A stretch of DNA of 64,000 nt from Sediminibacterium sp. FEMGT703S (lineage in GTDB: Bacteria > Bacteroidota > Bacteroidia > Chitinophagales > Chitinophagaceae): contig PGCO01000004.1 in the NCBI GenBank assembly GCA_002786355.1, forward strand, positions 93,297-157,296, given 5' to 3'. Below are positions 1 to 64,000 of this stretch, piece after piece. The position numbers and the translations under genes are program-made. How positions within the stretch are numbered: the stretch's first letter is position 1; each line of letters begins with the position of its first letter. A model generated the notes under the pieces. The model had not been told where the DNA came from and did not search any database. It saw nothing but the letters and a program-made list of their open reading frames with translations.

Positions 1-617
1 TTATCTGACCACCCGAATAAAAACCATCTATTGTTATATTCTTTTAGGAAATAAGGGCTAAATATAATTTGATAGGATTCGGATGCATAAAAGTGCTTGT
101 ATGTTATTTTTAAAACTTGCTTTTTTATTATTGAATTATACAAATCACCCAAGAAGTCAGAGCCAAGAACTGTTGGAGGGTTTTCAAATGCAATTACTGG
201 CATTTTTTCATTAGATCTCAACTTTATTTTATGCTCTAACCTTTGAACTATTCCTTCTATTTCATCTGCTATAGTAAAGCCTTTTATTTGTTGCATTATA
301 TCTACTACCTCTCTTAATCTTAAAACATCTTCTTCCTCAAGAGGAAGCTTATTTATTGAAAAATTGATATCCTCGTATATGTAATATACAGAAGTCCCTT
401 CTTTTACCGTATTTATAGGTGCGCCATACTCAGCTTGCATGTCGTTTAAATCATTTCTAATTTGGCTTAAAGAGATAGTGGTATTATTCCCACATTTTTC
501 TTCTAATTTTTTATTTACAACATCCAATAAATTTCTTTTTGACCATTTATGCAGTGTATTACGTAAGCATTCATCAATTATTTCAAAACGAACTCTTGCT
601 GCTTTATTTACTGGCAT
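1..617 (-). CDS. WYL domain-containing transcriptional regulator, N-terminal ~205 aa (gene runs off the window start)
   Basis: Own minus-strand translation from the ATG at 617-615: MPVNKAARVRFEIIDECLRNTLHKWSKRNLLDVV...KITYKHFYASESYQIIFSPYFLKEYNNRWFLFGWSD. It shows an N-terminal wHTH and the start of a WYL domain (RWFLFG). It is absent from the ORF track because it is open at the window edge. Confidence 0.75.
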   Translation of the reverse strand, partial: MPVNKAARVRFEIIDECLRNTLHKWSKRNLLDVVNKKLEEKCGNNTTISLSQIRNDLNDMQAEYGAPINTVKEGTSVYYIYEDINFSINKLPLEEEDVLRLREVVDIMQQIKGFTIADEIEGIVQRLEHKIKLRSNEKMPVIAFENPPTVLGSDFLGDLYNSIIKKQVLKITYKHFYASESYQIIFSPYFLKEYNNRWFLFGWSD

Positions 618-665
618 AACTGTTTTTCTTACTAAAGTACCGATTTCCTTTCTATCTATATATTC

Positions 666-719
666 AATTTATATATGTATGAATTTATATTTATTAGAAT
701 TACTTGCAAATAGGTTGCA
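666..719. promoter_or_regulatory. Candidate operator elements in the divergent WYL / 756..1097 intergenic region
   Basis: Direct repeat AATTTATAT at 666-674 and 682-690. Inverted repeat TGCAA-N5-TTGCA at 705-719. The region is AT-rich, so chance occurrence is possible. Confidence 0.25.
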
Positions 720-755
720 TAGTTCTACTTCAATTTTGATTTCAAATAGGGATTT

Positions 756-1097
756 ATGCAAAAAACACTTACAGTTGTATCAAAAGATGAGAAAACAGGC
801 TGGGTTGAATCATTTAGGTTCACTCATACAAGCCATTCTTTTACAAGGTCAGCACAAAGAGGTATTGATAGTTCAAAACTTTCTATTGCCTTATTATATG
901 GACAACCATTTTATAAGCAAGGTTTAATCTACTATGTTCTAGGGGAAAATAATATCCCAAGTAAATTAATGAATAATAAAGAGTCCTTACGAAATACTAT
1001 TGTTATTGTAGACGGAAAATCGGATACTATCATTACATGTTATCGTGCTAAAGATCCTTTTAAGCATATAAAAAGAAAGTCAAGTATTCTTAAATAA
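756..1097 (+). CDS. Small protein, DUF4258-like (putative toxin-type fold)
   Basis: 113 aa. The pattern SHSFTRSAQRGI...LLYG...IVIVDGKSDTIITCYRAKD resembles the H..R...R.I ... ITvY pattern of DUF4258. The call is made by eye only. Confidence 0.45.
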   Translation: MQKTLTVVSKDEKTGWVESFRFTHTSHSFTRSAQRGIDSSKLSIALLYGQPFYKQGLIYYVLGENNIPSKLMNNKESLRNTIVIVDGKSDTIITCYRAKDPFKHIKRKSSILK

Positions 1098-1113
1098 TAA
1101 ATTAATTACTATT

Positions 1114-1515
1114 ATGAAAATATATCACTTAGAAACTTTAATCAAATTTGGTGTTTATAATGGGAAAACTCTCCAACAAGTGATGAGTATTGATAAGCCG
1201 TATATTGAGTTTTGCTTAAACAAATTAGAACATTTTGTTATTACTGAAGAAACAATCAGAATGTATCAAATGATTAATCCCACATTTATCTTATCCATCA
1301 AAGCTGAAAATGCACTAAGGGAAAAGATAAAAAAGTTAAAAGACTTATTTGAACAAGAAGACGATAATGATTGGGATGAAGAAGATGGTAATGAACATCC
1401 AAAAGATAGTTATGGATCTAGTGGTACTAAATATGGATGGTATAATGGATTTAGTGATGATGTGATTGATGATGCATTTGAAGGTGATCCGTCGAATACA
1501 TGGAATGTAGATTAA
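1114..1515 (+). CDS. Hypothetical protein, ExoX C-terminal/DUF3820-like N-terminus and acidic linker
   Basis: Starts 16 bp after the previous gene. FGVYNGKTLQQV..DKPYIEFCL resembles the FGKYKGKTL..D..YL.W motif. It has the acidic tract EQEDDNDWDEEDGNE and the C-terminal DDAFEGDPSNTWNVD. Confidence 0.5.
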   Translation: MKIYHLETLIKFGVYNGKTLQQVMSIDKPYIEFCLNKLEHFVITEETIRMYQMINPTFILSIKAENALREKIKKLKDLFEQEDDNDWDEEDGNEHPKDSYGSSGTKYGWYNGFSDDVIDDAFEGDPSNTWNVD

Positions 1516-1856
1516 TTCCTAAACGCCCCATATTTATAAAAATCGGTCATCACTATTTTAGCACTCTGGTATTCTTTCAGTTCGTATTTTGGTGCAATAC
1601 CTTTTTCTCTCTGTTCCGACATTTCTTGTAAGCGTTTATAATAGGCTTTGTTTACATCAGTTAAAGTAAAGGTTGGTTCATCATCTAGTTTTAGTAAATG
1701 GTAGCACTTTGAGAGTGGGCGTTTATCTAAATTAGAAGTTGGCTGTGGAATGCTAGTCGTTTTTTCAGCTTTGACGGGCTCAGGCTTTTTCGATAGAATG
1801 TAGTCTACCAATCTTATCAATCCCGCTAAATAAATGATTCCCCAAATAGTAGACAT
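1512..1856 (-). CDS. Hypothetical protein with N-terminal hydrophobic helix and degenerate J-domain-like region
   Basis: 114 aa. The N-terminus IWGIIYLAGLIRLVDYIL is hydrophobic. CYHLLKLDDEPTFTLTDVNKAYYKRLQE resembles J-domain helices I-II but has no HPD motif. It is convergent with 1114..1515 (stop codons overlap) and divergent from 1918..2220. Confidence 0.45.
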   Translation of the reverse strand: MSTIWGIIYLAGLIRLVDYILSKKPEPVKAEKTTSIPQPTSNLDKRPLSKCYHLLKLDDEPTFTLTDVNKAYYKRLQEMSEQREKGIAPKYELKEYQSAKIVMTDFYKYGAFRN

Positions 1857-1917
1857 AAAACATTTTTTATTTATTCACAACCTTTCTTTCCGACAACCTT
1901 TTTTATAATTTGTTACA

Positions 1918-2220
1918 ATGATAATTAATTCTCTTTCAACCACAGAAACCTTACCCGAAATTTTTCAGGAAGTTCAAACCATTACTCTTGAACAATTAGA
2001 CATTGCTGGCCAAGTGATTCTACATTGTAGACATTATGGCTGCAATGCAGAATGTGGTAAATCAATCCGTTGCGAAATTAAATTGAATCCAGGAATTGCG
2101 CTGGTACCAGTTGACGGTGGTAATCCTTCCACCATATTGAACCGGATGGGCCTGGTGGAGAGGGATGGGTTATTCGTAATATCAAGCGATCTGCTACAGA
2201 TGTATATAAGCTCACTTTAG
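1918..2220 (+). CDS. Small Cys/His-rich protein, first gene of the four-gene module
   Basis: 100 aa with the motif HCRHYGCNAEC plus a further Cys. A truncated paralogue lies at 5199-5360. Confidence 0.5.
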   Translation: MIINSLSTTETLPEIFQEVQTITLEQLDIAGQVILHCRHYGCNAECGKSIRCEIKLNPGIALVPVDGGNPSTILNRMGLVERDGLFVISSDLLQMYISSL

Positions 2221-2330
2221 GCACTCATGCTTCTTGGGAGGGTGAAATAGACTTCTAGCCTTTACAAGCTTGTAGAAATCAAAATGGCTTATTGTGCCTG
2301 GTAATTTTACACAACAACAAAACAATTACC

Positions 2331-2966
2331 ATGAAACAAACAAAAACAATCTATCACTTAATTTTAGACAGAAGTGGTTCAATGATTGACTGCCTAGAAA
2401 ACACGATTAATGGATTTAACGAGCAGATTCATCGGATTCGTAGAATTAAAGCTGAATTTCCAGATGACGAAATGACTGTTGGTTTAACTATCTTTAATGA
2501 AGAAGTAATTATAAAATACCTGGCTTCCGACCCCCATGACGTCAGTCTTCTTGATTCACTTTCATATAAGCCCGGGGGGTCTACTGCTTTATTAGATGCA
2601 ATTGGTTTTACCGTCAAGCGAATTGAAAGTGAACTGGAACGTTCGAATAATATTCAGGATACCAGTGTAATTGTTGTGGTCATTACAGATGGTTATGAAA
2701 ATGCTTCAAAAATTTTTTCGATGCCAGAAATAAAATTAATGATTGCTAGGCTGGAGGAAACTACCAAGTGGAATTTTGCATTCATTGGTGCAACACTTGA
2801 TGCAGTTGAAGTAGCTAAAGCAATGTCAATTAAATCTAAAAACAGTTATTCTTTCAATAAAAATGAAATGGACTCTGTAGTTTGGGATAAGTTGAACCTT
2901 TCACTTTTAAGCTATAGCCAAAAAAAGAAGAATAAGCAATCCGACGATAATCTTTTCGGAGAATGA
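2331..2966 (+). CDS. von Willebrand factor type A (vWA) domain protein with intact MIDAS
   Basis: MIDAS residues are present: DRSGSM (DxSxS), GGSTALLDA (Thr) and VITDGYEN (Asp). I take the start at ATG 2331 (MKQTKTIYHL) rather than the upstream TTG at 2292. Confidence 0.85.
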   Translation: MKQTKTIYHLILDRSGSMIDCLENTINGFNEQIHRIRRIKAEFPDDEMTVGLTIFNEEVIIKYLASDPHDVSLLDSLSYKPGGSTALLDAIGFTVKRIESELERSNNIQDTSVIVVVITDGYENASKIFSMPEIKLMIARLEETTKWNFAFIGATLDAVEVAKAMSIKSKNSYSFNKNEMDSVVWDKLNLSLLSYSQKKKNKQSDDNLFGE

Positions 2967-3015
2967 AAACCATAGTTAATAGTATTCAATAATAATATAA
3001 AGCAATCGGATCCTA

Positions 3016-4164
3016 ATGAAAGTACATTTAATCAAAAGCAATAAACTAGACATTGAACTGTTTACAGACATTGTTGGTCTGTTAACTTCTATTCCGGGTC
3101 CTATTCAGTTTATTTATGATGAAAAGGATACAATAAATTATAACCAAGAATCTTTTTCTTCAATTGTGTATGAATCAGAAGAACAATTTGAAATTCTCAA
3201 AATGATGCAAATTGATTCACTTTATAATAAAGTATACCCATTAGAAATAGATACTGTTTCTTGGAAAACTATTTTTGACAAGTGCAATAAGTATAGAGCT
3301 AAAAAAAGGTTGCAGGAAGAGGATTTTGTTATTCTATTGACTGAAGTAGCTAATGAGAAAAACTGGTTTGCTGCACTCGATCCTGATAATTTATACAACA
3401 GCTTTGTACATGCTGATGATTGGGAACATTATATTGATTGCCAACCCCAATTTCCGATTGCCTATGAGGTAATTGCACAAATTCTTCATCATTACTCAAT
3501 TAAAGGTGGTGATGATTTCTTTAATGTATTTCATAATCAATCAATCGGATGTGTAAATGATTTCTGCACCAATAAAAGGGAAATCATCCTAAAACTGCGA
3601 ACAGCAGATATATGTATGGGCTGTATGACCCGGTTAAAAAAACAGATGCCTTTTTTAATGATCAATCATGCTTTGTCATTGTTGGAGTCTTTAAGGATTA
3701 AAATGCTTTTTTCTCAAAACTTTAAACAGCAGCTTCCGCCTAGCAAGCTTATCATTGATAGACAGTATTGTATATTTCTACCTGATTTTAATAATATTGA
3801 AATTAAACTTACCCCTTTAGAAAAAGCACTTTATATCTTGTTTCTATGCGATCCTCAAGGTATTTCCTTATCCCAACTTTGTGAGCATAAAGAAGAATTA
3901 TATACCATTTATGCTGCCCTTGCTAATACCGGTGACTTTAATGAAATGAGGGGTAGGATAGACGATATGGCTAATGCGCTTAGTTCGTCTGCATCCCAAA
4001 AGATCTCTAAAATAAAAAAGGTCTTTGAACTAAATATTGGAACCGAATTAGCGGCTCATTATTATATCAAGGGCGCTAATGGTGAAGAAAAGGGTATTTC
4101 ACTTGACAGGAACCTGGTTGAGTTTGATAGCAGTTTGCCAATACATGGCAAACACCCCCTTTAA
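3016..4164 (+). CDS. Uncharacterised 382-aa protein with a Cys4 cluster and a wHTH-like C-terminus
   Basis: Long ORF with no competing frame. It carries a CX3C-X16-CX2C cluster (GCVNDFC...ADICMGC). The C-terminal helical region LTPLEKALYILFLCDPQGISLSQL...ELYTIY looks wHTH-like. No family recognised. Confidence 0.7.
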   Translation: MKVHLIKSNKLDIELFTDIVGLLTSIPGPIQFIYDEKDTINYNQESFSSIVYESEEQFEILKMMQIDSLYNKVYPLEIDTVSWKTIFDKCNKYRAKKRLQEEDFVILLTEVANEKNWFAALDPDNLYNSFVHADDWEHYIDCQPQFPIAYEVIAQILHHYSIKGGDDFFNVFHNQSIGCVNDFCTNKREIILKLRTADICMGCMTRLKKQMPFLMINHALSLLESLRIKMLFSQNFKQQLPPSKLIIDRQYCIFLPDFNNIEIKLTPLEKALYILFLCDPQGISLSQLCEHKEELYTIYAALANTGDFNEMRGRIDDMANALSSSASQKISKIKKVFELNIGTELAAHYYIKGANGEEKGISLDRNLVEFDSSLPIHGKHPL

Positions 4165-4188
4165 TTTTACCTCCCTCAAATACATTCC

Positions 4189-5133
4189 ATGCAAACACTT
4201 AAAAACATTCTCGATGCCGAATTAGATCGGTTAATTAGTATCCAACATTTTCAAGAACCTGCGGTGGGTGTGTCTTCTGGTTTTAAGTATTTGGATAGGG
4301 CCATAAATGGATTTAGGCCACAACACTTATACCTCTTGAGCGCTGCTCCAGAGTCGGGTAAAACGGCGTTTTTGCTCAACCTATTATTATGCATTACCGT
4401 TAAAAAGAAAAATCCTGCTAAAGCCCTGTTTTATAGTTTAGACATTAGTGCGGCTGAAGTGGCGCAGCGTTTGTTGAGTTGTAATTCTGGGGTTACCATG
4501 GAGCATGTTTTTTATGGAACCACCAAGTCTGAAGTAATTGAAAAACTCTACATTGATGTGGATCAAATTAAAGACCTCTCTACTAATTTATTCATTGAAG
4601 ATTATCCTTCTTGCTCTATCGAAACCATACGTGCGCAATTAACCGAATTGAAAGCGCAAAATCAATTGCCTTCTATTGTGGTGATTGATAATATCAATCG
4701 CATTGCGGTGGAGGGTGATCCTACTCCTGAATCGGATGACTATGGGGTTATTCCTGCTTCTTTAATAGAGCAGTTAAAAAAGATTGCCATCGATTTTAAT
4801 ATTCCACTCTTGATTTCTCCTGAAACCAGTCCCCTTGATCCTGATGTTGAAACCGATCGTATGCCTCGCTTATACGTATTGCGTCAAAAGAATTTCAACT
4901 TACACTTAATTGATGTGGTGATGTTTTTGTTGATGCCGAATTACTATGCCGTTCCAACCGGGGAAGATGATATCAACCCCGGTCATGTTTCTAGAGCGGG
5001 ATATCCTTTGCCCAAAGGCTTTAGTGAAATGCACCTTCGAATTCCGCTCAATCGCTGCGGCCCTATTACCACCGTGTACTTCAACGCCAATATGGAATCA
5101 CAAACGATTATGGAGGATGTGGGGTATAATTGA
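4189..5133 (+). CDS. DnaB C-terminal domain-like (RecA-fold) ATPase without the DnaB N-terminal domain
   Basis: By eye it aligns with E. coli DnaB residues ~200-470. Shared elements are GFKYLDRAINGFRP, Walker A AAPESGKTAF, Walker B IVVIDN and NRCGPITTVYF (DnaB has QRNGPIGTV). The SLEM Glu is Asp here (SLDI), and the SQLNR motif is replaced by ISPETS. Confidence 0.8.
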   Translation: MQTLKNILDAELDRLISIQHFQEPAVGVSSGFKYLDRAINGFRPQHLYLLSAAPESGKTAFLLNLLLCITVKKKNPAKALFYSLDISAAEVAQRLLSCNSGVTMEHVFYGTTKSEVIEKLYIDVDQIKDLSTNLFIEDYPSCSIETIRAQLTELKAQNQLPSIVVIDNINRIAVEGDPTPESDDYGVIPASLIEQLKKIAIDFNIPLLISPETSPLDPDVETDRMPRLYVLRQKNFNLHLIDVVMFLLMPNYYAVPTGEDDINPGHVSRAGYPLPKGFSEMHLRIPLNRCGPITTVYFNANMESQTIMEDVGYN

Positions 5134-5372
5134 TTAGGTATTTATACTCTATAATTGTTAGTGTAGGTCTATGTATTTTTATAAAAATATTTTATTGGGA
5201 AATATTTCAAGAAAATAAAACCATTACTCTTGAACAAGTATATACGGCTGGCCAAGTGATTTTACATTGTACGCATTATGGCTGCAATGCAGAATGTACT
5301 AATCCTTCCATTTTATTGAACCCGATGCACCTGGTGGAGAGGGATGGTGTTTTCGTAATAGCCACCTTCTAA
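5130..5372 (+). pseudogene. Truncated paralogue of the Cys/His-rich small ORF
   Basis: 5199-5360 matches 1957-2181, roughly 85% by hand count. It has an in-frame ~66-nt deletion that removes GKSIRCEIKLNPGIALVPVDGG. The only available start is a TTG inside the gene-end repeat, and there is no in-frame ATG. Confidence 0.5.
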
Positions 5373-5481
5373 ACAAGCATATTCAAGCTATCCATGAAAC
5401 TAATTACAAAACAATCTGATTTTAGTAAGTTTACAAGGAAGGAAATCAAGTAAAATCTTAACAGTAATATATCATTTAAAT

Positions 5482-5721
5482 ATGAGCAGCATAAAAATAT
5501 TTGAAGAAAAAAAAGTGCGTAGCCAATACGATGCAGAGAGAGAGGGAAACGAGACGGTTACAAACTGTAACCAACTGAAACTGCAGTCTGAAGATGGTAA
5601 ATTTTATAAAACCGATGTGGGGAGTGTAGAAGATATTTACCACCCAAAAAAGAAACCAAAAAATAGATCTATACCAAGACATGGCAAAAACCCCTTTAAT
5701 TTTACCTCCCTCAAATATTGA
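5482..5721 (+). pseudogene. Bro-N / phage antirepressor-type gene fragment
   Basis: SIKIFEEKKVRSQYDAERE and GNETVTNCNQLKLQSEDGK match the N-terminal region of Bacteroidota Bro-N family proteins, with the intervening ~40 aa missing. The 3' end fuses to a copy of the junction between the 382-aa gene and the DnaB-like gene. Confidence 0.5.
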
Positions 5722-5723
5722 CC

Positions 5724-6093
5724 ATGCAAACACTCAAAACCATTTTCGATGCCGAGTTAGATCGGTTGATTAGTATCCAACATTTTCAAGAACCAGCAGT
5801 GGGTGTGTCTTCTGGTTTTAAGCGCTGCTCCTGAGTCGGGCAAAACGGCGTTTTTGCTCAACCTATTTTTAAGCATTACCGTTAAAAAGAAAAACCTACT
5901 CCTGAATCGGATGACTATGGAGTTATTCCCGCTTCTTTAATGGAACAGTTAAAAAAGATTGCCATCGATTTTAATGCCCCCAGGCTTTTCTGAAATGCAT
6001 ATTCGTATTCCGCTTAATCGCTGTGGTCCTATTACCACCGTTTACTTTACCGCCAATATGGAATGTCAGCTGGTGTATGAGGATGGGGTGTAA
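5724..6093 (+). pseudogene. Deletion-riddled remnant of the DnaB-like ATPase gene
   Basis: It consists of four collinear blocks matching 4189-4287, 4341-4416, 4720-4800 and 5010-5133 (about 85-93% identical). The reading frame is broken after the first junction (TGA at ~5836). Confidence 0.85.
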
Positions 6094-6103
6094 TTGATTG
6101 ATT

Positions 6104-6117
6104 AGGTATTAATACCT
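6104..6117. repeat. Perfect 14-bp palindrome AGGTATTAATACCT after the remnant stop codon
   Basis: The sequence is its own reverse complement and is identical to 7365-7378. The intact gene carries the degenerate form AGGTATTTATACTC at 5136-5149. Confidence 0.9.
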
Positions 6118-6190
6118 ATACTCAATAATCCAATAAAATCTGATATTCAATTAAAGGATAATCAATTAAACGCTTTTAAAATATTGGGTT

Positions 6191-7285
6191 ATGAAATCTA
6201 AAAGAAAGCAGTTGGGAAATGAAATTGAAAGAGTTGTCTTTCCATTGGCTGAGAATGTAAAAGAAATGCCTGATGGCTATATTTCTTTTGTAGATGAACT
6301 CAAAGGGTTTATTAAAAAAGAGAAGCTATCTACTATACTCCATGCCAATCAACGAATGATATTAATGTATTGGCATATTGGTAAGGCTATTCTTTCCAAA
6401 CAAGGAACTGAAGGCTGGGGTACAAAAGTAATTGATCGCTTGTCTGCAGACCTAAAAGATGCTTTTCCTGAAGAAACAGGATTTTCAACAAGAAACTTAA
6501 AATACATGCGAAAGTTTGCTGAATCGTGGGCAGACTTTGAAATTGTGCAACGCACCGTTGCACAAATACCTTGGCGAAGCAATATTACTCTATTAGATAA
6601 AATAAAAGAACCAGAATTACGGCTTTGGTATGCTCAAAAAACCATCGAAAATGGCTTTGGAAAAGATGTGTTAGTTTTTCAAATTGAAAGTGAACTACAC
6701 AAAAGGCAAGGCAATGCTGTTAGTAATTTTCTAGATACGTTGCCACCCTTGGAATCTGATTTGGCGAAACAATCTTTTAAAGACCCTTATATTTTTAATT
6801 TTTTAGGTAACGCAAGTCATATCATAGAAATGGAGTTGGAACAAAAACTCATAGACCATATTCAAAAGTTTCTACTTGAACTTGGACAAGGCTTCGCGTT
6901 TGTGGGTAGGCAGGTGCATTTAGAATTGGGGGACAGCGATTTTTACCTTGACTTACTTTTTTATCACATCAAGCTGAAGTGTTATGTGGTGATAGAATTA
7001 AAAACGGGCAAGCTAGAACCTGGCCATATAAGCCAACTTAATATGTATATGAATGTGGTAAACGATGCACTTTGTGGTAAAGACGACAATAAAACCATTG
7101 GCCTATTACTAGTAAAAGAAAAAGACAAAATAGTAGCTGAATATTCATTGGCGGGTGTAAATAATCCAATAGGGATTTCAAACTGGGAAAAAGACATTAA
7201 AAAATCCCTACCAGACAATCTTAAAAGTAGTTTACCAAGTATAGAGGAAATTGAAAACGAATTCGATAAAGATGAGGAATTATAG
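6191..7285 (+). CDS. YhcG-family PDDEXK nuclease domain protein (DUF1016)
   Basis: 364 aa. The N-terminal helical region (ILMYWHIGKAI...GWGTKVIDRLSADL...FSTRNLKYMRKFA) and the C-terminal nuclease core (DLLFYHIKLKCYVVIELKTGK) are typical of DUF1016. Confidence 0.85.
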   Translation: MKSKRKQLGNEIERVVFPLAENVKEMPDGYISFVDELKGFIKKEKLSTILHANQRMILMYWHIGKAILSKQGTEGWGTKVIDRLSADLKDAFPEETGFSTRNLKYMRKFAESWADFEIVQRTVAQIPWRSNITLLDKIKEPELRLWYAQKTIENGFGKDVLVFQIESELHKRQGNAVSNFLDTLPPLESDLAKQSFKDPYIFNFLGNASHIIEMELEQKLIDHIQKFLLELGQGFAFVGRQVHLELGDSDFYLDLLFYHIKLKCYVVIELKTGKLEPGHISQLNMYMNVVNDALCGKDDNKTIGLLLVKEKDKIVAEYSLAGVNNPIGISNWEKDIKKSLPDNLKSSLPSIEEIENEFDKDEEL

Positions 7286-7302
7286 GCCGATCAATTCCCA
7301 AT

Positions 7303-7378
7303 ATCTACCTTACCGCTAATAAGGAATCACAAACGATTATGGAGGATGTGGGGTATTATTGATTAGGTATTAATACCT
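7303..7378 (+). repeat. Third copy of the 3' end of the DnaB-like gene, with the palindrome
   Basis: TTACCGCTAATAAGGAATCACAAACGATTATGGAGGATGTGGGGTATTATTGATTAGGTATTAATACCT matches 5083-5149 and 6045-6117. It encodes ..ESQTIMEDVGYY*. Confidence 0.8.
7365..7378. repeat. Perfect 14-bp palindrome AGGTATTAATACCT (second copy)
   Basis: Identical to 6104-6117. The two copies bracket the YhcG gene. Confidence 0.9.
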
Positions 7379-7421
7379 GAATTTTTGAATTCCTTTTTTT
7401 GCAAATCCTTGTTCACTAACT

Positions 7422-7613
7422 TGTCGGAATTTCCGACATACCACTCAACATGGTGCTATAGAAGGAAAAACACAAGAAAAAGATGTGAAATATTACAATC
7501 TTGATGTAATCATTTCAGTAGGTTATCGTGTAAAATCGCCCCAAGGCACACAGTTCCGTATCCAGGAAATACGTTTATCTGAGCGGTTCTTCTATCAAAA
7601 AAATAGCCCATAA
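7422..7613 (+). pseudogene. RhuM family virulence protein fragment (A)
   Basis: Own translation: CRNFRHTTQHGAIEGKTQEKDVKYYNLDVIISVGYRVKSPQGTQFRI. YYNLDVIISVGYRVKS..GTQFR is the RhuM signature. There is no start codon and no N- or C-terminal parts. Confidence 0.7.
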
Positions 7614-7645
7614 ATTCTTTTGTTGGTGTATGAGGATGGGGTATG

Positions 7646-7708
7646 GATGAAAGTTCAACTGTTCGGAATTTCCGAACAATTGCCGATGATAGAAAACTAC
7701 GGTTCTAA
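7646..7708 (+). pseudogene. RhuM family fragment (B), different lineage
   Basis: Own translation: DESSTVRNFRTIADDRKLRF*. It resembles the ..VRKFRTTAADGK.. segment of RhuM proteins. It is preceded by a partial fourth copy of the DnaB-like gene end at 7622-7646. Confidence 0.4.
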
Positions 7709-7845
7709 CAACAGTTTAAATTGTTTAAACAAACAAAAAGTGTTAGAATAGATAGATTTGAATCTGCTTAATATTACTCTGAAAATGAAAAATTAGAACA
7801 ACTTCCGGGTTTGGCACGTTTTTACTTCCAAGTTTGGTATTTTTT

Positions 7846-7862
7846 CTTGTCAACTTGTCAAG
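7846..7862 (+). promoter_or_regulatory. Tandem direct repeat CTTGTCAA x2, candidate operator of the phd/vapC promoter
   Basis: CTTGTCAACTTGTCAAG lies 30 bp upstream of the antitoxin ATG. Type II antitoxins commonly autoregulate through repeats in their own promoter. Confidence 0.35.
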
Positions 7863-7891
7863 AAAATCCTAACTTTAACAAAAGCAGTATT

Positions 7892-8128
7892 ATGGAAACA
7901 CTAACTGTAGGGGATTTTAAAGCAAACTTCTCTGAAGTCCTAAAGAAAGTGCAGAATGGGGAAGAAATTGCTATTTCCTTTGGTAAAAAAAAGGAAATAG
8001 TTGCCAGACTTGTACCAGGCTCTGGTCAAAAAAAAGAAAAAAGGAAAATCGGCATTTTTGAAGGGAAAGGTAAAGTTGTCTTCAAGAATAACTTTTTAAT
8101 TACTGAAGAAGAATTGCTTGGCGCATGA
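7892..8128 (+). CDS. Type II antitoxin, Phd/YefM family
   Basis: METLTVGDFKANFSEVLKKVQNGEEIAISFGKKKEIVARLVP is a typical Phd/YefM N-terminus. Its stop overlaps the PIN toxin start (ATGA). I take the start at ATG 7892 rather than the TTG at 7811. Confidence 0.8.
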   Translation: METLTVGDFKANFSEVLKKVQNGEEIAISFGKKKEIVARLVPGSGQKKEKRKIGIFEGKGKVVFKNNFLITEEELLGA

Positions 8129-8532
8129 GTAACTATCTCTTAGACACTCATTACCTACTTTGGACTTTGGTAGATACCAAGAAGCTCTCTAAAAAAATTA
8201 AAGATATAATTGTTGATCCCGACAATACTATTATAGTTAGTTCAATAAGTTTTTGGGAAATTTCTTTAAAGTATTCATTAAGAAAATTAACGATTACTGG
8301 CTTTACTCCCGAGGAGTTACCACAAGCTTGCGCTGAAATGGGCTTTCTAATTGAACCCCTTTCCCCTATTGATAGTAGCAGCTATCATCAATTGTATCCT
8401 GCATATCATAAAGATCCTTTTGATAAAATGCTTATCTGGCAAGCTATGTCTAACCAATACACACTTATCAGCAACGACGAAACTGTAGCGAAATATAAGT
8501 CACTAGGTTTAAGGATAATTACCAGCAAGTAA
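8125..8532 (+). CDS. vapC: Type II toxin, VapC family PIN-domain ribonuclease
   Basis: The PIN acidic residues are in the usual context: YLLDTHYLLW, SSISFWEI, HKDPFDKMLIWQA and LISNDE. Confidence 0.85.
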   Translation: MSNYLLDTHYLLWTLVDTKKLSKKIKDIIVDPDNTIIVSSISFWEISLKYSLRKLTITGFTPEELPQACAEMGFLIEPLSPIDSSSYHQLYPAYHKDPFDKMLIWQAMSNQYTLISNDETVAKYKSLGLRIITSK

Positions 8533-8588
8533 GTTTCTGAAATTTTCACTAACTTATTCTCCTATATTTCTCATTTAATTGCATTCTC

Positions 8589-10475
8589 ATGAAAAAACTT
8601 TTCCTTGCCATTGGCCTGTTTGCATGCACGGCCGGCGCAACTAATTTAAAAGCACAAGACACGGCGGCTATTTATCGCAAGCTCGATTCTATTGCCGTGA
8701 TTGATCAAAAAGTAATGATGCCCATGCGCGATGGTATTCGCCTGGCTACCGACATCTATCGCCCAAAGGGCAATGGAAAATATCCAATTGTATTTTCTCG
8801 TACCCCGTATAATTTCAATACTTGGGTGGATGGAAAAATGACTACTCGCACATTGGAAGATGCGTATCAAGCAGTGAGTCGCGGTTATGCCTATGTAGTG
8901 CAGAACGAAAGAGGAAGATTTTTCTCTGAAGGTGAATGGGATATTTTAGGTACGCCCATCACCGATGGTTACGATGCCTTAGAGTGGATGAGTAAACAAG
9001 CTTGGAGCAATGGTAAAGTGGGTTTGATTGGCTGCTCTTCTACTGCCGAATGGCAGATGGCGGTGGCTTCTCAGAACCATCCTGCTTTAGCCGCAATGGT
9101 TGCGCAGGGCTTTGGTGCGGGTGTGGGTCGTGTGGGTCAATTCATGGAACAGGGTAACTGGTACCGTGGTGGTGCGCAACAAATGTTGTTCACGTCTTGG
9201 TTGTATAGTACGCAACATGATAAGCTTGCGCCGAAATTACCAATCGGTATTCAGCAAAAAGATTTACAGCGTTTGCAAAAGTTTTATGATATGGGTCCTG
9301 AATATCCAAGAGTAGATTGGGCGCAGGGATTAAGAACGCTACCGATTATAGACATCATCAAAAAAGCACAAGGTCCTGATGGTATTTATGAACAAATGGC
9401 GGCTCGCAAACCCAATGATCCAGCATGGTTCAAGGGTGGTCTTTATCACGATAATATGCCTATGGAAGTGCCTGCTTATTGGTTCGTAAGCTGGTACGAT
9501 GTTTCTTCTGCGCCAAATATTGCTTTGTTCAATCATGTGCGCAATGCAGCTAAAAATAAATCTGTTGCCGATAATCAATACCTAGTGATTGCCCCTGTGT
9601 TGCATTGCTCTTATAAGCGTGCTACCGAAAATACCATCGTGGGTGAGCGTAGTGTAGGTGATGCTCGTTTGAATTATGATGAACTTACTTGGGGTTGGTT
9701 TGATATGTTGTTGAAAGGTCAACAAAATGATTTTAAATCGGCTCAACCTCGTGTTCGTTATTATACAATGGGTTCAAACAAATGGCAACAGGCCGAGAGC
9801 TTCCCTTTACCGAATACCGAAATGAAGCCTTTCTATTTATCTAGTGCGGGCAAAGCCAATACCCGCAATGGCGATGGGGCTTTAACCATGATGCCTCCTG
9901 CAAAAGATATTCCTGATGCTTTCACTTACGATCCTATGAATCCGGTTACTTCTTACGGTGGTAATGTTTGCTGTACTGGAAACGCCGTGCAAGGCGGCAG
10001 CTTTGATCAATCCCAAATGGAATTGCGCAATGATATCTTAGTGTACACTTCAGATGAATTAAAAGATGGGGTGGAAGTGACCGGGTTCATTGAGTCTACC
10101 CTCTATGTTTCTTCTACTGGCTTAGATACCGATGTAACAATTAAATTGATTGATGTTCACCCTGATGGCAAAGCTTACAATTTAGATGAAACCATTCAAC
10201 GCTTGCGTTACAGAGAGGGATACGATAAAGAAGTGTTCATGGAAAAAGGCAAAGTGTACAAAGTCAATTTAACCCCAATGGTGACCAGTAACTATTTTGC
10301 ACCTGGTCATAAAATTCGCATTGAAGTTTCTAGTAGTAACTTCCCTCGTTTCGATCGTAACTTAAATACAGGTGGTAACAACTATGATGAAGCTACTGGT
10401 GTGGTGGTAGAAAATAAAATTCACCACTCTAAGCAGTATCCTTCTGTAATTAAATTACCCATCATTAAAAAGTAA
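8589..10475 (+). CDS. CocE/NonD family hydrolase (X-Pro dipeptidyl-peptidase S15-like), secreted
   Basis: Has a signal peptide. Motifs seen: [27 protein letters not shown] (nucleophile elbow) and the C-terminal [15 protein letters not shown]. Confidence 0.9.
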
Positions 10476-10476
10476 A

Positions 10477-10989
10477 TTATTTCAACGCGGAAGCAGGTAA
10501 GGTAAAGCCCATGCTTTCTGCACACCAATATACATTTACAATATAAAAACGGTCCTGGTCCTTAAACAGTTGAATACTATTAATTCCTCTGTTGGTACTT
10601 GGACCGTTTTCTGTTTCTCTTGTTTCATAAGTGCTGAATGCATGATACACTGTTCCAAATGAAACGGTTTCGCGTTTTAATTCTTTTTCGAAGAACCCTG
10701 TTTTGATGCGCGAACTAAACATGGTGATGTATTCATCTGGGGTCATTGTTCTATAGAGAAAATTTCCTCCTTCTATTTTACCTGTCGGAATTAATTTGGC
10801 ATCTTTTCCAAACAAATATTTAAATCTTTCCCAATCCCGTGGCTCGCCCGGTGCACCGCATATCACGTTGTACAAAGCAGCAATAATATTGTCTACACTG
10901 CTTACGTCTTTAGCGTATTTCTCATTCGATTGCGCTTGTACTAAACTTGTACCTAAACCCATTAGTAAAATCAATAAAAAGCGTTTCAT
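10477..10989 (-). CDS. Secreted hypothetical protein (NTF2/SnoaL-like guess)
   Basis: Signal peptide MKRFLLILLMGLGTSLVQAQ. It is about 170 aa with no clear motif. The fold guess is weak. Confidence 0.55.
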   Translation of the reverse strand: MKRFLLILLMGLGTSLVQAQSNEKYAKDVSSVDNIIAALYNVICGAPGEPRDWERFKYLFGKDAKLIPTGKIEGGNFLYRTMTPDEYITMFSSRIKTGFFEKELKRETVSFGTVYHAFSTYETRETENGPSTNRGINSIQLFKDQDRFYIVNVYWCAESMGFTLPASALK

Positions 10990-11012
10990 ATGATTGTTTG
11001 TTGATGGTTTAA

Positions 11013-11375
11013 TTAATCTAATAATGTTTTGATTTGTTTGGTCAGCTCTCGGGTACTAAAGGGTTTGGTAATATATAAAGACGCGCCCAATGCCAATCCT
11101 TTTTTAATATCTGCTTCGCTCGATTTTGCACTTAAGAAAACCACTTTGGTTTCGTTTAGTGCAGGGGTTGATTTAATATGTTTACAGATTTCGTATCCAT
11201 CTACATCGGGCATCATTATATCAAGAATTACTAAGGCGGGTAATTCTTTCAATAGTTCCATCGCTTCTTGCCCATTGCGTGCTACCATTACCCCATAGCC
11301 GCTTTTTTTCATTAGAAATTCCAATGACATTAAAATATATGGGTCATCATCTACCACCAATACTTTCTTGCTCAT
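11013..11375 (-). CDS. Single-domain response regulator (receiver only)
   Basis: MSKKVLVVDDD...ILDIMMPDVDGYE...SAKS...ITKPF shows the complete receiver signature with no output domain. Its start overlaps the kinase gene end by 29 nt. Confidence 0.9.
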   Translation of the reverse strand: MSKKVLVVDDDPYILMSLEFLMKKSGYGVMVARNGQEAMELLKELPALVILDIMMPDVDGYEICKHIKSTPALNETKVVFLSAKSSEADIKKGLALGASLYITKPFSTRELTKQIKTLLD

Positions 11376-14052
11376 ATGGCAAAGTAAATACAAATTGAGC
11401 ACCTTTTGTAAACCCTTTGTTCACCCATATTTTGCCCCCATGTAATTCAATAATCTTTTTTGAAATGGCCAATCCCAATCCAGTGCCTTCTGGCTTTTTA
11501 AGGGTCTGGTTTTTGGCCTGAAAAAATTTATCAAAGATCAGCTCTTCCATGCCTGCATCTATGCCCTTGCCATCGTCGGTAATTTCAATCGTATAATCCT
11601 TTTCACCCTTCGAAATACTGATTTGAATAGTGCTTGAAGCAAACTTGATGGCATTGCCCAATAAATTTATGAATACCTGTTGTATTAAGTCGGCATCGGC
11701 CTGTATCATGGTGGGCCGCTGTGCCAATTGAATGGTTAAGCTTAACTGTTTAGCTTGTATGATTCCACTTAATGTGGCTGCCATATCATCCAACAATTTC
11801 CCTGCATTAATATCGGTAATGGTTAATTTTCTTCGGCCTGCTTCAAAATTTTCGAGGTTCAATACCTGGGTAATTAAATTACTCAATCGTACTGTTTCTT
11901 TAATGATGGCTTCTAAATACTGTTGTTGTTGCTCGGCTTCTAAATCGGGGTTGTCGAATAATATTTCGCTCAATGCCCTGATAGAAGTAAGCGGAGTGCG
12001 CAGTTCATGTGTTACCGTGTACAAGAATTCATTCTTCTGTTCGTCTATACTCAACAACTGCGTATTCATATTTTGCAATTGCTGCGTTGCTTTGGATAGC
12101 TCCAACGATTTTTTTCGGAGCTCTTTATTCATCTCTACCATTTGCTGGTTCTCATTCAAAATAGTTAAGACTTCTTCTATACTGATCTCTTCTTCTTTTG
12201 CTACAGTTTGTAACAATATTCTTGCAGATGCAACACCTACCACTCCTCCTAATATTCTTTCGGTGAATCCGATAATGCGCGGGTCGGCTACTAATTTTTC
12301 TTGCAAATTTATTTTATGCCTTTTGGTATAAGCGGATAATAAGGTTTCTGCTCTTTCCGCTCCCACAAAGCTTTTCAGCAGGTTGCGGATATCTTGCATT
12401 TGTGCGGTTCCCTTCCATACCAATCCGTTTTCTTGTATGGCTCCATGCTTATTGATATTGGTAAATATCTCTGCTTGGTATTGTTCCTGTGCTCCTTGTT
12501 GCGTGTATACCGATATAAAAACATATGCGGAAATATTCAGCAATAAACTCCAAAATACGGAGTGACTGATAGAATCAAATTCTTTTAATCCAAATAAATG
12601 TTGCGGGTGCAACCATTCAATTCCAAACAATCCATTTGCTAAAATGGATGCGGGTAAAAATCCATTGTTCACCATGCCGGGTAATACCAAGGTATAAAAC
12701 CAGATGATGAATCCTAAAATGATGCCTATGATAGCGCCTTGTTTATTGCCTTCTTTCCAATAAATGCCTCCAAACAAAGCAGGTGCAAATTGTGCTACTG
12801 CACAAAAGGAAATCAATCCTATAGATACCAAACTTTCTCCTTTTCCTAAGTTTAAATAATAGAGCAAGGCTAATAGCAATACCGCGCCAATACTGAGTCT
12901 TCGTATGTTTAGGATATTGCTTTGCAACGATACTTGTTTCCAGTTTTGGTTTTGTTGTGTGCGCAATAACAAGGGTATTACCAAATGATTGCTGATCATA
13001 ATGCTCAGTGCAATCGTTTCTATAATGATCATTCCTGTTGCTGCTGATAAGCCTCCGATCCAAGTGGTCATGGCCAACCAGCCTTGGTTTTGCATCATCG
13101 GTATAGAGAGTACATAATAATCTGCATTGACCGTATTGCCTTGCAGCAATAATCCGCCCATGGCGATGGGTAATACAAAAATATTAATGAGGATTAAGTA
13201 TAAGGGGAATAACCAGGTCGCCATTTTTAAATGTTGCTCCTGTACATTTTCTACGATGCTTACTTGAAATTGCCTGGGCAAAAAAACAATCGCTAACATG
13301 CCTAATACGGTCATGCTCATCCAACCTGAATAACCACTGCTTTCTTTTAAGGTCAATAATTTATTGTTTGCTGTTGCTGCTGTTTGCGAAAAAATATCGC
13401 CCATTCCATCAAATAAAAAATACGTGATATACACACCCACCATTAAAAAAGCCAAGAGTTTTACCAAGGATTCAAATGCCATGACGGTCATGAGTCCTGG
13501 ATGTTTTTCTGCGGCGTCTACACTTCTTGCTCCATACAATACCGTAAACACAAATAAGATGATGGTAGAAAATATGGCTATATAAACAGTAGATAAACTG
13601 GTGGGACTATCTTGCTGCAATACGGCTATGCTACTGGTAATCGCTTTAATTTGTAATGCGATATAGGGTATTACACCAAACACACAAAACAGGGTTACCA
13701 CCATTCCGATGGAGAAGTTTTTTCCATAACGCGTACTGATGAAATCGGCTATGGACGTGATTCTTAGGCTTTTGCTGATGGTTAATATTTTTCGTAAGAC
13801 GGGCCAAAATAATACCGCCATAATGGTGGGTCCTAAGTAGATCGTGATGAAATCGATTCCCGAACTGGCAGCTCTTCCTACACTTCCATAATAGGTCCAT
13901 GCGGTGCAATAAACCCCCATGCTTAATGCATAGATAAACGGATGGTTGACTAAATTTCTGCTGGTATTAATGGTCTTTTGTGCATATGATGCGATCGCAA
14001 ATAACAATACCAAATAGCCTAACCCGCAAATGATGATTAAGGTAGTGCTCAT
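11347..14052 (-). CDS. Sodium:solute symporter (SSF) domain-fused sensor histidine kinase (CrbS/CbrA-like architecture)
   Basis: About 520 aa of polytopic SSF-like membrane domain, followed by a coiled coil. H-box THELRTPL, N-box NLLGNAIKF, then TDDGKGI and GTGLGL. Confidence 0.9.
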   Translation of the reverse strand: MSTTLIIICGLGYLVLLFAIASYAQKTINTSRNLVNHPFIYALSMGVYCTAWTYYGSVGRAASSGIDFITIYLGPTIMAVLFWPVLRKILTISKSLRITSIADFISTRYGKNFSIGMVVTLFCVFGVIPYIALQIKAITSSIAVLQQDSPTSLSTVYIAIFSTIILFVFTVLYGARSVDAAEKHPGLMTVMAFESLVKLLAFLMVGVYITYFLFDGMGDIFSQTAATANNKLLTLKESSGYSGWMSMTVLGMLAIVFLPRQFQVSIVENVQEQHLKMATWLFPLYLILINIFVLPIAMGGLLLQGNTVNADYYVLSIPMMQNQGWLAMTTWIGGLSAATGMIIIETIALSIMISNHLVIPLLLRTQQNQNWKQVSLQSNILNIRRLSIGAVLLLALLYYLNLGKGESLVSIGLISFCAVAQFAPALFGGIYWKEGNKQGAIIGIILGFIIWFYTLVLPGMVNNGFLPASILANGLFGIEWLHPQHLFGLKEFDSISHSVFWSLLLNISAYVFISVYTQQGAQEQYQAEIFTNINKHGAIQENGLVWKGTAQMQDIRNLLKSFVGAERAETLLSAYTKRHKINLQEKLVADPRIIGFTERILGGVVGVASARILLQTVAKEEEISIEEVLTILNENQQMVEMNKELRKKSLELSKATQQLQNMNTQLLSIDEQKNEFLYTVTHELRTPLTSIRALSEILFDNPDLEAEQQQQYLEAIIKETVRLSNLITQVLNLENFEAGRRKLTITDINAGKLLDDMAATLSGIIQAKQLSLTIQLAQRPTMIQADADLIQQVFINLLGNAIKFASSTIQISISKGEKDYTIEITDDGKGIDAGMEELIFDKFFQAKNQTLKKPEGTGLGLAISKKIIELHGGKIWVNKGFTKGAQFVFTLPYEQESIGGR

Positions 14053-14258
14053 GATATGTATTTACGATGTACGGTTATTGCGGCTAATAATACGATGCTT
14101 CCCCACCATATAAATACATACCAATACAATAAGGGGATGCCAGCAATCAATATGGGTTTGTTGGCTATGGAGAGCAATGGAAAATTCAGCACTACCATCA
14201 TCAAGATGGCAATCATTAATAATTTAATGGGCTGTTTTTTTTGTTGAGCAGCTATCAT
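14049..14258 (-). CDS. Small two-TM membrane protein translationally coupled to the SSF-kinase
   Basis: Has two hydrophobic segments. Its stop overlaps the kinase ATG (ATGA). It sits where the small subunits of SSF transporters (DUF485/DUF4212 type) usually lie, but the family is not established. Confidence 0.5.
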   Translation of the reverse strand: MIAAQQKKQPIKLLMIAILMMVVLNFPLLSIANKPILIAGIPLLYWYVFIWWGSIVLLAAITVHRKYIS

Positions 14259-14345
14259 GCTATGAATATAAAAAAATCCCCTCATTAAAAATGAAGGGAT
14301 CCGTGTTACTAACAGCTACACTTGGGGGTATATGCTTATTCTTAA

Positions 14346-14600
14346 TTATTCTTTAAAGTGTGCGTGCTCCGGATTGTCGTCTATTAGATCGTATTCTCCT
14401 TGCAACGCATATTTTCCAAATACCAATAGTCCACCTACCACTATCGGTAATAAAATGAAACAGATAATAATACCAAATACCAAGTCATCTTGTTTACCGC
14501 TGGTTAGTTTAGGAATTCCTAAAATGGTTAATCCATAATATCCTACGGCTATACCCATTGCCAACCAAACGATGCCGAGTACTTTCTTAATTATATTCAT
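14346..14600 (-). CDS. Small membrane protein, hypothetical
   Basis: 84 aa with two clear hydrophobic helices. It lies between the MFS and kinase genes on the same strand. Confidence 0.5.
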   Translation of the reverse strand: MNIIKKVLGIVWLAMGIAVGYYGLTILGIPKLTSGKQDDLVFGIIICFILLPIVVGGLLVFGKYALQGEYDLIDDNPEHAHFKE

Positions 14601-14622
14601 AACAGTATTTTTTTAAAATGGT

Positions 14623-16098
14623 TTAATCGTTTATTTCTTTGTCTTTTCCGTTAATGTAAATGACCCCAATCACCAAGCAGACTGCTGCTACACCTATTGG
14701 ATACCAAAGCCCTTCTAAGTACCAATCCGCTTTACCAGAGGTTTTTGCATTGGTGGCGAGGTAAGTGGCTACCGCCGGTAACAATCCCCCAAATACCCCA
14801 TTACCAATATGGTAAGGTAAGCTCATTGAAGTATACCTGATTTTTGTTGGGAACATTTCTACCAAGAATGCTGCTATTGGTCCATACACCATGGTTACAA
14901 ATAATACTTGAATAAATACCAGTATGATCAATTTTTGTTTGTCGCTGCTATTGATACTTAGTTTAATGGTAGTGGTAATTGCACCGCTTTCTGGATTGGT
15001 TTTTTGTATTTCTTTTCTTACGGTACTATCTGAATAAACAGTGGTAACTGTGTTTACATTATTCACCATATTGTTGCTGGTACTTACTTCTACCTTATTG
15101 GCTACATTGGTGGTTTGATACATTTTTTCGTAGATAGGTCTGTACGATACAATGGCAATTAACATACCTGCCATCATAATCCATTTGCGGCCTATTTTAT
15201 CGCTAAGCCATCCGAATACCAAGAAGAATGGGGTGCCCAACATTAATGCAATGAACATTAAACTATCTACTTGCTCTTTGTCTACACTCATGGTTTTTTC
15301 TATAAAACTCATTGCGTAGAATTGGCCGGTATACCAGATAACGCCTTGTCCCATAACCGCGCCAAATAATGCAAGTAATACAAATTTGAAATTCAGTTTT
15401 TTCCCAAAGCTTTCTTTTAATGGATTGGTAGATGTTTTTCCAGATGCTTTTGCTTTTGCAAACACTGGAGACTCTTCCATATTTTTTCTAATTAAATAAG
15501 AAACCAATACCATTAAAATAGATACCCAAAATGGTACCCTCCATCCCCATGCATCAAAATCTTCTGCAGATAATGCTGCCCTGGTTCCCATGATTACGAG
15601 TAAGGAAACAAATAATCCTACTGTTGCCGTGGTTTGAATCCATGCGGTCATGAATCCTCTTTGTCCATTGGGTGAATGCTCTGCTACATAAGTGGCTGCT
15701 CCTCCATACTCTCCGCCCAAAGCCAAGCCCTGTAAGAGTCTTAGCAAGAGTATGAGTACCGGTGCCATAAAGCCAATGGTTTCATAAGAAGGAATACAGC
15801 CAATTAAAAATGTGGCTCCTCCCATTAATAAAAGGGTTACCATGAACGTGTATTTACGTCCAATTAAGTCGCCCAGTCTTCCAAAAAATAATGCCCCAAA
15901 TGGTCTTACCACAAAGCCTGCGGCAAATGTGGCCAATGTACTTAAGAATGCCGCTGTGGGATTGTCTTGCGGAAAAAATTTAGTTGAAATAACGGTGGCC
16001 AAACTTCCGAAAATATAGAAGTCGTACCATTCTATCATGGTGCCTACAGAGGATGCGCCAATGACGCTGGTGAGTGAGGTTTTTTTAGTGGTGTTCAT
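14623..16098 (-). CDS. MFS transporter, metabolite:H+ symporter (MHS) type
   Basis: WYDFYIFG, RPFGALFFGRLGDLIGRK and 12-TM-like hydropathy. Contains a ~70-aa polar insertion. Confidence 0.9.
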   Translation of the reverse strand: MNTTKKTSLTSVIGASSVGTMIEWYDFYIFGSLATVISTKFFPQDNPTAAFLSTLATFAAGFVVRPFGALFFGRLGDLIGRKYTFMVTLLLMGGATFLIGCIPSYETIGFMAPVLILLLRLLQGLALGGEYGGAATYVAEHSPNGQRGFMTAWIQTTATVGLFVSLLVIMGTRAALSAEDFDAWGWRVPFWVSILMVLVSYLIRKNMEESPVFAKAKASGKTSTNPLKESFGKKLNFKFVLLALFGAVMGQGVIWYTGQFYAMSFIEKTMSVDKEQVDSLMFIALMLGTPFFLVFGWLSDKIGRKWIMMAGMLIAIVSYRPIYEKMYQTTNVANKVEVSTSNNMVNNVNTVTTVYSDSTVRKEIQKTNPESGAITTTIKLSINSSDKQKLIILVFIQVLFVTMVYGPIAAFLVEMFPTKIRYTSMSLPYHIGNGVFGGLLPAVATYLATNAKTSGKADWYLEGLWYPIGVAAVCLVIGVIYINGKDKEIND

Positions 16099-16121
16099 AT
16101 TATTTGTTTAGCAGGTGAGCA

Positions 16122-17537
16122 TTATAAATATACTTGTAATTGTAGCATGAATTCTCCTAAGGATCCATCCCTTAGTCTTTGTCCGTTTCTTAAATAGTAC
16201 AATGGTCTGGTACTATACTGCGGAGTAATTTTTGCATGGTGTCCGTCTAAGAAAAAATTAGCGCCTATATCAAAGTAATTTCCTGTTTGATCTAGGTAAT
16301 CAAATTTCTTGTAAGTGTACGCTGCAAAAGGTTGTATGCGAACCTTGGTGGTTTGGCTGGTTTTAGGCAATAATAATCCCGCTTGCGTGTACCAAATATC
16401 TCCGGTACCTACAAAAAAACGATTGTTTCCAAATCCATTGATACTGCGTTGGCTAGCCGCTACTGCGGGATCAAAGCCACTGGCTGGATTCATGATTCCT
16501 ACCGTTCTGATATAGTTGGGTCCAAAATTGTATTTGTAAAAAACACTGTACGCAGTTAATGCCATGTTTTTCTTTTTATCTCCAATAGGTAAATCGGCAT
16601 AAGCATCAATTCCAAATAAATTGATATCGTGTTGCGCGACGCTTCCGTTGCTATTCACGCTTCTGGTGCCTTTGGCTTGGTGATAAAATCCTGCCCCTAT
16701 ATTGAATACTTTTTTAGTGCCTACATAAGTGCCCACTCTAAAGGGTAATAGGTTAGATTCTTGGTCTAAGAATTGGTAGTCAAAATAGCCTTGTACAGCT
16801 GCTCTTGCATCTCCATTATTGTCTACTGCTACTTGACCTTTAATGGCGTCTACCGTTGGGTTAACATTGGTGGCAAAGGGTTTGTTTACGCTCAAACTGT
16901 AGTTGAGTTTACCCAATTTTCCTTTGGCATAAAATCCAAACTGTCTTACAAATTGATCACTCAATTCTACCAATGGCCAGTTAATTACCGGTGCATCAAT
17001 GGCCAAGAAATTCAAGGTGCTGGCACTACTCATTCTACTAATGCCCCACCAATAGTGTAAGCCACCACCAATATATACATTGTATTTATTGGCTTTCTTA
17101 GTGGTTGGGTTAACTGATGGAACCAACGCATATTCATTCCATACATCATGAAAGAAAATGCCTGGTTTTTTACCTGCACCATAAGCGCCTGTGCCTGTAG
17201 CACCAGCGGCTCCGCCTGTTGCAAATGTTTGGTTGTTGATGCCAAAATGCGCCAGTACTAAATAACGAGGAGTAATTTGTGCATAGGTCAAAATACGCAA
17301 ACGTCTTGCGCCTACATCCCAAGTGTTGTTACGAGTTTCGCCGTTTACTTGTGTACCTGGATTGTTGTTGATAGACCTTGCCCAAATTTGATTCCATACA
17401 ATGAAGCGAATGTATTTACTGCCCTCGGGGTTAAGGTTCAGTTTTAATCCTGAACCATACGCTTCACTGCCCTGGGCTTGTGCTATTTGCTGTACTAAAA
17501 GCAATCCTAGCACTGGAAGAAGTTTTTTTAATGACAT
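16122..17537 (-). CDS. Outer-membrane porin
   Basis: Has a signal peptide, alternating beta-strand-like composition, an aromatic C-terminal end (LQLQVYL) and Gly/Asn/Tyr richness. Confidence 0.7.
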   Translation of the reverse strand: MSLKKLLPVLGLLLVQQIAQAQGSEAYGSGLKLNLNPEGSKYIRFIVWNQIWARSINNNPGTQVNGETRNNTWDVGARRLRILTYAQITPRYLVLAHFGINNQTFATGGAAGATGTGAYGAGKKPGIFFHDVWNEYALVPSVNPTTKKANKYNVYIGGGLHYWWGISRMSSASTLNFLAIDAPVINWPLVELSDQFVRQFGFYAKGKLGKLNYSLSVNKPFATNVNPTVDAIKGQVAVDNNGDARAAVQGYFDYQFLDQESNLLPFRVGTYVGTKKVFNIGAGFYHQAKGTRSVNSNGSVAQHDINLFGIDAYADLPIGDKKKNMALTAYSVFYKYNFGPNYIRTVGIMNPASGFDPAVAASQRSINGFGNNRFFVGTGDIWYTQAGLLLPKTSQTTKVRIQPFAAYTYKKFDYLDQTGNYFDIGANFFLDGHHAKITPQYSTRPLYYLRNGQRLRDGSLGEFMLQLQVYL

Positions 17538-17642
17538 AGCAATCGGGGTTTGTTTAGCAATGCTGATTTGTTAAAATTGGGCATTGCCAAATGCGATTGC
17601 AAATGATATATATATATCTGGTAAGTATATAGCTATTGAAAC

Positions 17643-18074
17643 TTAGTACACCGATGTTTTTCGAAATCTTTCCCATCGAATCACCATGAATTTGTCTCCT
17701 AGTTCGGTTACCATAAAACCTGCTGATTTTAGCGCTTCTCTATCTGCCATCAAATCCTTTAATTCTGCATGATTCAGCACTTTGTAGGTGGGGTGGTATT
17801 CTAAATTTTCTGGTCTCTGTATTCCATACTGTCTTACCCAGTTCATTACGCTTACATGGCTCACGCCTAAAATACGTTCAATTTCTCTAAAGCTTATTCC
17901 TTCAATATATAACTGTAGGCTTTTAACCACATAGTATGGATCGATGTTTTTACCTTCTTTAAACACCGTAAAATGGTATCCGCATGAAGTACATTTAAAT
18001 CGCTGTCTTCCTTTAATGACGCCACTTTTAACGTATTCGTCGCTTTTGCATTTGGGGCAATGAATGAGTTTCAT
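17643..18074 (-). CDS. IS1 InsA-like zinc-ribbon plus HTH protein (no transposase catalytic part)
   Basis: CPKCKSDEYVKSG...RFKCTSCGYHF forms a Zn ribbon. ISFREIERILGVSHVSVMNWVRQYG is an HTH. There is no InsB-like ORF and I saw no terminal inverted repeats. Confidence 0.65.
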   Translation of the reverse strand: MKLIHCPKCKSDEYVKSGVIKGRQRFKCTSCGYHFTVFKEGKNIDPYYVVKSLQLYIEGISFREIERILGVSHVSVMNWVRQYGIQRPENLEYHPTYKVLNHAELKDLMADREALKSAGFMVTELGDKFMVIRWERFRKTSVY

Positions 18075-18102
18075 ACCCTTAATTTACGACTTATCTATAT
18101 TC

Positions 18103-18129
18103 ATTTAGCATTTATATATCAATTTAGCA
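18103..18129. promoter_or_regulatory. Direct 8-mer repeat ATTTAGCA x2 in the divergent acs / InsA-like promoter region
   Basis: Copies at 18103-18110 and 18122-18129, 19 bp apart start to start, within a 113-bp intergenic region. Confidence 0.3.
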
Positions 18130-18187
18130 ACAATTTGATATGCCGTGAAAATCCAATGAACTACTTTAGTGTTCTCAAATTATTGCC

Positions 18188-20110
18188 ATGTCATATCCTT
18201 ATCAAATCAATTCTTTTGAAGAGTACCAAAAAGTGTACAAAGAGAGTGTAGAGAACCCCGAAGCTTTCTGGGCTTCTGTTGCAGAAAATTTTGTTTGGAA
18301 GAAAAAGTGGGACAAAGTACTCGATTGGAATTTTACGGAACCCAAGAACGAATGGTTTAAAGGGGGTAAACTCAATATCACCGAAAACTGTTTAGACCGT
18401 CATTTGGCCGAGCGTGGCAATGTGCCTGCTATTATTTGGGAGTCGAATGATCCCAACGAAAAACAACGCATTCTTACTTATAGCATTTTGCATAAACGTG
18501 TTTGCCAGTTTGCGCAAGTGCTTATCAATAATGGTGTTCAAAAAGGTGATCGGGTTTGTGTATACATGGGCATGATTCCTGAATTGGCTATTGCTATTTT
18601 AGCTTGTGCTAGAATTGGAGCGATTCACTCGGTTATTTTTGGTGGATTCAGTGCGCAGAGTATTGCCGATCGTTTATACGATGCGCAAAGTGAATTCATC
18701 ATTACTTGTGATGGTGCTTTCCGCGGAGGAAAAGATATTCCGTTGAAATCGGTGATTGACGATGCATTGATTGGCAATAGAACTGTTAGAAAAGTAATTG
18801 TATATACGCGTACGCGCACACCTATTTCGATGCTGAAAGGAAGAGATGTTTGGTGGGAAGATGAAATGCGTCATGTAGAAGAAATGGGTATCCGTGAAAT
18901 TGATGCGGTGGAAATGGATGCAGAAGATCCACTCTTTATTTTATACACTTCGGGTAGTACGGGTAAACCTAAAGGGGTAGTGCATGCTTGCGCAGGTTAT
19001 ATGGTGTACACCAATTATACTTTTGTAAACATCTTTAATTATCAACCCGGTCAAATACATTTTTGTACGGCTGATATCGGGTGGATCACCGGGCACTCTT
19101 ATATTGTATATGGTCCGTTAAGCGCAGGGGCTACTTCTCTCATGTTCGAAGGAGTTCCTACTTGGCCCGATGCGGGAAGGTTCTGGGAAATTGTAGACAA
19201 ATACAAAGTCAATATTTTATATACTGCGCCTACTGCTATTCGCTCTTTAATGAGCTTTGGCCTAGGACCCTTGCAGGGAAAGGATTTGAGCTCGTTAAAA
19301 GTATTGGGTACTGTGGGTGAACCCATCAACGAAGAAGCTTGGCATTGGTACAACGAAAATGTAGGTAAGAAAAAATGTCCCATTATAGATACTTGGTGGC
19401 AAACCGAAACAGGGGGTTGTTTAATTACCAACTTAGCGGGCATCACTCCTTCTAAGCCAGGTTGGGCAACTTTGCCTATGCCAGGTGTTCAACCGATTTT
19501 AGTAGATGATAAAGGAGTTGAAATTACGGAAGCAGAAGACGGTATTTTCAAAGGCAATTTATGTATTAAGTTTCCTTGGCCTTCTTTATTACGCACTACT
19601 TATGGTGATCATGAACGTTGCAGAACCAATTATTTTGCTACTTATGAAAACTTATATTTCACGGGTGATGGTGCGTTAAAAGATGAGAATGGTTTTTATA
19701 GAATCACTGGTAGAGTAGATGATGTATTGAATGTAAGTGGCCACCGCATTGGTACTGCTGAAGTAGAAAATGCGATTAATATGCACGCCGGTGTAATTGA
19801 AAGTGCTGTAGTGGGTTATCCGCACGATGTAAAAGGACAGGGCATTTATGCTTATATAATTTATAGCAATACCCATGGTGATGAAGAACTCACCCGTAAA
19901 GATATTTTACAAACCGTAACACGTATGATTGGGGCCATTGCTAAGCCTGATAAAATTCAGTTTGTAAATGGATTGCCTAAAACGCGTAGCGGTAAAATCA
20001 TGCGTAGGATTTTGCGCAAGATTGCCGAGGGCGAAGTAGAAAACTTGGGCGATACTTCTACCTTGTTAGATCCAGGTATAGTAGAAGAGATTAAGAATGG
20101 GCATATTTAA
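18188..20110 (+). CDS. acs: Acetyl-CoA synthetase (AMP-forming)
   Basis: 640 aa with YTSGSTGKPKGV, WWQTETGG, the canonical Acs N-terminus (YQKVYKESVENPEAFW) and the C-terminal PKTRSGKIMRR. Confidence 0.97.
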   Translation: MSYPYQINSFEEYQKVYKESVENPEAFWASVAENFVWKKKWDKVLDWNFTEPKNEWFKGGKLNITENCLDRHLAERGNVPAIIWESNDPNEKQRILTYSILHKRVCQFAQVLINNGVQKGDRVCVYMGMIPELAIAILACARIGAIHSVIFGGFSAQSIADRLYDAQSEFIITCDGAFRGGKDIPLKSVIDDALIGNRTVRKVIVYTRTRTPISMLKGRDVWWEDEMRHVEEMGIREIDAVEMDAEDPLFILYTSGSTGKPKGVVHACAGYMVYTNYTFVNIFNYQPGQIHFCTADIGWITGHSYIVYGPLSAGATSLMFEGVPTWPDAGRFWEIVDKYKVNILYTAPTAIRSLMSFGLGPLQGKDLSSLKVLGTVGEPINEEAWHWYNENVGKKKCPIIDTWWQTETGGCLITNLAGITPSKPGWATLPMPGVQPILVDDKGVEITEAEDGIFKGNLCIKFPWPSLLRTTYGDHERCRTNYFATYENLYFTGDGALKDENGFYRITGRVDDVLNVSGHRIGTAEVENAINMHAGVIESAVVGYPHDVKGQGIYAYIIYSNTHGDEELTRKDILQTVTRMIGAIAKPDKIQFVNGLPKTRSGKIMRRILRKIAEGEVENLGDTSTLLDPGIVEEIKNGHI

Positions 20111-20183
20111 GGGCCGCCGTATATCATGAAATCTTTGTCCTAATTATCATCATTCGATTATCTTTAGGATAAAGATTGCTGTT

Positions 20184-21182
20184 ATGAAAAAATATTCTTT
20201 TTTGGTTGCGCTTTCACTTTTTGGGAGTGCCACTGCTTTTGCCCTGCCTGCAACTGATGCTGCACCTGCAACTGTTGCTAAACCCGCTAATGCTTCCGCT
20301 GCAGAAAAATTTGCTGCTGCCGACAACGATATTATTGGTCGTTGGGATTTAACCGTAAACATGGATGGTCGCATTGCGCCCTCTTGGTTAGAAGTAAAAC
20401 TCTCTGGAGTTAAAACCTTAGTTGGCTATTTTGTTGCCGATGGTGGTAGTGCTAGACCCATTAGTCATGTGCAAGTAAAAGAGGGTAAAATTCATTTCAG
20501 CATTCCTTCTCAGTGGGATCGTTTAGACAAGTATATGGACTTTGATGCCGTACTAGAAAACGATCAATTAAAAGGAACCATTACACAGAGTTATGGCAAA
20601 GTGCATTCATTCACCGGTGAGCGTGCACCCTTATTAAAAAGAGATAAAGCTCCTGTATGGGGTACACCAATTAATTTGTTAAGTGGCAAGGGTATTGAAG
20701 GTTGGCATGCAGACAGAAATAATAATCAATGGGTGAATATCAATGGCGTTTTAACCAGTCCTAAAAGTGGTGCCAATATTATTACCGATCAAAGTTTTGA
20801 AGATTTCAAATTACATATTGAATTCCGTTATCCCGCAGGAAGCAATAGTGGCGTGTATTTGAGAGGCCGCTACGAAGTGCAGGTAGAAGACAATGCCGGT
20901 AAAGAACCAAGCTCTACTTTGTTTGGTGGAATCTATGGATTTTTAACACCGAATGAAATGGCTGCTAAAGCACCAGGTGAATGGCAAACTTATGATATCA
21001 CTTTAGTGGGTCGCAGGGTAACCGTGGTAGCGAATGGTAAAGCCATTATTGTTGATCAAATTATTCCAGGCATTACTGGCGGTGCACTCAATAGCAAAGA
21101 AGGGGAGCCTGGTCCTATTATGTTACAAGGCGATCATGGTCCAGTAGAGTATCGTAATATTATTATCACGCCTGCGAAATAA
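20184..21182 (+). CDS. DUF1080 (3-keto-disaccharide hydrolase-like) domain protein, secreted
   Basis: Has a signal peptide, SNSGVYLRGRYEVQVEDN, and the end motif GPIMLQGDHGPVEYRNIIITP. Confidence 0.75.
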   Translation: MKKYSFLVALSLFGSATAFALPATDAAPATVAKPANASAAEKFAAADNDIIGRWDLTVNMDGRIAPSWLEVKLSGVKTLVGYFVADGGSARPISHVQVKEGKIHFSIPSQWDRLDKYMDFDAVLENDQLKGTITQSYGKVHSFTGERAPLLKRDKAPVWGTPINLLSGKGIEGWHADRNNNQWVNINGVLTSPKSGANIITDQSFEDFKLHIEFRYPAGSNSGVYLRGRYEVQVEDNAGKEPSSTLFGGIYGFLTPNEMAAKAPGEWQTYDITLVGRRVTVVANGKAIIVDQIIPGITGGALNSKEGEPGPIMLQGDHGPVEYRNIIITPAK

Positions 21183-21191
21183 TTAATCACT

Positions 21192-21623
21192 ATGGAAGCC
21201 GCTCAAATTTTCTCCATTTGTAATCAAGTGATTTTATTGGGATGGGTACTGTTGATATTTCTACCAAATTGGAAGTATACGCAAACAATTATTTTAAATG
21301 GATTGCTTGTTTTGTTTGCATGCATTTATGCTTTCCTGATTTTAAAAGATATTGGCAATTTTAATCCAGAAAGTTTTAGCACTTTAGCCAACGTTAAAGC
21401 CTTATTCCAAAATGATAATGCAATAGCTGCTGGTTGGATTCATTATTTGGCTTTCGATTTATTTGTTGGTACTTATATAGTGAAAAAATCTAGGGAAATA
21501 GGCCTTTCTAGAGTGCTCTATACCATTACCCTGCCTTTTACTTTTATGTTTGGCCCAATGGGTTATTTATTGTTTTTCATTTTCAAGACCATCAAAACAA
21601 AAACCTTGAATGAAACTAATTAA
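21192..21623 (+). CDS. DUF4281/ABA4-like membrane protein
   Basis: 143 aa, four hydrophobic helices, LLGWVLLIFLPNW near the N-terminus. Confidence 0.55.
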   Translation: MEAAQIFSICNQVILLGWVLLIFLPNWKYTQTIILNGLLVLFACIYAFLILKDIGNFNPESFSTLANVKALFQNDNAIAAGWIHYLAFDLFVGTYIVKKSREIGLSRVLYTITLPFTFMFGPMGYLLFFIFKTIKTKTLNETN

Positions 21624-22389
21624 TGCAATTTTTGAGCGAAATAAGCTCTTGGCTTATGCTGGATTAATTTGTTTGTTAGTCGCCATTCTATTGGGCATTT
21701 ACGCCCCTTTTAATAGTATAGAAGTCCTTGGTTTGAACTCAATGATAAAGCCAATTAAATTCTGTTTGAGTATTTGGATTTATCAATGGACAATGGCCTA
21801 TTTACTATTTTATGTAAACAATCAAAAAAGGGTTAAATGGTTTGCTTATTTGTCTGTTTTTGTGATGACTTTTGAATTGAGCGTCATTATTGGTCAGGCT
21901 TTTATAGGAGGGCTTTCGCATTTTAATCAAACGGCTTCTTTAGGAGGTATTTTGTATGGGCTGATGGGGGTATTGATTGTTTGGGTTACAGCCGCCACAT
22001 TGGTTTTAACCATCCGTTTTATTTTTCAAAAAACGTATAGTATCCCTGCATCATTTGCTTTATCCATTAAAATTGGTTTGTTCTTATTTGTAGTCTTTAG
22101 TTTTTTTGGTGGGTATATGAGCGTTTTAAACACGCATAATATTGGTGGAAAAATGGGTGAATCGGGATTGCCTCTTTTAAATTGGAGTACTTTATATGGT
22201 GATTTACGCGTGGCTCATTTTTTTGGTATTCATGCTTTACAAGTGATTCCTTTAGCTGGATATTTTATTACAGAAAAAATACAAGAAGAGCACAAAGCAA
22301 AAATCTATGTTTGGATGATCGCTTTAATATATTTTGCTTTCGTAACTACTTTAGTTGTTCAGTCTTTATTGGGAATTCCTTTTATTTAA
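21610..22389 (+). CDS. Polytopic membrane protein, hypothetical
   Basis: 259 aa with about 7 hydrophobic segments. Overlaps the previous gene by 14 nt. Confidence 0.6.
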   Translation: MKLINAIFERNKLLAYAGLICLLVAILLGIYAPFNSIEVLGLNSMIKPIKFCLSIWIYQWTMAYLLFYVNNQKRVKWFAYLSVFVMTFELSVIIGQAFIGGLSHFNQTASLGGILYGLMGVLIVWVTAATLVLTIRFIFQKTYSIPASFALSIKIGLFLFVVFSFFGGYMSVLNTHNIGGKMGESGLPLLNWSTLYGDLRVAHFFGIHALQVIPLAGYFITEKIQEEHKAKIYVWMIALIYFAFVTTLVVQSLLGIPFI

Positions 22390-22398
22390 ATTGATATA

Positions 22399-23259
22399 AT
22401 GAGAAAATTATTTATTGTTGTCTTGGTATTTGCATTCGCGCAAATTGATTCATCTAGTTTTGCGCAAAGGCCTACATCTCTTAAAAAAAGAGTGCCTGAA
22501 ATTGCAAAAGGCAAACTCATTATTGTAGGCGGTGGCTCCATGCCCGATACCATGTATCAGTTGTTTGCGAATTCAATTGGAGGGAAAGATCAATCGGTGG
22601 TGGTAATCCCCACGGCAACCAATGACTCTGCTATTAATGCGGGCGCACATTTAACTCGTTTTAAAAAAGAAGGCTTTACCAATTTAACAACAGTGCATGC
22701 ACGCACTAAAGAAGCTGCTGATGCACCAGCATTTATACAAGCAATAAACAATGCAAAAGGTATATATTTTTCCGGGGGCGATCAAAGCCGCATTGCGGAT
22801 GCATTCTTGGGTACACAGGTACACGCTGCCATGTTAGATTTATTTATTAGGGGTGGTGTATTCATGGGTACTTCTGCGGGCGCTACTATTATGGGTACGC
22901 TGCTAGTAGGAGGTGATGCAAGAAAAGATTTGACCAAGCCCTTTGATTTTCCAGCTGCATTAAATTTATTTAAGAACACAGCTATTGATCAACACGTACT
23001 GGCTAGAAATCGTCAATTCGATTTAATTCCAGTGATTGAACAGCATCCTCATTTATTGGGTATTGCTATTGATGAGTCTACTGCTATTGTGGTTGAAGGG
23101 AATCAGTTTTCTGTATTGGGTAAATCTTATGCAATGGTGTATGATGCCCAAAATTGGGAGGAACAAAAAAAGCAATGGGGGCGTGTACTCAAGCCTTTTC
23201 TAATGATGGCTCAACCGCAGCGTTACGATTTTGTTACTAGAAAAATCATTCGCGATTAA
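22399..23259 (+). CDS. Peptidase S51 / cyanophycinase-like protein
   Basis: Has a signal peptide. Motifs seen: KLIIVGGGS, VVVIPTAT, YFSGGDQ and GTSAGA (nucleophile Ser). Confidence 0.75.
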   Translation: MRKLFIVVLVFAFAQIDSSSFAQRPTSLKKRVPEIAKGKLIIVGGGSMPDTMYQLFANSIGGKDQSVVVIPTATNDSAINAGAHLTRFKKEGFTNLTTVHARTKEAADAPAFIQAINNAKGIYFSGGDQSRIADAFLGTQVHAAMLDLFIRGGVFMGTSAGATIMGTLLVGGDARKDLTKPFDFPAALNLFKNTAIDQHVLARNRQFDLIPVIEQHPHLLGIAIDESTAIVVEGNQFSVLGKSYAMVYDAQNWEEQKKQWGRVLKPFLMMAQPQRYDFVTRKIIRD

Positions 23260-24173
23260 TCTGTAATTGAAGATAAGTCTACCGCAATTGTTGCGCCTAG
23301 TGCTGCATTGTTTTTAATCAATGCTATATTGGCTTCTAAGCTTTCACCATTGGTATGGCTTGCAATGTATTTGAGTAAAAATGGGGTGATATCTTTTCCC
23401 GTAACACCTGCTCTTTTTGCTGCATCTAAAGCCAACACTATATGTTCTTCCATGATATCCGATGGAATTTCTTGGTTGGATGGTACTGGGTTCGCAATTA
23501 ATACAGACCCATTCAAACCCATATCCCACTTCACTTTCAGCATGGCAGCAATTGCTGCGGGGTTATCTAAGCTGAGCGGACTTTTAAACCCACTGTTTTG
23601 CGAATAAAAACTGGGAAATGCTTCTTGGCCCATGGTTACAACAGGTATACCCTTTGTTTCTAAGTATTCCAATGTGAGCCCAATATCTAAAATCGATTTT
23701 ACACCTGCTGAAATCACCGCTACATTAGTATGTTCCATTTCGGTTAAATCCGCTGAAATATCCATACTGGTTTCTGCTCCTCTGTGTACGCCCCCTATTC
23801 CTCCTGTTACAAATATGGGTATACCTGCCATGGCTGCGATGCGCATGGTAGCTGCAACGGTTGTTGCTCCGTATAAGCCATTGCTGATAACATAGGGCAT
23901 ATCGCGCAAACTCACTTTAAGGATATCTTTTGCTTGTCCAAAATATTCCAACTCCTCATCGGTTAATCCTACTGTACATTTTCCTTTGATGATGGCAATG
24001 GTTGCTGGAATGGCCCCATTACTTCTCACTATTTCTTCTACAGCCCTTGCTGTTGCTACGTTTTGTGGGTAAGGCATACCGTGTGCTATGATAGTACTTT
24101 CTAGTGCTACTACGGGTTCTCCGTCTCTTAAAGCGGCTGCAACTGTTGGGTGTAAATGAATGGATGGATGCAT
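23256..24173 (-). CDS. psuG: Pseudouridine-5'-phosphate glycosidase
   Basis: VVALESTIIAHGMPYPQN, FVTGGIGGVHRG and ISADL form the canonical PsuG signature. Confidence 0.9.
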   Translation of the reverse strand: MHPSIHLHPTVAAALRDGEPVVALESTIIAHGMPYPQNVATARAVEEIVRSNGAIPATIAIIKGKCTVGLTDEELEYFGQAKDILKVSLRDMPYVISNGLYGATTVAATMRIAAMAGIPIFVTGGIGGVHRGAETSMDISADLTEMEHTNVAVISAGVKSILDIGLTLEYLETKGIPVVTMGQEAFPSFYSQNSGFKSPLSLDNPAAIAAMLKVKWDMGLNGSVLIANPVPSNQEIPSDIMEEHIVLALDAAKRAGVTGKDITPFLLKYIASHTNGESLEANIALIKNNAALGATIAVDLSSITD

Positions 24174-24190
24174 TGGATTGGTTGCTTGCT

Positions 24191-25117
24191 TTATGATGGA
24201 TAATATTTACTAACCCTTGACAATAGTTCTTCCTGTGATAAATGGGTAACAATGGCTCCATTTACTTGTAGTATTTCTGCAGATAAAGTATGGGCCAATT
24301 TGATACATTCATCATCTGTTTTTCCTAGGGTTTTACCTAATAAGAATCCAGATAAGGATCCGTCTCCTGCGCCTGTGCAATCTACTACCTCAATATCTGG
24401 TGCATGTAGCGTAATGGCTTTGTCTTTATTATAAAATACAGAGCCCTGCTTTCCATTGTGCAACCAAATATTTTGTACCCCTCTTTTTAATAATTCTTCT
24501 ACTTGTAATTGGGTTAAGAATGATTTTTCGCTGCACATAACGGGTAATTCATCTTCATTGGGTGTTACCATATACAAGCCCTCTAAATTCATGTTTTTTA
24601 ATTTAGAAGCGGGTGGTACCGATACGGGTTCAATAATAAATGGAATACCTGTTCTTTTACTAAACTGCAATAACCAATCCATGCTTTCTACACTGGTATT
24701 AGCATCTGCCATGATATATTGTGCACTTAATAATAGGGCTTCGTTTTTTTCTAAATGGGCAGGTGTAACCATTTCTACTGCTGCATTAGATAAGAATGCC
24801 GCATACAGTGATCCATCTACATTCATAACTCCTGAATACCTGCCAGAAATTCCTTCTTTGGTGATGCTAGCATCTATTTTTACCCCAGCTGCTGCACATG
24901 ATTGCTTTAGCCAATCTCCATCACTGTCGTTTCCAAATACGCTGATTAATTGAACATTTGCTCCTAATATACTCAATTGCTTGGCAATATTATGGGCTAC
25001 TCCACCTGCAGTTTTGGTTATATTTGCATCAACAGTGGTTGCCGGTAATATCGCGTGTCCGGCATGAATGAGCTCATCTACTAAAATGGCTCCTACACAT
25101 ATAATTGGTTTTTGCAT
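24191..25117 (-). CDS. psuK: PfkB-family kinase, probable pseudouridine kinase
   Basis: Ribokinase-like GGVAHNIA and DCTGAGDGSLSGF motifs. It lies immediately upstream of psuG on the same strand. Confidence 0.75.
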   Translation of the reverse strand: MQKPIICVGAILVDELIHAGHAILPATTVDANITKTAGGVAHNIAKQLSILGANVQLISVFGNDSDGDWLKQSCAAAGVKIDASITKEGISGRYSGVMNVDGSLYAAFLSNAAVEMVTPAHLEKNEALLLSAQYIMADANTSVESMDWLLQFSKRTGIPFIIEPVSVPPASKLKNMNLEGLYMVTPNEDELPVMCSEKSFLTQLQVEELLKRGVQNIWLHNGKQGSVFYNKDKAITLHAPDIEVVDCTGAGDGSLSGFLLGKTLGKTDDECIKLAHTLSAEILQVNGAIVTHLSQEELLSRVSKYYPS

Positions 25118-25178
25118 GCGGCAAATGTACAAAGTGGATTGACCTTTTTATGTTATTTTCAATATTCAATTTTGATTT

Positions 25179-26840
25179 ATGAACAGAAGAAAATTTTTGC
25201 GCAATGGTTCTTTGGCGGCTGCGGCGGCTGTAACAGTAGCGGGCACTGCTGCAACTGTTTTAACTGGATGTGGCGGCGGTAGTGATCCCTCCAAAGAAAA
25301 TAAAAAAGATAGTGCCGAAATAGCCGCTGCTGCTGCTTCTGGAAGAGATGAATTTGAATTTTCTGAATTCACGATTTCCGAATTGCAAGCTGGTTTAAAA
25401 GCGGGTACTATTTCTTCTGTTAAATTGACCGAATTATACTTGCGTCGCATTAGTGAAATAGATCAAGGAAGACATGATCTTTTATCGGTGATTGAAGTGA
25501 ATCCAGAAGCCATGCAATTGGCGGAGCAAATGGATAAAGAACGCAAAGCGGGCAAATTACGCGGGCCTTTGCACGGGATTCCGATCATGATTAAAGACAA
25601 TATTGATACTGCCGATAAAATGCATACGACTGCTGGTTCTTTGGCTTTAGAAAATCATATTGCTGCCAAAGATGCTTTTGTGGTATCACAATTGCGTAAA
25701 TCGGGTGCAATTATTTTAGCCAAAACCAATTTAAGTGAGTGGGCAAATTTTAGGTCTACTCGTTCTAGTAGTGGGTGGAGTAGCAGAGGCGGACAAACCA
25801 GAAATCCTTATATAATCAATCGCTCTCCTTGTGGTTCTAGTGCCGGTTCTGCTGTGGCTGTTTCTGCAAATTTATGTGCAGTAGCCGTGGGTACTGAAAC
25901 CGATGGATCGGTGGTTGCTCCTGCTTCTTTCTGTGGTATTGTTGGGCTTAAACCTACGGTTGGTTTAGTGAGCAGATCGGGCATTATTCCAATTTCTGCT
26001 ACACAAGACACAGCTGGTCCTATGACCCGCACCGTGGCGGATGCGGCGGTTTTGTTGAATGCGATGGTGGGTGTAGATCCTGCGGATGCAGTAACGTTAA
26101 ATGCAAAAGATAAAATTGCGAAAGACTACACTACTTTTTTAAATAAGGATGCTTTAAAAGGAAAACGGATTGGCGTTGAACAATCTTTTTTAAGAGGCCG
26201 TCAAGAGGAAGTGGTGGCATTATACCAAAAGGAAATTGAGCAATTGAAAAAAATGGGGGCTATCATTGTTCCTGTTGAGTTGGTGAAAGAAACAGGTCCT
26301 TTGGGCGAATCGGAGTTTCAGGTTTTGCTCTATGAGTTTAAAGATGGGCTCAATAAATATTTATCTACGGTAAAAAATGGCGTTAAGAGCATGAGCGAAT
26401 TAATTGCATACAATAAAAAAAATGCGGAAAAAACCATGCCTTATTTTAAACAGGAATTGGTTGAAATGAGCAATGCTAAAGGCAACTTGAGCAGCGAAGA
26501 ATATAAAACTGCATTGGCTAAATCTACTTCTGCTCGTGGTATTATAGATCGCACTATGCAGGCCAATCAATTAGATGCGATTGTGGGTACGAGTTATGGT
26601 CCTGCACATTGTATTGATTGGGTAAATGGAGACCAAGACCCTGGCTTTTATTTTTGTCCTCCTGCTGCCATGGCTGGTTATCCGCATATTACTGTTCCGA
26701 TGGGTGATATTCATGGTTTACCTGTAGGTCTTTCTTTTGTGGCTTCTGCTTATCAAGAGGGAACTATTATTGGAATGGCGTATGCTTATGAGCAAGCAAC
26801 TAAGCATAGAAAGATTCCTAATTTTAAACGATCCATATAA
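25179..26840 (+). CDS. Amidase (amidase-signature family), Tat signal / lipoprotein-like
   Basis: The N-terminal MNRRKFLRNGSLAAAAAV is a twin-arginine signal. Also seen: LHGIPIMIKDNIDT and GSSAGSAVAV. Confidence 0.9.
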   Translation: MNRRKFLRNGSLAAAAAVTVAGTAATVLTGCGGGSDPSKENKKDSAEIAAAAASGRDEFEFSEFTISELQAGLKAGTISSVKLTELYLRRISEIDQGRHDLLSVIEVNPEAMQLAEQMDKERKAGKLRGPLHGIPIMIKDNIDTADKMHTTAGSLALENHIAAKDAFVVSQLRKSGAIILAKTNLSEWANFRSTRSSSGWSSRGGQTRNPYIINRSPCGSSAGSAVAVSANLCAVAVGTETDGSVVAPASFCGIVGLKPTVGLVSRSGIIPISATQDTAGPMTRTVADAAVLLNAMVGVDPADAVTLNAKDKIAKDYTTFLNKDALKGKRIGVEQSFLRGRQEEVVALYQKEIEQLKKMGAIIVPVELVKETGPLGESEFQVLLYEFKDGLNKYLSTVKNGVKSMSELIAYNKKNAEKTMPYFKQELVEMSNAKGNLSSEEYKTALAKSTSARGIIDRTMQANQLDAIVGTSYGPAHCIDWVNGDQDPGFYFCPPAAMAGYPHITVPMGDIHGLPVGLSFVASAYQEGTIIGMAYAYEQATKHRKIPNFKRSI

Positions 26841-26890
26841 GGGATAAAATAGTGTATATTCATATCATTTAATAAGCTTAATAGTTCATA

Positions 26891-28174
26891 GTGTCTGAAA
26901 TTAATACAAATAAAATTGCTCCGATTAGCTGGATTGCCAGCACTTGGATTGCTTCTGGTATTCCTTTTATTGCCCTGTCTAGTACAGCTGCAATCATGTA
27001 TGATTCTTTGGGTTTGCCCAATGATGAAATTGCATTTTGGACTTCTTTCATCATGCTTCCTTGGGCATTTAAGTTTTTATGGGCCCCATTTTTAGTAATG
27101 TTCATGACCAAACGCTACTTCGTTTATGTGTCTCAGTTTTTCTTAGGGGCTATGTTTGCATTGGTAGCAGTGAGTTTAATTGCTGATAGTTTTTTTGGAC
27201 TTTCAATTGGCTTATTTACAGCCATTGCCTTTGCTGCTGCTACCCAAGATTTGGCTGCAGATGGAATTTATATTAACGAATTGAATCAAAAAGAACAACA
27301 ACAATATGTAGGTTGGCAAGTGGTCTTTAAAAGCATAGCCAAAGCTTTATTTGGCCCTGCTTTAGTTGCACTGGCTTTTGTTATTGAAGAAAGCTATGGG
27401 TTAAAAGCTGCTTGGATGTCTATTATGATGATTTATGCTTTGGCAATGATTCTATTAGGGGTAATTAGCGCATATAATTTACCAATGGGTGGTGGACCAG
27501 TTCATGCTGTTGAATCTGCCCCTGAATCGGTAGTTATTTATTGGGATGTGGTGGTTCAATTTTTCAAGAAAAAGAATATCGTCATTGGTTTAATGTTTAT
27601 TTTCTTTTACCGTTTAGCCGAAGCACAGGCAATTAAAATAGCCCCGCTATTTTTTAGTGCTCCTAGAATTGAAGGTGGGCTTGCTTTTGATCAAGAAGAG
27701 ACCAGCTTTACCTTTAGTGTACTTGGCGTGATAGCATTTGTGTTGGGTAGTTTTGTTGCTGGCTATTTTGTTGCAGCCCGTACTTTTAATAGAAAGACCC
27801 TACTTTTTTTATGCACCGCAATGAATCTTTCTTTATTGGTTTATGTTTATCTAGCATTATTCCAGCCCGTTGACGAAACCCCCATTATGTTAATGGTGGC
27901 TTTTCAACACTTCTGTTATGGCTTTGGTTTACTCGCTTTGGTATTCTATATACTACAAGAAATTGCACCTGGTAAATACCAATTGGCCTACTTTAGTTTT
28001 GCCAGTTCAGTGATGTACCTGGCTTATATTATTCCAGGGATGTTCAGTGGTTTACTCAGTGAATACATGGGTTTCTATGATTTCTATATTTGGATTTTAA
28101 TTTGTACTATACCTGCTTATTTTGTGAGTGCGCTGATACCTTTAAATAATACTAATAACACTACTGCCAGTTAG
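26891..28174 (+). CDS. MFS transporter, AmpG-like
   Basis: GTG start, 12-TM-like profile, and the N-terminal GIPFIALSSTAAIMY...LPWAFKFLWAPF typical of the AmpG/PAT family. Confidence 0.7.
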   Translation: MSEINTNKIAPISWIASTWIASGIPFIALSSTAAIMYDSLGLPNDEIAFWTSFIMLPWAFKFLWAPFLVMFMTKRYFVYVSQFFLGAMFALVAVSLIADSFFGLSIGLFTAIAFAAATQDLAADGIYINELNQKEQQQYVGWQVVFKSIAKALFGPALVALAFVIEESYGLKAAWMSIMMIYALAMILLGVISAYNLPMGGGPVHAVESAPESVVIYWDVVVQFFKKKNIVIGLMFIFFYRLAEAQAIKIAPLFFSAPRIEGGLAFDQEETSFTFSVLGVIAFVLGSFVAGYFVAARTFNRKTLLFLCTAMNLSLLVYVYLALFQPVDETPIMLMVAFQHFCYGFGLLALVFYILQEIAPGKYQLAYFSFASSVMYLAYIIPGMFSGLLSEYMGFYDFYIWILICTIPAYFVSALIPLNNTNNTTAS

Positions 28175-29513
28175 GATTCCCTACTAAATGTAATTTAGTT
28201 TGTCTTCCGCTGATGTATTTAAAACCAGTTTGGTCAAAGTATCCATCTTGTTCTAACATGATGCGTATTGATTTTTTCCATTCTTTAATTTCTACTGCTG
28301 CATTCAACTCTATTGAATAGGCCGTATTGTAATACATAGGGTAGTCGCCACTTCCAGGCACACCATTTTGCTGATCCCACATACCAATCGTAGGGCCTGC
28401 TGCATGTCCGTGAGATCCAATTGGATGGGTATAAATGGTTGCATTGATTCCTTGTTTTTTTGCTTCTGCTAATGCGTCTAATAAAATTTTATTGCCCGAT
28501 TTATTGAGTGCAAATTGATTGGTTAAAATATCTTGTAAACGATTACCGATGGCTAATGCATTTTTCAAATATTCTGGAGCATCTGTTTCTTCTGGTTTTA
28601 GTACATAAGCATGCTCTTGTATATCTGAGTTCAATCTTAAATAAGTGATTCCAAAATCTACATGCAATAAATCGCCCGGTTGAATAATATTTTTAGGATC
28701 ATACCCTTTATTGCTGAATGCTTTTAAATGATCAAATTCAACTTGGTCATTGCGTTGAATTTCTACTGATGGATGAAACCAAGTAGCCAATCCTAAGCTG
28801 TTAATTTTTTGTCTGTACCACCATACTAGGTCTTCTGAAGTAGTGATGCCTGGTGTAATGACTTTGCTGCTAAATCCTTCAGCAATGATGGCTTTGCTAA
28901 TTTGCACTACTTGTGGATAGTATTGCATTTCTCTGGCCGTTCTGGTTTCTAACCAAGCCACTGCCAGCGGTTCTGATGAAACCACTTTTGATTTAAAAGT
29001 AGCGGGCAGTTTTTGCATGAATTGTTCATATTCTGTATGATCTAAACCGTCTGCATGCCCGTAGCTTTTAGAGATATTCAAGCCTATTTTTTTTGGTTGG
29101 TGTTTATTCACTAAAGCCATTAGTGCATCCCACTGATCTGGATATTTGGTCATGTCCCAAGCTGCTTTAATAGAACTTCCTACATTATACCTGGCCACTG
29201 CTGATTTGGTGTATTCCTTTGTTTGTGGGTTGTAATAAAACACCAACATAGTGGTTCTTCTAGCACTGATCCAAGTGGCTGGCAATAGGGTTTTTACGAT
29301 TGGATCTTCGTTATATTCTCTGGTAATCATTACCCACATATCTATGCCAGTTCGCTCCATTAACTGTGGCAATAAGTTGTTTAATCGGTCATCTACTACT
29401 TCGTCAATCAATTTTGCTTGTTCTCTTAATGGGAGTATTTGCGCATTAACTGCAAAAGGAATGAACCCCATAAAAAATAGGCTCAGTGCTAATAGTAGGG
29501 TATGCTTGTTCAT
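28161..29513 (-). CDS. M24 family metallopeptidase (Xaa-Pro aminopeptidase-like), secreted
   Basis: Signal peptide from MNKHTLLLAL. Metal-ligand context seen in LLHVDFG, EHAYVL, HPIGSHGHAAGP and SIELN. Confidence 0.8.
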   Translation of the reverse strand: MNKHTLLLALSLFFMGFIPFAVNAQILPLREQAKLIDEVVDDRLNNLLPQLMERTGIDMWVMITREYNEDPIVKTLLPATWISARRTTMLVFYYNPQTKEYTKSAVARYNVGSSIKAAWDMTKYPDQWDALMALVNKHQPKKIGLNISKSYGHADGLDHTEYEQFMQKLPATFKSKVVSSEPLAVAWLETRTAREMQYYPQVVQISKAIIAEGFSSKVITPGITTSEDLVWWYRQKINSLGLATWFHPSVEIQRNDQVEFDHLKAFSNKGYDPKNIIQPGDLLHVDFGITYLRLNSDIQEHAYVLKPEETDAPEYLKNALAIGNRLQDILTNQFALNKSGNKILLDALAEAKKQGINATIYTHPIGSHGHAAGPTIGMWDQQNGVPGSGDYPMYYNTAYSIELNAAVEIKEWKKSIRIMLEQDGYFDQTGFKYISGRQTKLHLVGNPNWQ

Positions 29514-29575
29514 ATTCTTGTCTTTATTGTACCTTTGTAATATACACGATTTATTTTGCCAATAAACCACGCTTA

Positions 29576-30820
29576 TTGAAACAATTTTCTCTCTGTTTAC
29601 TGACTATTTTGGTGCAGTGTATATTTAATTCATCTTTTGCTCAGAATGTAAAAATTCCTGAAAAAGATATTATTGACGTGATTTTTGGCGTCAAAAAAAC
29701 GAATAAAAAGCCAGAGAACGATTCGTTAATTCCCAGAAAATTATATACAAGTATCTTACCCATTCCGGGCTACAATCCTGCATTGGGTTTTGTGATAGGT
29801 GCGGGCATCAGTACCAATTTTTTATCGGGAACTGCTAATAAAACCCATTTGTCTAATATATTGGCCAATGCTACCATTACCACTCGTAATCAGTTTAATT
29901 TGTTTGCCCGAAACATGATTTTTTTAAAAGATGATGAATGGGTTTTACAGGGGGATTGGCGCTGGCTTATTTTTTCGCAGCCCACGTATGGTTTAGGAAT
30001 TAATTTCAATGATTTGCCTAATACGACTGCGAATGAAGAGCCCATGAAGTTTAATTATTTGCGTTTCTATCAAACTTTGTATAAAAAACTATGGGGAACA
30101 TGGTACGCAGGAATAGGGGTTAATATTGATCGTCATTATAGTGTAGTAGACCAACTATTAGATACCTCTAGTGCTAACCAGTATTTGACTGCACATTACG
30201 AGTATTCCAAACTAAATAATATTAGACAAGATCAATACGCTTCTATTGGTATTAGCCTCAATCTATTGTATGACACCAGAGACAATTCGGTTAATCCAAG
30301 AAAAGGGCAGTATGCGAAAATGACTTTTAGAATCAATAATGAAATTTTTGGAAGCACTCGTTCTCATAATACGTTGTATTATGAATATAGAACTTATTGG
30401 AACCCTACTAAAATGCGGGTAAGGCCCCATATTATTGGTTTCTGGACAATGGGAAGTTTGCTAATGAGCGGCAAACAGCCGTATTTAGAAATGCCGGCTA
30501 TTGGCTGGGATATGTATAATCGAACAGGTAGGGGTTATATTCAAGGTAGAATTCGTGGTGAAAATATGTGGTATGGCGAAACGGAATATCGTTTCCCTAT
30601 TTCTAAAAATGGATTACTGGGTGGCGTTGGTTTTGTTAATTTATCAACGGCTACTAATGAAGCTAAAAAACAAAAATTAGCCAATCAATTTGCTGCAGGT
30701 TTTGGTTTTGGCTTGCGTATTAAAATGAGCAAGAAAACCAATACCAATATTGCTATTGACTACGGAATGGGTCGTAATGGAAGTAGCGGTGTTTTTGTAA
30801 ACTTGTTAGAAACTTTTTAA
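29576..30820 (+). CDS. Outer-membrane beta-barrel protein (BamA/surface-antigen-like)
   Basis: Probable TTG start giving the signal peptide KQFSLCLLTILVQCIFNSSFAQ. It has Gly/Tyr/Asn-rich beta-strand periodicity and ends in ...VFVNLLETF. The upstream ORF extension would overlap the neighbouring gene. Confidence 0.6.
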   Translation: MKQFSLCLLTILVQCIFNSSFAQNVKIPEKDIIDVIFGVKKTNKKPENDSLIPRKLYTSILPIPGYNPALGFVIGAGISTNFLSGTANKTHLSNILANATITTRNQFNLFARNMIFLKDDEWVLQGDWRWLIFSQPTYGLGINFNDLPNTTANEEPMKFNYLRFYQTLYKKLWGTWYAGIGVNIDRHYSVVDQLLDTSSANQYLTAHYEYSKLNNIRQDQYASIGISLNLLYDTRDNSVNPRKGQYAKMTFRINNEIFGSTRSHNTLYYEYRTYWNPTKMRVRPHIIGFWTMGSLLMSGKQPYLEMPAIGWDMYNRTGRGYIQGRIRGENMWYGETEYRFPISKNGLLGGVGFVNLSTATNEAKKQKLANQFAAGFGFGLRIKMSKKTNTNIAIDYGMGRNGSSGVFVNLLETF

Positions 30821-32112
30821 TTCACTGCTTGCGTTAGTCTGTATATAAATACAGTTGCTCTTTTCATTAAAATTGGAAACTCTTTAGAATTAAGTGTTTC
30901 ACCTGGCGCATGCGCCCCTTTTCCTGAAGCACCTAATCCATCTAAACAATCTGCATAAGCTGCCACATAAGAAATATCTCCAGCTCCTCTGCTGCCAGGA
31001 TTGCCTGGTACTACTTTCCCCAATCCCATGTCTTCACTGGTTTTGCTTAAAATATTCGCCAAAGCTTCATTTCCCTTTGTGGGTGCCATAGAAGGAATTC
31101 CATCCTGAAAATGAATGGTTGCTTTAGTGCCTGGCAAACTTGTAGAAACAATTTTGCGCATAGCATTTCTTGCATTGATTTTTTGTTCTTCAGTTAAAAA
31201 ACGGAGGTCTCCGTTTACAAATGTTTTAGGCGAAATAATATTGGTTTTGCCTGATGCTTCACCACGCTGTTGTTCAAAGTTGGCGCTAACTTCAGAGCCT
31301 CCAATAAAAATGCCTGGATTAAAAGTGAGGTATTGTTCTTTACTTAATGTTTCTCTAAAACTATTTACAATTCTGGCTGCTTCATAAATTGCACCATATC
31401 CTGCTGCGCCAAAAACCCCAGAAGAATGTCCTTGCTTCCCCTCTACTGTTAACTCCCATGAACTAGCACCCCTTCTTGCTGTTGCTATAGTATTAAAGCC
31501 AGCAGCCCCTTCAAACCCAAGTACTACATCGTGTTGCTTGGCCCGCTCAATAAAATCTCCTCTGGTAATACTTCTTGGCTCTCCTGCATTTTCTTCGTCT
31601 CCGGTCATATAAATGGTGATGGTAGTATTATCCAACAAGTTTAATTCGTGCATTGCTTTCATTGCCGCAATAATGATTACATCACCTCCTTTCATATCAT
31701 TGATACCTTGCCCCGTAATGGTACTATCATTTAAAACAGTAAATGGATTTGCAGGCATATCTGGTTCAAACACGGTATCTAAATGCCCCAATAACATCAT
31801 CTTTTTTCCTTTATTACCTTTTCTGGTTGCTACTAAATGACCGGCACGCTTAATAGAATCGGGCATATTGATCCACTCGATGGTAAAGCCTAATTTTTCT
31901 AATTCTTTACTGTATAATTGACCCACTGCTTTTACTCCGGCCACATTAAAAGTGCCACTATTGATATTCACCGAATTTTTAAGGAGCTCCATCATTGAAG
32001 GATAGTGCTCTTCTATTTTTTTTATTAATTTTTGTTCAACAATTTGAAGGGATTGTGCGTTTGACGAAAATGATATGACATTTAATATAAAAAAGAGTGT
32101 CCAATTTTTCAT
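30817..32112 (-). CDS. M20/M28-type metallohydrolase (glutamate carboxypeptidase-like)
   Basis: Has a signal peptide. Motifs seen: LLGHLDTVF, NDMKGG and TGDEENAG. Confidence 0.85.
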   Translation of the reverse strand: MKNWTLFFILNVISFSSNAQSLQIVEQKLIKKIEEHYPSMMELLKNSVNINSGTFNVAGVKAVGQLYSKELEKLGFTIEWINMPDSIKRAGHLVATRKGNKGKKMMLLGHLDTVFEPDMPANPFTVLNDSTITGQGINDMKGGDVIIIAAMKAMHELNLLDNTTITIYMTGDEENAGEPRSITRGDFIERAKQHDVVLGFEGAAGFNTIATARRGASSWELTVEGKQGHSSGVFGAAGYGAIYEAARIVNSFRETLSKEQYLTFNPGIFIGGSEVSANFEQQRGEASGKTNIISPKTFVNGDLRFLTEEQKINARNAMRKIVSTSLPGTKATIHFQDGIPSMAPTKGNEALANILSKTSEDMGLGKVVPGNPGSRGAGDISYVAAYADCLDGLGASGKGAHAPGETLNSKEFPILMKRATVFIYRLTQAVN

Positions 32113-32262
32113 GGTGCTGTATTTGTGTTTACAAGTTAAGATAGAATTTGTAACGAATTAATCTTATCAACAGACGTATAAATTATATTTTCAATTTTAT
32201 TCTTTCTGATAAATTTATTTACGAAATAAAATAATAGATTTAATTCACATATAAATAGTTCA

Positions 32263-33312
32263 ATGTTTAATAGTTCAGTTTTTAGTTCAAAATATGAAAC
32301 CCTATTGGCGGTTGGTCAGTTAGGAGGGTGGGAGTATGATGTGCTTACTAAAGAACTGTGGTGCAGTAAATTTTATTTTGAAATATTAGGAAGGGCAAAC
32401 CCAGATACCGCAGAATGGGCTAAGTATCCTATTAAAGAAGTTTGGGAAAATTGGCTACACCCCGATGATTTAGAAAAGGCAAAAGAATATTTTGCTGATT
32501 TTATTTTACATCCAAGTGCGGAATATGCGCAACAATTTAGAATGCTGCATAGCAATGGAGAATGGATAACTATTTTAGATAGGGCAATCGCCATGCGAGA
32601 CGATGCAGGAGATTTATCAGGATTTATTATTGGCACTCATTTAGACATTAGCAAAGAAAAAGCAATAATTGAAAAATCAGTAATGGTTCAAATGATGCTT
32701 TCGAAGGCCGAAGGGATTGCACAGGTAGGTAGTTTTGAGGTACTGCTTCCAGAACGAAAAGCAATTTGGAGCAATCAAATGTTTCAGATAGTAGAATTGT
32801 CTCCCAAAAAAATACCGAGACAAAAGAATCAACTCACCAGCCTAGTTTGTGAAGAAGATAAAGCAAGATTTAATGAATGGGCAGAGAAAGCCATTTCCTC
32901 TGAAGGTGAGTCTTACCCAATATCAGTAAAAATAAAAACCTTTAAGAATAATATTAAGCATGTAATAGTTAGTGGTGTTACTTATAAAAATGCTCAAGGG
33001 GAAATGGTTAAATTTATTGGAGTAATAAAAGATAATACTAGCAGGATTGCAACTTTAGAGAATTTAAAATTACAGAATCAAAAATTAAGAGATATTGCTT
33101 GGTCGCAATCGCACTTAGTTAGAGGACCATTGTCCTCCATTTTAGGCATCACTAAAATTATAAATCAGAATCTAGCTACTGATGACGAAAAATTCCAACT
33201 CATTCAACATCTGCACGAGTCGGCAGAAAAATTAGATCAGGTAATCAGAGATATTGTTACTAGTACTGGCGCTCTGGATGAAATATTCACCAATATTGAT
33301 GATTATCAATAG
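32263..33312 (+). CDS. PAS-domain protein with a HisKA-like phosphoacceptor helix but no ATPase domain
   Basis: Has two PAS-like segments. The C-terminus is IAWSQSHLVRGPLSSILGI (H-box-like). The protein ends ~60 aa later without N/G boxes. Confidence 0.8.
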   Translation: MFNSSVFSSKYETLLAVGQLGGWEYDVLTKELWCSKFYFEILGRANPDTAEWAKYPIKEVWENWLHPDDLEKAKEYFADFILHPSAEYAQQFRMLHSNGEWITILDRAIAMRDDAGDLSGFIIGTHLDISKEKAIIEKSVMVQMMLSKAEGIAQVGSFEVLLPERKAIWSNQMFQIVELSPKKIPRQKNQLTSLVCEEDKARFNEWAEKAISSEGESYPISVKIKTFKNNIKHVIVSGVTYKNAQGEMVKFIGVIKDNTSRIATLENLKLQNQKLRDIAWSQSHLVRGPLSSILGITKIINQNLATDDEKFQLIQHLHESAEKLDQVIRDIVTSTGALDEIFTNIDDYQ

Positions 33313-33424
33313 CGGATAAACCTGAAATTTCAGGAGTTTAATTGATATTATTGAAATTATTTATTAATCTACTTATTAATACAACTCCTAATTGATATTT
33401 TTGGCATAATCAATCCCCCCTAGA

Positions 33425-35263
33425 ATGCCCACTAATTCCTATAGTTCAAAATATGAGACCTTATTAGCGGTAGGTCAATTAGGAGGTTGGGAATACAATG
33501 TACTAACACAGGAACTCTGGTGTAATAGTTATTATTTTGAAATGCTGGGTCGTCCTGAATATGTTGTGTCCGACTGGGCAAAATATTCTATAAAAGATGT
33601 TTGGGAAAACTGGTTACATCCAGAAGACCTTTCTAAAGCCAAAGAATTTTTTTCGGATTTTATTTTACATCCAGTATTGGAGTACAAGTAGCAATTTAGA
33701 ATGTTGCATGCCAATGGTAATTGGGTAACTATATTGAGTAGGGCAATGGCCATGCGTAATAATGAAGGTGAATTAACTGGGATGGTTATTGGAACGCATC
33801 TAGATATTACCAGTATAGAAACAATTACTGAAAATTTAATTAGCACTCAGCAGGAATTTGAAAAGACTAAAAAGCAAGTCATTAAGGATAATGCTTTTTT
33901 AAAAGCCATTCTAAATAGCCCTAAAGATTTATTTGTAATTGCATTAGACAAAAACTATCGGTTTTTAGGATTCTCTGATTCGTATATTGAATTTGCTAAA
34001 ACTGCCCTCAAAAAAGAGGTAACAGTGGGCATGAGTGCTTTTGAAGTAATACCTGCAGATTTAGTGCCCTTTGCTAAGGCTAATTATGATAAAGCTATTG
34101 CAGGGGAAAGTTTTGTAGTTACGAATAATTTTATATTTCCTGATGGGAAAAGAAGGTTTTATGAAAATAAGTATAGCCCCATTATTGATCAACATGGAAA
34201 AATTTTAGGGCTAACACTTTTTAGTAATGATATTACTGCCCTTAAAGAGCAGCAAGAGGAGACCAGAATAGTAGACTTAAGATATGCTGCTTTATTTGAC
34301 GGGGCTGAAGATGCTATTTTAATTGCTGATGCAACCAGTGGTTACTTAGTAGACGTGAATGATCGTGCTTGTACTTTGTTTGGGTATAGCAAAGCAGAAA
34401 TGGTTGGGATGCATCAAACTCAACTACATCCCCCTGACGATATTGTAATTGTTGGTGAATTATTTCAGCAGTTTACCAAGACCAATTCCTATCAATCAGT
34501 AGACGTAAATATTATTAACTACAAAGGAATTAAAAAACCAGTAAGAATTACGGCAAGCGCTCCCTTTAGGGCAGGTAAATATTTGTTTTTAGCGGCTTAT
34601 TTTAAAGACTTATCTAAAGAAAAAGCCGCTATTGAAAAAGCATTAACTATTGAGGCAATGTTGTCTAAAGCAGAGGGGATTGCGCATGTTGGTAGTTTTG
34701 AAGTTGCATTGCCCGAACGTAGTGCATTGTGGAGTGATGAACTATTTCGGATTGTAGAATTACCCAAAGAAAATGTATTGCCACATGCAAATCTTTTTAC
34801 CAATTTAGTTTGTCAAGAAGATCGTAGTTTATATGATAAATGGGTTAATAAAGCCACTTCTTTAGAAGGGGAATCTCAACCCATCCAAGTAAAAATAAAA
34901 ACCTTTAAAGGAAATATTAAACACGTAGTAATTAGCGGAGTTGCTTATAAAAATACTCAGGGCCAAATATTTAAGTTCATTGGGTTAATAAAGGATAATA
35001 CTGCCCGAATAGCAACTTTAGAAAGTTTAAAATTACAAAATCAAAAACTTCGGGAAATTGCTTGGGCGCAATCACATTTAGTGAGAGGCCCTTTGGCCGA
35101 TATTTTGGGTATTACCAAAATCATCAATGATGATCTTGCTACAGATGACGAAAAATTAATATTGATAAAAGAATTATACCAATCCGCTTTAAAATTGGAT
35201 AGTGTAATCAAGGATGTAGTCAATAATACGGGCTCTTTTGTAGATGCTTTCCCAGAAATCTAA
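33425..35263 (+). pseudogene. Longer tandem paralogue of 32263..33312, interrupted by one in-frame TAG (33689-33691)
   Basis: ORFs 33425..33691 and 33701..35263 are in the same frame. The alignment LEYK*QFRMLHANGNW against AEYAQQFRMLHSNGEW places the TAG opposite a Gln codon. The gene has extra PAS modules and the same H-box-only C-terminus. Confidence 0.75.
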
Positions 35264-35349
35264 AAAAATACCTAATACTAGGTATTAAAAAATCACAATT
35301 TTTCAGCATATTGCATCAGGAATTCGTCCTAAAATCGGGGTACATTCAT

Positions 35350-35374
35350 ATCGGGGGGTGTGATTGTCCCCGAT
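35350..35374. terminator. GC-rich hairpin between convergent genes (candidate intrinsic terminator)
   Basis: ATCGGGG-N11-CCCCGAT forms a 7-bp stem followed by TTCTATTT. It lies between the PAS gene end (35263) and the hydrolase gene end (35415). Confidence 0.5.
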
Positions 35375-35414
35375 TTCTATTTCCAATACAAGGGTTTACT
35401 TCTCCTGCCCCGTT

Positions 35415-36350
35415 TTAAAATTCATTAATCAAAGCCGCTGTTTTTGCTGGATCCTCTTCCATTGGCACATGACCTATATTGGTTAAAATAGCTAGTTTGC
35501 TCCCTTTTATATCTTTATTGAACAAATAGGCATTTTGAACAGGAATTAAACCATCCTTATCTCCCCATATTATCAGGGTGGGCTTTTGAATGGTCTTTAT
35601 TTTGTTTGGCTCCTGCTCCAATCCCTTTTTGAAAATGGCTAATAAGGCTTTTCTATTTCCTTTTGCAATAGCCATATCGTGAAAGCGATCAATCTGTTCT
35701 TGGTTAATGATATTCGGGTCTTGATAAATTCCCTTTAGGCTTGCACTTACCAATGCCTTTGGGGTAATAAATAACATCACATTGTTGATTACTGGGGTTG
35801 AAGCTATTTTAAAACCAATTGATCCCTTTACATTCATAACCGGGTAGCCAGTTGCATCAATTAATATTAATTTTCTTACTTTTTCAGGAAAATAAGTGGT
35901 GAATTGCCAAGCAATACCGCCTCCTAATGAATTGCCTCCTATATCGCAGAGAGGAATATTTAATTTGGTTAAAAAAGAGTCTAAGAATTGACTGTAATAC
36001 TTAAAACTATATTCATTGTTGGCATTGGGTCCTGTTAATCCAAATGCCGGCATATCTAAAGTAATTACCCTTCTGTTTTTATTAATACGCTTTACTACTT
36101 CTTCAAATGTATGTAATGAAGAACTGGTACCATGAATTAAAACTAGTGGCACTGAATCACTAGGATTGCCTTGATCTCTATAATGCACATTCATCCCCAT
36201 CAAAGGCATAAACTCCGATTCGTTGTTTACGTACAATGGCTTTAACTCTTCTAGACTTCTATCTGGTTGAAAATAAATCACCAATAATAATATCAACAGC
36301 GCTAGAATAGCACCAAAAAAATAACCAATATACCGTAAGAACTTTTTCAT
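35415..36350 (-). CDS. Alpha/beta hydrolase
   Basis: N-terminal TM helix, HGTSSS, the nucleophile elbow GNSLGG and the C-terminal GHVPMEE. Confidence 0.85.
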   Translation of the reverse strand: MKKFLRYIGYFFGAILALLILLLVIYFQPDRSLEELKPLYVNNESEFMPLMGMNVHYRDQGNPSDSVPLVLIHGTSSSLHTFEEVVKRINKNRRVITLDMPAFGLTGPNANNEYSFKYYSQFLDSFLTKLNIPLCDIGGNSLGGGIAWQFTTYFPEKVRKLILIDATGYPVMNVKGSIGFKIASTPVINNVMLFITPKALVSASLKGIYQDPNIINQEQIDRFHDMAIAKGNRKALLAIFKKGLEQEPNKIKTIQKPTLIIWGDKDGLIPVQNAYLFNKDIKGSKLAILTNIGHVPMEEDPAKTAALINEF

Positions 36351-36400
36351 TGAGCATGATTTAGTCTTACAAATATATTGGTCAGTTGTATAAGGCTATA

Positions 36401-39400
36401 TTAATTTGTGCGAATGGCGCCTATTCCTTCATTAAATAACTGCTTATTCAGTGCTGGAATTTCAACTTTATTTAAGTTTTCACCTCTTTGTTTTAATGCC
36501 TCCCATTGTGTGGTATATATTTTTAATAAATCACGATTAGGCTTATTTACCCTAGGTATATCACTTTCTGTTTGATTCATCATGAACATAAAGTAGGCAG
36601 TAAATTTATTTAAGAAATTTTCTGCATCATCATAAGCAGTAGACTTACGCTGAATCATTTCTTCGTCCCATGCTTGCATTTTTTTAGCCAAAGCTTCTGC
36701 ATTGGTTTTGGTAGTACCATTTGGAAGTGTTTTAATCAGTTGATCCAATTGTTGCTTCTTCGCAAATAATTCGTTTACCATCGTATGCATTTCTTTTACA
36801 GTCGTTTCCATGCCCGTCATAGCTTCATCAAATTCCTGGTATTCCGCAGCAGTGGTTGGATAATTTGGATTAGCTAAAATAGTTGCATTGGTACTCACTG
36901 TTTTTCCTTCTGCTTCTATACTGATGCTATAAGTTCCTGGGATTGCTTTATGTCCGCGGAAGCTACTTTCAATATAAGTATTGGGTACACCTGGCATAGT
37001 AGCATGCCTAAGATTCCAAACAAATCTATTCAACCCTTTATTGGTAGATAATTGTGGATCTCTTGGTGGAGCACCATCATATCTTTTATAATTCGGGTCT
37101 GCTTTAGAACTAAATGTTCTAATGATTTTACCAGAACCGTCTTTAATGGTCATGGTTACTACTGCTTTATCTTTTAATTCAGGTAAATCATAATAGATTA
37201 CTATTCCGGTTGCTGGATTAACACCTCTGTATGGATTAGTACCATCAAAGTCTGCGCTATTGCCGTCTAGTTCAGAACTGCCTGTTGCTAAAATAGCTGG
37301 TGCTGGTTGATACACCAATAATGTGTTAGGAGATGATTTGAATTGACGAACGGTTGTTAAATCATCCAATATCCAAAATGATCTTCCTGATGTTGCCGCA
37401 ATTAAATTGTTTTGGTGTACACGTAAATCGGTGATGGGGGTATTGGGTAGATTCAGTTGAAATGAAGTCCAATTTTTTCCGCCATTGTAAGAAATATACA
37501 CTCCGTTTTCTGTTCCTGCATACAACAAATCTTTTCTTTTATCGTCTTCTCTTACAACGCGTGTGAAAGATCCTACTGGTATACCATTGCTGATATTGGT
37601 CCAGGTTTTTCCATAGTCTGTACTCTTATACAATCCAGGCGTGTGGTCGTTAAATTTATAACGCGTGGTTGCAATATAAACAGTTGATTTATCAAAAGGA
37701 GATACTTCTATTGCATTGATTAAACACTCTGCTAATCCTGCTGGTGTAATATTTTTCCAATTCGCTCCTCCATCTTTTGTAACGTATACTAATCCATCAT
37801 CACTGCCTGTATAAATTACTCCTTTTTCTAAAGGTGATTCTATCACATAACTTAATGTACCATAGTTTTCTGCACCTACTGATTCATTGGTGAATGGCAC
37901 TCCTGGTTTTACTTGTTTTTCTTTTTCATTTCTAGTTAAATCGGGCGATACTTCATCCCATGTTTTACCCATGTCTCTTGTTCTTAATAATACATGTGCT
38001 CCATGATAATAAGTGCCTCGCTCGTGTTGACTGTGAATGATGGGGGCATTCCAATTGTAACGATACTTCATGTCTTTTGCATCCATTGCTAAGTACTGTA
38101 TGGGTGCTGCCATGATATTGGTACTTGCATTGGTTTTAGTATCTAACACTTCAATCGTTCCTTGATAAGACCCTCCTAATACATACCTTGGATTATTGGG
38201 ATCAAACGCTAAGAATGCACTTTCACCTCCTGCTGATGCAGACCAATCGGCGGCTGTAATCCCACCGGAAAAAGACCTACTTGCAATTTTTACCGATGAA
38301 TTATCTTGCTGCCCTCCATAAATATTATACGGAAATAAATTGTCTACATTAATGCGATACATCTGTGCCGTTGGCATATTGCTTTGACTGCTCCAGGTTT
38401 GTCCTCCATTAAAACTAATGGTTACGCCGCCATCATCTGCCATTACTAAATTTTTTGAATCACTTGGATTGATCCAAAGATTGTGGTAGTCTCCGTGCAC
38501 ACCTTGAATATTTTCCCATGTTTTTCCGCCATCAATCGATTTTAATGCGGGCGCACTTAATACATACACAGTATTTTCATTATTTGGATCTGGAAATACT
38601 TCTATATAATACCATGCACGCTGAATGATTTTATGTTCTGCTGATACTTGACTAAAACTTTTTCCTGCATTATTTGAAACATATAATCCACCTGCATTTT
38701 TATCGAAATCACTTTCAATTAATGCATATACTTTATCTGAATTTGCGCCGCTGACTGCAATAGCCATCTTGCCCATTTCTTTAGGTAAGCCTGTTTGTAA
38801 TTTTTCCCAATTGGCTCCACCATCGGTAGACTTATATAAGCCACTTCCTGCGCCACCGCTGATTACTTTCCAAGGTAATCTGCCATGTTCCCACATGGCT
38901 GCATATAATATGCTGGGGTTTTTTGCATCCATCGATAATTCAGCGCAGCCTGTTTTATCGTTAACGTATAATATCTTTTTCCATGTTGTTCCTCCGTCGG
39001 TGCTTTTGTAAATACCTCTTTCAGTTGAATTGCTGTATAGTGCTCCCTGTGCTGCAACGTATACAATGTCTGGATTGCTTGGGTCTATAATTACGCGCGC
39101 AATATGCTGTGTTGCATCTAGTCCAATTTTTTTCCAGGTATTTCCTGCATCCGTACTTTTATACATGCCATCACCATGATGCGTCATTACTCCGCGCATT
39201 GCATGTTCTCCCATTCCAACGTAAACAATATTGGGATTACTTTCTGATACTGCAATGGCACCTACTGATCCTGTTTTAAACTGCCCGTCCGAAATATTAT
39301 TCCAGGTAATTCCTCTGTCACTGGTTTTCCATAATCCACCACCTGTGGTTCCCATATAATAGGTATGGATATCTCCTTTAACCCCTGTGCCCGTATTAGA

Positions 39401-39547
39401 CCTACCTCCTCTGAAAGGCCCAATGCTGCGCCATTTCATGGGTTTGAAATAGTCATTTACATTTTCGGATAATGGTTCTTTACTAGTTTGGGCAATAGAA
39501 TAGTTTGCACTAGAAATAAGGAGCAAACCTAAGAGCAGTTTATGCAT
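36401..39547 (-). CDS. BNR/Asp-box repeat protein (sortilin/VPS10-like), secreted
   Basis: Has many S.DGG..W Asp-boxes ([32 protein letters not shown]). The signal peptide starts at [10 protein letters not shown]. Confidence 0.8.
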
Positions 39548-39603
39548 ATTCGCTGAATTTATTTCAGAAATATACGTCATATTCTTTAGTGTATCTTCGC
39601 AAA

Positions 39604-40026
39604 ATGCCTAAAGGGAAATTAGATATTATTGACAGATTATTGGAAGCTTGTTACAAACACAATCCCGATGCTTTGTTTGTAATGAGTTTAATGCACCAAT
39701 ACGAAGAAAGAGGTAGTTTAAGCAAAAAACAGTTGCAGGGTTTATTTTCTAAAGCGAGTAAAGTACCTGATATGCCTGCTAATTTATTGGCAACACTTGA
39801 AGCCACTATTAATCGAATGCATACCCGGGAAAAAGCACCTGCAACAGTAGGCAAGCCACTTTTTGAAAAAGATTTGCCATTGGGTGAAAAAATGGAAGCT
39901 ATTTTGGCAAAATATCCGCAACATAAGCGGGTTATTTTTCTTTTTGATAAATACAACCGTAAGGAACATCTTACCCCTATCGAGAAGGATGAGGTATTGA
40001 AATTTCATAAGCTATTGATTAAATAG
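39604..40026 (+). CDS. Hypothetical protein
   Basis: 140-aa ORF from ATG 39604. No motif recognised. Confidence 0.55.
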
Positions 40027-40082
40027 GATATAATTTTTATTCTCACAAAATATGTTCGCAAAGCATAACTTTATATGCGAAT

Positions 40083-41432
40083 ATGCGAGTTAGAAATCCT
40101 AGAACTGGAGCGTACGATTATGAAATTCCGGATTGTACTACAGCGCAATTAATTAAATGTTGCAAGAAATTAAGAAATGGTCAAGATGCCTGGCTGCGAA
40201 TGGGTATTAGTAACCGTATTGCTGTATTACAAGAGTGGAAGAAATTAATTATTGCTAATAAAGAATTGTTGGTTGGTGCGCTTGCTTCAGATACTGGCAG
40301 AAAATGGGAAACAACTGCTGAAGTGGATTGGGTAATTGACGCTATTGATAAATGGTGTACTACCGCAAATCATTTTTATAATTTATCGCCTAATTGGATT
40401 CCTTATCAATTGGTTACTGTAATTAGTCCATGGAATTTTCCATTGGCTTTATCTATGATGGATACCCTTCCTGCTTTGCTTTCAGGCGCCGCAGTATTCG
40501 TAAAGCCTAGTGAAATAACACCTCGTTTTATTGAAGTAATCAATAAAACCATTCTGGCAGTACCTGGCTTACATCAGGTACTTTTATTTACTCCAGGGGA
40601 TGCTTCTATTGGCGCTTTAATGGTAGATCAAGCAGACTTAGTTTGTTTTACTGGTTCGGTAAATACTGCCAAGAAAATTGCGTTAGCAGCCAGTAAAAAA
40701 CTAACTCCTGTTTTAATGGAAATCGGCGCAAAAGATCCTGCTATTGTTTTAGCTGGTGCAAACTTAGAATTGGCTGCAAATGCAATAATCAAGGGGAGCA
40801 CTACCAATGCTGGTCAAAACTGTTTGAGTTTTGAAAGAATTTATGTGCATGAATCTATTCATGATCAATTAGTAGATCTGCTAGTTGAAAAAACAAAAGC
40901 ATTGGAGTTGACTGTTGAAAATTTTACGAATGGCAAAATTGGTCCAATCATTTTTGAAAAACAAGTATTAACCATCAATACCCATTTAGAAGATGCAAAA
41001 GCATTAGGTGCAATTATTTTGACTGGGAGTGATCGATGCGAAGAAATCCATGGTGGATTTTATTGCAGACCAACGATTGTGGTGAATGTTACCCATAATA
41101 TGTTGTTGATGAAAGAAGAAACTTTCGGTCCTATTATGCCCATCATGTCTTTTAGTACTACTGAAGAGTTAATTGAATTAGCCAATGCTACCCCATATTC
41201 TTTAGGTGCTGGAGTTTTTGCTGCTACCGATGAGGAAGCCTCAGATATTGCAATTAGAATAAATGCCGGCTCTGTAAGTATTAATGAAGCGGCGCTAACT
41301 GCCATCTTACATTATGGAGACAACCTTAGTTTTAATATGAGTGGAGTTGGCGGTCTAAGAATTGGCCAGGAGAATCTGAGTAGATTTTTGAAAAAGCAGA
41401 CGATTCATTTGTCAAAGTCATCTAATCAATAG
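40083..41432 (+). CDS. Aldehyde dehydrogenase family protein
   Basis: PWNFPL, FTGSVNTAKKI, MEIGAKDP and GQNCLSFERIYV (catalytic Cys), plus EETFGP. Confidence 0.9.
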   Translation: MRVRNPRTGAYDYEIPDCTTAQLIKCCKKLRNGQDAWLRMGISNRIAVLQEWKKLIIANKELLVGALASDTGRKWETTAEVDWVIDAIDKWCTTANHFYNLSPNWIPYQLVTVISPWNFPLALSMMDTLPALLSGAAVFVKPSEITPRFIEVINKTILAVPGLHQVLLFTPGDASIGALMVDQADLVCFTGSVNTAKKIALAASKKLTPVLMEIGAKDPAIVLAGANLELAANAIIKGSTTNAGQNCLSFERIYVHESIHDQLVDLLVEKTKALELTVENFTNGKIGPIIFEKQVLTINTHLEDAKALGAIILTGSDRCEEIHGGFYCRPTIVVNVTHNMLLMKEETFGPIMPIMSFSTTEELIELANATPYSLGAGVFAATDEEASDIAIRINAGSVSINEAALTAILHYGDNLSFNMSGVGGLRIGQENLSRFLKKQTIHLSKSSNQ

Positions 41433-42209
41433 TTAACCCATAATCCCTTTAACTGCTCCTCCATCAACTGTAATAGTTTGACCTGTTATAAACTTACTTT
41501 GTGGGCTTAATAACCAAACAGCTAATCCTGCAAAGTCTGCTGCTTCCCCTAGTTTACCCACTGGAATTTGTTGGATTCCCATTTCTTTTACTTGATCAAA
41601 TGGTAATCCAGTTTGCTCGGCTTTTTTGGTATAAAGCCGATTAATGGCTGGGGTATTGTGCGAGCCAGGTCCTAATATATTTAATGTAACACCTGTTGTA
41701 GCTATTTCTTGTGAAAGGGTTTTAACCATCCCTACTACAGCTAGTCTTAGTGATGTACTTAATACTAAATTTTCTACAGGTTGTTTTACAGCAACACTTT
41801 CTATGTAGACAATTCGGCCGTAACCAGCATCTACCATTTTAGGAACGATTGCTTGTGTGAGTGCCACTTTCCATCTTAAAATTGTATGGTAAGCTTTATC
41901 CCAATCTTCTAATGTGGTTTCTAAAACCATTTTTGCTGGGGGGCCTCCTGCATTAACAACCATACCATGTATGGGTTGGTCTTTAATGAACGCTAATAGT
42001 TTGGTTAGGGTTTCTTCTTCTGCAAGATCTCCAGCAATAATATTGATTTGATCAGGTGCTGTTAATTGTAGTTCGGTTAATTTGTCTAATCCTCTTGCAA
42101 TAGCAATAACTGATGCGCCTTCATTCACAAGAGCAAGTGTAATTGCTTTTCCAAATCCAGATGTAGCTCCTCCAACTATAAATAATTGGCCTTGAATGTT
42201 TAGGTTCAT
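41433..42209 (-). CDS. SDR family oxidoreductase
   Basis: VGGATSGFG is the Rossmann motif, and NAGG is present. About 258 aa. Confidence 0.9.
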   Translation of the reverse strand: MNLNIQGQLFIVGGATSGFGKAITLALVNEGASVIAIARGLDKLTELQLTAPDQINIIAGDLAEEETLTKLLAFIKDQPIHGMVVNAGGPPAKMVLETTLEDWDKAYHTILRWKVALTQAIVPKMVDAGYGRIVYIESVAVKQPVENLVLSTSLRLAVVGMVKTLSQEIATTGVTLNILGPGSHNTPAINRLYTKKAEQTGLPFDQVKEMGIQQIPVGKLGEAADFAGLAVWLLSPQSKFITGQTITVDGGAVKGIMG

Positions 42210-42221
42210 AAAAAGAGTTGA

Positions 42222-42563
42222 TTACTCTTCAGTGGCTGCTGGTAATTCAGCGGCTACTCCTTTGATAAGGAGTTGAAACTTGGTATTAAGTGATACGGTA
42301 AACTCTCCGCCTTCTAAAATTAATTTAGTATTGGCATCATCTAACATTACACTAGCCAAATCGGAAGCCAAAGCAGAGCTGCTGATTAAGTTAGCTACTT
42401 TACCGTTTTTAAATTCAATAGTGAATTTGTACCCAGCTTTTCTTCCAGTTCCCATACGCTCAAAATCGATTCTGTTTAAATCAAGCACCTGGTTATCCTG
42501 CTTGGTTCTCTTTAATAAAATGCGGATGATGGGTAGGTACTTGGTCCAAATCTGGGCGTACAT
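42222..42563 (-). CDS. Hypothetical protein
   Basis: 113-aa ORF with no competing frame and no motif recognised. Confidence 0.55.
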   Translation of the reverse strand: MYAQIWTKYLPIIRILLKRTKQDNQVLDLNRIDFERMGTGRKAGYKFTIEFKNGKVANLISSSALASDLASVMLDDANTKLILEGGEFTVSLNTKFQLLIKGVAAELPAATEE

Positions 42564-42666
42564 GTAGCTGTGTTAAAGGTTAAGAATAATGCAAAGGTCT
42601 GAAATTTATTGACGATTTCCGAATTTGGTTTTTAAAAGGCTGCTTATCTTATATATTCGCAGTAAT

Positions 42667-43704
42667 ATGAACGAAATTTCAAGTGTTACCATTAATAAGC
42701 TAATCGTACACCAGGCGGGCAATGCAGCCCAAGGTGGCTCACTTATTTTGTCTGAAACAGCCCATGATATTCCTGATGAATTTTGGCAGCAGACTTTGGC
42801 TCATTTTTTCCTAAAACCCTTTAATGAGGCCGAACAGTACCGTTTAGCCATCGAGAACAACTTGGTTTATACAACCATAGCACAGGTATTTGACGATCAG
42901 TCGTCTTTTGTAAATAACAGTAAGATTCTCGCAGAGCATTTTCACTTGAAAAGCCAATCAGTTTTTGCAAAATCTGGGGAATTTTATACGGTCTTTTTCG
43001 AAAATATTCCATTTGACGGATCTTATATTGATGCTATTGGCCTTTTTCATACCAGCACAAAGGATCAATTCTTAAAAATTCATACAAAACCTACAGGTGT
43101 CGATTTGTCTATAGAGGATGGAATTGACCTAAAAAAGCCTGAAAAAGGGGTTCTTTTGCTCAGAAAAGAGCAAAATCAGGGTTTTTTGGCCCTAATTCAT
43201 GAATCTTTGGCTTCTAAGCAAGGGGACGCTGCTTTTTGGAAATCTGCTTTTTTACAAGCTTCTCCCATTGTCAATAGTTACCATAATACCAACGAAACCC
43301 TTGGTATGTGTAAGCTTTTTATCAGTAAAGAGCTAAATGAGCATTTTGATACGAATAAAGCCGATCAAATTGATATGCTGCAAAGAAGTATGGATTACTT
43401 TAAAACCCATGACCAATTTCAATTGGAAGAATTTAACAAAGAAGTTTTATATCATCCTGAAGTCATCGAAAGCTTTACGCAATACAAACAGCAATATGAA
43501 GTGGCTAAACAAGTAAATATTGAAGAAGAGTTTGCCATTAATCCAGCAGCTATTCAAAAACAACAACGTCATTTCAAGAGCATCTTAAAACTCGATAAGA
43601 ACTTTCATGTATACGTTCATGGCCGCAGAGACTTGATTGAAAAGGGATACGATGAAATGACTGGTAAACACTATTATAAACTTTACTTTGATCAAGAACA
43701 ATAA
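42667..43704 (+). CDS. Nucleoid-associated protein (NdpA/YejK-like)
   Basis: The size (~345 aa) and the N-terminal INKLIVHQAGN pattern fit the NdpA family. The call is made by eye only. Confidence 0.55.
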   Translation: MNEISSVTINKLIVHQAGNAAQGGSLILSETAHDIPDEFWQQTLAHFFLKPFNEAEQYRLAIENNLVYTTIAQVFDDQSSFVNNSKILAEHFHLKSQSVFAKSGEFYTVFFENIPFDGSYIDAIGLFHTSTKDQFLKIHTKPTGVDLSIEDGIDLKKPEKGVLLLRKEQNQGFLALIHESLASKQGDAAFWKSAFLQASPIVNSYHNTNETLGMCKLFISKELNEHFDTNKADQIDMLQRSMDYFKTHDQFQLEEFNKEVLYHPEVIESFTQYKQQYEVAKQVNIEEEFAINPAAIQKQQRHFKSILKLDKNFHVYVHGRRDLIEKGYDEMTGKHYYKLYFDQEQ

Positions 43705-44178
43705 TCAACATTCATTGATCATTTGTAAGTAATCATATTGCAGGTCTTCGTGTAGGGTACTCAATGCTGTATTCATTTTTTTGATTTGTTGTTTATACAA
43801 ATTAGCCAATGCTGTGCTTTTCATAAATGGTATGCCCGATTTTTTTAGGCTTAAACAAAAATGAACCAAAATAGCTACTTCAGCTTGCTTAGAACCGGTA
43901 TAACGTATATGCTTATTGGCTATTCTTAGTATTTTTCGGATGGTTTTTTTTACAAAATATAGATTCTGTCCTGGATCAATCTCACTGAATTCGTTGGTTA
44001 TTTGTTGATTTACCTCTGTTATATAAGCTTCTTCGTCATGCGATTCAAAGAGTAAATAAGTGAGTAATTCCTTGTTTTCTTTTTTAAATTTTGCCAGTCT
44101 TAAACAGAGCTCTGACAACTCTTTAGTAGAGTTGCTCATTAAAGCTTGTTTGATCTCGTGCACAGATGCTGCTTTCAT
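43705..44178 (-). CDS. Hypothetical protein
   Basis: 157 aa from MKAASVHEIKQ. Helical, with no motif recognised. Confidence 0.55.
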   Translation of the reverse strand: MKAASVHEIKQALMSNSTKELSELCLRLAKFKKENKELLTYLLFESHDEEAYITEVNQQITNEFSEIDPGQNLYFVKKTIRKILRIANKHIRYTGSKQAEVAILVHFCLSLKKSGIPFMKSTALANLYKQQIKKMNTALSTLHEDLQYDYLQMINEC

Positions 44179-44219
44179 ACAAAAATTGCGTACTTTGGTT
44201 ATCACAAAAAACATAGAAT

Positions 44220-45134
44220 ATGCAATTGAATCGTCGTACATTTTTACAACAAGGAACTTTAGCTGCATTAGCTGCTGTTACCCTTCCTTCTTGGGTTTCT
44301 GCTGCCGCAAAAAAGAAATTCATTACCGGTGTTCAACTGTATTCTGTGCGTGAAGATATGCGTAAAGACCCATTGGCTACTTTAAAAGCCGTTGCAGAAA
44401 TGGGATATAAAAACGTGGAGCATGCCAACTATGCAAATCGAAAATTTTATGGATATACCGCTACTGAGTTTAAAAAAGTATTAGCTGATTTGGGGATGAA
44501 AATGCCTTCTGGTCATACTGTTATGGGGGCAAATCATTGGGATGCTTCCAAAAAGGACTTTACGGATACTTGGAAGCACACCATTGAGGATGCGGCAGTG
44601 GTAGGCCAAGAATTAGTGATTAGCCCTTCTTTAGAATCTGGATTACGTAAGTCTAAGGATGATATGTTGCGTTTTATGGAAGTGTTTAATAAATCTGGTG
44701 AACTCTGTAAAAAATCTGGGATGCGATTTGGATATCATAACCATGATTTTGAATTCACTCAAATGATGGGCAATGAAACCATGTATGAAGTGATGCTGAA
44801 TAATACCGATCCATCAATGGTAACCCAACAATTTGATATGGGTAATTTATATGGAACAGGGGCAGATGCTTTAGCCATTGTAAAAAAATATCCTGGTCGT
44901 TTTGTTTCAATGCATGTAAAAGATGAAATCAAAAGAGCAAATGGCAATGGATATGAGAGTACTATTTTAGGAAAAGGGGTTCAGCAAGTAAAAGAAATTG
45001 TAGAAGAGGGATTAAAAAATGGAGGCACCATTCACTTAATTGTAGAGCAAGAAGCCTATCAGGGTATTGCTCCTTTAGATTGTATAAAAGAAGATTTAAA
45101 CGTTATGAAAAAGTGGGGCTTCAAGGGACAGTAA
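44220..45134 (+). CDS. Sugar phosphate isomerase/epimerase (xylose isomerase-like TIM barrel), Tat signal
   Basis: MQLNRRTFLQQGTLAALAAV is a Tat signal. YHNHDFEF and MHVKD are typical of the AP endonuclease 2 / TIM family. Confidence 0.8.
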   Translation: MQLNRRTFLQQGTLAALAAVTLPSWVSAAAKKKFITGVQLYSVREDMRKDPLATLKAVAEMGYKNVEHANYANRKFYGYTATEFKKVLADLGMKMPSGHTVMGANHWDASKKDFTDTWKHTIEDAAVVGQELVISPSLESGLRKSKDDMLRFMEVFNKSGELCKKSGMRFGYHNHDFEFTQMMGNETMYEVMLNNTDPSMVTQQFDMGNLYGTGADALAIVKKYPGRFVSMHVKDEIKRANGNGYESTILGKGVQQVKEIVEEGLKNGGTIHLIVEQEAYQGIAPLDCIKEDLNVMKKWGFKGQ

Positions 45135-45178
45135 TTTTTTTATTGAGTTAGCATTAACCAAAAGTTTAAAATTTGTTT

Positions 45179-47368
45179 ATGAAAATAGGGTTCTTCGCCT
45201 TTTGTAGTTTGATGATGGTCTCCGCTTTTGCTCAATCGCCTAGCACAGCAGAAGTAAGGCGATGGGAAGCCCAAGCCAAACAAGTGAATATTGTTAGAGA
45301 CAAGTATGGAGTTCCTCATATTTATGGTAAAACGGATGCAGATGCTGTTTTTGGATTAATGTATTCTCAATGCGAAGAAAACTTTGAGCGCATAGAGCGA
45401 AATTACCTAGAGATGTTGGGTAGAAGGGCTGAGATGGAAGGAGAGAAAGTGCTTTATAATGATTTACTAATGCGTTTGATTGCTGATAGCAATGATGCAA
45501 AAAAAGATTATTTGCAAAGTCCTTTATGGTTAAAAAAATTATTAAATGCACATGCTGATGGAATTAATTATTTCTTGTACAAACATCCTGAAGTAAGACC
45601 TGTTGTGTTAAAAAAATTCGAGCCTTGGTTTCATTTAATGTACACAGATGGTAGTGTTTCTGCTACAAGTACAGGGGGTGCATCGGTTGAAGAAATCAAG
45701 CAATTTTATGAAAACGGTCCTGAAACAAATTCAACTGCCTATCATGCCATAAAAGAGATAGAAGAAAGAGGCTCTAATGGCTTTGCAATTGGTCCAAAAA
45801 GATCAGCTTCAGGAAATGCAATGCTCTATATTAATCCACACGTGCCTTTCTACTTTAGATCCGAAGCGCAAATGGTGAGTGAAGAAGGCTTAAATGCTTA
45901 TGGTGCCGCTACTTGGGGGCAGTTTTTTATTTACCAAGGATTTAATGAACATGTAGGTTGGATGCACACTTCAGGATATACCGATGTGGCTGATTTGTAT
46001 GAAGAAAAAATTTCTAAAACTGCAAAGGGCTGGGTGTATGAATACGATAAGAAATTCATGCCTGTAAAATCAAAAACGATTACCATTTATTATTTGGTTA
46101 ACGGCGAAAAACTGTCCAAAACCTTCACAACATTTTATACGCATCATGGTCCAGTAGTCGCAAAAAGAAATGGGAAATGGCTGGCACTAAAAGAGTATAA
46201 TCGATCCATGAAAGCGTTGGTGCAAAGTTGGAAAACTACCAAGGCCAATAATTTAGAAGAGTATACCACTGCAATGAAGGGCTTGTCTAATACCACTAAT
46301 AATACAGTGTATGCAGATGATCAAGGAAATATTGCCTATTGGCATGGCAACTTTATACCAAAAAGAACTCCTGGATTCGATTTTACTTTACCTGTTGATG
46401 GTTCTATTGCAGCAACAGAATGGCAAGGAGTACATCCATTGGAGGAGACTGTTCATCTAATTAATCCTGCAAGTGGATGGATGCAAAATTGCAATGCAAC
46501 ACCATTTACCTTAGCTGGCGAAAGCAGTCCAAATAAAAATAATTATCCTAATTATATGGCCCCTGATGGGCAAAACGCTAGAGGAATCAATGCCATGCGA
46601 TTATTGAATAATAGAGATAGCATAACCCTAGATGAGTTAATTGAAATTGGGTATGATCGTTATTTAGCTGCATTCGATATTCTATTGCCTGCTTTATTTA
46701 AAGCTTATGATGCAACCAATAATACTGATTCTTTAAAAGTTAAAGTAAAACCAGCTATTGAAATATTGAAGGCTTGGAATAAGATTACCGATACCAGCTC
46801 TGTGGCAACAACATTGGCCATTGATTGGGCTACTAAAATTAATTCGCTTTGGCCAAGGGCTAAAACTCAAGAAGAAAATACAGAATGGATAGGTCGATTT
46901 AATGCAATGGCAAATGGCATTAATGGAAAAAAGCAGTTAGAGCAATTAAATGAAGTGATCAATGAGCTAAAAGCAAAATACGGTCACTGGCAAGTTAGAT
47001 GGGGTTCTATCAATCGTTACCAACGATTAACTGGTAAGTTTTCTGAAGTATACGACGACAATAAGGAAAGCCTAGCAGTTCCTTTAAGTTCCTCTAGATG
47101 GGGATCGTTGCCAGCCTTCGAAAGCCGCTCTATGTATAGTTCTAAAGGACGATATGGCTTTTCAGGAAATAGTTTTATTGCAGCAGTAGAGTTTGGAAAA
47201 AAAGTCAAAGCAAAAACCATAGTTACGGGTGGGCATAGTAATAATCCTTTATCACCTCATTTTAAAGATCAGGCCGAAGGATTTGTTTATGGGAAGTTTA
47301 AAGATGTTTTCTTTTATAAAGAAGACGTCATGAACAATAAAGAAAAGGAATACCGTCCAGGAGAATAA
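45179..47368 (+). CDS. Penicillin acylase family protein (Ntn hydrolase)
   Basis: Has a signal peptide, RDKYGVPHIYG, and ERGSNGFAIG (the Ser nucleophile that starts the beta-subunit). About 730 aa. Confidence 0.85.
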   Translation: MKIGFFAFCSLMMVSAFAQSPSTAEVRRWEAQAKQVNIVRDKYGVPHIYGKTDADAVFGLMYSQCEENFERIERNYLEMLGRRAEMEGEKVLYNDLLMRLIADSNDAKKDYLQSPLWLKKLLNAHADGINYFLYKHPEVRPVVLKKFEPWFHLMYTDGSVSATSTGGASVEEIKQFYENGPETNSTAYHAIKEIEERGSNGFAIGPKRSASGNAMLYINPHVPFYFRSEAQMVSEEGLNAYGAATWGQFFIYQGFNEHVGWMHTSGYTDVADLYEEKISKTAKGWVYEYDKKFMPVKSKTITIYYLVNGEKLSKTFTTFYTHHGPVVAKRNGKWLALKEYNRSMKALVQSWKTTKANNLEEYTTAMKGLSNTTNNTVYADDQGNIAYWHGNFIPKRTPGFDFTLPVDGSIAATEWQGVHPLEETVHLINPASGWMQNCNATPFTLAGESSPNKNNYPNYMAPDGQNARGINAMRLLNNRDSITLDELIEIGYDRYLAAFDILLPALFKAYDATNNTDSLKVKVKPAIEILKAWNKITDTSSVATTLAIDWATKINSLWPRAKTQEENTEWIGRFNAMANGINGKKQLEQLNEVINELKAKYGHWQVRWGSINRYQRLTGKFSEVYDDNKESLAVPLSSSRWGSLPAFESRSMYSSKGRYGFSGNSFIAAVEFGKKVKAKTIVTGGHSNNPLSPHFKDQAEGFVYGKFKDVFFYKEDVMNNKEKEYRPGE

Positions 47369-47369
47369 T

Positions 47370-48878
47370 CTACTGGATGGTATAGCTCATGCCTCCGTCT
47401 TTTTCGTCTTTTAATTGAATGCCCAAGGCAGTTAATTCGTTTCTGATTTTATCGGAGGTTACAAAATCTTTGCGTTGCTTTGCTTCTTTGCGCATATTGA
47501 TTAGTAATTGTAGAACACCCTCCAATTTATTATTATTGTTATTGGCTTTACTGCTTTCTAAACCAAAGATATTTACAATAAAAGCAGTTAATTGTTTCTT
47601 CATGAACTCAATCGTTTTGCTATCTAGGGCAGTAGCACTAATATGCTTGTCTTTTAACGAATTGATTATTGGCACCAGTTCGAACATATTGGCAATTACT
47701 TTTGCTGTATTGATATCGTCATTCATGTACTCATCAAATGCAGTCACCAATTTCAGTACTTTTTCATTTAATTGGCCATCACTAGCTGTATGATTATCTG
47801 TCTGTTCAAAACTCATTAACCACTCATAAGCGTCCATTAATCTTCTCAACGCTTTTTCACTCGCTTGTAAAGCTTCATTACTAAAATCTAATGTGCTTCT
47901 ATATTGAGACTGTAAGATGAAAAAACGAACTGTAGAAGGTGCATAAGCTTGTTCTAATATGGGATGGGTTCCTGCAAATAATTCACTTAGCTTAATTACA
48001 TTGTTATAGCTCTTCCCCATTTTCTTACCATTAATGGTAATCATATTATTATGGAGCCAATACCTTGCTGGCATTTGATGATTGCAAACTGTACTTTGTG
48101 CAATTTCGCATTCATGGTGTGGAAATTGTAAGTCCATACCTCCTCCGTGAATATCGAATTCCTTACCCAAATATTTCGTACTCATTGCAGAACATTCAAT
48201 ATGCCAGCCTGGGAATCCTTCTCCCCAAGGGCTTTGCCAGCGCATGATATGTTCAGGTGGAGCGTTTTTCCAAAGGGCAAAATCACTTTTGTTCCGCTTT
48301 TCGTCTTGGTTGTCTAATTCTCTTGTACTTTCTATTTGATCGTCTAAAATCCTTCCACTTAAAATACCATACGGTTGCCCTTTAGCACTAAAGTCTGTAT
48401 TGTATTTTTCTACATCAAAATAAACTGACCCATTAGATTCATAAGCATAACCATCTTCAATGATTTTTTTAATCATTTCTATCTGCTCAACAATATGTCC
48501 AGTAGCAGTAGGTTCTATGCTAGGGGGTAAATTATTAAACTGGTTCATCGCCCAATGGTACATATTGGTGTATTTCTGCACCAATTCCATCGGCTCTAAT
48601 TTCTCTAAAATGGCTTTAGAACTAATTTTGTCTTCTGCTTCTCTTCCTTCTTCTTCAAAATGTCCGGCATCGGTAATGTTTCGAACGTACCTGACTTTAT
48701 AGCCTAGATACATCAAATACCTATATAATACATCAAAAGTGATAAAAGGTCTTGCATGACCTAAATGACTTTCACCGCTTACAGTAGGTCCACATACATA
48801 CATTCCCACATAAGGTGGGTTAATCGGTTCAAACAATTCTTTCTTTCGGGTAAGCGAGTTGTATACTTTCAGCGACAT
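47370..48878 (-). CDS. cysS: Cysteine--tRNA ligase
   Basis: HLGHARPF (HIGH-type), KMGKSYNN (KMSKS), and zinc-ligand Cys/His in GWHIECS. Confidence 0.97.
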
Positions 48879-48895
48879 GATGCTGCAAAGTTATT

Positions 48896-49999
48896 TTATT
48901 TTTTCAAACGAATATCAGCAACCAGCATGATATGGTCGCTCAATGCCTCGTCTACCATATCAAATTGCTTTACTTCAAATTGATTGTCTAGTAAAATATA
49001 GTCTATTCTTAAAGTGGGAGCGATAGAAAAAAATGTTCTTCCCAATCCAAAACTTTTTTGTAAAAAGGCATCGTTTTTGGATCCCTTTATATTAAAATAG
49101 GTGTAAGAATTGGGCACATCATTAAAATCTCCGGTTATAATACTTGGATAGGGACTTCTTTCTAATGCAGTACTTACTAAATCTGATTGCACCCCTCTTT
49201 TTTTATAGGCAGCTTTCATCTTACGCATTAAACTTAACGAAGCGCTGAATGAACTTTCGGCTGTTTCTTTGATTTTTTCGATGTCTGCGTAATCCTTTTT
49301 CTTGAATTTGAAAGATTGCAAATGGGTGGTAAAAATCCGCATAGTGTCGTTGCCCTTTAAAATATCTGCATATATAAGGCTTTCTTCGGAAGGGAAAACT
49401 ACCCTTCCAGAATCGATCATTGGGTACTTCGAAAAAATGATGCAGCCCGCTTGATACGTCCCATCATTTCTTTGATAGTCTTTAGAAAAATAATGATAAG
49501 GGTGTGTTCTACTAAACAAGCTGATATTATTTTCCGAAGCTGCGTTATTGAATTCTTGCAAGCAAATAATATCTGGATAGGTTTTCAAAATACTGGTAGC
49601 CACTTCGTTCCTAACCATTTTTTTTGCCAATACATTCTTCGACAAACCGTTGAAACTTTGAATATTCCAATTGACTATTCTAAAATGATTCTCTGCTTTG
49701 CGCTTGGTAAAAATTGAATTACCAGTCCATGCAAAAACAACTGCGATTTGTTGCCAGCCAATCAATAATGCTATAATCGGCATTAAAGACCAAATTGGTT
49801 TCGTGATTAACCAAAATAAAACAAACAAAATGAGCGAGATAATTAAGTAAGGGGTAGTTAAGGCCAGTAATCCATGAAGCCAAAAATCATCTGGATTAAT
49901 GTAAGGAGATAAAGCTGCAAGTAAAAAGAATAATACCAGCAAAGCATTGATTACAATAAAAAATTTCTTCGTTGTTCTCCTAAACCAGCCTTTAGCCAT
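48896..49999 (-). CDS. Endonuclease/exonuclease/phosphatase (EEP) family protein, membrane-anchored
   Basis: N-terminal TM helices, then NWNIQSF, CLQEF, GDFN, DYIL and LSDH. Confidence 0.8.
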   Translation of the reverse strand: MAKGWFRRTTKKFFIVINALLVLFFLLAALSPYINPDDFWLHGLLALTTPYLIISLILFVLFWLITKPIWSLMPIIALLIGWQQIAVVFAWTGNSIFTKRKAENHFRIVNWNIQSFNGLSKNVLAKKMVRNEVATSILKTYPDIICLQEFNNAASENNISLFSRTHPYHYFSKDYQRNDGTYQAGCIIFSKYPMIDSGRVVFPSEESLIYADILKGNDTMRIFTTHLQSFKFKKKDYADIEKIKETAESSFSASLSLMRKMKAAYKKRGVQSDLVSTALERSPYPSIITGDFNDVPNSYTYFNIKGSKNDAFLQKSFGLGRTFFSIAPTLRIDYILLDNQFEVKQFDMVDEALSDHIMLVADIRLKK

Positions 50000-50018
50000 A
50001 ATTAAAATTACAAAAAAA

Positions 50019-51143
50019 TTAATTGGCAAGTTGAATGTCTGCAATAACTGGGTAGTGATCAGACAAATTCAGTTTAGGTGAATAATATTGCTTTACTTCA
50101 ATTTTTTTATCTGTGAGTATATAATCTATCCTAGAAATAAAAGCTGCTTTCTTGTATGTACCCCCAATACCTGCTCCTTTTTCTAAAAAAGCATCTTTTG
50201 TATTTTTTCTTAATACACGGTACGCATAGCTAGCTGGTACTGCATTTAGATCAGCACAAAATACAAATGGAATAGTTGTTTGATTCAATGCTTCTATGAC
50301 TTGCTTTGCTTGATTGGTATGAATTCGATCATAATATTCTAGTCTTTCTAATCTGGTTGATTTAAAAAGAAACCCGGTATCTTCTTTTACATATTTTAAA
50401 TCTCCTAAAACCTCTTTTGATAAATTGTTATGATGCAAGAACATAGATCTGAAGTGAGTATTAAATACCCTGAGCGCTTTGTTGCCAATTACTATATCTG
50501 CATAGGCAATACTTTCGGGATGTAGCTTTTGGTTATAAATGATTCTTCCACTATCCTTTATTGGAAACTTAGATAAAATAATTGTTCCATAAGCAAGACC
50601 ATCTTCACTAAAAAATTGATGAGTATATCCCAATGAGTCACTTAAATATTTAGGTATATCTCTTTCGGCCCACCCTGGAGCAATAATAAAATCTTGAAAA
50701 CATAAAATGTCTGCATTCATTTCTTTAATGAACGTGAGCATTTTCTGTTGATCATATTTCCACGATTCGTCCTCTGGTCTGCTAAATAAAAACTCGTTTA
50801 CATTCCACGATAAAATTCTTACCTGATTAGTTGGCTTTTGAAGATTAAATTCTTGCTTGCTTTGGAATGCGTAAATATTGGTTAGGTTAACATAACCCGG
50901 AATTAATAGTAGAAAGTAAAACCATCCAGTTTTACCATAGAGTATAACTGCTATCGAGCACCATATAAATAGGGTAATGAACAAAAAAGGAAAACCAATA
51001 GCCAAAAACGTTATTCCTTTAAAAAAATGCGGGTTAATCCAACTGCTAAAACAACTTATTAAAAATAGTAAAACAAGAAAAAAGCCTGAAAAAGCAAATG
51101 CCTTTTTAAAATACTTGAATAATGGTTGATTAACTAAATTCAT
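50019..51143 (-). CDS. EEP family protein, membrane-anchored (paralogue)
   Basis: N-terminal TM helices, then SWNVNEF, CFQDF, ADLN, DYIL and LSDH. Confidence 0.8.
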   Translation of the reverse strand: MNLVNQPLFKYFKKAFAFSGFFLVLLFLISCFSSWINPHFFKGITFLAIGFPFLFITLFIWCSIAVILYGKTGWFYFLLLIPGYVNLTNIYAFQSKQEFNLQKPTNQVRILSWNVNEFLFSRPEDESWKYDQQKMLTFIKEMNADILCFQDFIIAPGWAERDIPKYLSDSLGYTHQFFSEDGLAYGTIILSKFPIKDSGRIIYNQKLHPESIAYADIVIGNKALRVFNTHFRSMFLHHNNLSKEVLGDLKYVKEDTGFLFKSTRLERLEYYDRIHTNQAKQVIEALNQTTIPFVFCADLNAVPASYAYRVLRKNTKDAFLEKGAGIGGTYKKAAFISRIDYILTDKKIEVKQYYSPKLNLSDHYPVIADIQLAN

Positions 51144-52066
51144 TATAATTCTTGGTCGCTGGCTCTTTTTAGAAAAGCCTTTTCCTCGTCTGTTAAAAAC
51201 GCATATCCGTGTTGATTTATTTTATCTAAGATATCGTCTAATCGTTGTTGCGTAATATTAGCAATTTTTTCATAGGGCTTTCGATTGGCCCTATAAAAAT
51301 GTTTTTCACTTTGTTTTTGTTGTGATACTTTCTTTTCAGGGTTAAAAAGATTGTCAAACCAATCTACCAAAGCAATCATCCACAAACTCCAGTCTTTTCC
51401 TTTGTTAAGCTGTTTTACAAAAAAGAAACCCATTGCACCTCCCGCTAAATGAGCTGCTCCTGTACCCGCATTCCCACCTGATAGGGTGGCAAAATCAATT
51501 GCTACAAAAACCAAGGTTAGTACCCATAGTGGTATGCCCCCATTGATTAAGGGGAATAATCGATAGTCTGGGGCTAGTGTTGTAGTAGCCAATGCAACAG
51601 CCATTACAGCGGCTCCTCCTCCAATCATAGCTGGTGTTGTAAGAATATTTCTTTCTAAAACGGGGAATAAATTATTGGTTAATAGAAATACTATTGCACC
51701 CACAAATCCACCATACAAGTAGATGGGCAACAATTTACTATTACCTGCTAGGTCTTGTAAAATATAACCAAACGCCCATAGCCACAATAGAGTACTAATT
51801 AATTGCCAAATACTTAAATGCGTAAACATGGCCGTAAACAGCGTCCATGGTCTACTAAAAAAAACTTCAGGAACAGGCGATAAAGTGAACCAATCTAGAA
51901 TTTGCTTATTAAAAAATTCCAGTGGTATATCTGATAGATAATAAACAATCCTGATAAAGTTTATCAATACGAAAATCAATGAATTGATAGCAAATAAAAA
52001 CACCAATGCATTGTTGTCTTGACCTAATAGGATATTCCTTGGACTTTTTTGAGATAGTAGCGACAT
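51143..52066 (-). CDS. Rhomboid-family protein lacking the catalytic serine (probable pseudoprotease)
   Basis: Rhomboid topology with AHLAGGAMG retained. The GxSG position reads MIGGGAAVMA (no Ser), and TM2 reads HLSIWQ (no H...N). There is a C-terminal cytoplasmic tail. Confidence 0.75.
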   Translation of the reverse strand: MSLLSQKSPRNILLGQDNNALVFLFAINSLIFVLINFIRIVYYLSDIPLEFFNKQILDWFTLSPVPEVFFSRPWTLFTAMFTHLSIWQLISTLLWLWAFGYILQDLAGNSKLLPIYLYGGFVGAIVFLLTNNLFPVLERNILTTPAMIGGGAAVMAVALATTTLAPDYRLFPLINGGIPLWVLTLVFVAIDFATLSGGNAGTGAAHLAGGAMGFFFVKQLNKGKDWSLWMIALVDWFDNLFNPEKKVSQQKQSEKHFYRANRKPYEKIANITQQRLDDILDKINQHGYAFLTDEEKAFLKRASDQEL

Positions 52067-52067
52067 A

Positions 52068-52910
52068 CTAATAGAACGTTTTTTTACGGGTTTTGTTCCA
52101 TGTAATAACAATCAATAATCCAACAATAGCCCCTCCAATATGCGCCCACCTAGCTACATTGTCTCCTGCAGAGTTTTTAAGGGCAAAAAAGAATTCAAAA
52201 GAAAAATAGATTAACCCAATCCATTTTGCCTTGATAGGGAACAAAAAGTAGATATAGATATAAGTATTAGGGAATAGGTAAATAAATGCAGCTAAAATGC
52301 CAAAAACTGCTCCACTAGCCCCTAAAGTGGCGGTATTAATATTTTTTTCATAATAGCTGGTTAACGCTTCAAACATTTGAGCGCTTGCTATTTGATTGTC
52401 TGGGTTTAGTCGAAGACTACTAATAATTTCACTATGGTTTTCGAATCGGATATTATACGTATCAATAAAACGTATCATGGCATTATTTAAAGATGCCCCA
52501 CCATCTTCGTGTAGGTTAAAAATAACCTTGTAGTCGTTCATTAATGGAACAAACTCGTAACTCAAGAAAAGCAAATGAATTAATGCTGCGCCTAATCCGC
52601 AAATTAAATAAAATGTCAAAAATCTTTTAGAGCCCCATAAATTTTCTAGAACAGACCCAAACATCCATAAAGCAAACATATTACCTAGAATATGCCCAAA
52701 ATCTCCGTGCATAAACATATGGGTAATCAGTTGCCATGGTTCGAACAAGCTACTTTGCCATCCATGCAAAGCAAAAATATTCTCCAAATTCAAGAGCCCA
52801 TTAGGTCCTGAAATAACATTTTGTGCCAGAAAAAAAAGCCCGTTGATGATCAACAAGTTTTTTACGATGGTCGGTAATATTTCAAATCTACTGGGTCTAA
52901 ACTCTGTCAT
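52068..52910 (-). CDS. Rhomboid family intramembrane serine protease
   Basis: HMFMHGDFGHILGNM, GASGAVFG and AHIGGAIVG. All catalytic motifs are present. Confidence 0.85.
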   Translation of the reverse strand: MTEFRPSRFEILPTIVKNLLIINGLFFLAQNVISGPNGLLNLENIFALHGWQSSLFEPWQLITHMFMHGDFGHILGNMFALWMFGSVLENLWGSKRFLTFYLICGLGAALIHLLFLSYEFVPLMNDYKVIFNLHEDGGASLNNAMIRFIDTYNIRFENHSEIISSLRLNPDNQIASAQMFEALTSYYEKNINTATLGASGAVFGILAAFIYLFPNTYIYIYFLFPIKAKWIGLIYFSFEFFFALKNSAGDNVARWAHIGGAIVGLLIVITWNKTRKKTFY

Positions 52911-52912
52911 AA

Positions 52913-54337
52913 TTAATTAATCAATTTCAATTGTACTACATTCTCAATGTGCAAGGTATGCGGAAACATATCTACTGGTTGTATCTTGGTTACCCGGTAT
53001 TTTTCACTTAATAATGCCAAATCTCTTGCTTGCGTTGCAGGATTACAACTTACATAAACCACCGTAGGAGCGGCAATTTCTAAAAGCTTCTTTACCAGCT
53101 TTTCGTGCATTCCAGCTCTTGGAGGATCCGTAATTACAACATCTGCTTTGCCATGTTCCTCAAAAAATGCATCATTACAAATATCAATCACATCTCCTGC
53201 AAAAAAAGAAGCGTGATTTACGCCATTTAAAGCTGCATTTTCTTTAGCATCTTCAATTGCATCGGCTACCATTTCTACTCCAATCAACTTTTTGGCGAAT
53301 TTGCTCACAAATAAGCCAATACTTCCAGTTCCACAATACAAATCATAAACAAGCTGGTTGCCATTCAGTTCGGCAAAATCTCTTGTTACTGAATATAATT
53401 TTTCAGCTTGCTTGGTATTTGTTTGAAAAAAAGATTTAGGGCTTATTTTAAACGAAAGCTCTTCCAATTTTTCAATAATGTAGCCCTTGCCAAAATAAAC
53501 GATTGGTTCCTGATCGTGTAAACTATCGTTTCGTTTACTATTGATGGTATAAAGTAAGGTCGTTATTTGAGGAAAGGATTGCAATAACTGGTCTAATAAT
53601 GCTATTCTATGTTCCTTATCCTCATAAGCAATGACCATATTCACCATTAACTCTCCAGTCGTGCTGTTTCTTACAAGGAGGTTTCTAATCCACCCCTGAT
53701 GAGTTTTTATATTATAAAAAGGTAATTCATTCGCTAAAACATAAGCCGCTACTGCTTTTCTGATCAAATTGGTAGGTTCTTCCTGTAAATGACAAGTGTC
53801 AATTTCAACTACTTTATCAAAAAAACCACGTACATGAAATCCTGCTGCTCCTGGTTGATTATTAAAATCTACCCCTTCGGCTTTCATTTGTCTAAATTCA
53901 TCTGTTGGAATGTATTTACGTGTAGCAAAAGTGTACTCCATTTTATTTCTATATCCACGGGTGAAATCTGCTCCAATTATTGGAGCAATCTCTGGGAGAC
54001 TGATTTTTGCAATTCGTGTAAGGTTGTCGGTTACTTGCTTCTGCTTATAAAACAGTTGCTTTTCATAAGGCAGCATTTGCCACTGGCAGCCTCCACAAAC
54101 CCCAAAATGTTCGCAAAATGGGGTAACTCTATCCGCAGAATGGCTGTGAATATGGATTGTATGGCCTTCTGCCCAATCGGCTTTATTTTTTGACAATTGT
54201 ACGTCTACCACGTCTCCTGGCACAGCGCCTTCAATAAAAACCACTTTGCCATCTACTCTAGCCAAAGATTTTCCTTCGGCGGCATAATCTTGTACTAGTA
54301 CTTTTTCTAGTACAACTGTTTTTCGTTGTTTTCTCAC
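52913..54337 (-). CDS. rlmD: 23S rRNA (uracil-C5)-methyltransferase RlmD/RumA type
   Basis: Has a TRAM domain N-terminus, the Fe-S cluster Cys motif CEHFGVCGGCQWQ, the SAM motif DLYCGTGS, and DPPRAG. Confidence 0.9.
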   Translation of the reverse strand: MRKQRKTVVLEKVLVQDYAAEGKSLARVDGKVVFIEGAVPGDVVDVQLSKNKADWAEGHTIHIHSHSADRVTPFCEHFGVCGGCQWQMLPYEKQLFYKQKQVTDNLTRIAKISLPEIAPIIGADFTRGYRNKMEYTFATRKYIPTDEFRQMKAEGVDFNNQPGAAGFHVRGFFDKVVEIDTCHLQEEPTNLIRKAVAAYVLANELPFYNIKTHQGWIRNLLVRNSTTGELMVNMVIAYEDKEHRIALLDQLLQSFPQITTLLYTINSKRNDSLHDQEPIVYFGKGYIIEKLEELSFKISPKSFFQTNTKQAEKLYSVTRDFAELNGNQLVYDLYCGTGSIGLFVSKFAKKLIGVEMVADAIEDAKENAALNGVNHASFFAGDVIDICNDAFFEEHGKADVVITDPPRAGMHEKLVKKLLEIAAPTVVYVSCNPATQARDLALLSEKYRVTKIQPVDMFPHTLHIENVVQLKLIN

Positions 54338-54404
54338 CCTGTAAAGGTAGGTCGTTTTCTTTTTAGCCCTCCAAATTGCGTAATTTTAGCTTTAAATAAG
54401 GAAT

Positions 54405-55895
54405 ATGCGTTTTTTGATAGTAGGAATATTGATGTTGATTCAATTTCAAGTTTTGTTTGCCCAACAAAAACCAGTAGCTAAAAAAGCCAATATAGCGGCT
54501 AAAAAACCAGCAATTGCAAGTGCAGTAGTGACGGGTGGAAGGGAAATTGCGATTACGCTAACCCCCCTTAAAAATTGTACGGTTTACTTGGGGAGTTACT
54601 TTGGGAAAGGAATGACTTTAGTAGATTCCACTCGTTTAGACCAAGATAGTAAAGGCGTATTCAAGGGTCCTAAGAAGCTAACTACTGGTATTTATTTTGT
54701 AGTATCTCCTAGTTATACCATTCAATTTGAGCTGTTGATGGATGAAAAGCAAAGGTTTAACATACAAGCAGATACTAGTGCTAAGGAATCTGTTGTCATT
54801 AATGGTTCTCCTGATAATGATTTATTTAAAAACTATGCTGTTTTTTCTAATGAGAAAGGGAGAACATTGCAGCAATTAAAACAGGCTTTGCAGTCTGCCA
54901 GCGGTGCAGATGTTAACCCAATAAAGACTTCTATCGCTAATACTGAAAAAGAAATTAAACAATATCAAGCCAATATTCATAAAAATCATCCCAAGTCTTT
55001 ACTGTCTACTTTATTCCATATTATGCAACGCCCAGAACTGCCCCCGGTTCCGGTTGTTAATGGAAAGCCAGATTCTGCATATCCATATCAATATGTGAAA
55101 CAACATTATTGGGACAATGTATTATTTAATGAAGATCGCTTATTAAGAACACCTTTTTTTGAGCCCAAATTAGATGAGTACTTTAAATATTATGTGTCTG
55201 CAGATCCTGATTCAATTATTTCGGAAGTGAAGCAAATGTTATTAATGGCTAAAACCGGAAAGGAAATATATCCCTATTTGTTAACCAAATTTACCAATAA
55301 ATATATCCAGCCCGAATTCATGGGACAGGACAAAGTATTTGTATATCTTTTTGAAAATTTTTATGCTAAAGGGGATACAGTCTTATTAAACCCTGCTTCT
55401 CGCAAATCTATTACAGATAGGGCTTACAGCTTAATGGCCAATCAAATTGGTCAGCAAGCTCCAGTATTAAATTTGACCGATACGAGTGGCAAGAAAATAG
55501 GTTTATACAGTATCAATGCTCCATTTACCATTGTAACTTTTTGGGATCCTAATTGTGGTCATTGTAAAGATGAAATTCCTAGATACGATTCAATTTATAA
55601 GGCAAAGTGGAAATTGAATGGTGTTGCGGTTTACTCTGTAAACATTTATGAAAATGAAAATACTGCCTGGAAAAAATTTATCAACGATAAAAAATTGTCT
55701 TCTGAATGGTACCAGGTATATCAAACTAAAGAAGATAAACAAGCAGAGGAAAAAGCTAAATTGCCCAATTACAGGCAGCTGTACGATATTTTTAAAACAC
55801 CTACTATTTATCTACTAGACGAGAAAAAACGTATACTGGCCAAGCAATTATCATTAGAACAGTTTGATGCTCTGATGGACGCCAAAAAGCGATGA
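54405..55895 (+). CDS. Thioredoxin-like (TlpA/AhpC-TSA type) protein with N-terminal extension
   Basis: Has a signal peptide and the redox motif FWDPNCGHCKDE (CxxC) in the C-terminal domain. Confidence 0.8.
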   Translation: MRFLIVGILMLIQFQVLFAQQKPVAKKANIAAKKPAIASAVVTGGREIAITLTPLKNCTVYLGSYFGKGMTLVDSTRLDQDSKGVFKGPKKLTTGIYFVVSPSYTIQFELLMDEKQRFNIQADTSAKESVVINGSPDNDLFKNYAVFSNEKGRTLQQLKQALQSASGADVNPIKTSIANTEKEIKQYQANIHKNHPKSLLSTLFHIMQRPELPPVPVVNGKPDSAYPYQYVKQHYWDNVLFNEDRLLRTPFFEPKLDEYFKYYVSADPDSIISEVKQMLLMAKTGKEIYPYLLTKFTNKYIQPEFMGQDKVFVYLFENFYAKGDTVLLNPASRKSITDRAYSLMANQIGQQAPVLNLTDTSGKKIGLYSINAPFTIVTFWDPNCGHCKDEIPRYDSIYKAKWKLNGVAVYSVNIYENENTAWKKFINDKKLSSEWYQVYQTKEDKQAEEKAKLPNYRQLYDIFKTPTIYLLDEKKRILAKQLSLEQFDALMDAKKR

Positions 55896-56026
55896 TTGCT
55901 AGAATTTACTTGAAGTGAGCGGGAGTATCCCTAGTTTAAGGGAAATACAGGCATCCTTATTTGGCTAATTTCGTATAACTTTTTAGTATTTATTCCTACT
56001 TATTACAAGAAAACTAAAAATCGAAC

Positions 56027-56674
56027 ATGTATTTAATTGGTATTATAGAAGATGATGTTCTATTAAGGAAAACGGTTGAGCATTATGTGTCTCTACAAAA
56101 AGACCTTTCCTTGGTTTTTTCTTGTAATGGAATTGAAAAATGGATTAGTATTCGGGAAGACGCAGGGATAGTACCAGATTGTATATTGCTTGATATTGGC
56201 TTACCTGGTATTTCTGGCTTAGATGCTATTTCAATCATCAGCAGCTATTACCCCGGGGTTAAAATTTTGGTTGTATCAGGTATGAAAGATCCATTGGTTG
56301 CATGGCAAGCCATGATGAATGGAGCCAATGGTTTTTTACTAAAACCTTTTAGGCTTGCAGAATTGCAAAGCAAACTTGAAACACTTAAATCTGGTGGAAC
56401 TGTATTGGAGCCAGAAACAGTAACCCGTCTTATTCAAACGGCAAGAACGAAGTTTAATACTGATGGAGGAATTGAACGGTTTCAAGAGTTTGGTTTAACT
56501 CAAAGAGAAATACAAGTTGCAGAATTATTGCTTGCAGGCTCTAGTTATAAAGAAATTTCTACCATTTTAAACGTGTCCTATACTACCGTAAATGAGCATA
56601 TAAAGAACATTTACAAAAAGGTAAAAGTGAACTCTAAAATGGCATTTATTAACAGAGTATCAATGAAAAAATAA
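56027..56674 (+). CDS. Response regulator transcription factor, LuxR/NarL type
   Basis: Receiver domain (IIEDD, LLDIGLPGISG, KPF) plus the C-terminal LTQREIQVAELLLAGSSYKEISTILNVSYTTVNEHIKNIYKK. Confidence 0.9.
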   Translation: MYLIGIIEDDVLLRKTVEHYVSLQKDLSLVFSCNGIEKWISIREDAGIVPDCILLDIGLPGISGLDAISIISSYYPGVKILVVSGMKDPLVAWQAMMNGANGFLLKPFRLAELQSKLETLKSGGTVLEPETVTRLIQTARTKFNTDGGIERFQEFGLTQREIQVAELLLAGSSYKEISTILNVSYTTVNEHIKNIYKKVKVNSKMAFINRVSMKK

Positions 56675-56681
56675 TTACGTG

Positions 56682-58574
56682 ATGAATCTGACAAAAGACC
56701 AGTTGACTTTTATATTCAATAGCCTGCCCAACGCAGTTCTATTTGAATCGTCAGATCATACAGTCCTCTATGTGAATCAACAATTTTGTACCATCTTTGG
56801 AATAGATGCACCATGCGAAGTATTAATTGGAACTAATTGTAAAGACAATGCAGTTGATTCTGCAGCATATTTTTTAGAGCCCTCTTTATTTCTATCAAGA
56901 ACAGAATCCATTTATGCAAATGGTATTGAAGTATTAAATGAAGAAATCAAATTTGCTGACGGACAAGTACTATTAAGAGATTACAAGCCAATGACCATCA
57001 ATGGCGACATTAGCGGTCATTTATGGTTATATAAAAGGCCAGATGCCGAGGTGAAAATCATTAGTACTGCTCATTCTGAACGTCATTTCTACGAAGACTT
57101 ATTAGATAATATACCAGCAGATATTGCCATTTTTGATCCCTCGCACCGTTATTTGTTTGTAAATAGAGTGGCTATATCAAACAAGGAAGTTAGAGATTGG
57201 ATTATAGGTAAAGATGATTTTGACTATTGCAAATTCAATGATAAACCAACAGATGCAGCTACCAGTCGAAGAATGTATTTTGAAAAAGCGCTCCAAAATA
57301 AACAGACTATAGAATTTGAAGAAACCAATTTGGATCGCTTAGGGAATAAGGTTTACAATTTGCGAAGATTCTCTCCGGTTTTGGGTAAGGGCGGAATAGT
57401 GGAGTATATAATTGGTTATGGAATAAATATCACTAATATCAGAGAAGGCGAATTGAGGCTACAGCAATATTATGATGAGTTGCGTTCCATGTTTAATAAT
57501 ATTGACCAACTGGTTATTACCTTAGACATGACAGGTACTGTTAATTTTGTAAATTCTCAATGGTTAAAATTAACTGGCTTAGAGAAGGAAATGTTAGGTG
57601 AAAACAACATATTTAGACTAATCGAGTCTGGATTAGAGCAGTTCCGAAAAACCTTATTTAGTGTATTCAGTGGAATTTCCATTTTACCAGGAAAAGAAAA
57701 TCAGATTATCATTACCGATAAAAATGGTCGATTAAGAAACCTCCGCTACTATATGGCAAGGTTTAATCAAGTAGAAGGTAGGGGGCAAATTGTAGCTATC
57801 TTTTTTTCTGATATAACAGACCAGTTAAATGCAGAAAAAGATTTGTTAGATACTGCAATGAGGGAGCGTAGCCTAAGTAATATGAAAACAAATTTCATGT
57901 CGATGGTTTCGCATGAACTTAGAACGCCACTGTCTGTCATATTATCAAGTGCAGAGATTTTAGAAATGATTTATAGCAAACTTCCTTTAATGGAAGTGAA
58001 AAAAGGAGAGACTTATCTTACCCGAATAATAGGTCAGGTTGATAAAATGACCCAACTAATGAACGACTTTTTGTTTATCAGTAAAATAGAATCGGGTAAA
58101 ATTCAGCCACAATTTGAAAGAATCAATGTTAAAGAATTGCTGGGAGAAATTAAAGAAGAGTCTTATAGTCCTTGGAGCGATGGAAGAATTTTACAAGTAA
58201 TCATTAAAGGCAATCATAAGGCAGTCAAGTTTGACAAGACCATGTTGAGACATATTTTAACTAACCTTTTAAACAATGCGTTTAAATATTCTGCTAATAC
58301 AAGTGAAGCTCCATTGATTCGTATTAGTTATACTCATGCTTGGTGGTTTATAACAATATCAGATAAGGGGATTGGAATTGATGAAGCTGAAATTACTAAG
58401 TTAGGAGAGCCATTTATTAGAGGGTCGAATGTAGGTGAAATAGAAGGTACTGGTTTGGGTTTAATGACTATAAAATATTTTACCGACCACCATAAGGGAG
58501 CTATGCGGGTGAGGAGTAAAAAAAATAAAGGAACAATAGTAACAATTAGATTTTCTTATGATCTTAAAAAATAA
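56682..58574 (+). CDS. PAS-domain sensor histidine kinase
   Basis: SHELRTPL, NLLNNAFKYS, SDKGIGI and GTGLGL. The N-terminal half is PAS-like. Confidence 0.9.
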   Translation: MNLTKDQLTFIFNSLPNAVLFESSDHTVLYVNQQFCTIFGIDAPCEVLIGTNCKDNAVDSAAYFLEPSLFLSRTESIYANGIEVLNEEIKFADGQVLLRDYKPMTINGDISGHLWLYKRPDAEVKIISTAHSERHFYEDLLDNIPADIAIFDPSHRYLFVNRVAISNKEVRDWIIGKDDFDYCKFNDKPTDAATSRRMYFEKALQNKQTIEFEETNLDRLGNKVYNLRRFSPVLGKGGIVEYIIGYGINITNIREGELRLQQYYDELRSMFNNIDQLVITLDMTGTVNFVNSQWLKLTGLEKEMLGENNIFRLIESGLEQFRKTLFSVFSGISILPGKENQIIITDKNGRLRNLRYYMARFNQVEGRGQIVAIFFSDITDQLNAEKDLLDTAMRERSLSNMKTNFMSMVSHELRTPLSVILSSAEILEMIYSKLPLMEVKKGETYLTRIIGQVDKMTQLMNDFLFISKIESGKIQPQFERINVKELLGEIKEESYSPWSDGRILQVIIKGNHKAVKFDKTMLRHILTNLLNNAFKYSANTSEAPLIRISYTHAWWFITISDKGIGIDEAEITKLGEPFIRGSNVGEIEGTGLGLMTIKYFTDHHKGAMRVRSKKNKGTIVTIRFSYDLKK

Positions 58575-58581
58575 TGACATT

Positions 58582-59658
58582 ATGAATAAGTATATTTTAG
58601 TAGTGGAAGATGAGAGAGATATTCGTGACTCATTGAAAACGATTTTAGAGCTAAACGATTTTATAGTAGAAGTTGCAGAAAATGGACAAGTTGGTCTACA
58701 AAAAGCAATTGAGAAAAAACCAGATTTAATTCTATGCGATGTAATGATGCCCGTACTAGATGGTTTTGGTTTACTAGAACAGTTAAGAAAAAACGAAATA
58801 GAAACACCCTTGATTTTTTTAACTGCAAAAGCACAGTACAATGATTTAAGAACGGGTATGAACTTAGGTGCGGATGATTATATTTTTAAACCATTTAAGA
58901 GTGCCGAATTATTGCAGTCTATTGAAAGAAGATTAGAACGCAAGGATCAATTAGAGCTTCATTTAAAAAATTTAGTGAATAGTTTAGAACAAACCATATT
59001 GTTAATGGTAGGTCATGAGTTTAAAACACCCATGCATGGTATTCTCTCATTTACCAATCTTATTAAACAGAAAGCAAATGATTTGGCAAATCATGAAATA
59101 GAAGATTTCTGTCATTATTTAGAGAAGTCGAGTAATCGTTTGCAACAGACTTTTAGTAAAATCAAAGTGTATTATGATTTAAAGCTGTCTGGCATTGCCC
59201 CTTTTAGCGACCGTAGTAAAGTAAGTGTTGATACTTTAATTAAAGATTTAGCTACGCAGATAGCAGGTGATTATAATCGGTTATCCGATTTAGTTTTTTT
59301 GCATATGGAGACATCCGAAATTAATGTTAGTTTAGAATTATTTTCCATTGCGTTATATGAATTGATTGATAATGCTTTTAAGTTTAGCGAAAAGAATTCA
59401 ACAGTAAGTATAAGTATCACTAACGATTCTAATCAAGTTCATATTTCTATATTAGATCAAGGTACTACTTGCAAAGCGGCTGAGCTTCGTATACAGTCTG
59501 GTTTTATTGGTCAAATCAAGCGATCCAAATTTGAGCAGCAAGGTTTAGGGATAGGACTTGCCCTATCATTGTTAATTATTAATAGCCAAAGTGGTCAACT
59601 ATATTTTGACGACATCGAACCAGCTGGAATAAAAACTGAAATTTCTTTGAACCAATAA
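58582..59658 (+). CDS. Receiver-histidine kinase fusion (REC at the N-terminus)
   Basis: ILVVEDERD...LCDVMMPVLDG...KPF forms the receiver. It is followed by GHEFKTPMHGI (H-box), ELIDNAFKFS and QGLGIGLAL. Confidence 0.8.
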   Translation: MNKYILVVEDERDIRDSLKTILELNDFIVEVAENGQVGLQKAIEKKPDLILCDVMMPVLDGFGLLEQLRKNEIETPLIFLTAKAQYNDLRTGMNLGADDYIFKPFKSAELLQSIERRLERKDQLELHLKNLVNSLEQTILLMVGHEFKTPMHGILSFTNLIKQKANDLANHEIEDFCHYLEKSSNRLQQTFSKIKVYYDLKLSGIAPFSDRSKVSVDTLIKDLATQIAGDYNRLSDLVFLHMETSEINVSLELFSIALYELIDNAFKFSEKNSTVSISITNDSNQVHISILDQGTTCKAAELRIQSGFIGQIKRSKFEQQGLGIGLALSLLIINSQSGQLYFDDIEPAGIKTEISLNQ

Positions 59659-59667
59659 TTTGAATTC

Positions 59668-60441
59668 ATGAACATGAAAAAGAAGGTATTAATTGTAGAA
59701 GACACCAAAATGCTAAGAATGTCACTTGAAGTAATACTTCAAGAAACATATGAAGTAGCCGGTGCTGCAGATGGAAATGAAGCATTAGAAATTTTGCGCA
59801 GCTTTAATCCGGATATTATTTTATTGGATTTAATGTTACCTTATCCTTTGGATGGCTTCTCATTGTTAAGATTATTCAAAAGCAATCCATCTACTAATAG
59901 AGTACCAGTTATTATTATATCGGGAATGTCTGGTGAAGATAAAATTATACAGGGTTTAGAACTGGGTGCAAACGATTTCTTAGTAAAGCCAATTAAGTCT
60001 AAAGAGCTCTTACTTAAAATCAGAAACCTTACTGGTATTGTACAGGTTAATGAAGAGAATGCTAAGCAAAGTAGATTGTTATCTACTAGGGCTACTGCTG
60101 TAAGTCAATCAAAAGATTTTTTTGATGATTCATTTGAAGCTATTGTTGAAAAATTAAATGACGATGATTTAAATACAATTCCTTCAATAGCTAAAAAAAT
60201 GTCTGTTAGTGTATCTACATTAGAAAGAATGATTAAGGCTAAATATAAAATGACACCAAAGCAATACATTACAGAGATAAAGCTAATGAAGGCAGAAGTG
60301 TTATTGCGTCAGGGTAATACCAGTGTTAAACAAGTTTCTTTCCAATCTGGCTTTAACTCAGTTGCTTACTTTTGTCATTGCTTTAAAAAGAAATATGGTA
60401 AACCGCCAAAATCTTATTCAAGTGCTTTTGCTTCAAAATAA
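59668..60441 (+). CDS. Response regulator with AraC-type HTH output
   Basis: Receiver domain (LIVEDT, LLDLMLP, VKPI) plus a C-terminal AraC HTH (SVKQVSFQSGFNSVAYFCHCFKKKYGKPP). Confidence 0.9.
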   Translation: MNMKKKVLIVEDTKMLRMSLEVILQETYEVAGAADGNEALEILRSFNPDIILLDLMLPYPLDGFSLLRLFKSNPSTNRVPVIIISGMSGEDKIIQGLELGANDFLVKPIKSKELLLKIRNLTGIVQVNEENAKQSRLLSTRATAVSQSKDFFDDSFEAIVEKLNDDDLNTIPSIAKKMSVSVSTLERMIKAKYKMTPKQYITEIKLMKAEVLLRQGNTSVKQVSFQSGFNSVAYFCHCFKKKYGKPPKSYSSAFASK

Positions 60442-60442
60442 C

Positions 60443-62431
60443 TTATGCAATAGTTGGTAAACAAAGGGTTACAGTAGTGCCCTTGTTTAAGGTACTTGTT
60501 AAACTGATTTTTCCTCCATGCAATTCCATGAATTGTTTAGCTACCGATAGTCCTAAACCTGAACCTTGATACGTAATTGTATTGGATGCTCTATAAAATG
60601 AATGAAAAACTTTTTCAATCTCATCTTCTGGAATTCCAATACCGCTGTCTTCTATACTGATATAGGCTAAATTGTCTTTATAATAAATAGACAATTCTGG
60701 GTTGGCTGTACCTGCTGAGTATTTAAAGGCATTGGAAATAATATTGGTTAGTACATGCATAAACAATAGTTCGTCCGCAGCTACTTGTTGGGTAGACAAT
60801 TCTTCTTTAATCACCAGCTTTCTTCCGTCTGGTTCATTTTGAAAATAAGTTTTGGCAATTGATCTGATAAATTGCGATAAGTCAATGGGCTGTAAATTAT
60901 ATGCTAATTGCTTGGCATCGTATCTTCCAACCAATAAGATATTATCCATTAGTTGGGTCATGCGATCAATCTGATCCTTAATTTTTAATGCTGAACCTTT
61001 GATGGTATCAGACAATGTTACATTTAACTTTTTCGCATACATCTCAATCACTTCAATATTTGAAAAAATGACTGTGAGTGGCGTTCTAAACTGGTGCGAG
61101 GTTAATGATACGAATCCTGCTTTTAGTTCAGCCAATTCTTTTTCCTTTTCTAGCGCTATCTTTTTATCATGAATATCAATAATGTTTCCTGCGATAAAGT
61201 AATCTTTTTCAGTCAGTGCCTTGTTTTCTCTCAATAATAATTCTACCCATCGCCATTGCTTATTTTTTTGTTTGAGTTTCACTTCAATAGTTGCTCTGCC
61301 AGATTCAGTTTTCTTTAAACCTTCAATTTGTGTGGCAATGGTTGTTTTATCTGATGCTTCAAAAAAAGCGGTGATTGGTTGATTGATACAATCATTGATG
61401 CTAAAACCTGAAATTTCTTGCCAGTAATGATTCATGAAAGTAATTTCATTGTAGCTGTTCAATCTAAATACAGCTTCTCCCAAGTTATTGATCAGCTTAT
61501 CAAATTCGTTCTTTTGCTCTTCTAAAATTTCCTGTTGCTTTTTTAATGCTGTAACATCAACATGGGTCCCTACCATATACGTAGGTTTGCCTTGTGGATC
61601 TCTTTTGGCAATACCGAATCCATTAATCCATAAATAATGACCTGCTTTATGTTGAATCCTGAATTCATTTTGATAGGTCTCTGTTGCGTTTGTAAAATAC
61701 GCTTCTAAAATTTTTTCTGTATGTTCTAAATCATCTGGGTGTACCCTTATTCTCCAATTCTCATAGGTATGTTCAAATTCATTAGGTTCATAGCCTAACA
61801 TTTCCATGAAAATTGGTGAGTAGTTTAATTTATTGTTCACGATATCCCATTCCCACATGCCTTGTTGCGATGCTTTAATGGTCATTTCAAATCTAACTAG
61901 TAGCTTATTTTGCTCTAGGGTTGCTTTTTCTCTAGATAATCTGATTCCAATATTTCTTGCTACTGAGTATAACGCTTGCACTACTTCGGGCTCCCATTTA
62001 TCTCTAGTTGTGCAATTATCGTATCCCATCCAGCCCCAGTATTCACCGTCGCAAAAAATGGGGGCGAATAGATAGGTTAAGATACCCTGGGATTCCATAA
62101 TTTCTCGAAAAAAGGGATTCGGTATTTCTTCAACTAATCCATAGGTATACTTGTCTTGTGATAGCGTATCGTATAAGGTTGGAAATAAATCATATGAAAG
62201 GTTACTAAGTTCTGGGTTGCCTATTTGCAGGTCAATTCCCTCCTTACACCACTCATGAGTATAAAATAATCTTATATCGTCTTCGATTTTTTTATTGGTA
62301 AAAACGTATACTCTATCTACTTGTGTAGCATAGCCAAGAATAGCTAGTACATCATTGATTGCTTTATCTATATCACCTTCTGAAAGTAATGCACTATTGG
62401 CTTTTGATATGCTATTGAGTAACTGAAGCAT
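60443..62431 (-). CDS. GAF-PAS sensor histidine kinase
   Basis: N-terminal GAF-like region and PAS segments, then SHQFRTPL, NIISNAFKYS, EDSGIGIP and GSGLGL. Confidence 0.9.
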   Translation of the reverse strand: MLQLLNSISKANSALLSEGDIDKAINDVLAILGYATQVDRVYVFTNKKIEDDIRLFYTHEWCKEGIDLQIGNPELSNLSYDLFPTLYDTLSQDKYTYGLVEEIPNPFFREIMESQGILTYLFAPIFCDGEYWGWMGYDNCTTRDKWEPEVVQALYSVARNIGIRLSREKATLEQNKLLVRFEMTIKASQQGMWEWDIVNNKLNYSPIFMEMLGYEPNEFEHTYENWRIRVHPDDLEHTEKILEAYFTNATETYQNEFRIQHKAGHYLWINGFGIAKRDPQGKPTYMVGTHVDVTALKKQQEILEEQKNEFDKLINNLGEAVFRLNSYNEITFMNHYWQEISGFSINDCINQPITAFFEASDKTTIATQIEGLKKTESGRATIEVKLKQKNKQWRWVELLLRENKALTEKDYFIAGNIIDIHDKKIALEKEKELAELKAGFVSLTSHQFRTPLTVIFSNIEVIEMYAKKLNVTLSDTIKGSALKIKDQIDRMTQLMDNILLVGRYDAKQLAYNLQPIDLSQFIRSIAKTYFQNEPDGRKLVIKEELSTQQVAADELLFMHVLTNIISNAFKYSAGTANPELSIYYKDNLAYISIEDSGIGIPEDEIEKVFHSFYRASNTITYQGSGLGLSVAKQFMELHGGKISLTSTLNKGTTVTLCLPTIA

Positions 62432-62438
62432 CCCGATT

Positions 62439-62511
62439 TAATTGATTTTGCCAAAATTATCAAAATTTCAGCGGCACCTCTATCAATTAATCGCTAATCA
62501 ATTATCAATTA
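62439..62511. promoter_or_regulatory. Cluster of four copies of the 8-mer ATCAATTA/TAATTGAT upstream of the GAF-PAS kinase gene
   Basis: TAATTGAT at 62439-62446. ATCAATTA at 62482-62489, 62497-62504 and 62504-62511. Confidence 0.3.
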
Positions 62512-62528
62512 TTCGGATTTATCCAGTT

Positions 62529-63482
62529 TTAATAAACTGCATTTACCACATTCCAAATTACCTTAGGTTTTCCTAGGGTATAATAGTGCAAAACAGGTAC
62601 TCCAAAAGCTTTGAGCTCTTTGCTTTGTTGTATGAGCCACTCAGTTCCTACTTGCTCACAATCGGCATCTGTTTTACATTTTGAAATCGCATTAGATAAA
62701 TCGGTTGGGATGTCTACATGAAATATTCTAGGCAAAACGGATAACTGTTTTTTATTTGTAATCGGTTTTAATCCTGGTATGATAGGAACGGTAATACCCA
62801 TATCTCTACATGCTTTTACATAATCATAGAATTTCTGATTATCAAAAAACATTTGTGTCATGATATAATCTGCACCTGCATCTACTTTGTCTTTTAAACG
62901 TTGTAAGTCTATTTCTAAATTAGGGGCTTCAAAATGTTTTTCTGGATAACCAGCAGTTCCAATACAGAAATTGGTTTTTCCTCCATTTTGTATGTCTTCG
63001 TCTAAATAAATACCGCTGTTTAAATTGACCACCTGTTTTTGTAAATCAATAGCAAATTTGTGACCATCTGTTTCTGGTTCAAAACTGGCTTCGTTTTTAG
63101 CAGCATCCCCTCTTAATACCAAAACGTTGTCAATTCCTAAAAAGTTAAGGTCTATCAGGGCGTCTTCACTTTCTCTTTTGTTAAATCCTCCACAAATAAA
63201 GTGCGGTACGGTGTCGATGCGGTAATGGTTCATAATAGCGGCACAAATCCCAACGGTACCTGGGCGCTTGCGCACTTCTACTTTTTCAAAAGTGCCATCT
63301 ACCTTTTTCTTGAAAGCCGTTTCACTTCTATGATAGGTTACATTTATCCAAGAAGGCTTGAACTCCATCAACGGGTTCAAATGATCAAAAACATGTTGGA
63401 TGGTTTTACCTTTTAATGGTGGTAAAACTTCAAATGAAATTAATGTGTCTTTGGACTGTTGAATATGTTCAGTAACTTTCAT
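62529..63482 (-). CDS. metF: Methylenetetrahydrofolate reductase
   Basis: [29 protein letters not shown] and TQMFFD. I take the start at MKVTEHIQ. Confidence 0.9.
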
Positions 63483-63528
63483 GTCGCAATATACAAACGA
63501 CATATTACATTTGTACAAAGCGTTACCG

Positions 63529-64000
63529 GTGAACTTGACTATTCAAACCAATAACCTCTACAAAAGTTACAAGGGTAGAACCGTTGTAAATAATGTTTCT
63601 GTAAACGTTAAACAGGGAGAAATTGTGGGTTTATTGGGCCCCAATGGGGCTGGTAAAACCACTAGTTTTTACATGGTAGTTGGGCTCATTAAGCCCGATG
63701 AGGGTAGCGTTTTCTTGAACGATCAGGATATCACCAAACTACCTATGTACAAAAGAGCTCAAATGGGTATTGGTTATCTTCCTCAGGAAGCTAGTGTTTT
63801 TAGAAAGTTAACCGTGGAAGACAATATTATGGCTGTTCTAGAAATGACTACCTTAACCAAGGCTGAAAGGCAGCATAAAATGGAGTCTTTATTAGACGAG
63901 TTTAATTTACATCATGTTAGAAAAAACAATGGGGATAGCTTAAGTGGTGGCGAAAGAAGAAGAACCGAAATAGCCCGTGCTCTAGCAGTTGATCCAAAAT
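63529..64000 (+). CDS. lptB: LPS export ABC transporter ATP-binding protein LptB, N-terminal part (runs off the window end)
   Basis: Own translation: (V)[58 protein letters not shown]...[17 protein letters not shown]...[16 protein letters not shown]. The start is GTG 63529 or TTG 63535. Confidence 0.9.

Follow-up and report, generated by a model that had tools for sequence, protein, structure and literature searches.

The four adjacent genes analysed here do not form one conserved module. The conserved unit is a pair, consisting of a gene for a vWA protein and a gene for a 382-aa protein, and represents an undescribed operon that is widespread in Bacteroidota and carries a conserved palindromic control site of its own. 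The ATPase gene that follows (DnaB_C) is a lineage-specific add-on to this pair, and the first gene of the row is broken. The locus is best explained as a composite in which one gene pair is nested inside another, an explanation that we favour as a whole, including palindrome control and a sensor domain, with little more than even confidence. The stretch of DNA analysed (the window) spans 64,000 nucleotides of Sediminibacterium sp. FEMGT703S, and its features are listed in Table 1. An initial annotation had described four ORFs on the same strand with gaps of 110, 49 and 24 bp, and these are present exactly as claimed, the first at 1918-2220. It was also right that a conserved, undescribed gene unit is present at the locus; the two core genes are adjacent in 69 of 75 testable loci and their proteins had no PADLOC match. 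Yet, its delimitation as a single module of four genes failed, as the first ORF is dead and lies upstream of promoter and operator, and only 6 of 88 loci with the pair also have DnaB_C.

Table 1 Features of the locus, with positions in the window.
Feature	Position	Strand	Basis or remark
c15, 114 aa, divergent neighbour	1512..1856	-	Travels with c3 and DnaB_C
Pseudogene of the ORF1 (c3) family	1918..2258	+	tblastn with intact L006 and L007 proteins; outside the operator-controlled unit
Operator-like palindrome TTACAAGCTTGTAG	2262..2275	.	66 bp 5' of the vWA start codon
Putative Bacteroidota-type -7 promoter box TAATTTTA, near TAnnTTTG	2302..2309	+	27 nt past the palindrome
vWA/MIDAS protein, 211 aa, core gene 1	2331..2966	+	PF00092 E 1e-8; phrog_7371 E 9e-35
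382-aa protein, core gene 2	3016..4164	+	AF2 model, alignment of 265 members
DnaB_C-only RecA-fold ATPase, 314 aa, clade-specific accessory	4189..5133	+	PF03796 E 2e-32
Decayed second copy, c3-DnaB_C pair only	5130..6097	+	blastn, tblastn and HMM matches
Third copy of the DnaB_C 3' end	7303..7362	+	Just past the YhcG PDDEXK gene; tblastn, blastn

The vWA gene lies directly 5' of a homologue of the 382-aa gene, on the same strand, in the 69 loci mentioned above, with a median gap of 5 bp and a gap of at most 10 bp in 37 of 65 loci. The vWA fold of the 211-aa protein was confirmed, as was the complete MIDAS noted in the initial annotation, the DxSxS, T and D residues being nearly invariant across the family. 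For the window's protein, the ATG at 2331 appears preferable as start codon to the TTG at 2292 because of the lengths of its homologues and the position of the promoter. In general, the vWA proteins of this family are single-domain proteins of 204-213 aa, labelled by some sources as "uncharacterized protein YegL", and the sole fusion seen is to an N-terminal DUF6717, found in at least 25 protein clusters. DUF6717 joins the core pair in about half of the loci (35/70) and is the usual third partner, yet it is missing from the window. The core pair is distributed in Bacteroidota, mostly in Chitinophagaceae.

The 382-aa protein belongs to an unannotated family of 3,148 clusters at 50% identity and has no match in Pfam, NCBIfam, PADLOC or PHROG. 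As the initial annotation had described, the AF2 model (pLDDT 83.5) displays an alpha/beta N-terminal half and a wHTH-like C-terminal part. The annotated Cys cluster is present too, but its spacing was not CX3C-X16-CX2C; it reads C179-x4-C184-x15-C200-x2-C203 and is conserved in 257-265 of the 265 aligned members. This Cys4 cluster is a putative zinc finger, and H173, D182, K187, R195, T196 and D198 around it are invariant in the same alignment. The protein comprises a degenerate archaemetzincin-like domain (residues ~1-170), the Cys4 finger (173-203), a long helix and a C-terminal wHTH (~245-370). A Foldseek search with the model, one of the checks proposed earlier, pointed to a metzincin fold, not to STAND or AAA+: the top match was AmzA (3zvs_A, E 9e-4, probability 1.0, TM 0.67 normalised to the target), and ranks 2-30 were mostly adamalysins and fragilysins.

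Judged from the predicted model, the archaemetzincin resemblance is one of fold only. Archaemetzincins (AfAmzA, Peptidase M54) carry the signature HEXXHXXGXXH, a Cys4 finger of the form C-x4-C ... C-x2-C with a spacing of 19, and C-x-M (PMC3427221). The 382-aa protein resembles them in that residues ~1-210 find their best structural match in AmzA and in that the Cys4 cluster, with the same C-x4-C ... C-x2-C form and preceded by an invariant His, directly follows the "active-site" helix. In contrast, the helix equivalent to HExxH reads Y150-E151-x-x-A154, HExxH occurs in none of the 265 members, and just 190 of them retain E151. The Met-turn methionine of C-x-M is missing, with T-N-K following C184; the Cys spacing is 15 rather than 19; and the domain is fused to a wHTH. 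Similarity at the level of sequence profiles was not found either, as there was no match to PF07998 (M54), hhalign against a genuine M54 protein from L101 gave a probability of 0.3%, and a PDB sequence-profile search returned no matches. Still, the invariant H173, D182 and D198 could form a remodelled catalytic site, so the N-terminal domain may not be inert.

A 14-bp palindrome, TTACAAGCTTGTAA/G, was observed ~65 bp (50-130 bp) 5' of the first gene of the unit in ~56-60 of 70 loci, and its position is fixed, before DUF6717 where this gene is present and otherwise before the vWA gene. The window holds a single perfect copy, which encloses the perfect 12-mer TACAAGCTTGTA at 2263-2274, while six loci carry the symmetric variant TTGCAAGCTTGCAA. 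An alignment of 56 loci anchored on the palindrome shows that a TAnnTTTG-like element is kept ~27 nt after it, consistent with the corresponding element in the window being a -7 promoter box. The palindrome is also kept in two loci with DUF6717 and the 382-aa gene but without vWA (L080, L082), it adjoins short proteins homologous to the wHTH part alone in L105, L145 and L189, and it was not found in DnaB_C-only loci.

The first ORF had been annotated as a 100-aa Cys/His-rich gene; the ORF exists, but it is not an intact gene. It is the frameshifted remnant of a member of the ORF1 (c3) family, about 150 aa long (~151 aa in the intact form), in which residues 1-75 are encoded at 1918-2142 (frame 1) and residues 108-151 at 2124-2255 (frame 3). 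Compared with L006, ~110 bp are deleted. The apparent 110-bp spacer is therefore its dead 3' part together with the promoter of the next unit. Intact c3 is found directly 5' of DnaB_C in L092 and L093. HMM matches to c15, which has no family match in Pfam, NCBIfam, PADLOC or PHROG, adjoin DnaB_C or c3 in L006-L009, L090, L091 and L100-L102. The initial annotation had further held that the whole unit recurs in decayed form downstream. Only pieces of the ORF1 family (5130-5369) and of DnaB_C (5674-6097), with a putative RhuM-like fragment between them, are present there; no vWA remnant was found downstream of the unit, and of the 382-aa gene only the last ~27 nt. The same decayed c3-DnaB_C copy is present in L099 and L010 and therefore reflects an old duplication. 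The third copy matches DnaB_C residues 296-313 (tblastn 78% identity, blastn 89%).

The 314-aa protein is, as annotated, a DnaB C-terminal domain without the N-terminal domain, PF03796 being its only domain. Like DnaB and the helicases of phrog_243, it has a RecA-like domain with Walker A (GKT), the Walker B Asp and the Arg finger, and it retains the linker helix needed for DnaB hexamers. Unlike DnaB, it scores 113.8 bits with TIGR00665 against an equivalog cut-off of 385, the catalytic Glu (SLEM) is replaced by Asp85, and the sensor Gln (SQL) is lost, both changes being conserved in its family. This family is small, centred on Sediminibacterium and located at a defence-island hotspot. DnaB_C follows the pair in the window's subclade only, persists alone in five loci, and in L090, L091 and L100 (three Sediminibacterium genomes) occupies the same chromosomal site next to c15, with the pair missing.

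It could be proposed that all four genes, or the vWA, 382-aa and DnaB_C genes with a small protein, form one phage-defence or conflict system in which an NTPase, a vWA adaptor and a peptidase-like DNA-binding protein would cooperate as in MoxR-vWA systems. We regard this as unlikely, although several observations speak for it. The vWA-(c52)-382aa-DnaB_C block recurs in the window, L099, L007, L010 and L101-103, where its genes diverge in parallel and are inherited together down to 48-60% protein identity (DnaB_C 48%, the 382-aa protein 60%), so that the earlier description as one heritable block fits these genes within one subclade, not the four genes as a module. The gap before DnaB_C is 24 bp in the window and 9-24 bp in the clade, with no terminator predicted, and DnaB_C is probably co-transcribed with the core pair. 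In 15 of 88 loci a member of the ORF1 family is found no more than 10 kb from the pair, and the combination of ATPase, vWA and peptidase-like parts resembles known systems (PMC7159879). Against this, ORF1 is a pseudogene, L007 and L010 have intact vWA and 382-aa genes but a fragmented DnaB_C, 82 of the 88 pair loci lack DnaB_C, and the helicase residues named above are replaced. Synteny of homologues, suggested as a check, held for the vWA and 382-aa pair and, for DnaB_C, within one subclade only. Given its co-inheritance, DnaB_C could nevertheless work with the pair in this clade rather than be a passenger.

The neighbourhood also bears on a defence role. In the window's clade the block is found in defence islands, with type I R-M, Pycsar, DISARM-like, AbiE and toxin-antitoxin genes as neighbours, and the island-like surroundings noted earlier were borne out by the WYL regulator at 3-668 on the minus strand and by the YhcG PDDEXK gene near the unit, which matches PADLOC PDC-S02. 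On the other side, contexts outside the window's lineage are mostly ordinary chromosomal genes. PADLOC-DB v2.0.0 gave no match for the four window proteins, intact c3, c52, c15, DUF6717 or the DUF6717-vWA fusion, in agreement with the earlier statement that no named defence system is known to have this gene set. No output gene or effector domain was identified in the module, so the term "regulator" covers only part of its function. A defence role for the unit is possible, on grounds confined to the window's lineage.

The preferred reading assigns the palindrome to the 382-aa protein. An autoregulated wHTH operon would be expected to carry a conserved palindrome at a constant place close to its promoter, as observed here, and we infer autoregulation by the 382-aa protein because the palindrome also accompanies the short homologues of its wHTH part. 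Another factor could bind the site, e.g., the nearby WYL regulator, of which members of one family occur near the pair in the window and seven other loci, or the palindrome could be a general promoter element, with the target of the 382-aa protein lying elsewhere. This seems improbable, since the palindrome is found in ~56-60 loci against ~8 with a WYL gene, since the wHTH-only homologues beside it have no other conserved neighbour, and since copies elsewhere are at chance level (~20 core matches outside operons in 1.07 Mb of window and loci). Highly improbable is the remaining proposal, that the whole module, or at any rate the pair of ORF1 family and DnaB_C, serves the replication or maintenance of a small integrated mobile element, with the wHTH protein as an initiator recruiting a helicase to an origin-like palindrome: while DnaB_C matches phage "DnaB-like replicative helicase" PHROGs (phrog_19, phrog_243) and keeps its linker helix, a putative sequence-specific DNA-binding protein is encoded immediately upstream, decayed copies lie in tandem and L093 is a prophage-like one-strand array of small unknown genes, the check for linkage to mobile elements found no recurring primase, initiator or integrase genes at the loci, the 382-aa family was not found in 50,697 phage records or 2.9 million viral contigs and is nearly absent from plasmids, the locus is found at a fixed chromosomal position in Sediminibacterium, the palindrome keeps its spacing to the -7 box mostly in loci without the helicase, and the helicase's catalytic residues are substituted.

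Under the nested-pair explanation, the core would be a two-gene operon of a MIDAS-competent vWA protein and the 382-aa DNA-binding protein, headed by DUF6717 where present and transcribed from the promoter carrying the palindrome. The 382-aa protein, as a dimer, may contact the palindrome with its C-terminal wHTH and thereby control its own operon. Its archaemetzincin-like N-terminal half is most likely a sensor or interaction domain and not a protease. Through the MIDAS metal site, the vWA protein (and DUF6717 in loci that have it) would most likely dock on this half and modulate DNA binding in response to a signal. In the Sediminibacterium-centred subclade, the operon lies between the ORF1 family and DnaB_C, genes of another pair, so that the ATPase would be read through from the operon promoter. 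The physiological output could be either an anti-phage or conflict response or a stress response.

Metalloprotease and HTH-repressor switches, such as ImmA/ImmR, IrrE/DdrO, CapP/CapH and BlaR1/BlaI, functionally couple a zincin-fold domain to a (w)HTH protein whose palindromic operator precedes an accessory or defence operon. The unit described here may be analogous in coupling these three elements, yet both parts reside in one polypeptide, the vWA/MIDAS partner is obligatory and the catalytic histidines are gone, making cleavage-based de-repression unlikely.

Ternary conflict systems centred on MoxR and vWA proteins include VMAP, iSTAND, FtsH and beta-propeller types (Kaur et al. 2020, PMC7159879). 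The present unit shares with them a tight multi-gene arrangement around a vWA with intact MIDAS, a conserved partner of unknown fold, recurrent peptidase-type domains, variable accessories and, in the window's clade, a linked NTPase. However, a MoxR/AAA_3 gene was found neither in the window module nor among the called genes of L001-L009 and L099-L103, the sole ATPase being the RecA-fold DnaB_C. The vWA is a bare ~210-aa domain without variable C-terminal effector domains, and VMAP, iSTAND, FtsH and beta-propeller are replaced by a predicted DNA-binding protein with its own operator, in a unit of largely ordinary chromosomal contexts. The small standalone vWA of YegL/TerY kind also recalls the TerY-P triad (Gao_TerY), but there was no PADLOC TerY match, Ter genes are absent nearby, and neither a PP2C phosphatase nor a Ser/Thr kinase was seen among the called genes or in a sample of 140 neighbours.

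It may tentatively be asked whether DUF6717, vWA and the pseudo-archaemetzincin/Cys4/wHTH protein constitute a new widespread Bacteroidota conflict-type (anti-phage or anti-mobile-element) sensing system with a swappable third module, a reading that we consider rather doubtful. The fixed vWA and DNA-binding core would then stand under a dedicated palindromic operator, the swappable module would mostly be DUF6717, with c52, the ORF1 family and DnaB_C in the window's clade, and phage-encoded standalone DUF6717 and vWA homologues would act as decoys. Proof of a defence role would add a vWA-based member without MoxR to the known systems. The locus also illustrates how a defence-island hotspot can nest unrelated gene pairs that mimic one "system", a caution for guilt-by-association discovery. 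If the reading of the core is true, an unannotated family of more than 3,000 clusters becomes a defined, testable unit, in which a zinc-finger/wHTH protein on a catalytically stripped metzincin scaffold has an obligate MIDAS vWA partner. Its control via a nearly invariant 14-bp palindrome would offer a simple experimental handle, and the palindrome itself a means of annotating these operons in Bacteroidota genomes.

The four same-strand open reading frames on which the initial annotation was built are present, with intergenic gaps of 110, 49 and 24 bp, and two of its domain assignments hold. The 211-aa protein is a vWA protein with a complete MIDAS, whose residues (DxSxS, T and the D of TDG) are nearly invariant among relatives. 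The 314-aa protein (DnaB_C) is a DnaB C-terminal domain without the N-terminal domain, matching PF03796 alone and scoring 114 bits with TIGR00665 against an equivalog cut-off of 385; on both counts it differs from replicative DnaB. Pfam, NCBIfam, PHROGs and PADLOC gave no match to the 100-aa or the 382-aa protein, and PADLOC models matched none of the four proteins. When these proteins and the intact accessory proteins were compared with the four collections, only vWA, DnaB_C and DUF6717 (phrog_24162) were recognised. An Rfam scan of window positions 1-9000 returned no RNA family, and literature searches returned nothing on DUF6717 and PF20475 and no paper on this combination of genes. The observation is partly confirmed and its interpretation partly supported: the four genes, taken to be one module, are a vWA/382-aa operon nested in a pair formed by DnaB_C and c3 (the family of the 100-aa ORF, ORF1) at a Sediminibacterium defence-island hotspot, and the first gene is dead. 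Judged from its sequence, the real feature is an undescribed, self-contained vWA and zinc-finger/wHTH operon with a conserved candidate operator.

Coordinates of features in the window and in loci fetched for comparison (L-numbers)
Feature	Locus	Position	Strand	Remark
WYL-domain regulator	window	3-668	-	cut by window edge
c15, 114 aa	window	1512-1856	-	N-terminal hydrophobic helix; no family match
ORF1	window	1918-2220	+	open reading frame
c3 residues 1-75	window	1918-2142		frame 1
c3 residues 108-151	window	2124-2255		frame 3; 98% identical to L006
c3-remnant stop codon	window	2256-2258		
Palindrome	window	2262-2275		66 bp before vWA ATG; 4 bp after c3-remnant stop
vWA gene, 211 aa	window	2331-2966	+	PF00092, E 1e-8; phrog_7371, E 9e-35
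382-aa gene	window	3016-4164	+	Pfam/NCBIfam/PHROGs/PADLOC: no match
DnaB_C gene, 314 aa	window	4189-5133	+	PF03796, E 2e-32
c3 fragments, decayed copy	window	5130-5369		similarity search
79-aa ORF	window	5482-5721		
DnaB_C fragments, decayed copy	window	5674-6097		similarity search; 3'-end copy 5975-6097
YhcG/DUF1016 PDDEXK gene	window	6191-7285		PADLOC PDC-S02, E 1e-138
DnaB_C 3' end, third copy	window	7303-7362		after YhcG gene
c52	L007	5923-7176		
c52	L010	564-1784		
c52	L102	980-2203		
Palindromes	L008	8830 and 9289		
Second vWA-like gene, 193 aa	L008	12089-12670		after c15(-)-c3
Extra perfect palindrome	L070	16234-16247		
Region after DnaB_C	L092	12100-12852		protein gene and DUF6717-like ORFs (see text)
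Region after DnaB_C	L093	5424-6146		protein gene and DUF6717-like ORFs (see text)
DUF6717, phage phi17:2 gp100	L096	3998-4318		
Peptidase_M54 gene	L101	710-1321	-	
Palindrome	L105	881-894		
Palindrome	L145	73-86		
Palindrome	L189	3492-3505		

The vWA and 382-aa genes are an obligate pair. A word-indexed search recovered 655 proteins of the 382-aa family, and an exhaustive profile search 3,148 representatives of 50%-identity clusters (867 at E<=1e-30); members are mostly 370-390 aa long, none has an informative name, and Pfam scans of the atypically long ones found no additional domains. The sample comprised 80 genome loci, mainly from Chitinophagaceae and also from Cytophagales and Flavobacteriales, together with metagenome loci; components were scored with HMMs on six-frame translations and counted over 88 non-redundant loci. 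The window's nearest match among the fetched loci was a Sediminibacterium MAG. Of 75 testable loci, 69 have vWA directly before the 382-aa gene on the same strand, with a median of 5 bp from stop to start (<=10 bp in 37/65 loci), and the two are probably translationally coupled. The proposed grouping of vWA and DnaB-like genes with 382-aa homologues stood for vWA and failed for DnaB_C, found in 6/88 loci; c3 is present in 15/88, in variable position and orientation. DUF6717 (PF20475, ~140 aa), absent from the window, is a frequent and sometimes fused partner: 35/70 loci have the gene, which usually opens the unit; at least 25 protein clusters contain DUF6717-vWA fusions, and in Cyclobacterium and Algoriphagus the gene separates vWA from the 382-aa gene. 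Foldseek searches with a folded natural DUF6717-vWA fusion returned vWA matches only.

Counting k-mers in the 200 bp upstream of each unit's first gene revealed a conserved palindrome, TTACAAGCTTGTAA/G, with the core CAAGCTTG in 52/67 loci, the perfect 12-mer TACAAGCTTGTA in 40-50 loci and a symmetric variant, TTGCAAGCTTGCAA, in six. This dedicated palindrome has a fixed promoter geometry, lying 50-130 bp (typically ~65 bp) before DUF6717 where present and otherwise before vWA, with a putative Bacteroidota-type -7 box resembling TAnnTTTG ~27 nt downstream. Of 81 core matches across 1.07 Mb, around 60 fall at unit promoters, and the remainder fits chance. The 64-kb window holds one perfect copy, and its position after the c3 stop places c3/ORF1 outside the unit, which comprises the candidate operator, vWA and the 382-aa gene, with DnaB_C probably added by read-through; no terminator is predicted between the 382-aa gene and DnaB_C. 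A sigma-70 promoter scan was set aside, as it found fewer sites than shuffles and this consensus is not meaningful for Bacteroidota. L008 and L009 carry two palindromes, one before a 127-aa gene replacing DUF6717 and the other before vWA, as well as a second vWA-like gene.

Because the palindrome is kept in DUF6717-382aa loci without vWA (L080, L082), is absent from all DnaB_C-only loci examined and adjoins wHTH-only homologues, we infer that the 382-aa protein binds it and autoregulates the operon. The wHTH-only homologues came from a reverse scan with the exact 14-mer, which lay at operon genes in 5 of the 120 metagenome matches listed and in none of the 120 viral matches listed; in large collections, the bare 14-mer is mostly background. 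Three of these five palindromes (L105, L145 and L189) abut short proteins homologous only to the C-terminal wHTH (HMM positions ~211-374 of the 382-aa family). These proteins are ~128-200 aa long and encoded on higher-GC metagenome contigs, and in L105 two such genes diverge from the palindrome; the genes next to them were uninformative, as were the Prevotella/Segatella plasmid matches. A comparison of protein-operator co-variation covered the six variant loci, five of which are close relatives. In ~10 viral contigs the palindrome lies a constant 466-479 bp from a full-length dnaB (L257 6687, L248 4075, L256 898, L271 8606 and others); it falls inside a conserved 168-aa CDS of near-identical prophages, and this linkage was dismissed as coincidence. 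The only candidate extra regulon member seen is in L070, where an extra perfect palindrome precedes by 142 bp a gene for a 112-aa Gly/Tyr/Asn-rich protein that looks secreted; genes for small membrane proteins come next.

The 100-aa Cys/His-rich ORF had been counted as a gene. Intact c3 proteins of ~151 aa are encoded at its position in L006, L007 and L099, and when these relatives were searched against the window their two halves aligned in different frames, a ~110-bp deletion having taken out residues 76-107; the ORF thus corresponds to the 5' portion of a disrupted c3 gene. The c3 family is unrelated to DUF6717 (hhalign probability 0.5%). Nor does the whole unit recur in decayed form downstream, as had been supposed: only c3 and DnaB_C fragments are found there, while vWA has left no trace and the 382-aa gene no more than its last ~27 nt. 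The same decayed copy is carried by L099 and L010 and is therefore an old duplication of the c3-DnaB_C pair, not of a four-gene unit. Between its c3 and DnaB_C remnants lies a 79-aa ORF with a putative RhuM/Bro-N-type N-terminus. The YhcG gene is flanked on both sides by DnaB_C 3'-end copies (region 5975-7362), and it looks as if cassettes accrete at the DnaB_C 3' end.

The DnaB_C family comprises 27 clusters, mostly from Sediminibacterium. Downstream genes for Peptidase_S15, DUF6814 and MFS are common to the window, L090 (Sediminibacterium sp. TEGAF015), L091 (sp. C3) and L100, so DnaB_C of the latter three occupies the window's chromosomal site; there it directly adjoins a divergent 114-aa c15 gene, and vWA and the 382-aa gene are absent. 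Two window segments, 1513-1961 and 4153-5133, match L090 at 9517-9928 and 9965-10939, respectively, and L090 lacks the intervening 2.2 kb of the window. An intact c3 lies immediately upstream of DnaB_C in L092 and L093 (HMM E 3e-49; DnaB_C 43% identical), so c3 and DnaB_C form a pair of their own, matching the composition of the decayed copy. In these two loci, DnaB_C is followed by a 245- or 384-aa protein and by two weak DUF6717-like ORFs in tandem (E 1e-5 to 3e-7 with an HMM built here, 0.005 with Pfam), which hints at a deeper DUF6717 link to the pair.

The DnaB_C ATPase linkage is clade-specific. Where the 382-aa protein shares at least 60% identity with that of the window, DnaB_C always follows its gene, so the block is heritable within this subclade. 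Intact c3-vWA-382aa-DnaB_C is found in L099; in L007 and L010 the order is vWA-c52-382aa with DnaB_C fragments behind it; L101-103 show vWA-c52-382aa-DnaB_C-c15(-)-c3, their DnaB_C and 382-aa proteins being 48% and 60% identical, respectively, to those of the window. Accessory genes decay independently of one another, c3 being dead in the window and DnaB_C in L007 and L010, while vWA and the 382-aa gene are intact everywhere in the subclade. The c52 protein (~407-417 aa; no family match, weak coiled-coil signal) is found in part of the subclade and is absent from the window, L006 and L099, and c15 is a constant divergent neighbour of DnaB_C or c3 in L006-L009, L090, L091 and L100-L102. Of the catalytic motifs, DnaB_C retains Walker A (GKT), the Arg finger and the Asp of Walker B. 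Asp85 stands in place of the catalytic Glu and there is no sensor Gln; both changes are conserved family-wide.

The AF2 model of the 382-aa protein is confident (pLDDT 83.5), and Foldseek against PDB ranked AfAmzA (3zvs_A) first (E 9e-4, target-normalised TM 0.67), with adamalysins, ADAMs and fragilysins at lower ranks; the C-terminal part weakly resembles ToxR/OmpR-type wHTH. Against BFVD nothing was significant, with faint zincin matches only, and a PDB sequence-profile search with the family gave zero matches. Archaemetzincins carry the signature HEXXHXXGXXHCX4CXMX17CXXC, its four Cys making up a zinc finger directly beneath the catalytic site (PMC3427221). In the 382-aa family, H173-x5-C179-x4-C184-x15-C200-x2-C203 is conserved in 257-265 of 265 members, and D182, K187, R195, T196 and D198 are invariant. 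The helix equivalent to the metzincin HExxH reads Y150-E151-x-x-A154; HExxH occurs in 0/265 members, E151 is kept in 190/265 and the Met-turn methionine is absent. With the fold and Cys4 likeness but failing on HExxH, the Met-turn and sequence similarity, the protein resembles archaemetzincin and is not a member. Its scaffold is that of a degenerate metzincin, in which a Cys4/His/Asp cluster is conserved; its N-terminal domain is most likely not a canonical metalloprotease and could hold a remodelled site around H173, D182 and D198. A genuine Peptidase_M54 with the full signature (HELGHTQGLPHC-x4-C-x-M-x17-C-x2-C) is encoded by a divergently oriented gene in L101, and the profile of the 382-aa family has no similarity to it (hhalign probability 0.3%). 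This gene adjoins vWA and takes the position held by c3 in related loci, which is curious given the archaemetzincin-like N-terminus of the 382-aa protein.

The alternative that the block serves replication of a mobile element is disfavoured by its linkage, as no integrase, primase or initiator recurs near vWA/382-aa loci. No member of the 382-aa family was found in 50,697 phage records or 2.9 million viral contigs, and plasmids yielded only two partial C-terminal homologues; flanking genes are common to groups of related genomes, which suggests stable chromosomal inheritance within genera. In phages, vWA relatives (30-35% identity) occur singly among hypothetical genes in 213 genomes, and large Cellulophaga phages, such as phi17:2, encode DUF6717 singly, in a small gene that stands by itself. 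As for a defence role, the window-clade neighbours are defence genes (type I R-M, Pycsar, DISARM-like, AbiE, HipBA, Fic, MqsA/SocA and YhcG PDC-S02). Among 140 randomly sampled neighbours from 61 loci, no family occurred more than twice, only a handful matched PADLOC and many were housekeeping genes (RecA, PheS, isocitrate dehydrogenase); no effector domain was found. A PDB sequence search for VapC in the window gave no match. The family of the window's WYL regulator also lies near the vWA/382-aa pair in seven other loci and often co-occurs with c3 (L017, L022, L034).

Among known kinds, the MoxR-vWA ternary conflict systems (PMC7159879) come closest, having a vWA hub, a peptidase theme and variable partners in common with the vWA/382-aa operon; however, the operon is without their MoxR, vWA-fused effectors, VMAP or iSTAND component, and the kinase and phosphatase partners of the TerY-P triad are likewise missing. 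In the proposed mechanism, a dimer of the 382-aa protein would bind the palindrome through its wHTH and control its own operon, and vWA, with DUF6717 where present, would dock on it through the MIDAS site and adjust DNA binding when a signal arrives. Possible roles of the Cys4/His region are sensing of metal or redox state and binding of nucleic acid. In the window, read-through would account for the expression of DnaB_C. The output may be anti-phage defence or a stress response. The operon represents a large unannotated family with a clean experimental handle.

Follow-up and report, generated by a model that had tools for sequence, protein, structure and literature searches.

Positions 1500-8590 of the window, the whole 64 kb stretch of Sediminibacterium DNA under analysis, probably represent the right-hand part of a genus-wide island hotspot for defence and toxin-antitoxin genes that has no integrase. 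Segments made up of a DnaB_C-like ATPase gene and its cargo appear to have been added at the left, and the older copies to have been displaced, decayed and reshuffled. The DNA downstream of the ATPase stop codon is likely to be freely replaceable, and the island contains a small resident module, orf114-CysORF-DnaB_C. The features of the region are collected in Table 1.

Table 1. Features of the island and its right border (window positions).
Feature	Position	Strand	Basis or remark
orf114, conserved gene, left anchor	1512..1856	-	found ahead of the DnaB_C module in almost every related locus
CysORF, Cys-rich small ORF, short 100-aa form	1918..2220	+	alignment
vWA-domain protein	2292..2966	+	Pfam VWA E=1.2e-8; phrog_7371
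orf382	3016..4164	+	3' end repeated at 5663-5703 (repeat D11/D2)
DnaB_C-like ATPase gene, copy A, intact, a-type tail (gene end 1)	4189..5133	+	Pfam DnaB_C E=1.9e-32
Second, shorter CysORF copy, 80-aa ORF	5130..5372	+	repeats D4, D7; 85-86%; alignment
Degenerate palindrome AGGTATTTATACTC	5136..5149	.	2 nt past the copy A stop
Bro-N gene relic	5482..5697	+	tblastn vs intact L008 Bro-N E=1.3e-24
Decayed DnaB_C copy B, 'mini' pseudogene, b-type tail	5663..6093	+	ATG 5724; frameshifted
Perfect palindrome AGGTATTAATACCT	6104..6117	.	10 nt past the copy B stop
YhcG/DUF1016 PD-(D/E)XK nuclease gene, intact, cargo	6191..7285	+	Pfam YhcG_C E=3.3e-60
Displaced DnaB_C 3' end, a-type (gene end 3)	7294..7378	+	repeat D1, 86%
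RhuM relic A	7419..7601	+	tblastn vs intact L001 RhuM E=3.5e-18
Displaced DnaB_C 3' end, b-type (gene end 4)	7623..7650	+	repeat D9
RhuM relic B	7643..7681	+	residues 64-76 only
Phd/YefM-like antitoxin (7811-8128) and PIN-domain toxin (8125-8532)	7811..8532	+	Pfam PhdYeFM_antitox, PIN
CocE/NonD-type hydrolase (Peptidase_S15), core gene	8589..10475	+	Pfam Peptidase_S15, PepX_C

The resident module begins with orf114, which adjoins DnaB_C in the related loci L001-L004, L006, L010, L011 and L014 (36-90% identity by tblastn) and has no match in Pfam, PADLOC or PHROG. When aligned with its relatives, the CysORF of the window is missing about 37 aa and has a frameshifted C-terminus; the usual form is 151 aa in length, and the 100-aa version is therefore probably decayed. 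CysORF-like sequence is found upstream of DnaB_C even in relatives at 43% identity. The vWA gene and orf382, the latter with no match in Pfam, PADLOC, PHROG, NCBIfam or PDB, are an insertion that separates CysORF from DnaB_C in some genomes only; the vWA insertion is present in L008, L018 and L019 and is missing from L001, L002 and L003. The intact ATPase gene, copy A, encodes a product of 314 aa and has a dN/dS of 0.09-0.24 against its orthologues. Its assignment as a replicative helicase was rejected, with a TIGR00665 score of 114 bits against a cut-off of 385.

On the opposite side, CocE is the right limit of the variable region at all loci, with a nucleotide identity of 84-97% across 18 loci and with homology that begins at 8566-8589, mostly at 8581. 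The Phd/YefM-PIN pair is the final cargo ahead of this core flank. Further to the left, the YhcG gene corresponds to the candidate defence gene PDC-S02 (PADLOC E=1.4e-138), and RhuM relic A, which has an internal deletion, keeps residues 69-114 and 152-163 of a protein of 344 aa; the intact L001 RhuM gene matches Pfam Virulence_RhuM (E=2e-104). In L031 there is a displaced CocE 5' fragment of 427 nt, 93% identical to the resident copy of that locus, which is the right-border mirror image of the displaced DnaB_C ends.

The DnaB_C-like gene at 4189-5133 has its 3' end repeated in the window at 6031-6117, 7294-7378 and 7623-7650. A preliminary description of this DNA had listed four such gene ends, and all four were found, at the places given or close by. 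The final ~83 nt of copy A recur at 6031-6113 and 7294-7376 with 86% identity, and a 19-nt exact piece, 6071-6089, is found again at 7624-7642. The two tail types that had been distinguished, a (ending in ESQTIMEDVGYN before the stop) and b (ECQLVYEDGV), are both real; they differ at about 15 of 35 nt, with flanks that are more than 90% identical. A chimeric third gene end is not required, since the 'b-like' flanking bases are also carried by other a-type alleles (L003, L014 and the second copy of L008). In this third end the stop codon (7360-7362) is followed by a perfect palindrome at 7365-7378. The fourth is a 19-21 nt exact match joined to RhuM relic B, and the same kind of junction to RhuM is present in L002, L008, L009, L011, L019, L021, L026 and L027. 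The left ends of three displaced copies (the third end of the window, the second copy of L006 and the fourth copy of L008) fall into a stretch of about 6 nt, equivalent to window positions 5063-5069. The gene-end repeats are the leftovers of extra DnaB_C-like gene copies that have been largely deleted.

The organism is present in multi-strain wastewater metagenomes and short-read contigs end at these repeats, as would be expected if the assembly had joined the strain variants of one metagenome in series. Such an artefact is scarcely credible, however, as an independent MAG scaffold (L002) has the same series of copies in identical order, three independent metagenome runs gave contigs across 6070-8633 and a fourth run across 6070-8999, and the 'mini' copy of the gene is found on megabase contigs in L011, L026 and L027. 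A displaced gene end is also present in an isolate genome, that of Sediminibacterium sp. C3 (L006/L033). The repeats thus do not vanish on re-assembly.

The second gene end had been described as a gene end and nothing more, but it is the final ~70 nt of copy B, and the stretch from 5160 to 6117 is a whole module in a decayed state. Positions 5199-5360 match 1957-2181, whilst 5663-6092 match 4127-5126 save for three deletions of 53, 307 and 209 nt. The deletion junctions have microhomology of only 0-4 nt, which points to illegitimate recombination. Of a protein of 275 aa, the Bro-N relic keeps residues 1-21 and 58-88, again with an internal deletion, and the intact L008 gene matches Pfam Bro-N. 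The mini pseudogene allele is found as well in L002, L011, L018, L019 and L025-L029.

As had been proposed, a different cargo follows each gene end, with the units carrying the CysORF copy, YhcG, RhuM relic A and RhuM relic B. Decay is monotonic towards the right: unit 1 contains an intact DnaB_C together with vWA and orf382, unit 2 has about 370 nt of the gene, and the DnaB_C sequence left in units 3 and 4 amounts to 85 nt and ~20-28 nt, respectively. A rise in decay from left to right is what accretion predicts. Moreover, over block 821-905 the b-type genes and relics of other genomes share 95-99% identity with copy B, which is 85% identical to copy A in the same genome, in keeping with the earlier suggestion that at least two lineages are stacked here. 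The units are in head-to-tail order and have clearly undergone unequal crossing-over in L007, L011 and L019, which would also fit an internal tandem duplication of the DnaB_C region in one lineage, followed by divergence and decay and involving no foreign DNA. Such an origin is unlikely, given the closer match of copy B to genes of other genomes, the extent to which the a and b tails differ between highly similar flanks, the different cargo of the units and the low between-genome divergence of the relics described below.

Reshuffling of the units is evident across the loci. A hybrid gene in L007 is 96% identical to copy A in its 5' part and 98% identical to copy B in its 3' part, and has the 209-nt deletion only. 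The mini copy alone is kept in L011, L026 and L027, where it is joined to RhuM relic B, and L019 is without the YhcG unit. Both a and b tails are found with the same downstream class, and the same relics and deletion endpoints reappear in varied combinations.

The relics have also spread horizontally. The relic block 5357-6120 shows a K of 0.06-0.12 against L002, L011 and L019, whereas the CocE dS for these pairs is 0.43-0.57, so that divergence in the non-coding relics is 4-9 times lower than at the synonymous sites of the neighbouring core gene. The closest loci by CocE are L001, L009 and L021 (dS 0.15-0.21), and their island architectures differ from that of the window. Bacterial pseudogenes reportedly undergo deletional decay through a deletion bias, a process associated with Mira, Ochman and Moran (2001), and the DnaB_C copies have shrunk in a similar way, through numerous 50-300 nt deletions with microhomology that is slight or absent. 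Unlike in that process, one decayed allele is common to genomes with a core dS of ~0.5, which implies that it has passed between lineages, beyond inheritance alone. The presence of one mini pseudogene allele in at least nine loci, far better conserved than the synonymous sites of the core flank, and the agreement of three left ends to within ~6 nt could instead suggest that the relics are not neutral debris and have been retained as useful, for instance as RNA or regulatory elements, or as homology anchors through which new defence cassettes are captured. This is decidedly unlikely: recent horizontal transfer accounts for the low divergence without selection, and the relics are frameshifted, are gone from several genomes (L003, L014) and show no RNA family match or stable fold.

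The DnaB_C module occupies the same site in about 30 related loci, between orf114 and CocE and inside a rapidly changing defence/toxin-antitoxin island that lies upstream of CocE/Peptidase_S15. Within these loci 42 DnaB_C gene ends lead into about 14 downstream classes, which include CysORF', YhcG, three RhuM junctions, Bro-N, Fic, HipBA, HigBA and SocA. The survey of relatives therefore bears out the idea of an insertion hotspot with variable cargo. The junctions are scattered from 0 to +34 nt past the stop codon, with breakpoints that follow TAA/TAG, TAATT, TAATTGA, GATTA, AGGT, GGGTA, ATAC, ATACCT and ...ATAAT. Several genomes (L009, L010, L011, L021 and L022) have no intact DnaB_C, and selection on the gene is thus not always the reason for junctions at its end.

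Tyrosine integrases are responsible for the tandem accretion of genomic islands at the 3' ends of tRNA, tmRNA or protein genes, and integrative elements that target a gene's 3' end had been put forward for this site. Each element would have its own tyrosine or serine integrase, would target the DnaB_C 3' end and would bring a replacement gene end. The foreign gene blocks separated by reiterated gene 3' ends, with two sequence types and a different cargo for each, are the leftover pattern that such events should produce. No integrase was found, however, in the first 10.5 kb of the window or amongst 20 further mid-size ORFs, which are housekeeping genes or have no Pfam match; the earlier remark that the window contains no recombinase gene agrees with this. 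ARAGORN detects no tRNA gene in the window, and neither an integrase nor a tRNA gene is present in the related loci with +/-10 kb flanks (L012, L013, L014 and L031-L033). The L032 island, which is complete from the core gene ATE_C to CocE, has no integrase, and the transposases at L012 and L033 are of the IS30 type only. Furthermore, the boundaries of the repeats vary on both sides, there is no constant att-length repeat or fixed crossover, and one of the 'repeats', copy B, is a complete decayed module. Integrase-driven accretion is consequently highly improbable.

The palindrome had been suggested as the site of a cassette exchange. Two perfect copies of the 14-mer, AGGTATTAATACCT, exist in the 64 kb window, one on each side of the YhcG gene (6104 and 7365), and no further matches with up to two mismatches are present in the window (0.41 expected by chance). 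In ~430 kb of related loci it is confined to positions just past DnaB_C gene ends, and a generic REP element or terminator was thus rejected. The second and third gene ends do share an identical perfect palindrome, as described, but its distance from the stop had been misjudged at 8-11 nt: it is 10 nt in the second end and 2 nt in the first and third. The second owes its perfect palindrome to a 6-nt indel.

Integron cassette arrays use attI/attC with IntI, and Xer/dif modules form similar arrays. As in these, the cargo of the island consists of one-directional, single-gene units with a short, partly palindromic repeat between them, the newest nearest the anchor. In contrast, neither IntI nor Xer is encoded close by, the repeat consists of the end of a coding gene with a palindrome of 10-14 nt instead of an attC or a 28-nt dif site, and the junction positions are variable. 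An exchange at the palindrome would call for an integron-, Xer/dif- or res-like recombinase encoded elsewhere in the genome, and is very unlikely. Res-like palindromes do flank some chromosomal toxin-antitoxin operons (PMC13617665), and 3-5 cargo classes part within ~15 nt of the right edge of the palindrome. Against this, about half of the junction classes are without part or all of the palindrome, the breakpoints are scattered as described, the perfect 14-mer is present at only 5 of the 42 gene ends (6 if one mismatch is allowed, the conserved core being AGGTATTAATAC), and the homology between the first and second gene ends runs 13 nt beyond it (TATACTC[T/A]ATAAT). It has no match to Rfam families and no significant fold (z -1.4 to +2.2). 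The palindrome is a portion of the conserved 3' flank of the DnaB_C gene, which may act as a weak hairpin or protein-binding site, and it is not the crossover point.

The favoured explanation is sequential displacement by a form of homology-facilitated illegitimate recombination. Other Sediminibacterium lineages would have supplied segments, each with a DnaB_C copy and its own downstream cargo, that were joined repeatedly at the left, anchored by homology within or upstream of DnaB_C and completed on the right by an illegitimate or a second homologous junction. Each event would shift the earlier copy and its cargo rightwards. Displaced copies would then lose function and shrink, via many small deletions, to the final 20-90 nt of the gene, and homologous recombination amongst the repeated copies and with other strains would reshuffle, fuse and delete units. 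The repeats, their decay, the variable cargo, the scatter of the breakpoints, the hybrid copies, the horizontal spread and the lack of recombinase genes are direct observations; the order of events and the one-sided homology of the insertion step are our inference. The left ends and the cargo divergence points are more clustered than a purely random breakpoint model predicts, which counts against the explanation, as do the genomes with no intact DnaB_C.

Sequential displacement has been proposed for the T6SS effector-immunity arrays of Vibrio cholerae and for Rhs loci (Kirchberger et al. 2017, PMC5361080), the latter, together with CDI loci, being cited there for C-terminal displacement (Jackson et al. 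2009, as cited in PMC5361080). As in those arrays, a row of displaced, horizontally acquired modules lies behind a conserved upstream anchor, old gene 3' ends have moved downstream with no integrase, and the model pairs homology at the anchor with an illegitimate junction at the far side and later reshuffling by homologous recombination. The island differs from them in its anchor, which is a DnaB_C-like ATPase where the arrays have a toxin whose C-terminal domain varies, and in what is repeated: the very end of the gene, as opposed to the conserved core that precedes a variable toxin tip. Its cargo genes, for defence and toxin-antitoxin functions, are unrelated, and there is no 'immunity' logic for the persistence of old pieces. 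The island also resembles integrase-less defence hotspots, such as those between core genes in Pseudomonas aeruginosa (PMC10250203), the variable defence locus of Streptococcus suis (PMC5398294) and toxin-antitoxin islets without mobile-element genes, for which a proposed explanation is integration via homologous recombination at the core genes that flank them (PMC13617665). Shared features are a fixed chromosomal site with conserved flanks, strain-specific defence or toxin-antitoxin systems, no mobile-element hallmarks, eroded remnants and a turnover ascribed to homologous recombination. In contrast to these hotspots, the Sediminibacterium island keeps a resident module with multiplied, decayed copies. 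No description of this Chitinophagaceae locus was found in the literature searched.

With island content apparently swapped by ordinary recombination and no dedicated recombinase, the locus offers no new mechanism; it clearly exemplifies a known process, one in which the decayed copies of the resident module would record the order of the additions.

The last ~83 nt of the gene for the DnaB_C-like ATPase are repeated at 6031-6113 and 7294-7376 (86% identity), and a 19-nt exact stretch of the first repeat, 6071-6089, recurs at 7624-7642. A palindromic 14-mer, AGGTATTAATACCT, has just two occurrences in the 64 kb window, at 6104 and 7365, even when up to two mismatches are included. On these coordinates the four gene-end copies, the two tail types (a, ESQTIMEDVGYN followed by stop; b, ECQLVYEDGV followed by stop) and the palindrome of the preliminary description are real. 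Its view that copy 3 is chimeric is unnecessary, since other a-type alleles carry the same 'b-like' flanking bases. The repetition extends beyond the gene end: at 5160-6117 the whole upstream module is present a second time, in decayed form. In a gapped alignment with the intact copy 1, copy 2 has deletions of 53, 307 and 209 nt, its remnant is frameshifted and its internal deletion junctions show 0-4 nt of microhomology. Older displaced modules lie past the anchor gene and their decay rises with distance from it: the DnaB_C remnant shrinks from left to right from the intact gene to ~370 nt, 85 nt and ~20-28 nt, and the cargo passes from an intact YhcG to a 183-nt and then a 39-nt relic of RhuM. 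Among the cargo genes, only YhcG (a PD-(D/E)XK nuclease listed by PADLOC as candidate PDC-S02) and a toxin-antitoxin pair of Phd-like/PIN type are intact.

Features of the island and its repeats in window coordinates
Feature	Position (nt)	Observation
WYL-domain regulator	1-617 (minus)	cut by window start
Small protein, ExoX-like C-terminal domain	1114-1515
orf114	1512-1856 (minus)	conserved left anchor
CysORF (Cys-rich small ORF), first copy	1918-2220	100 aa
vWA-domain gene and orf382	2292-4164	between CysORF and DnaB_C
DnaB_C-like gene, copy 1	4189-5133	intact
CysORF repeat	5199-5360	matches Cys-rich small ORF at 1957-2181
Bro-N relic	5482-5697	residues 1-21 and 58-88 left; intact reference gene checked
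Copy 2 ('mini' pseudogene)	5663-6093	decayed
End of orf382 and start of DnaB_C	5663-5822	sequence repeat
Three further DnaB_C gene blocks	5818-5894, 5895-5975, 5975-6092	sequence repeats
Copy 3 (a-type gene end)	7294-7378	displaced
RhuM relic A	7419-7601 (183 nt)	residues 69-114 and 152-163 left; intact reference checked
Copy 4 (b-type gene end)	7623-7650	displaced
RhuM relic B	7643-7681 (39 nt)	13 residues left; intact reference checked
CocE (Peptidase_S15 hydrolase)	8589-10475	core gene, right border
Two adjacent Exo_endo_phos paralogues; two adjacent rhomboid-family genes	48896-51143 and 51143-52910 (minus)	housekeeping part, unrelated

A 7-8-bp inverted repeat, encoding (C/V)RNFR(H/T), is preserved in each of the two RhuM relics (7432-7448, TGTCGGA ATT TCCGACA; 7661-7678, TGTTCGGA ATT TCCGAACA). 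Several different RhuM truncation junctions, in the related loci L001, L008, L009 and L011 (L numbers denote loci from genomes or metagenomes), lie less than ~20 nt upstream of this repeat and close to the start of the Pfam RhuM domain (residue 68).

The intact gene encodes a protein of 314 aa with no domain other than the RecA-like C-terminal one of DnaB (Pfam DnaB_C, E=1.9e-32), and DnaB chains in the PDB are matched over residues ~155-430 only, the C-terminal part of the solved structures. It is not a replicative DnaB helicase, as it scores 114 bits against a TIGR00665 cut-off of 385 and is confined to the C-terminal domain. Intact copies of the gene evolve under purifying selection (dN/dS 0.09-0.24), and in several genomes every copy is broken. 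The window's first CysORF is itself shortened and frameshifted in comparison with the full 151-aa form, which is characterised by the motif ILHCxHxGCxxEC and for which the AlphaFold model has a mean pLDDT of 32, too low to be usable. PADLOC and Pfam searches with the Cys-rich protein gave no match. A Cys-rich small protein is encoded 5' of the DnaB_C-only ATPase, as in the window, even in relatives of 43% identity (L012 9377-10945; L013 2648-4136), where the pair adjoins BREX genes to its left, and the two may form an uncharacterised two-gene module of defence islands. The vWA-domain gene and orf382 are inserted between them in the window genome, L008, L018 and L019 and are absent from L001, L002 and L003. 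Searches of Pfam, PHROGs, PADLOC, NCBIfam and PDB detected no homologue of the 382-aa product of orf382. In PADLOC, only YhcG and the WYL protein were matched, with nothing for DnaB_C, CysORF, vWA, orf382 or orf114.

Relatives of the DnaB_C gene come from 11 genome loci and 16 metagenome loci, with several more on other contigs; almost all belong to Sediminibacterium (Chitinophagaceae). In every locus that is long enough, orf114 on the minus strand is followed by DnaB_C and then by the core CocE hydrolase gene, downstream of which are an MFS transporter and an acetyl-CoA synthetase. The same flanks enclose different content: in 18 loci the left side is formed by orf114/DnaB_C and the right side by CocE, and ~14 different sequences follow the 42 DnaB_C gene ends gathered from ~30 loci. 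These cargo classes include CysORF' (10 copies, after an a or b tail), YhcG, RhuM-A (a or b tail), RhuM-B (two or three junctions), an internal YhcG relic of 45-56 nt (a or b tail), HigB-like genes, Fic and HipBA (two junctions each) and others. Sequences diverge directly after the stop codon (L006, L014) or after TAATT, TAATTGA, GATTA, AGGT, GGGTA, ATAC, ATACCT or ...ATAAT, and the right-hand breakpoints are spread from 0 to +34 nt after the stop. To the left of the gene, the defence genes vary by genome and include type I restriction-modification, Pycsar, AbiE, RmuC, an SLFN-like helicase and WYL regulators. The whole island was annotated in L032, from the core gene ATE_C to CocE, and L004, L009 and L011 likewise have ATE_C as their left flank. 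The G+C content is 28-40% in the island compared with 37-47% in the core. In the window, the part of the island left of orf114 holds the WYL-domain regulator and the ExoX-like protein, and this part also differs between genomes.

The palindrome is absent or partial in about half of the ~14 junction classes, and the perfect 14-mer is present at only 5 of the 42 gene ends, the conserved core being AGGTATTAATAC. Its distance from the stop codon, previously given as 8-11 nt, is 10 nt in copy 2 and 2 nt in copies 1 and 3. Copies 1 and 2 are homologous for 13 nt past the palindrome, and a 6-nt indel between them generates the perfect form in copy 2. Within ~430 kb of related loci it is restricted to the DnaB_C gene-end context. 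An RNA element is not supported, as an Rfam search of 1-9000 gave no match at E<=1 and folds of three gene-end units, on both strands, were no better than shuffles. A terminator is also unsupported, since a consensus scan calls none at the palindromes and a T-run follows the hairpin in copy 3 only. Because it is context-specific and has no Rfam match, significant fold or terminator call, the palindrome is part of the conserved 3' flank of the DnaB_C gene and not a fixed crossover site. A separate set of repeated palindromes, TATACCC-N-GGGTATA, lies right after the stop where HipBA follows DnaB_C (L014 10935-11060; L022 600-660); these presumably arrived with the toxin-antitoxin cassette as its operators.

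The preliminary description had proposed either integrative elements that target a gene's 3' end or a site-specific exchange at the palindrome. No tyrosine or serine recombinase is encoded in window 1-10500 or by 20 additional mid-size ORFs of the window, nor in the Pfam-annotated related loci (L012, L013, L014, L031-L033), where only IS30-type rve transposases were found (L012, L033), and the window has no tRNA or tmRNA gene. In place of constant att-type repeats with a fixed crossover, the displaced copies have left ends from about -85 to -19 nt relative to the stop as well as the scattered right ends. Integrative elements are thus not upheld, and the spread of the right-hand breakpoints, with about half of the classes lacking all or part of the palindrome, tells equally against exchange at that site. 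An integron or CALIN array was also rejected, as nothing recurs except the gene end with its 10-14 nt palindrome, there is no intI, and attC sites appear to be absent, judged indirectly from the lack of a significant fold and of an Rfam match in 1-9000. Xer/dif modules use a 28-nt dif with two 11-nt arms and a 6-nt spacer, and do not fit a palindrome with 7-nt arms and no spacer that is so often missing or truncated. A phage or satellite origin is unsupported, since no relative of the DnaB_C gene was found in viral contigs and the 12 exact viral matches to TGATTAGGTATTAATAC are all in unrelated contexts.

When all DnaB_C copies are tabulated, identical deletion endpoints recur in differing combinations. 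The 307-nt deletion is found alone in L009, both L021 copies and L022, and with the 53-nt deletion in the second L008 copy; the 209-nt deletion is alone in L007; and all three, the 'mini' allele, are shared by the window, L002, L011, L018, L019 and L025-L029. L007 is a hybrid, with a 5' part 96% identical to copy 1 and a 3' part 98% identical to copy 2, which is exactly the expected product of unequal homologous recombination between two copies. Only a mini copy, fused to RhuM relic B, is retained in L011, L026 and L027, and L019 lacks the YhcG unit. L017 has an intact b-type gene followed directly by YhcG (97% identity over 5974-6732) and is likely to represent the undecayed form of the window's unit 2, that is, copy 2 with its cargo. 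Two further recurrent internal deletions of the DnaB_C gene were observed, an in-frame loss of 189 nt in L008 2987-3732 (gene positions 232-420) and one of 102-106 nt in both L023 (2139-2548; window-equivalent 4467-4569) and a contig of the independent metagenome run X2 (4463>4570). The alternative joints in metagenome contigs (4926>5974, 4463>4570, 5197>5357, 5512>6107) are most simply co-occurring strain variants, as read from assembled contigs, in which rare circles or rearrangements would not show.

Copy 2 is not a recent duplicate of copy 1, since its last block shares 95-99% identity with b-type genes and relics of other genomes, versus 85% with copy 1. With the ~14 cargo classes, this supports the earlier proposal of a hotspot with accretion from at least two lineages. 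The history of the island also conflicts with that of its flanks. The closest relatives by CocE (L001, L009, L021; dS 0.15-0.21) have island architectures that differ from the window's; L002 and L019, with CocE dS of 0.57 and 0.43, have the window's architecture at ~94% identity. For the non-coding relic block 5357-6120, K is 0.06-0.12 against L002, L011 and L019. This neutral DNA, with a divergence 4-9 times below that of the synonymous sites beside it, has been exchanged horizontally. At the opposite border, L031 has a displaced 427-nt 5' fragment of CocE inside the island, 93% identical to the resident copy (12601-13047 vs 16778-17204), which mirrors the displaced DnaB_C ends. The fragment includes ~58 nt of upstream region and is followed by other cargo (Fic_N, a WG-repeat protein).

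Beyond the repeats, decay, variable cargo, scattered breakpoints, hybrids and horizontal spread that are observed, we infer a one-sided insertion step and an order of events. Segments from other lineages, each consisting of DnaB_C and cargo, would be added at the left, joined on one side by homology within or ahead of DnaB_C and on the other by an illegitimate junction, or by a second homologous one. With every addition the previous copy and its cargo would shift towards CocE, which fits the monotonic left-to-right decay. The displaced copies would then shrink by small deletions, and homologous recombination among copies and between strains would fuse, delete and redistribute units. The same line of reasoning has been put forward for the orphan immunity arrays of T6SS clusters and for Rhs C-terminal displacement (PMC5361080). 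The scheme is also consistent with the idea that toxin-antitoxin and defence islets lacking an integrase are spread through recombination at their conserved flanks (PMC13617665, PMC10250203, PMC5398294).

Three displaced ends begin within ~6 nt of each other (window-equivalent 5063-5069), several cargo classes diverge less than ~15 nt from the right edge of the palindrome, and the RhuM-B junction forms (GTAATTGA, GTGGATGA, ATGGATGA, TTGAATGA) differ at 3-4 of 8 nt beside otherwise well-conserved sequence. Given these features, a recombination role for the gene end retains a low probability. It is very improbable that the last ~65 nt of the DnaB_C gene and the AGGTATTAATAC(CT) palindrome form a genuine recombination or capture site for the CysORF/DnaB_C-like ATPase module or an unlinked recombinase; if so, the locus would be a novel type of system that captures defence-gene cassettes independently of an integrase, and the relics would be its landing pads. 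Addition at the left, decay and homologous recombination remain the preferred reading; no new recombination machinery is implied, and the window locus is a new, well-preserved example of an already known locus type.

How systems come and go in defence islands that lack mobile-element genes is for the most part still deduced from patterns of presence and absence. The locus is an unusually readable record of such integrase-less turnover, consisting of stacked, progressively decayed copies of a resident gene, with shared deletion endpoints as markers and hybrids that mark crossovers. It also draws attention to the CysORF/DnaB_C-only ATPase pair, which is uncharacterised, conserved within defence islands and under purifying selection where intact. 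The locus might be used as a natural system in which to measure how much one-sided (illegitimate) insertion, homologous replacement and deletion each contribute in a Bacteroidota lineage.
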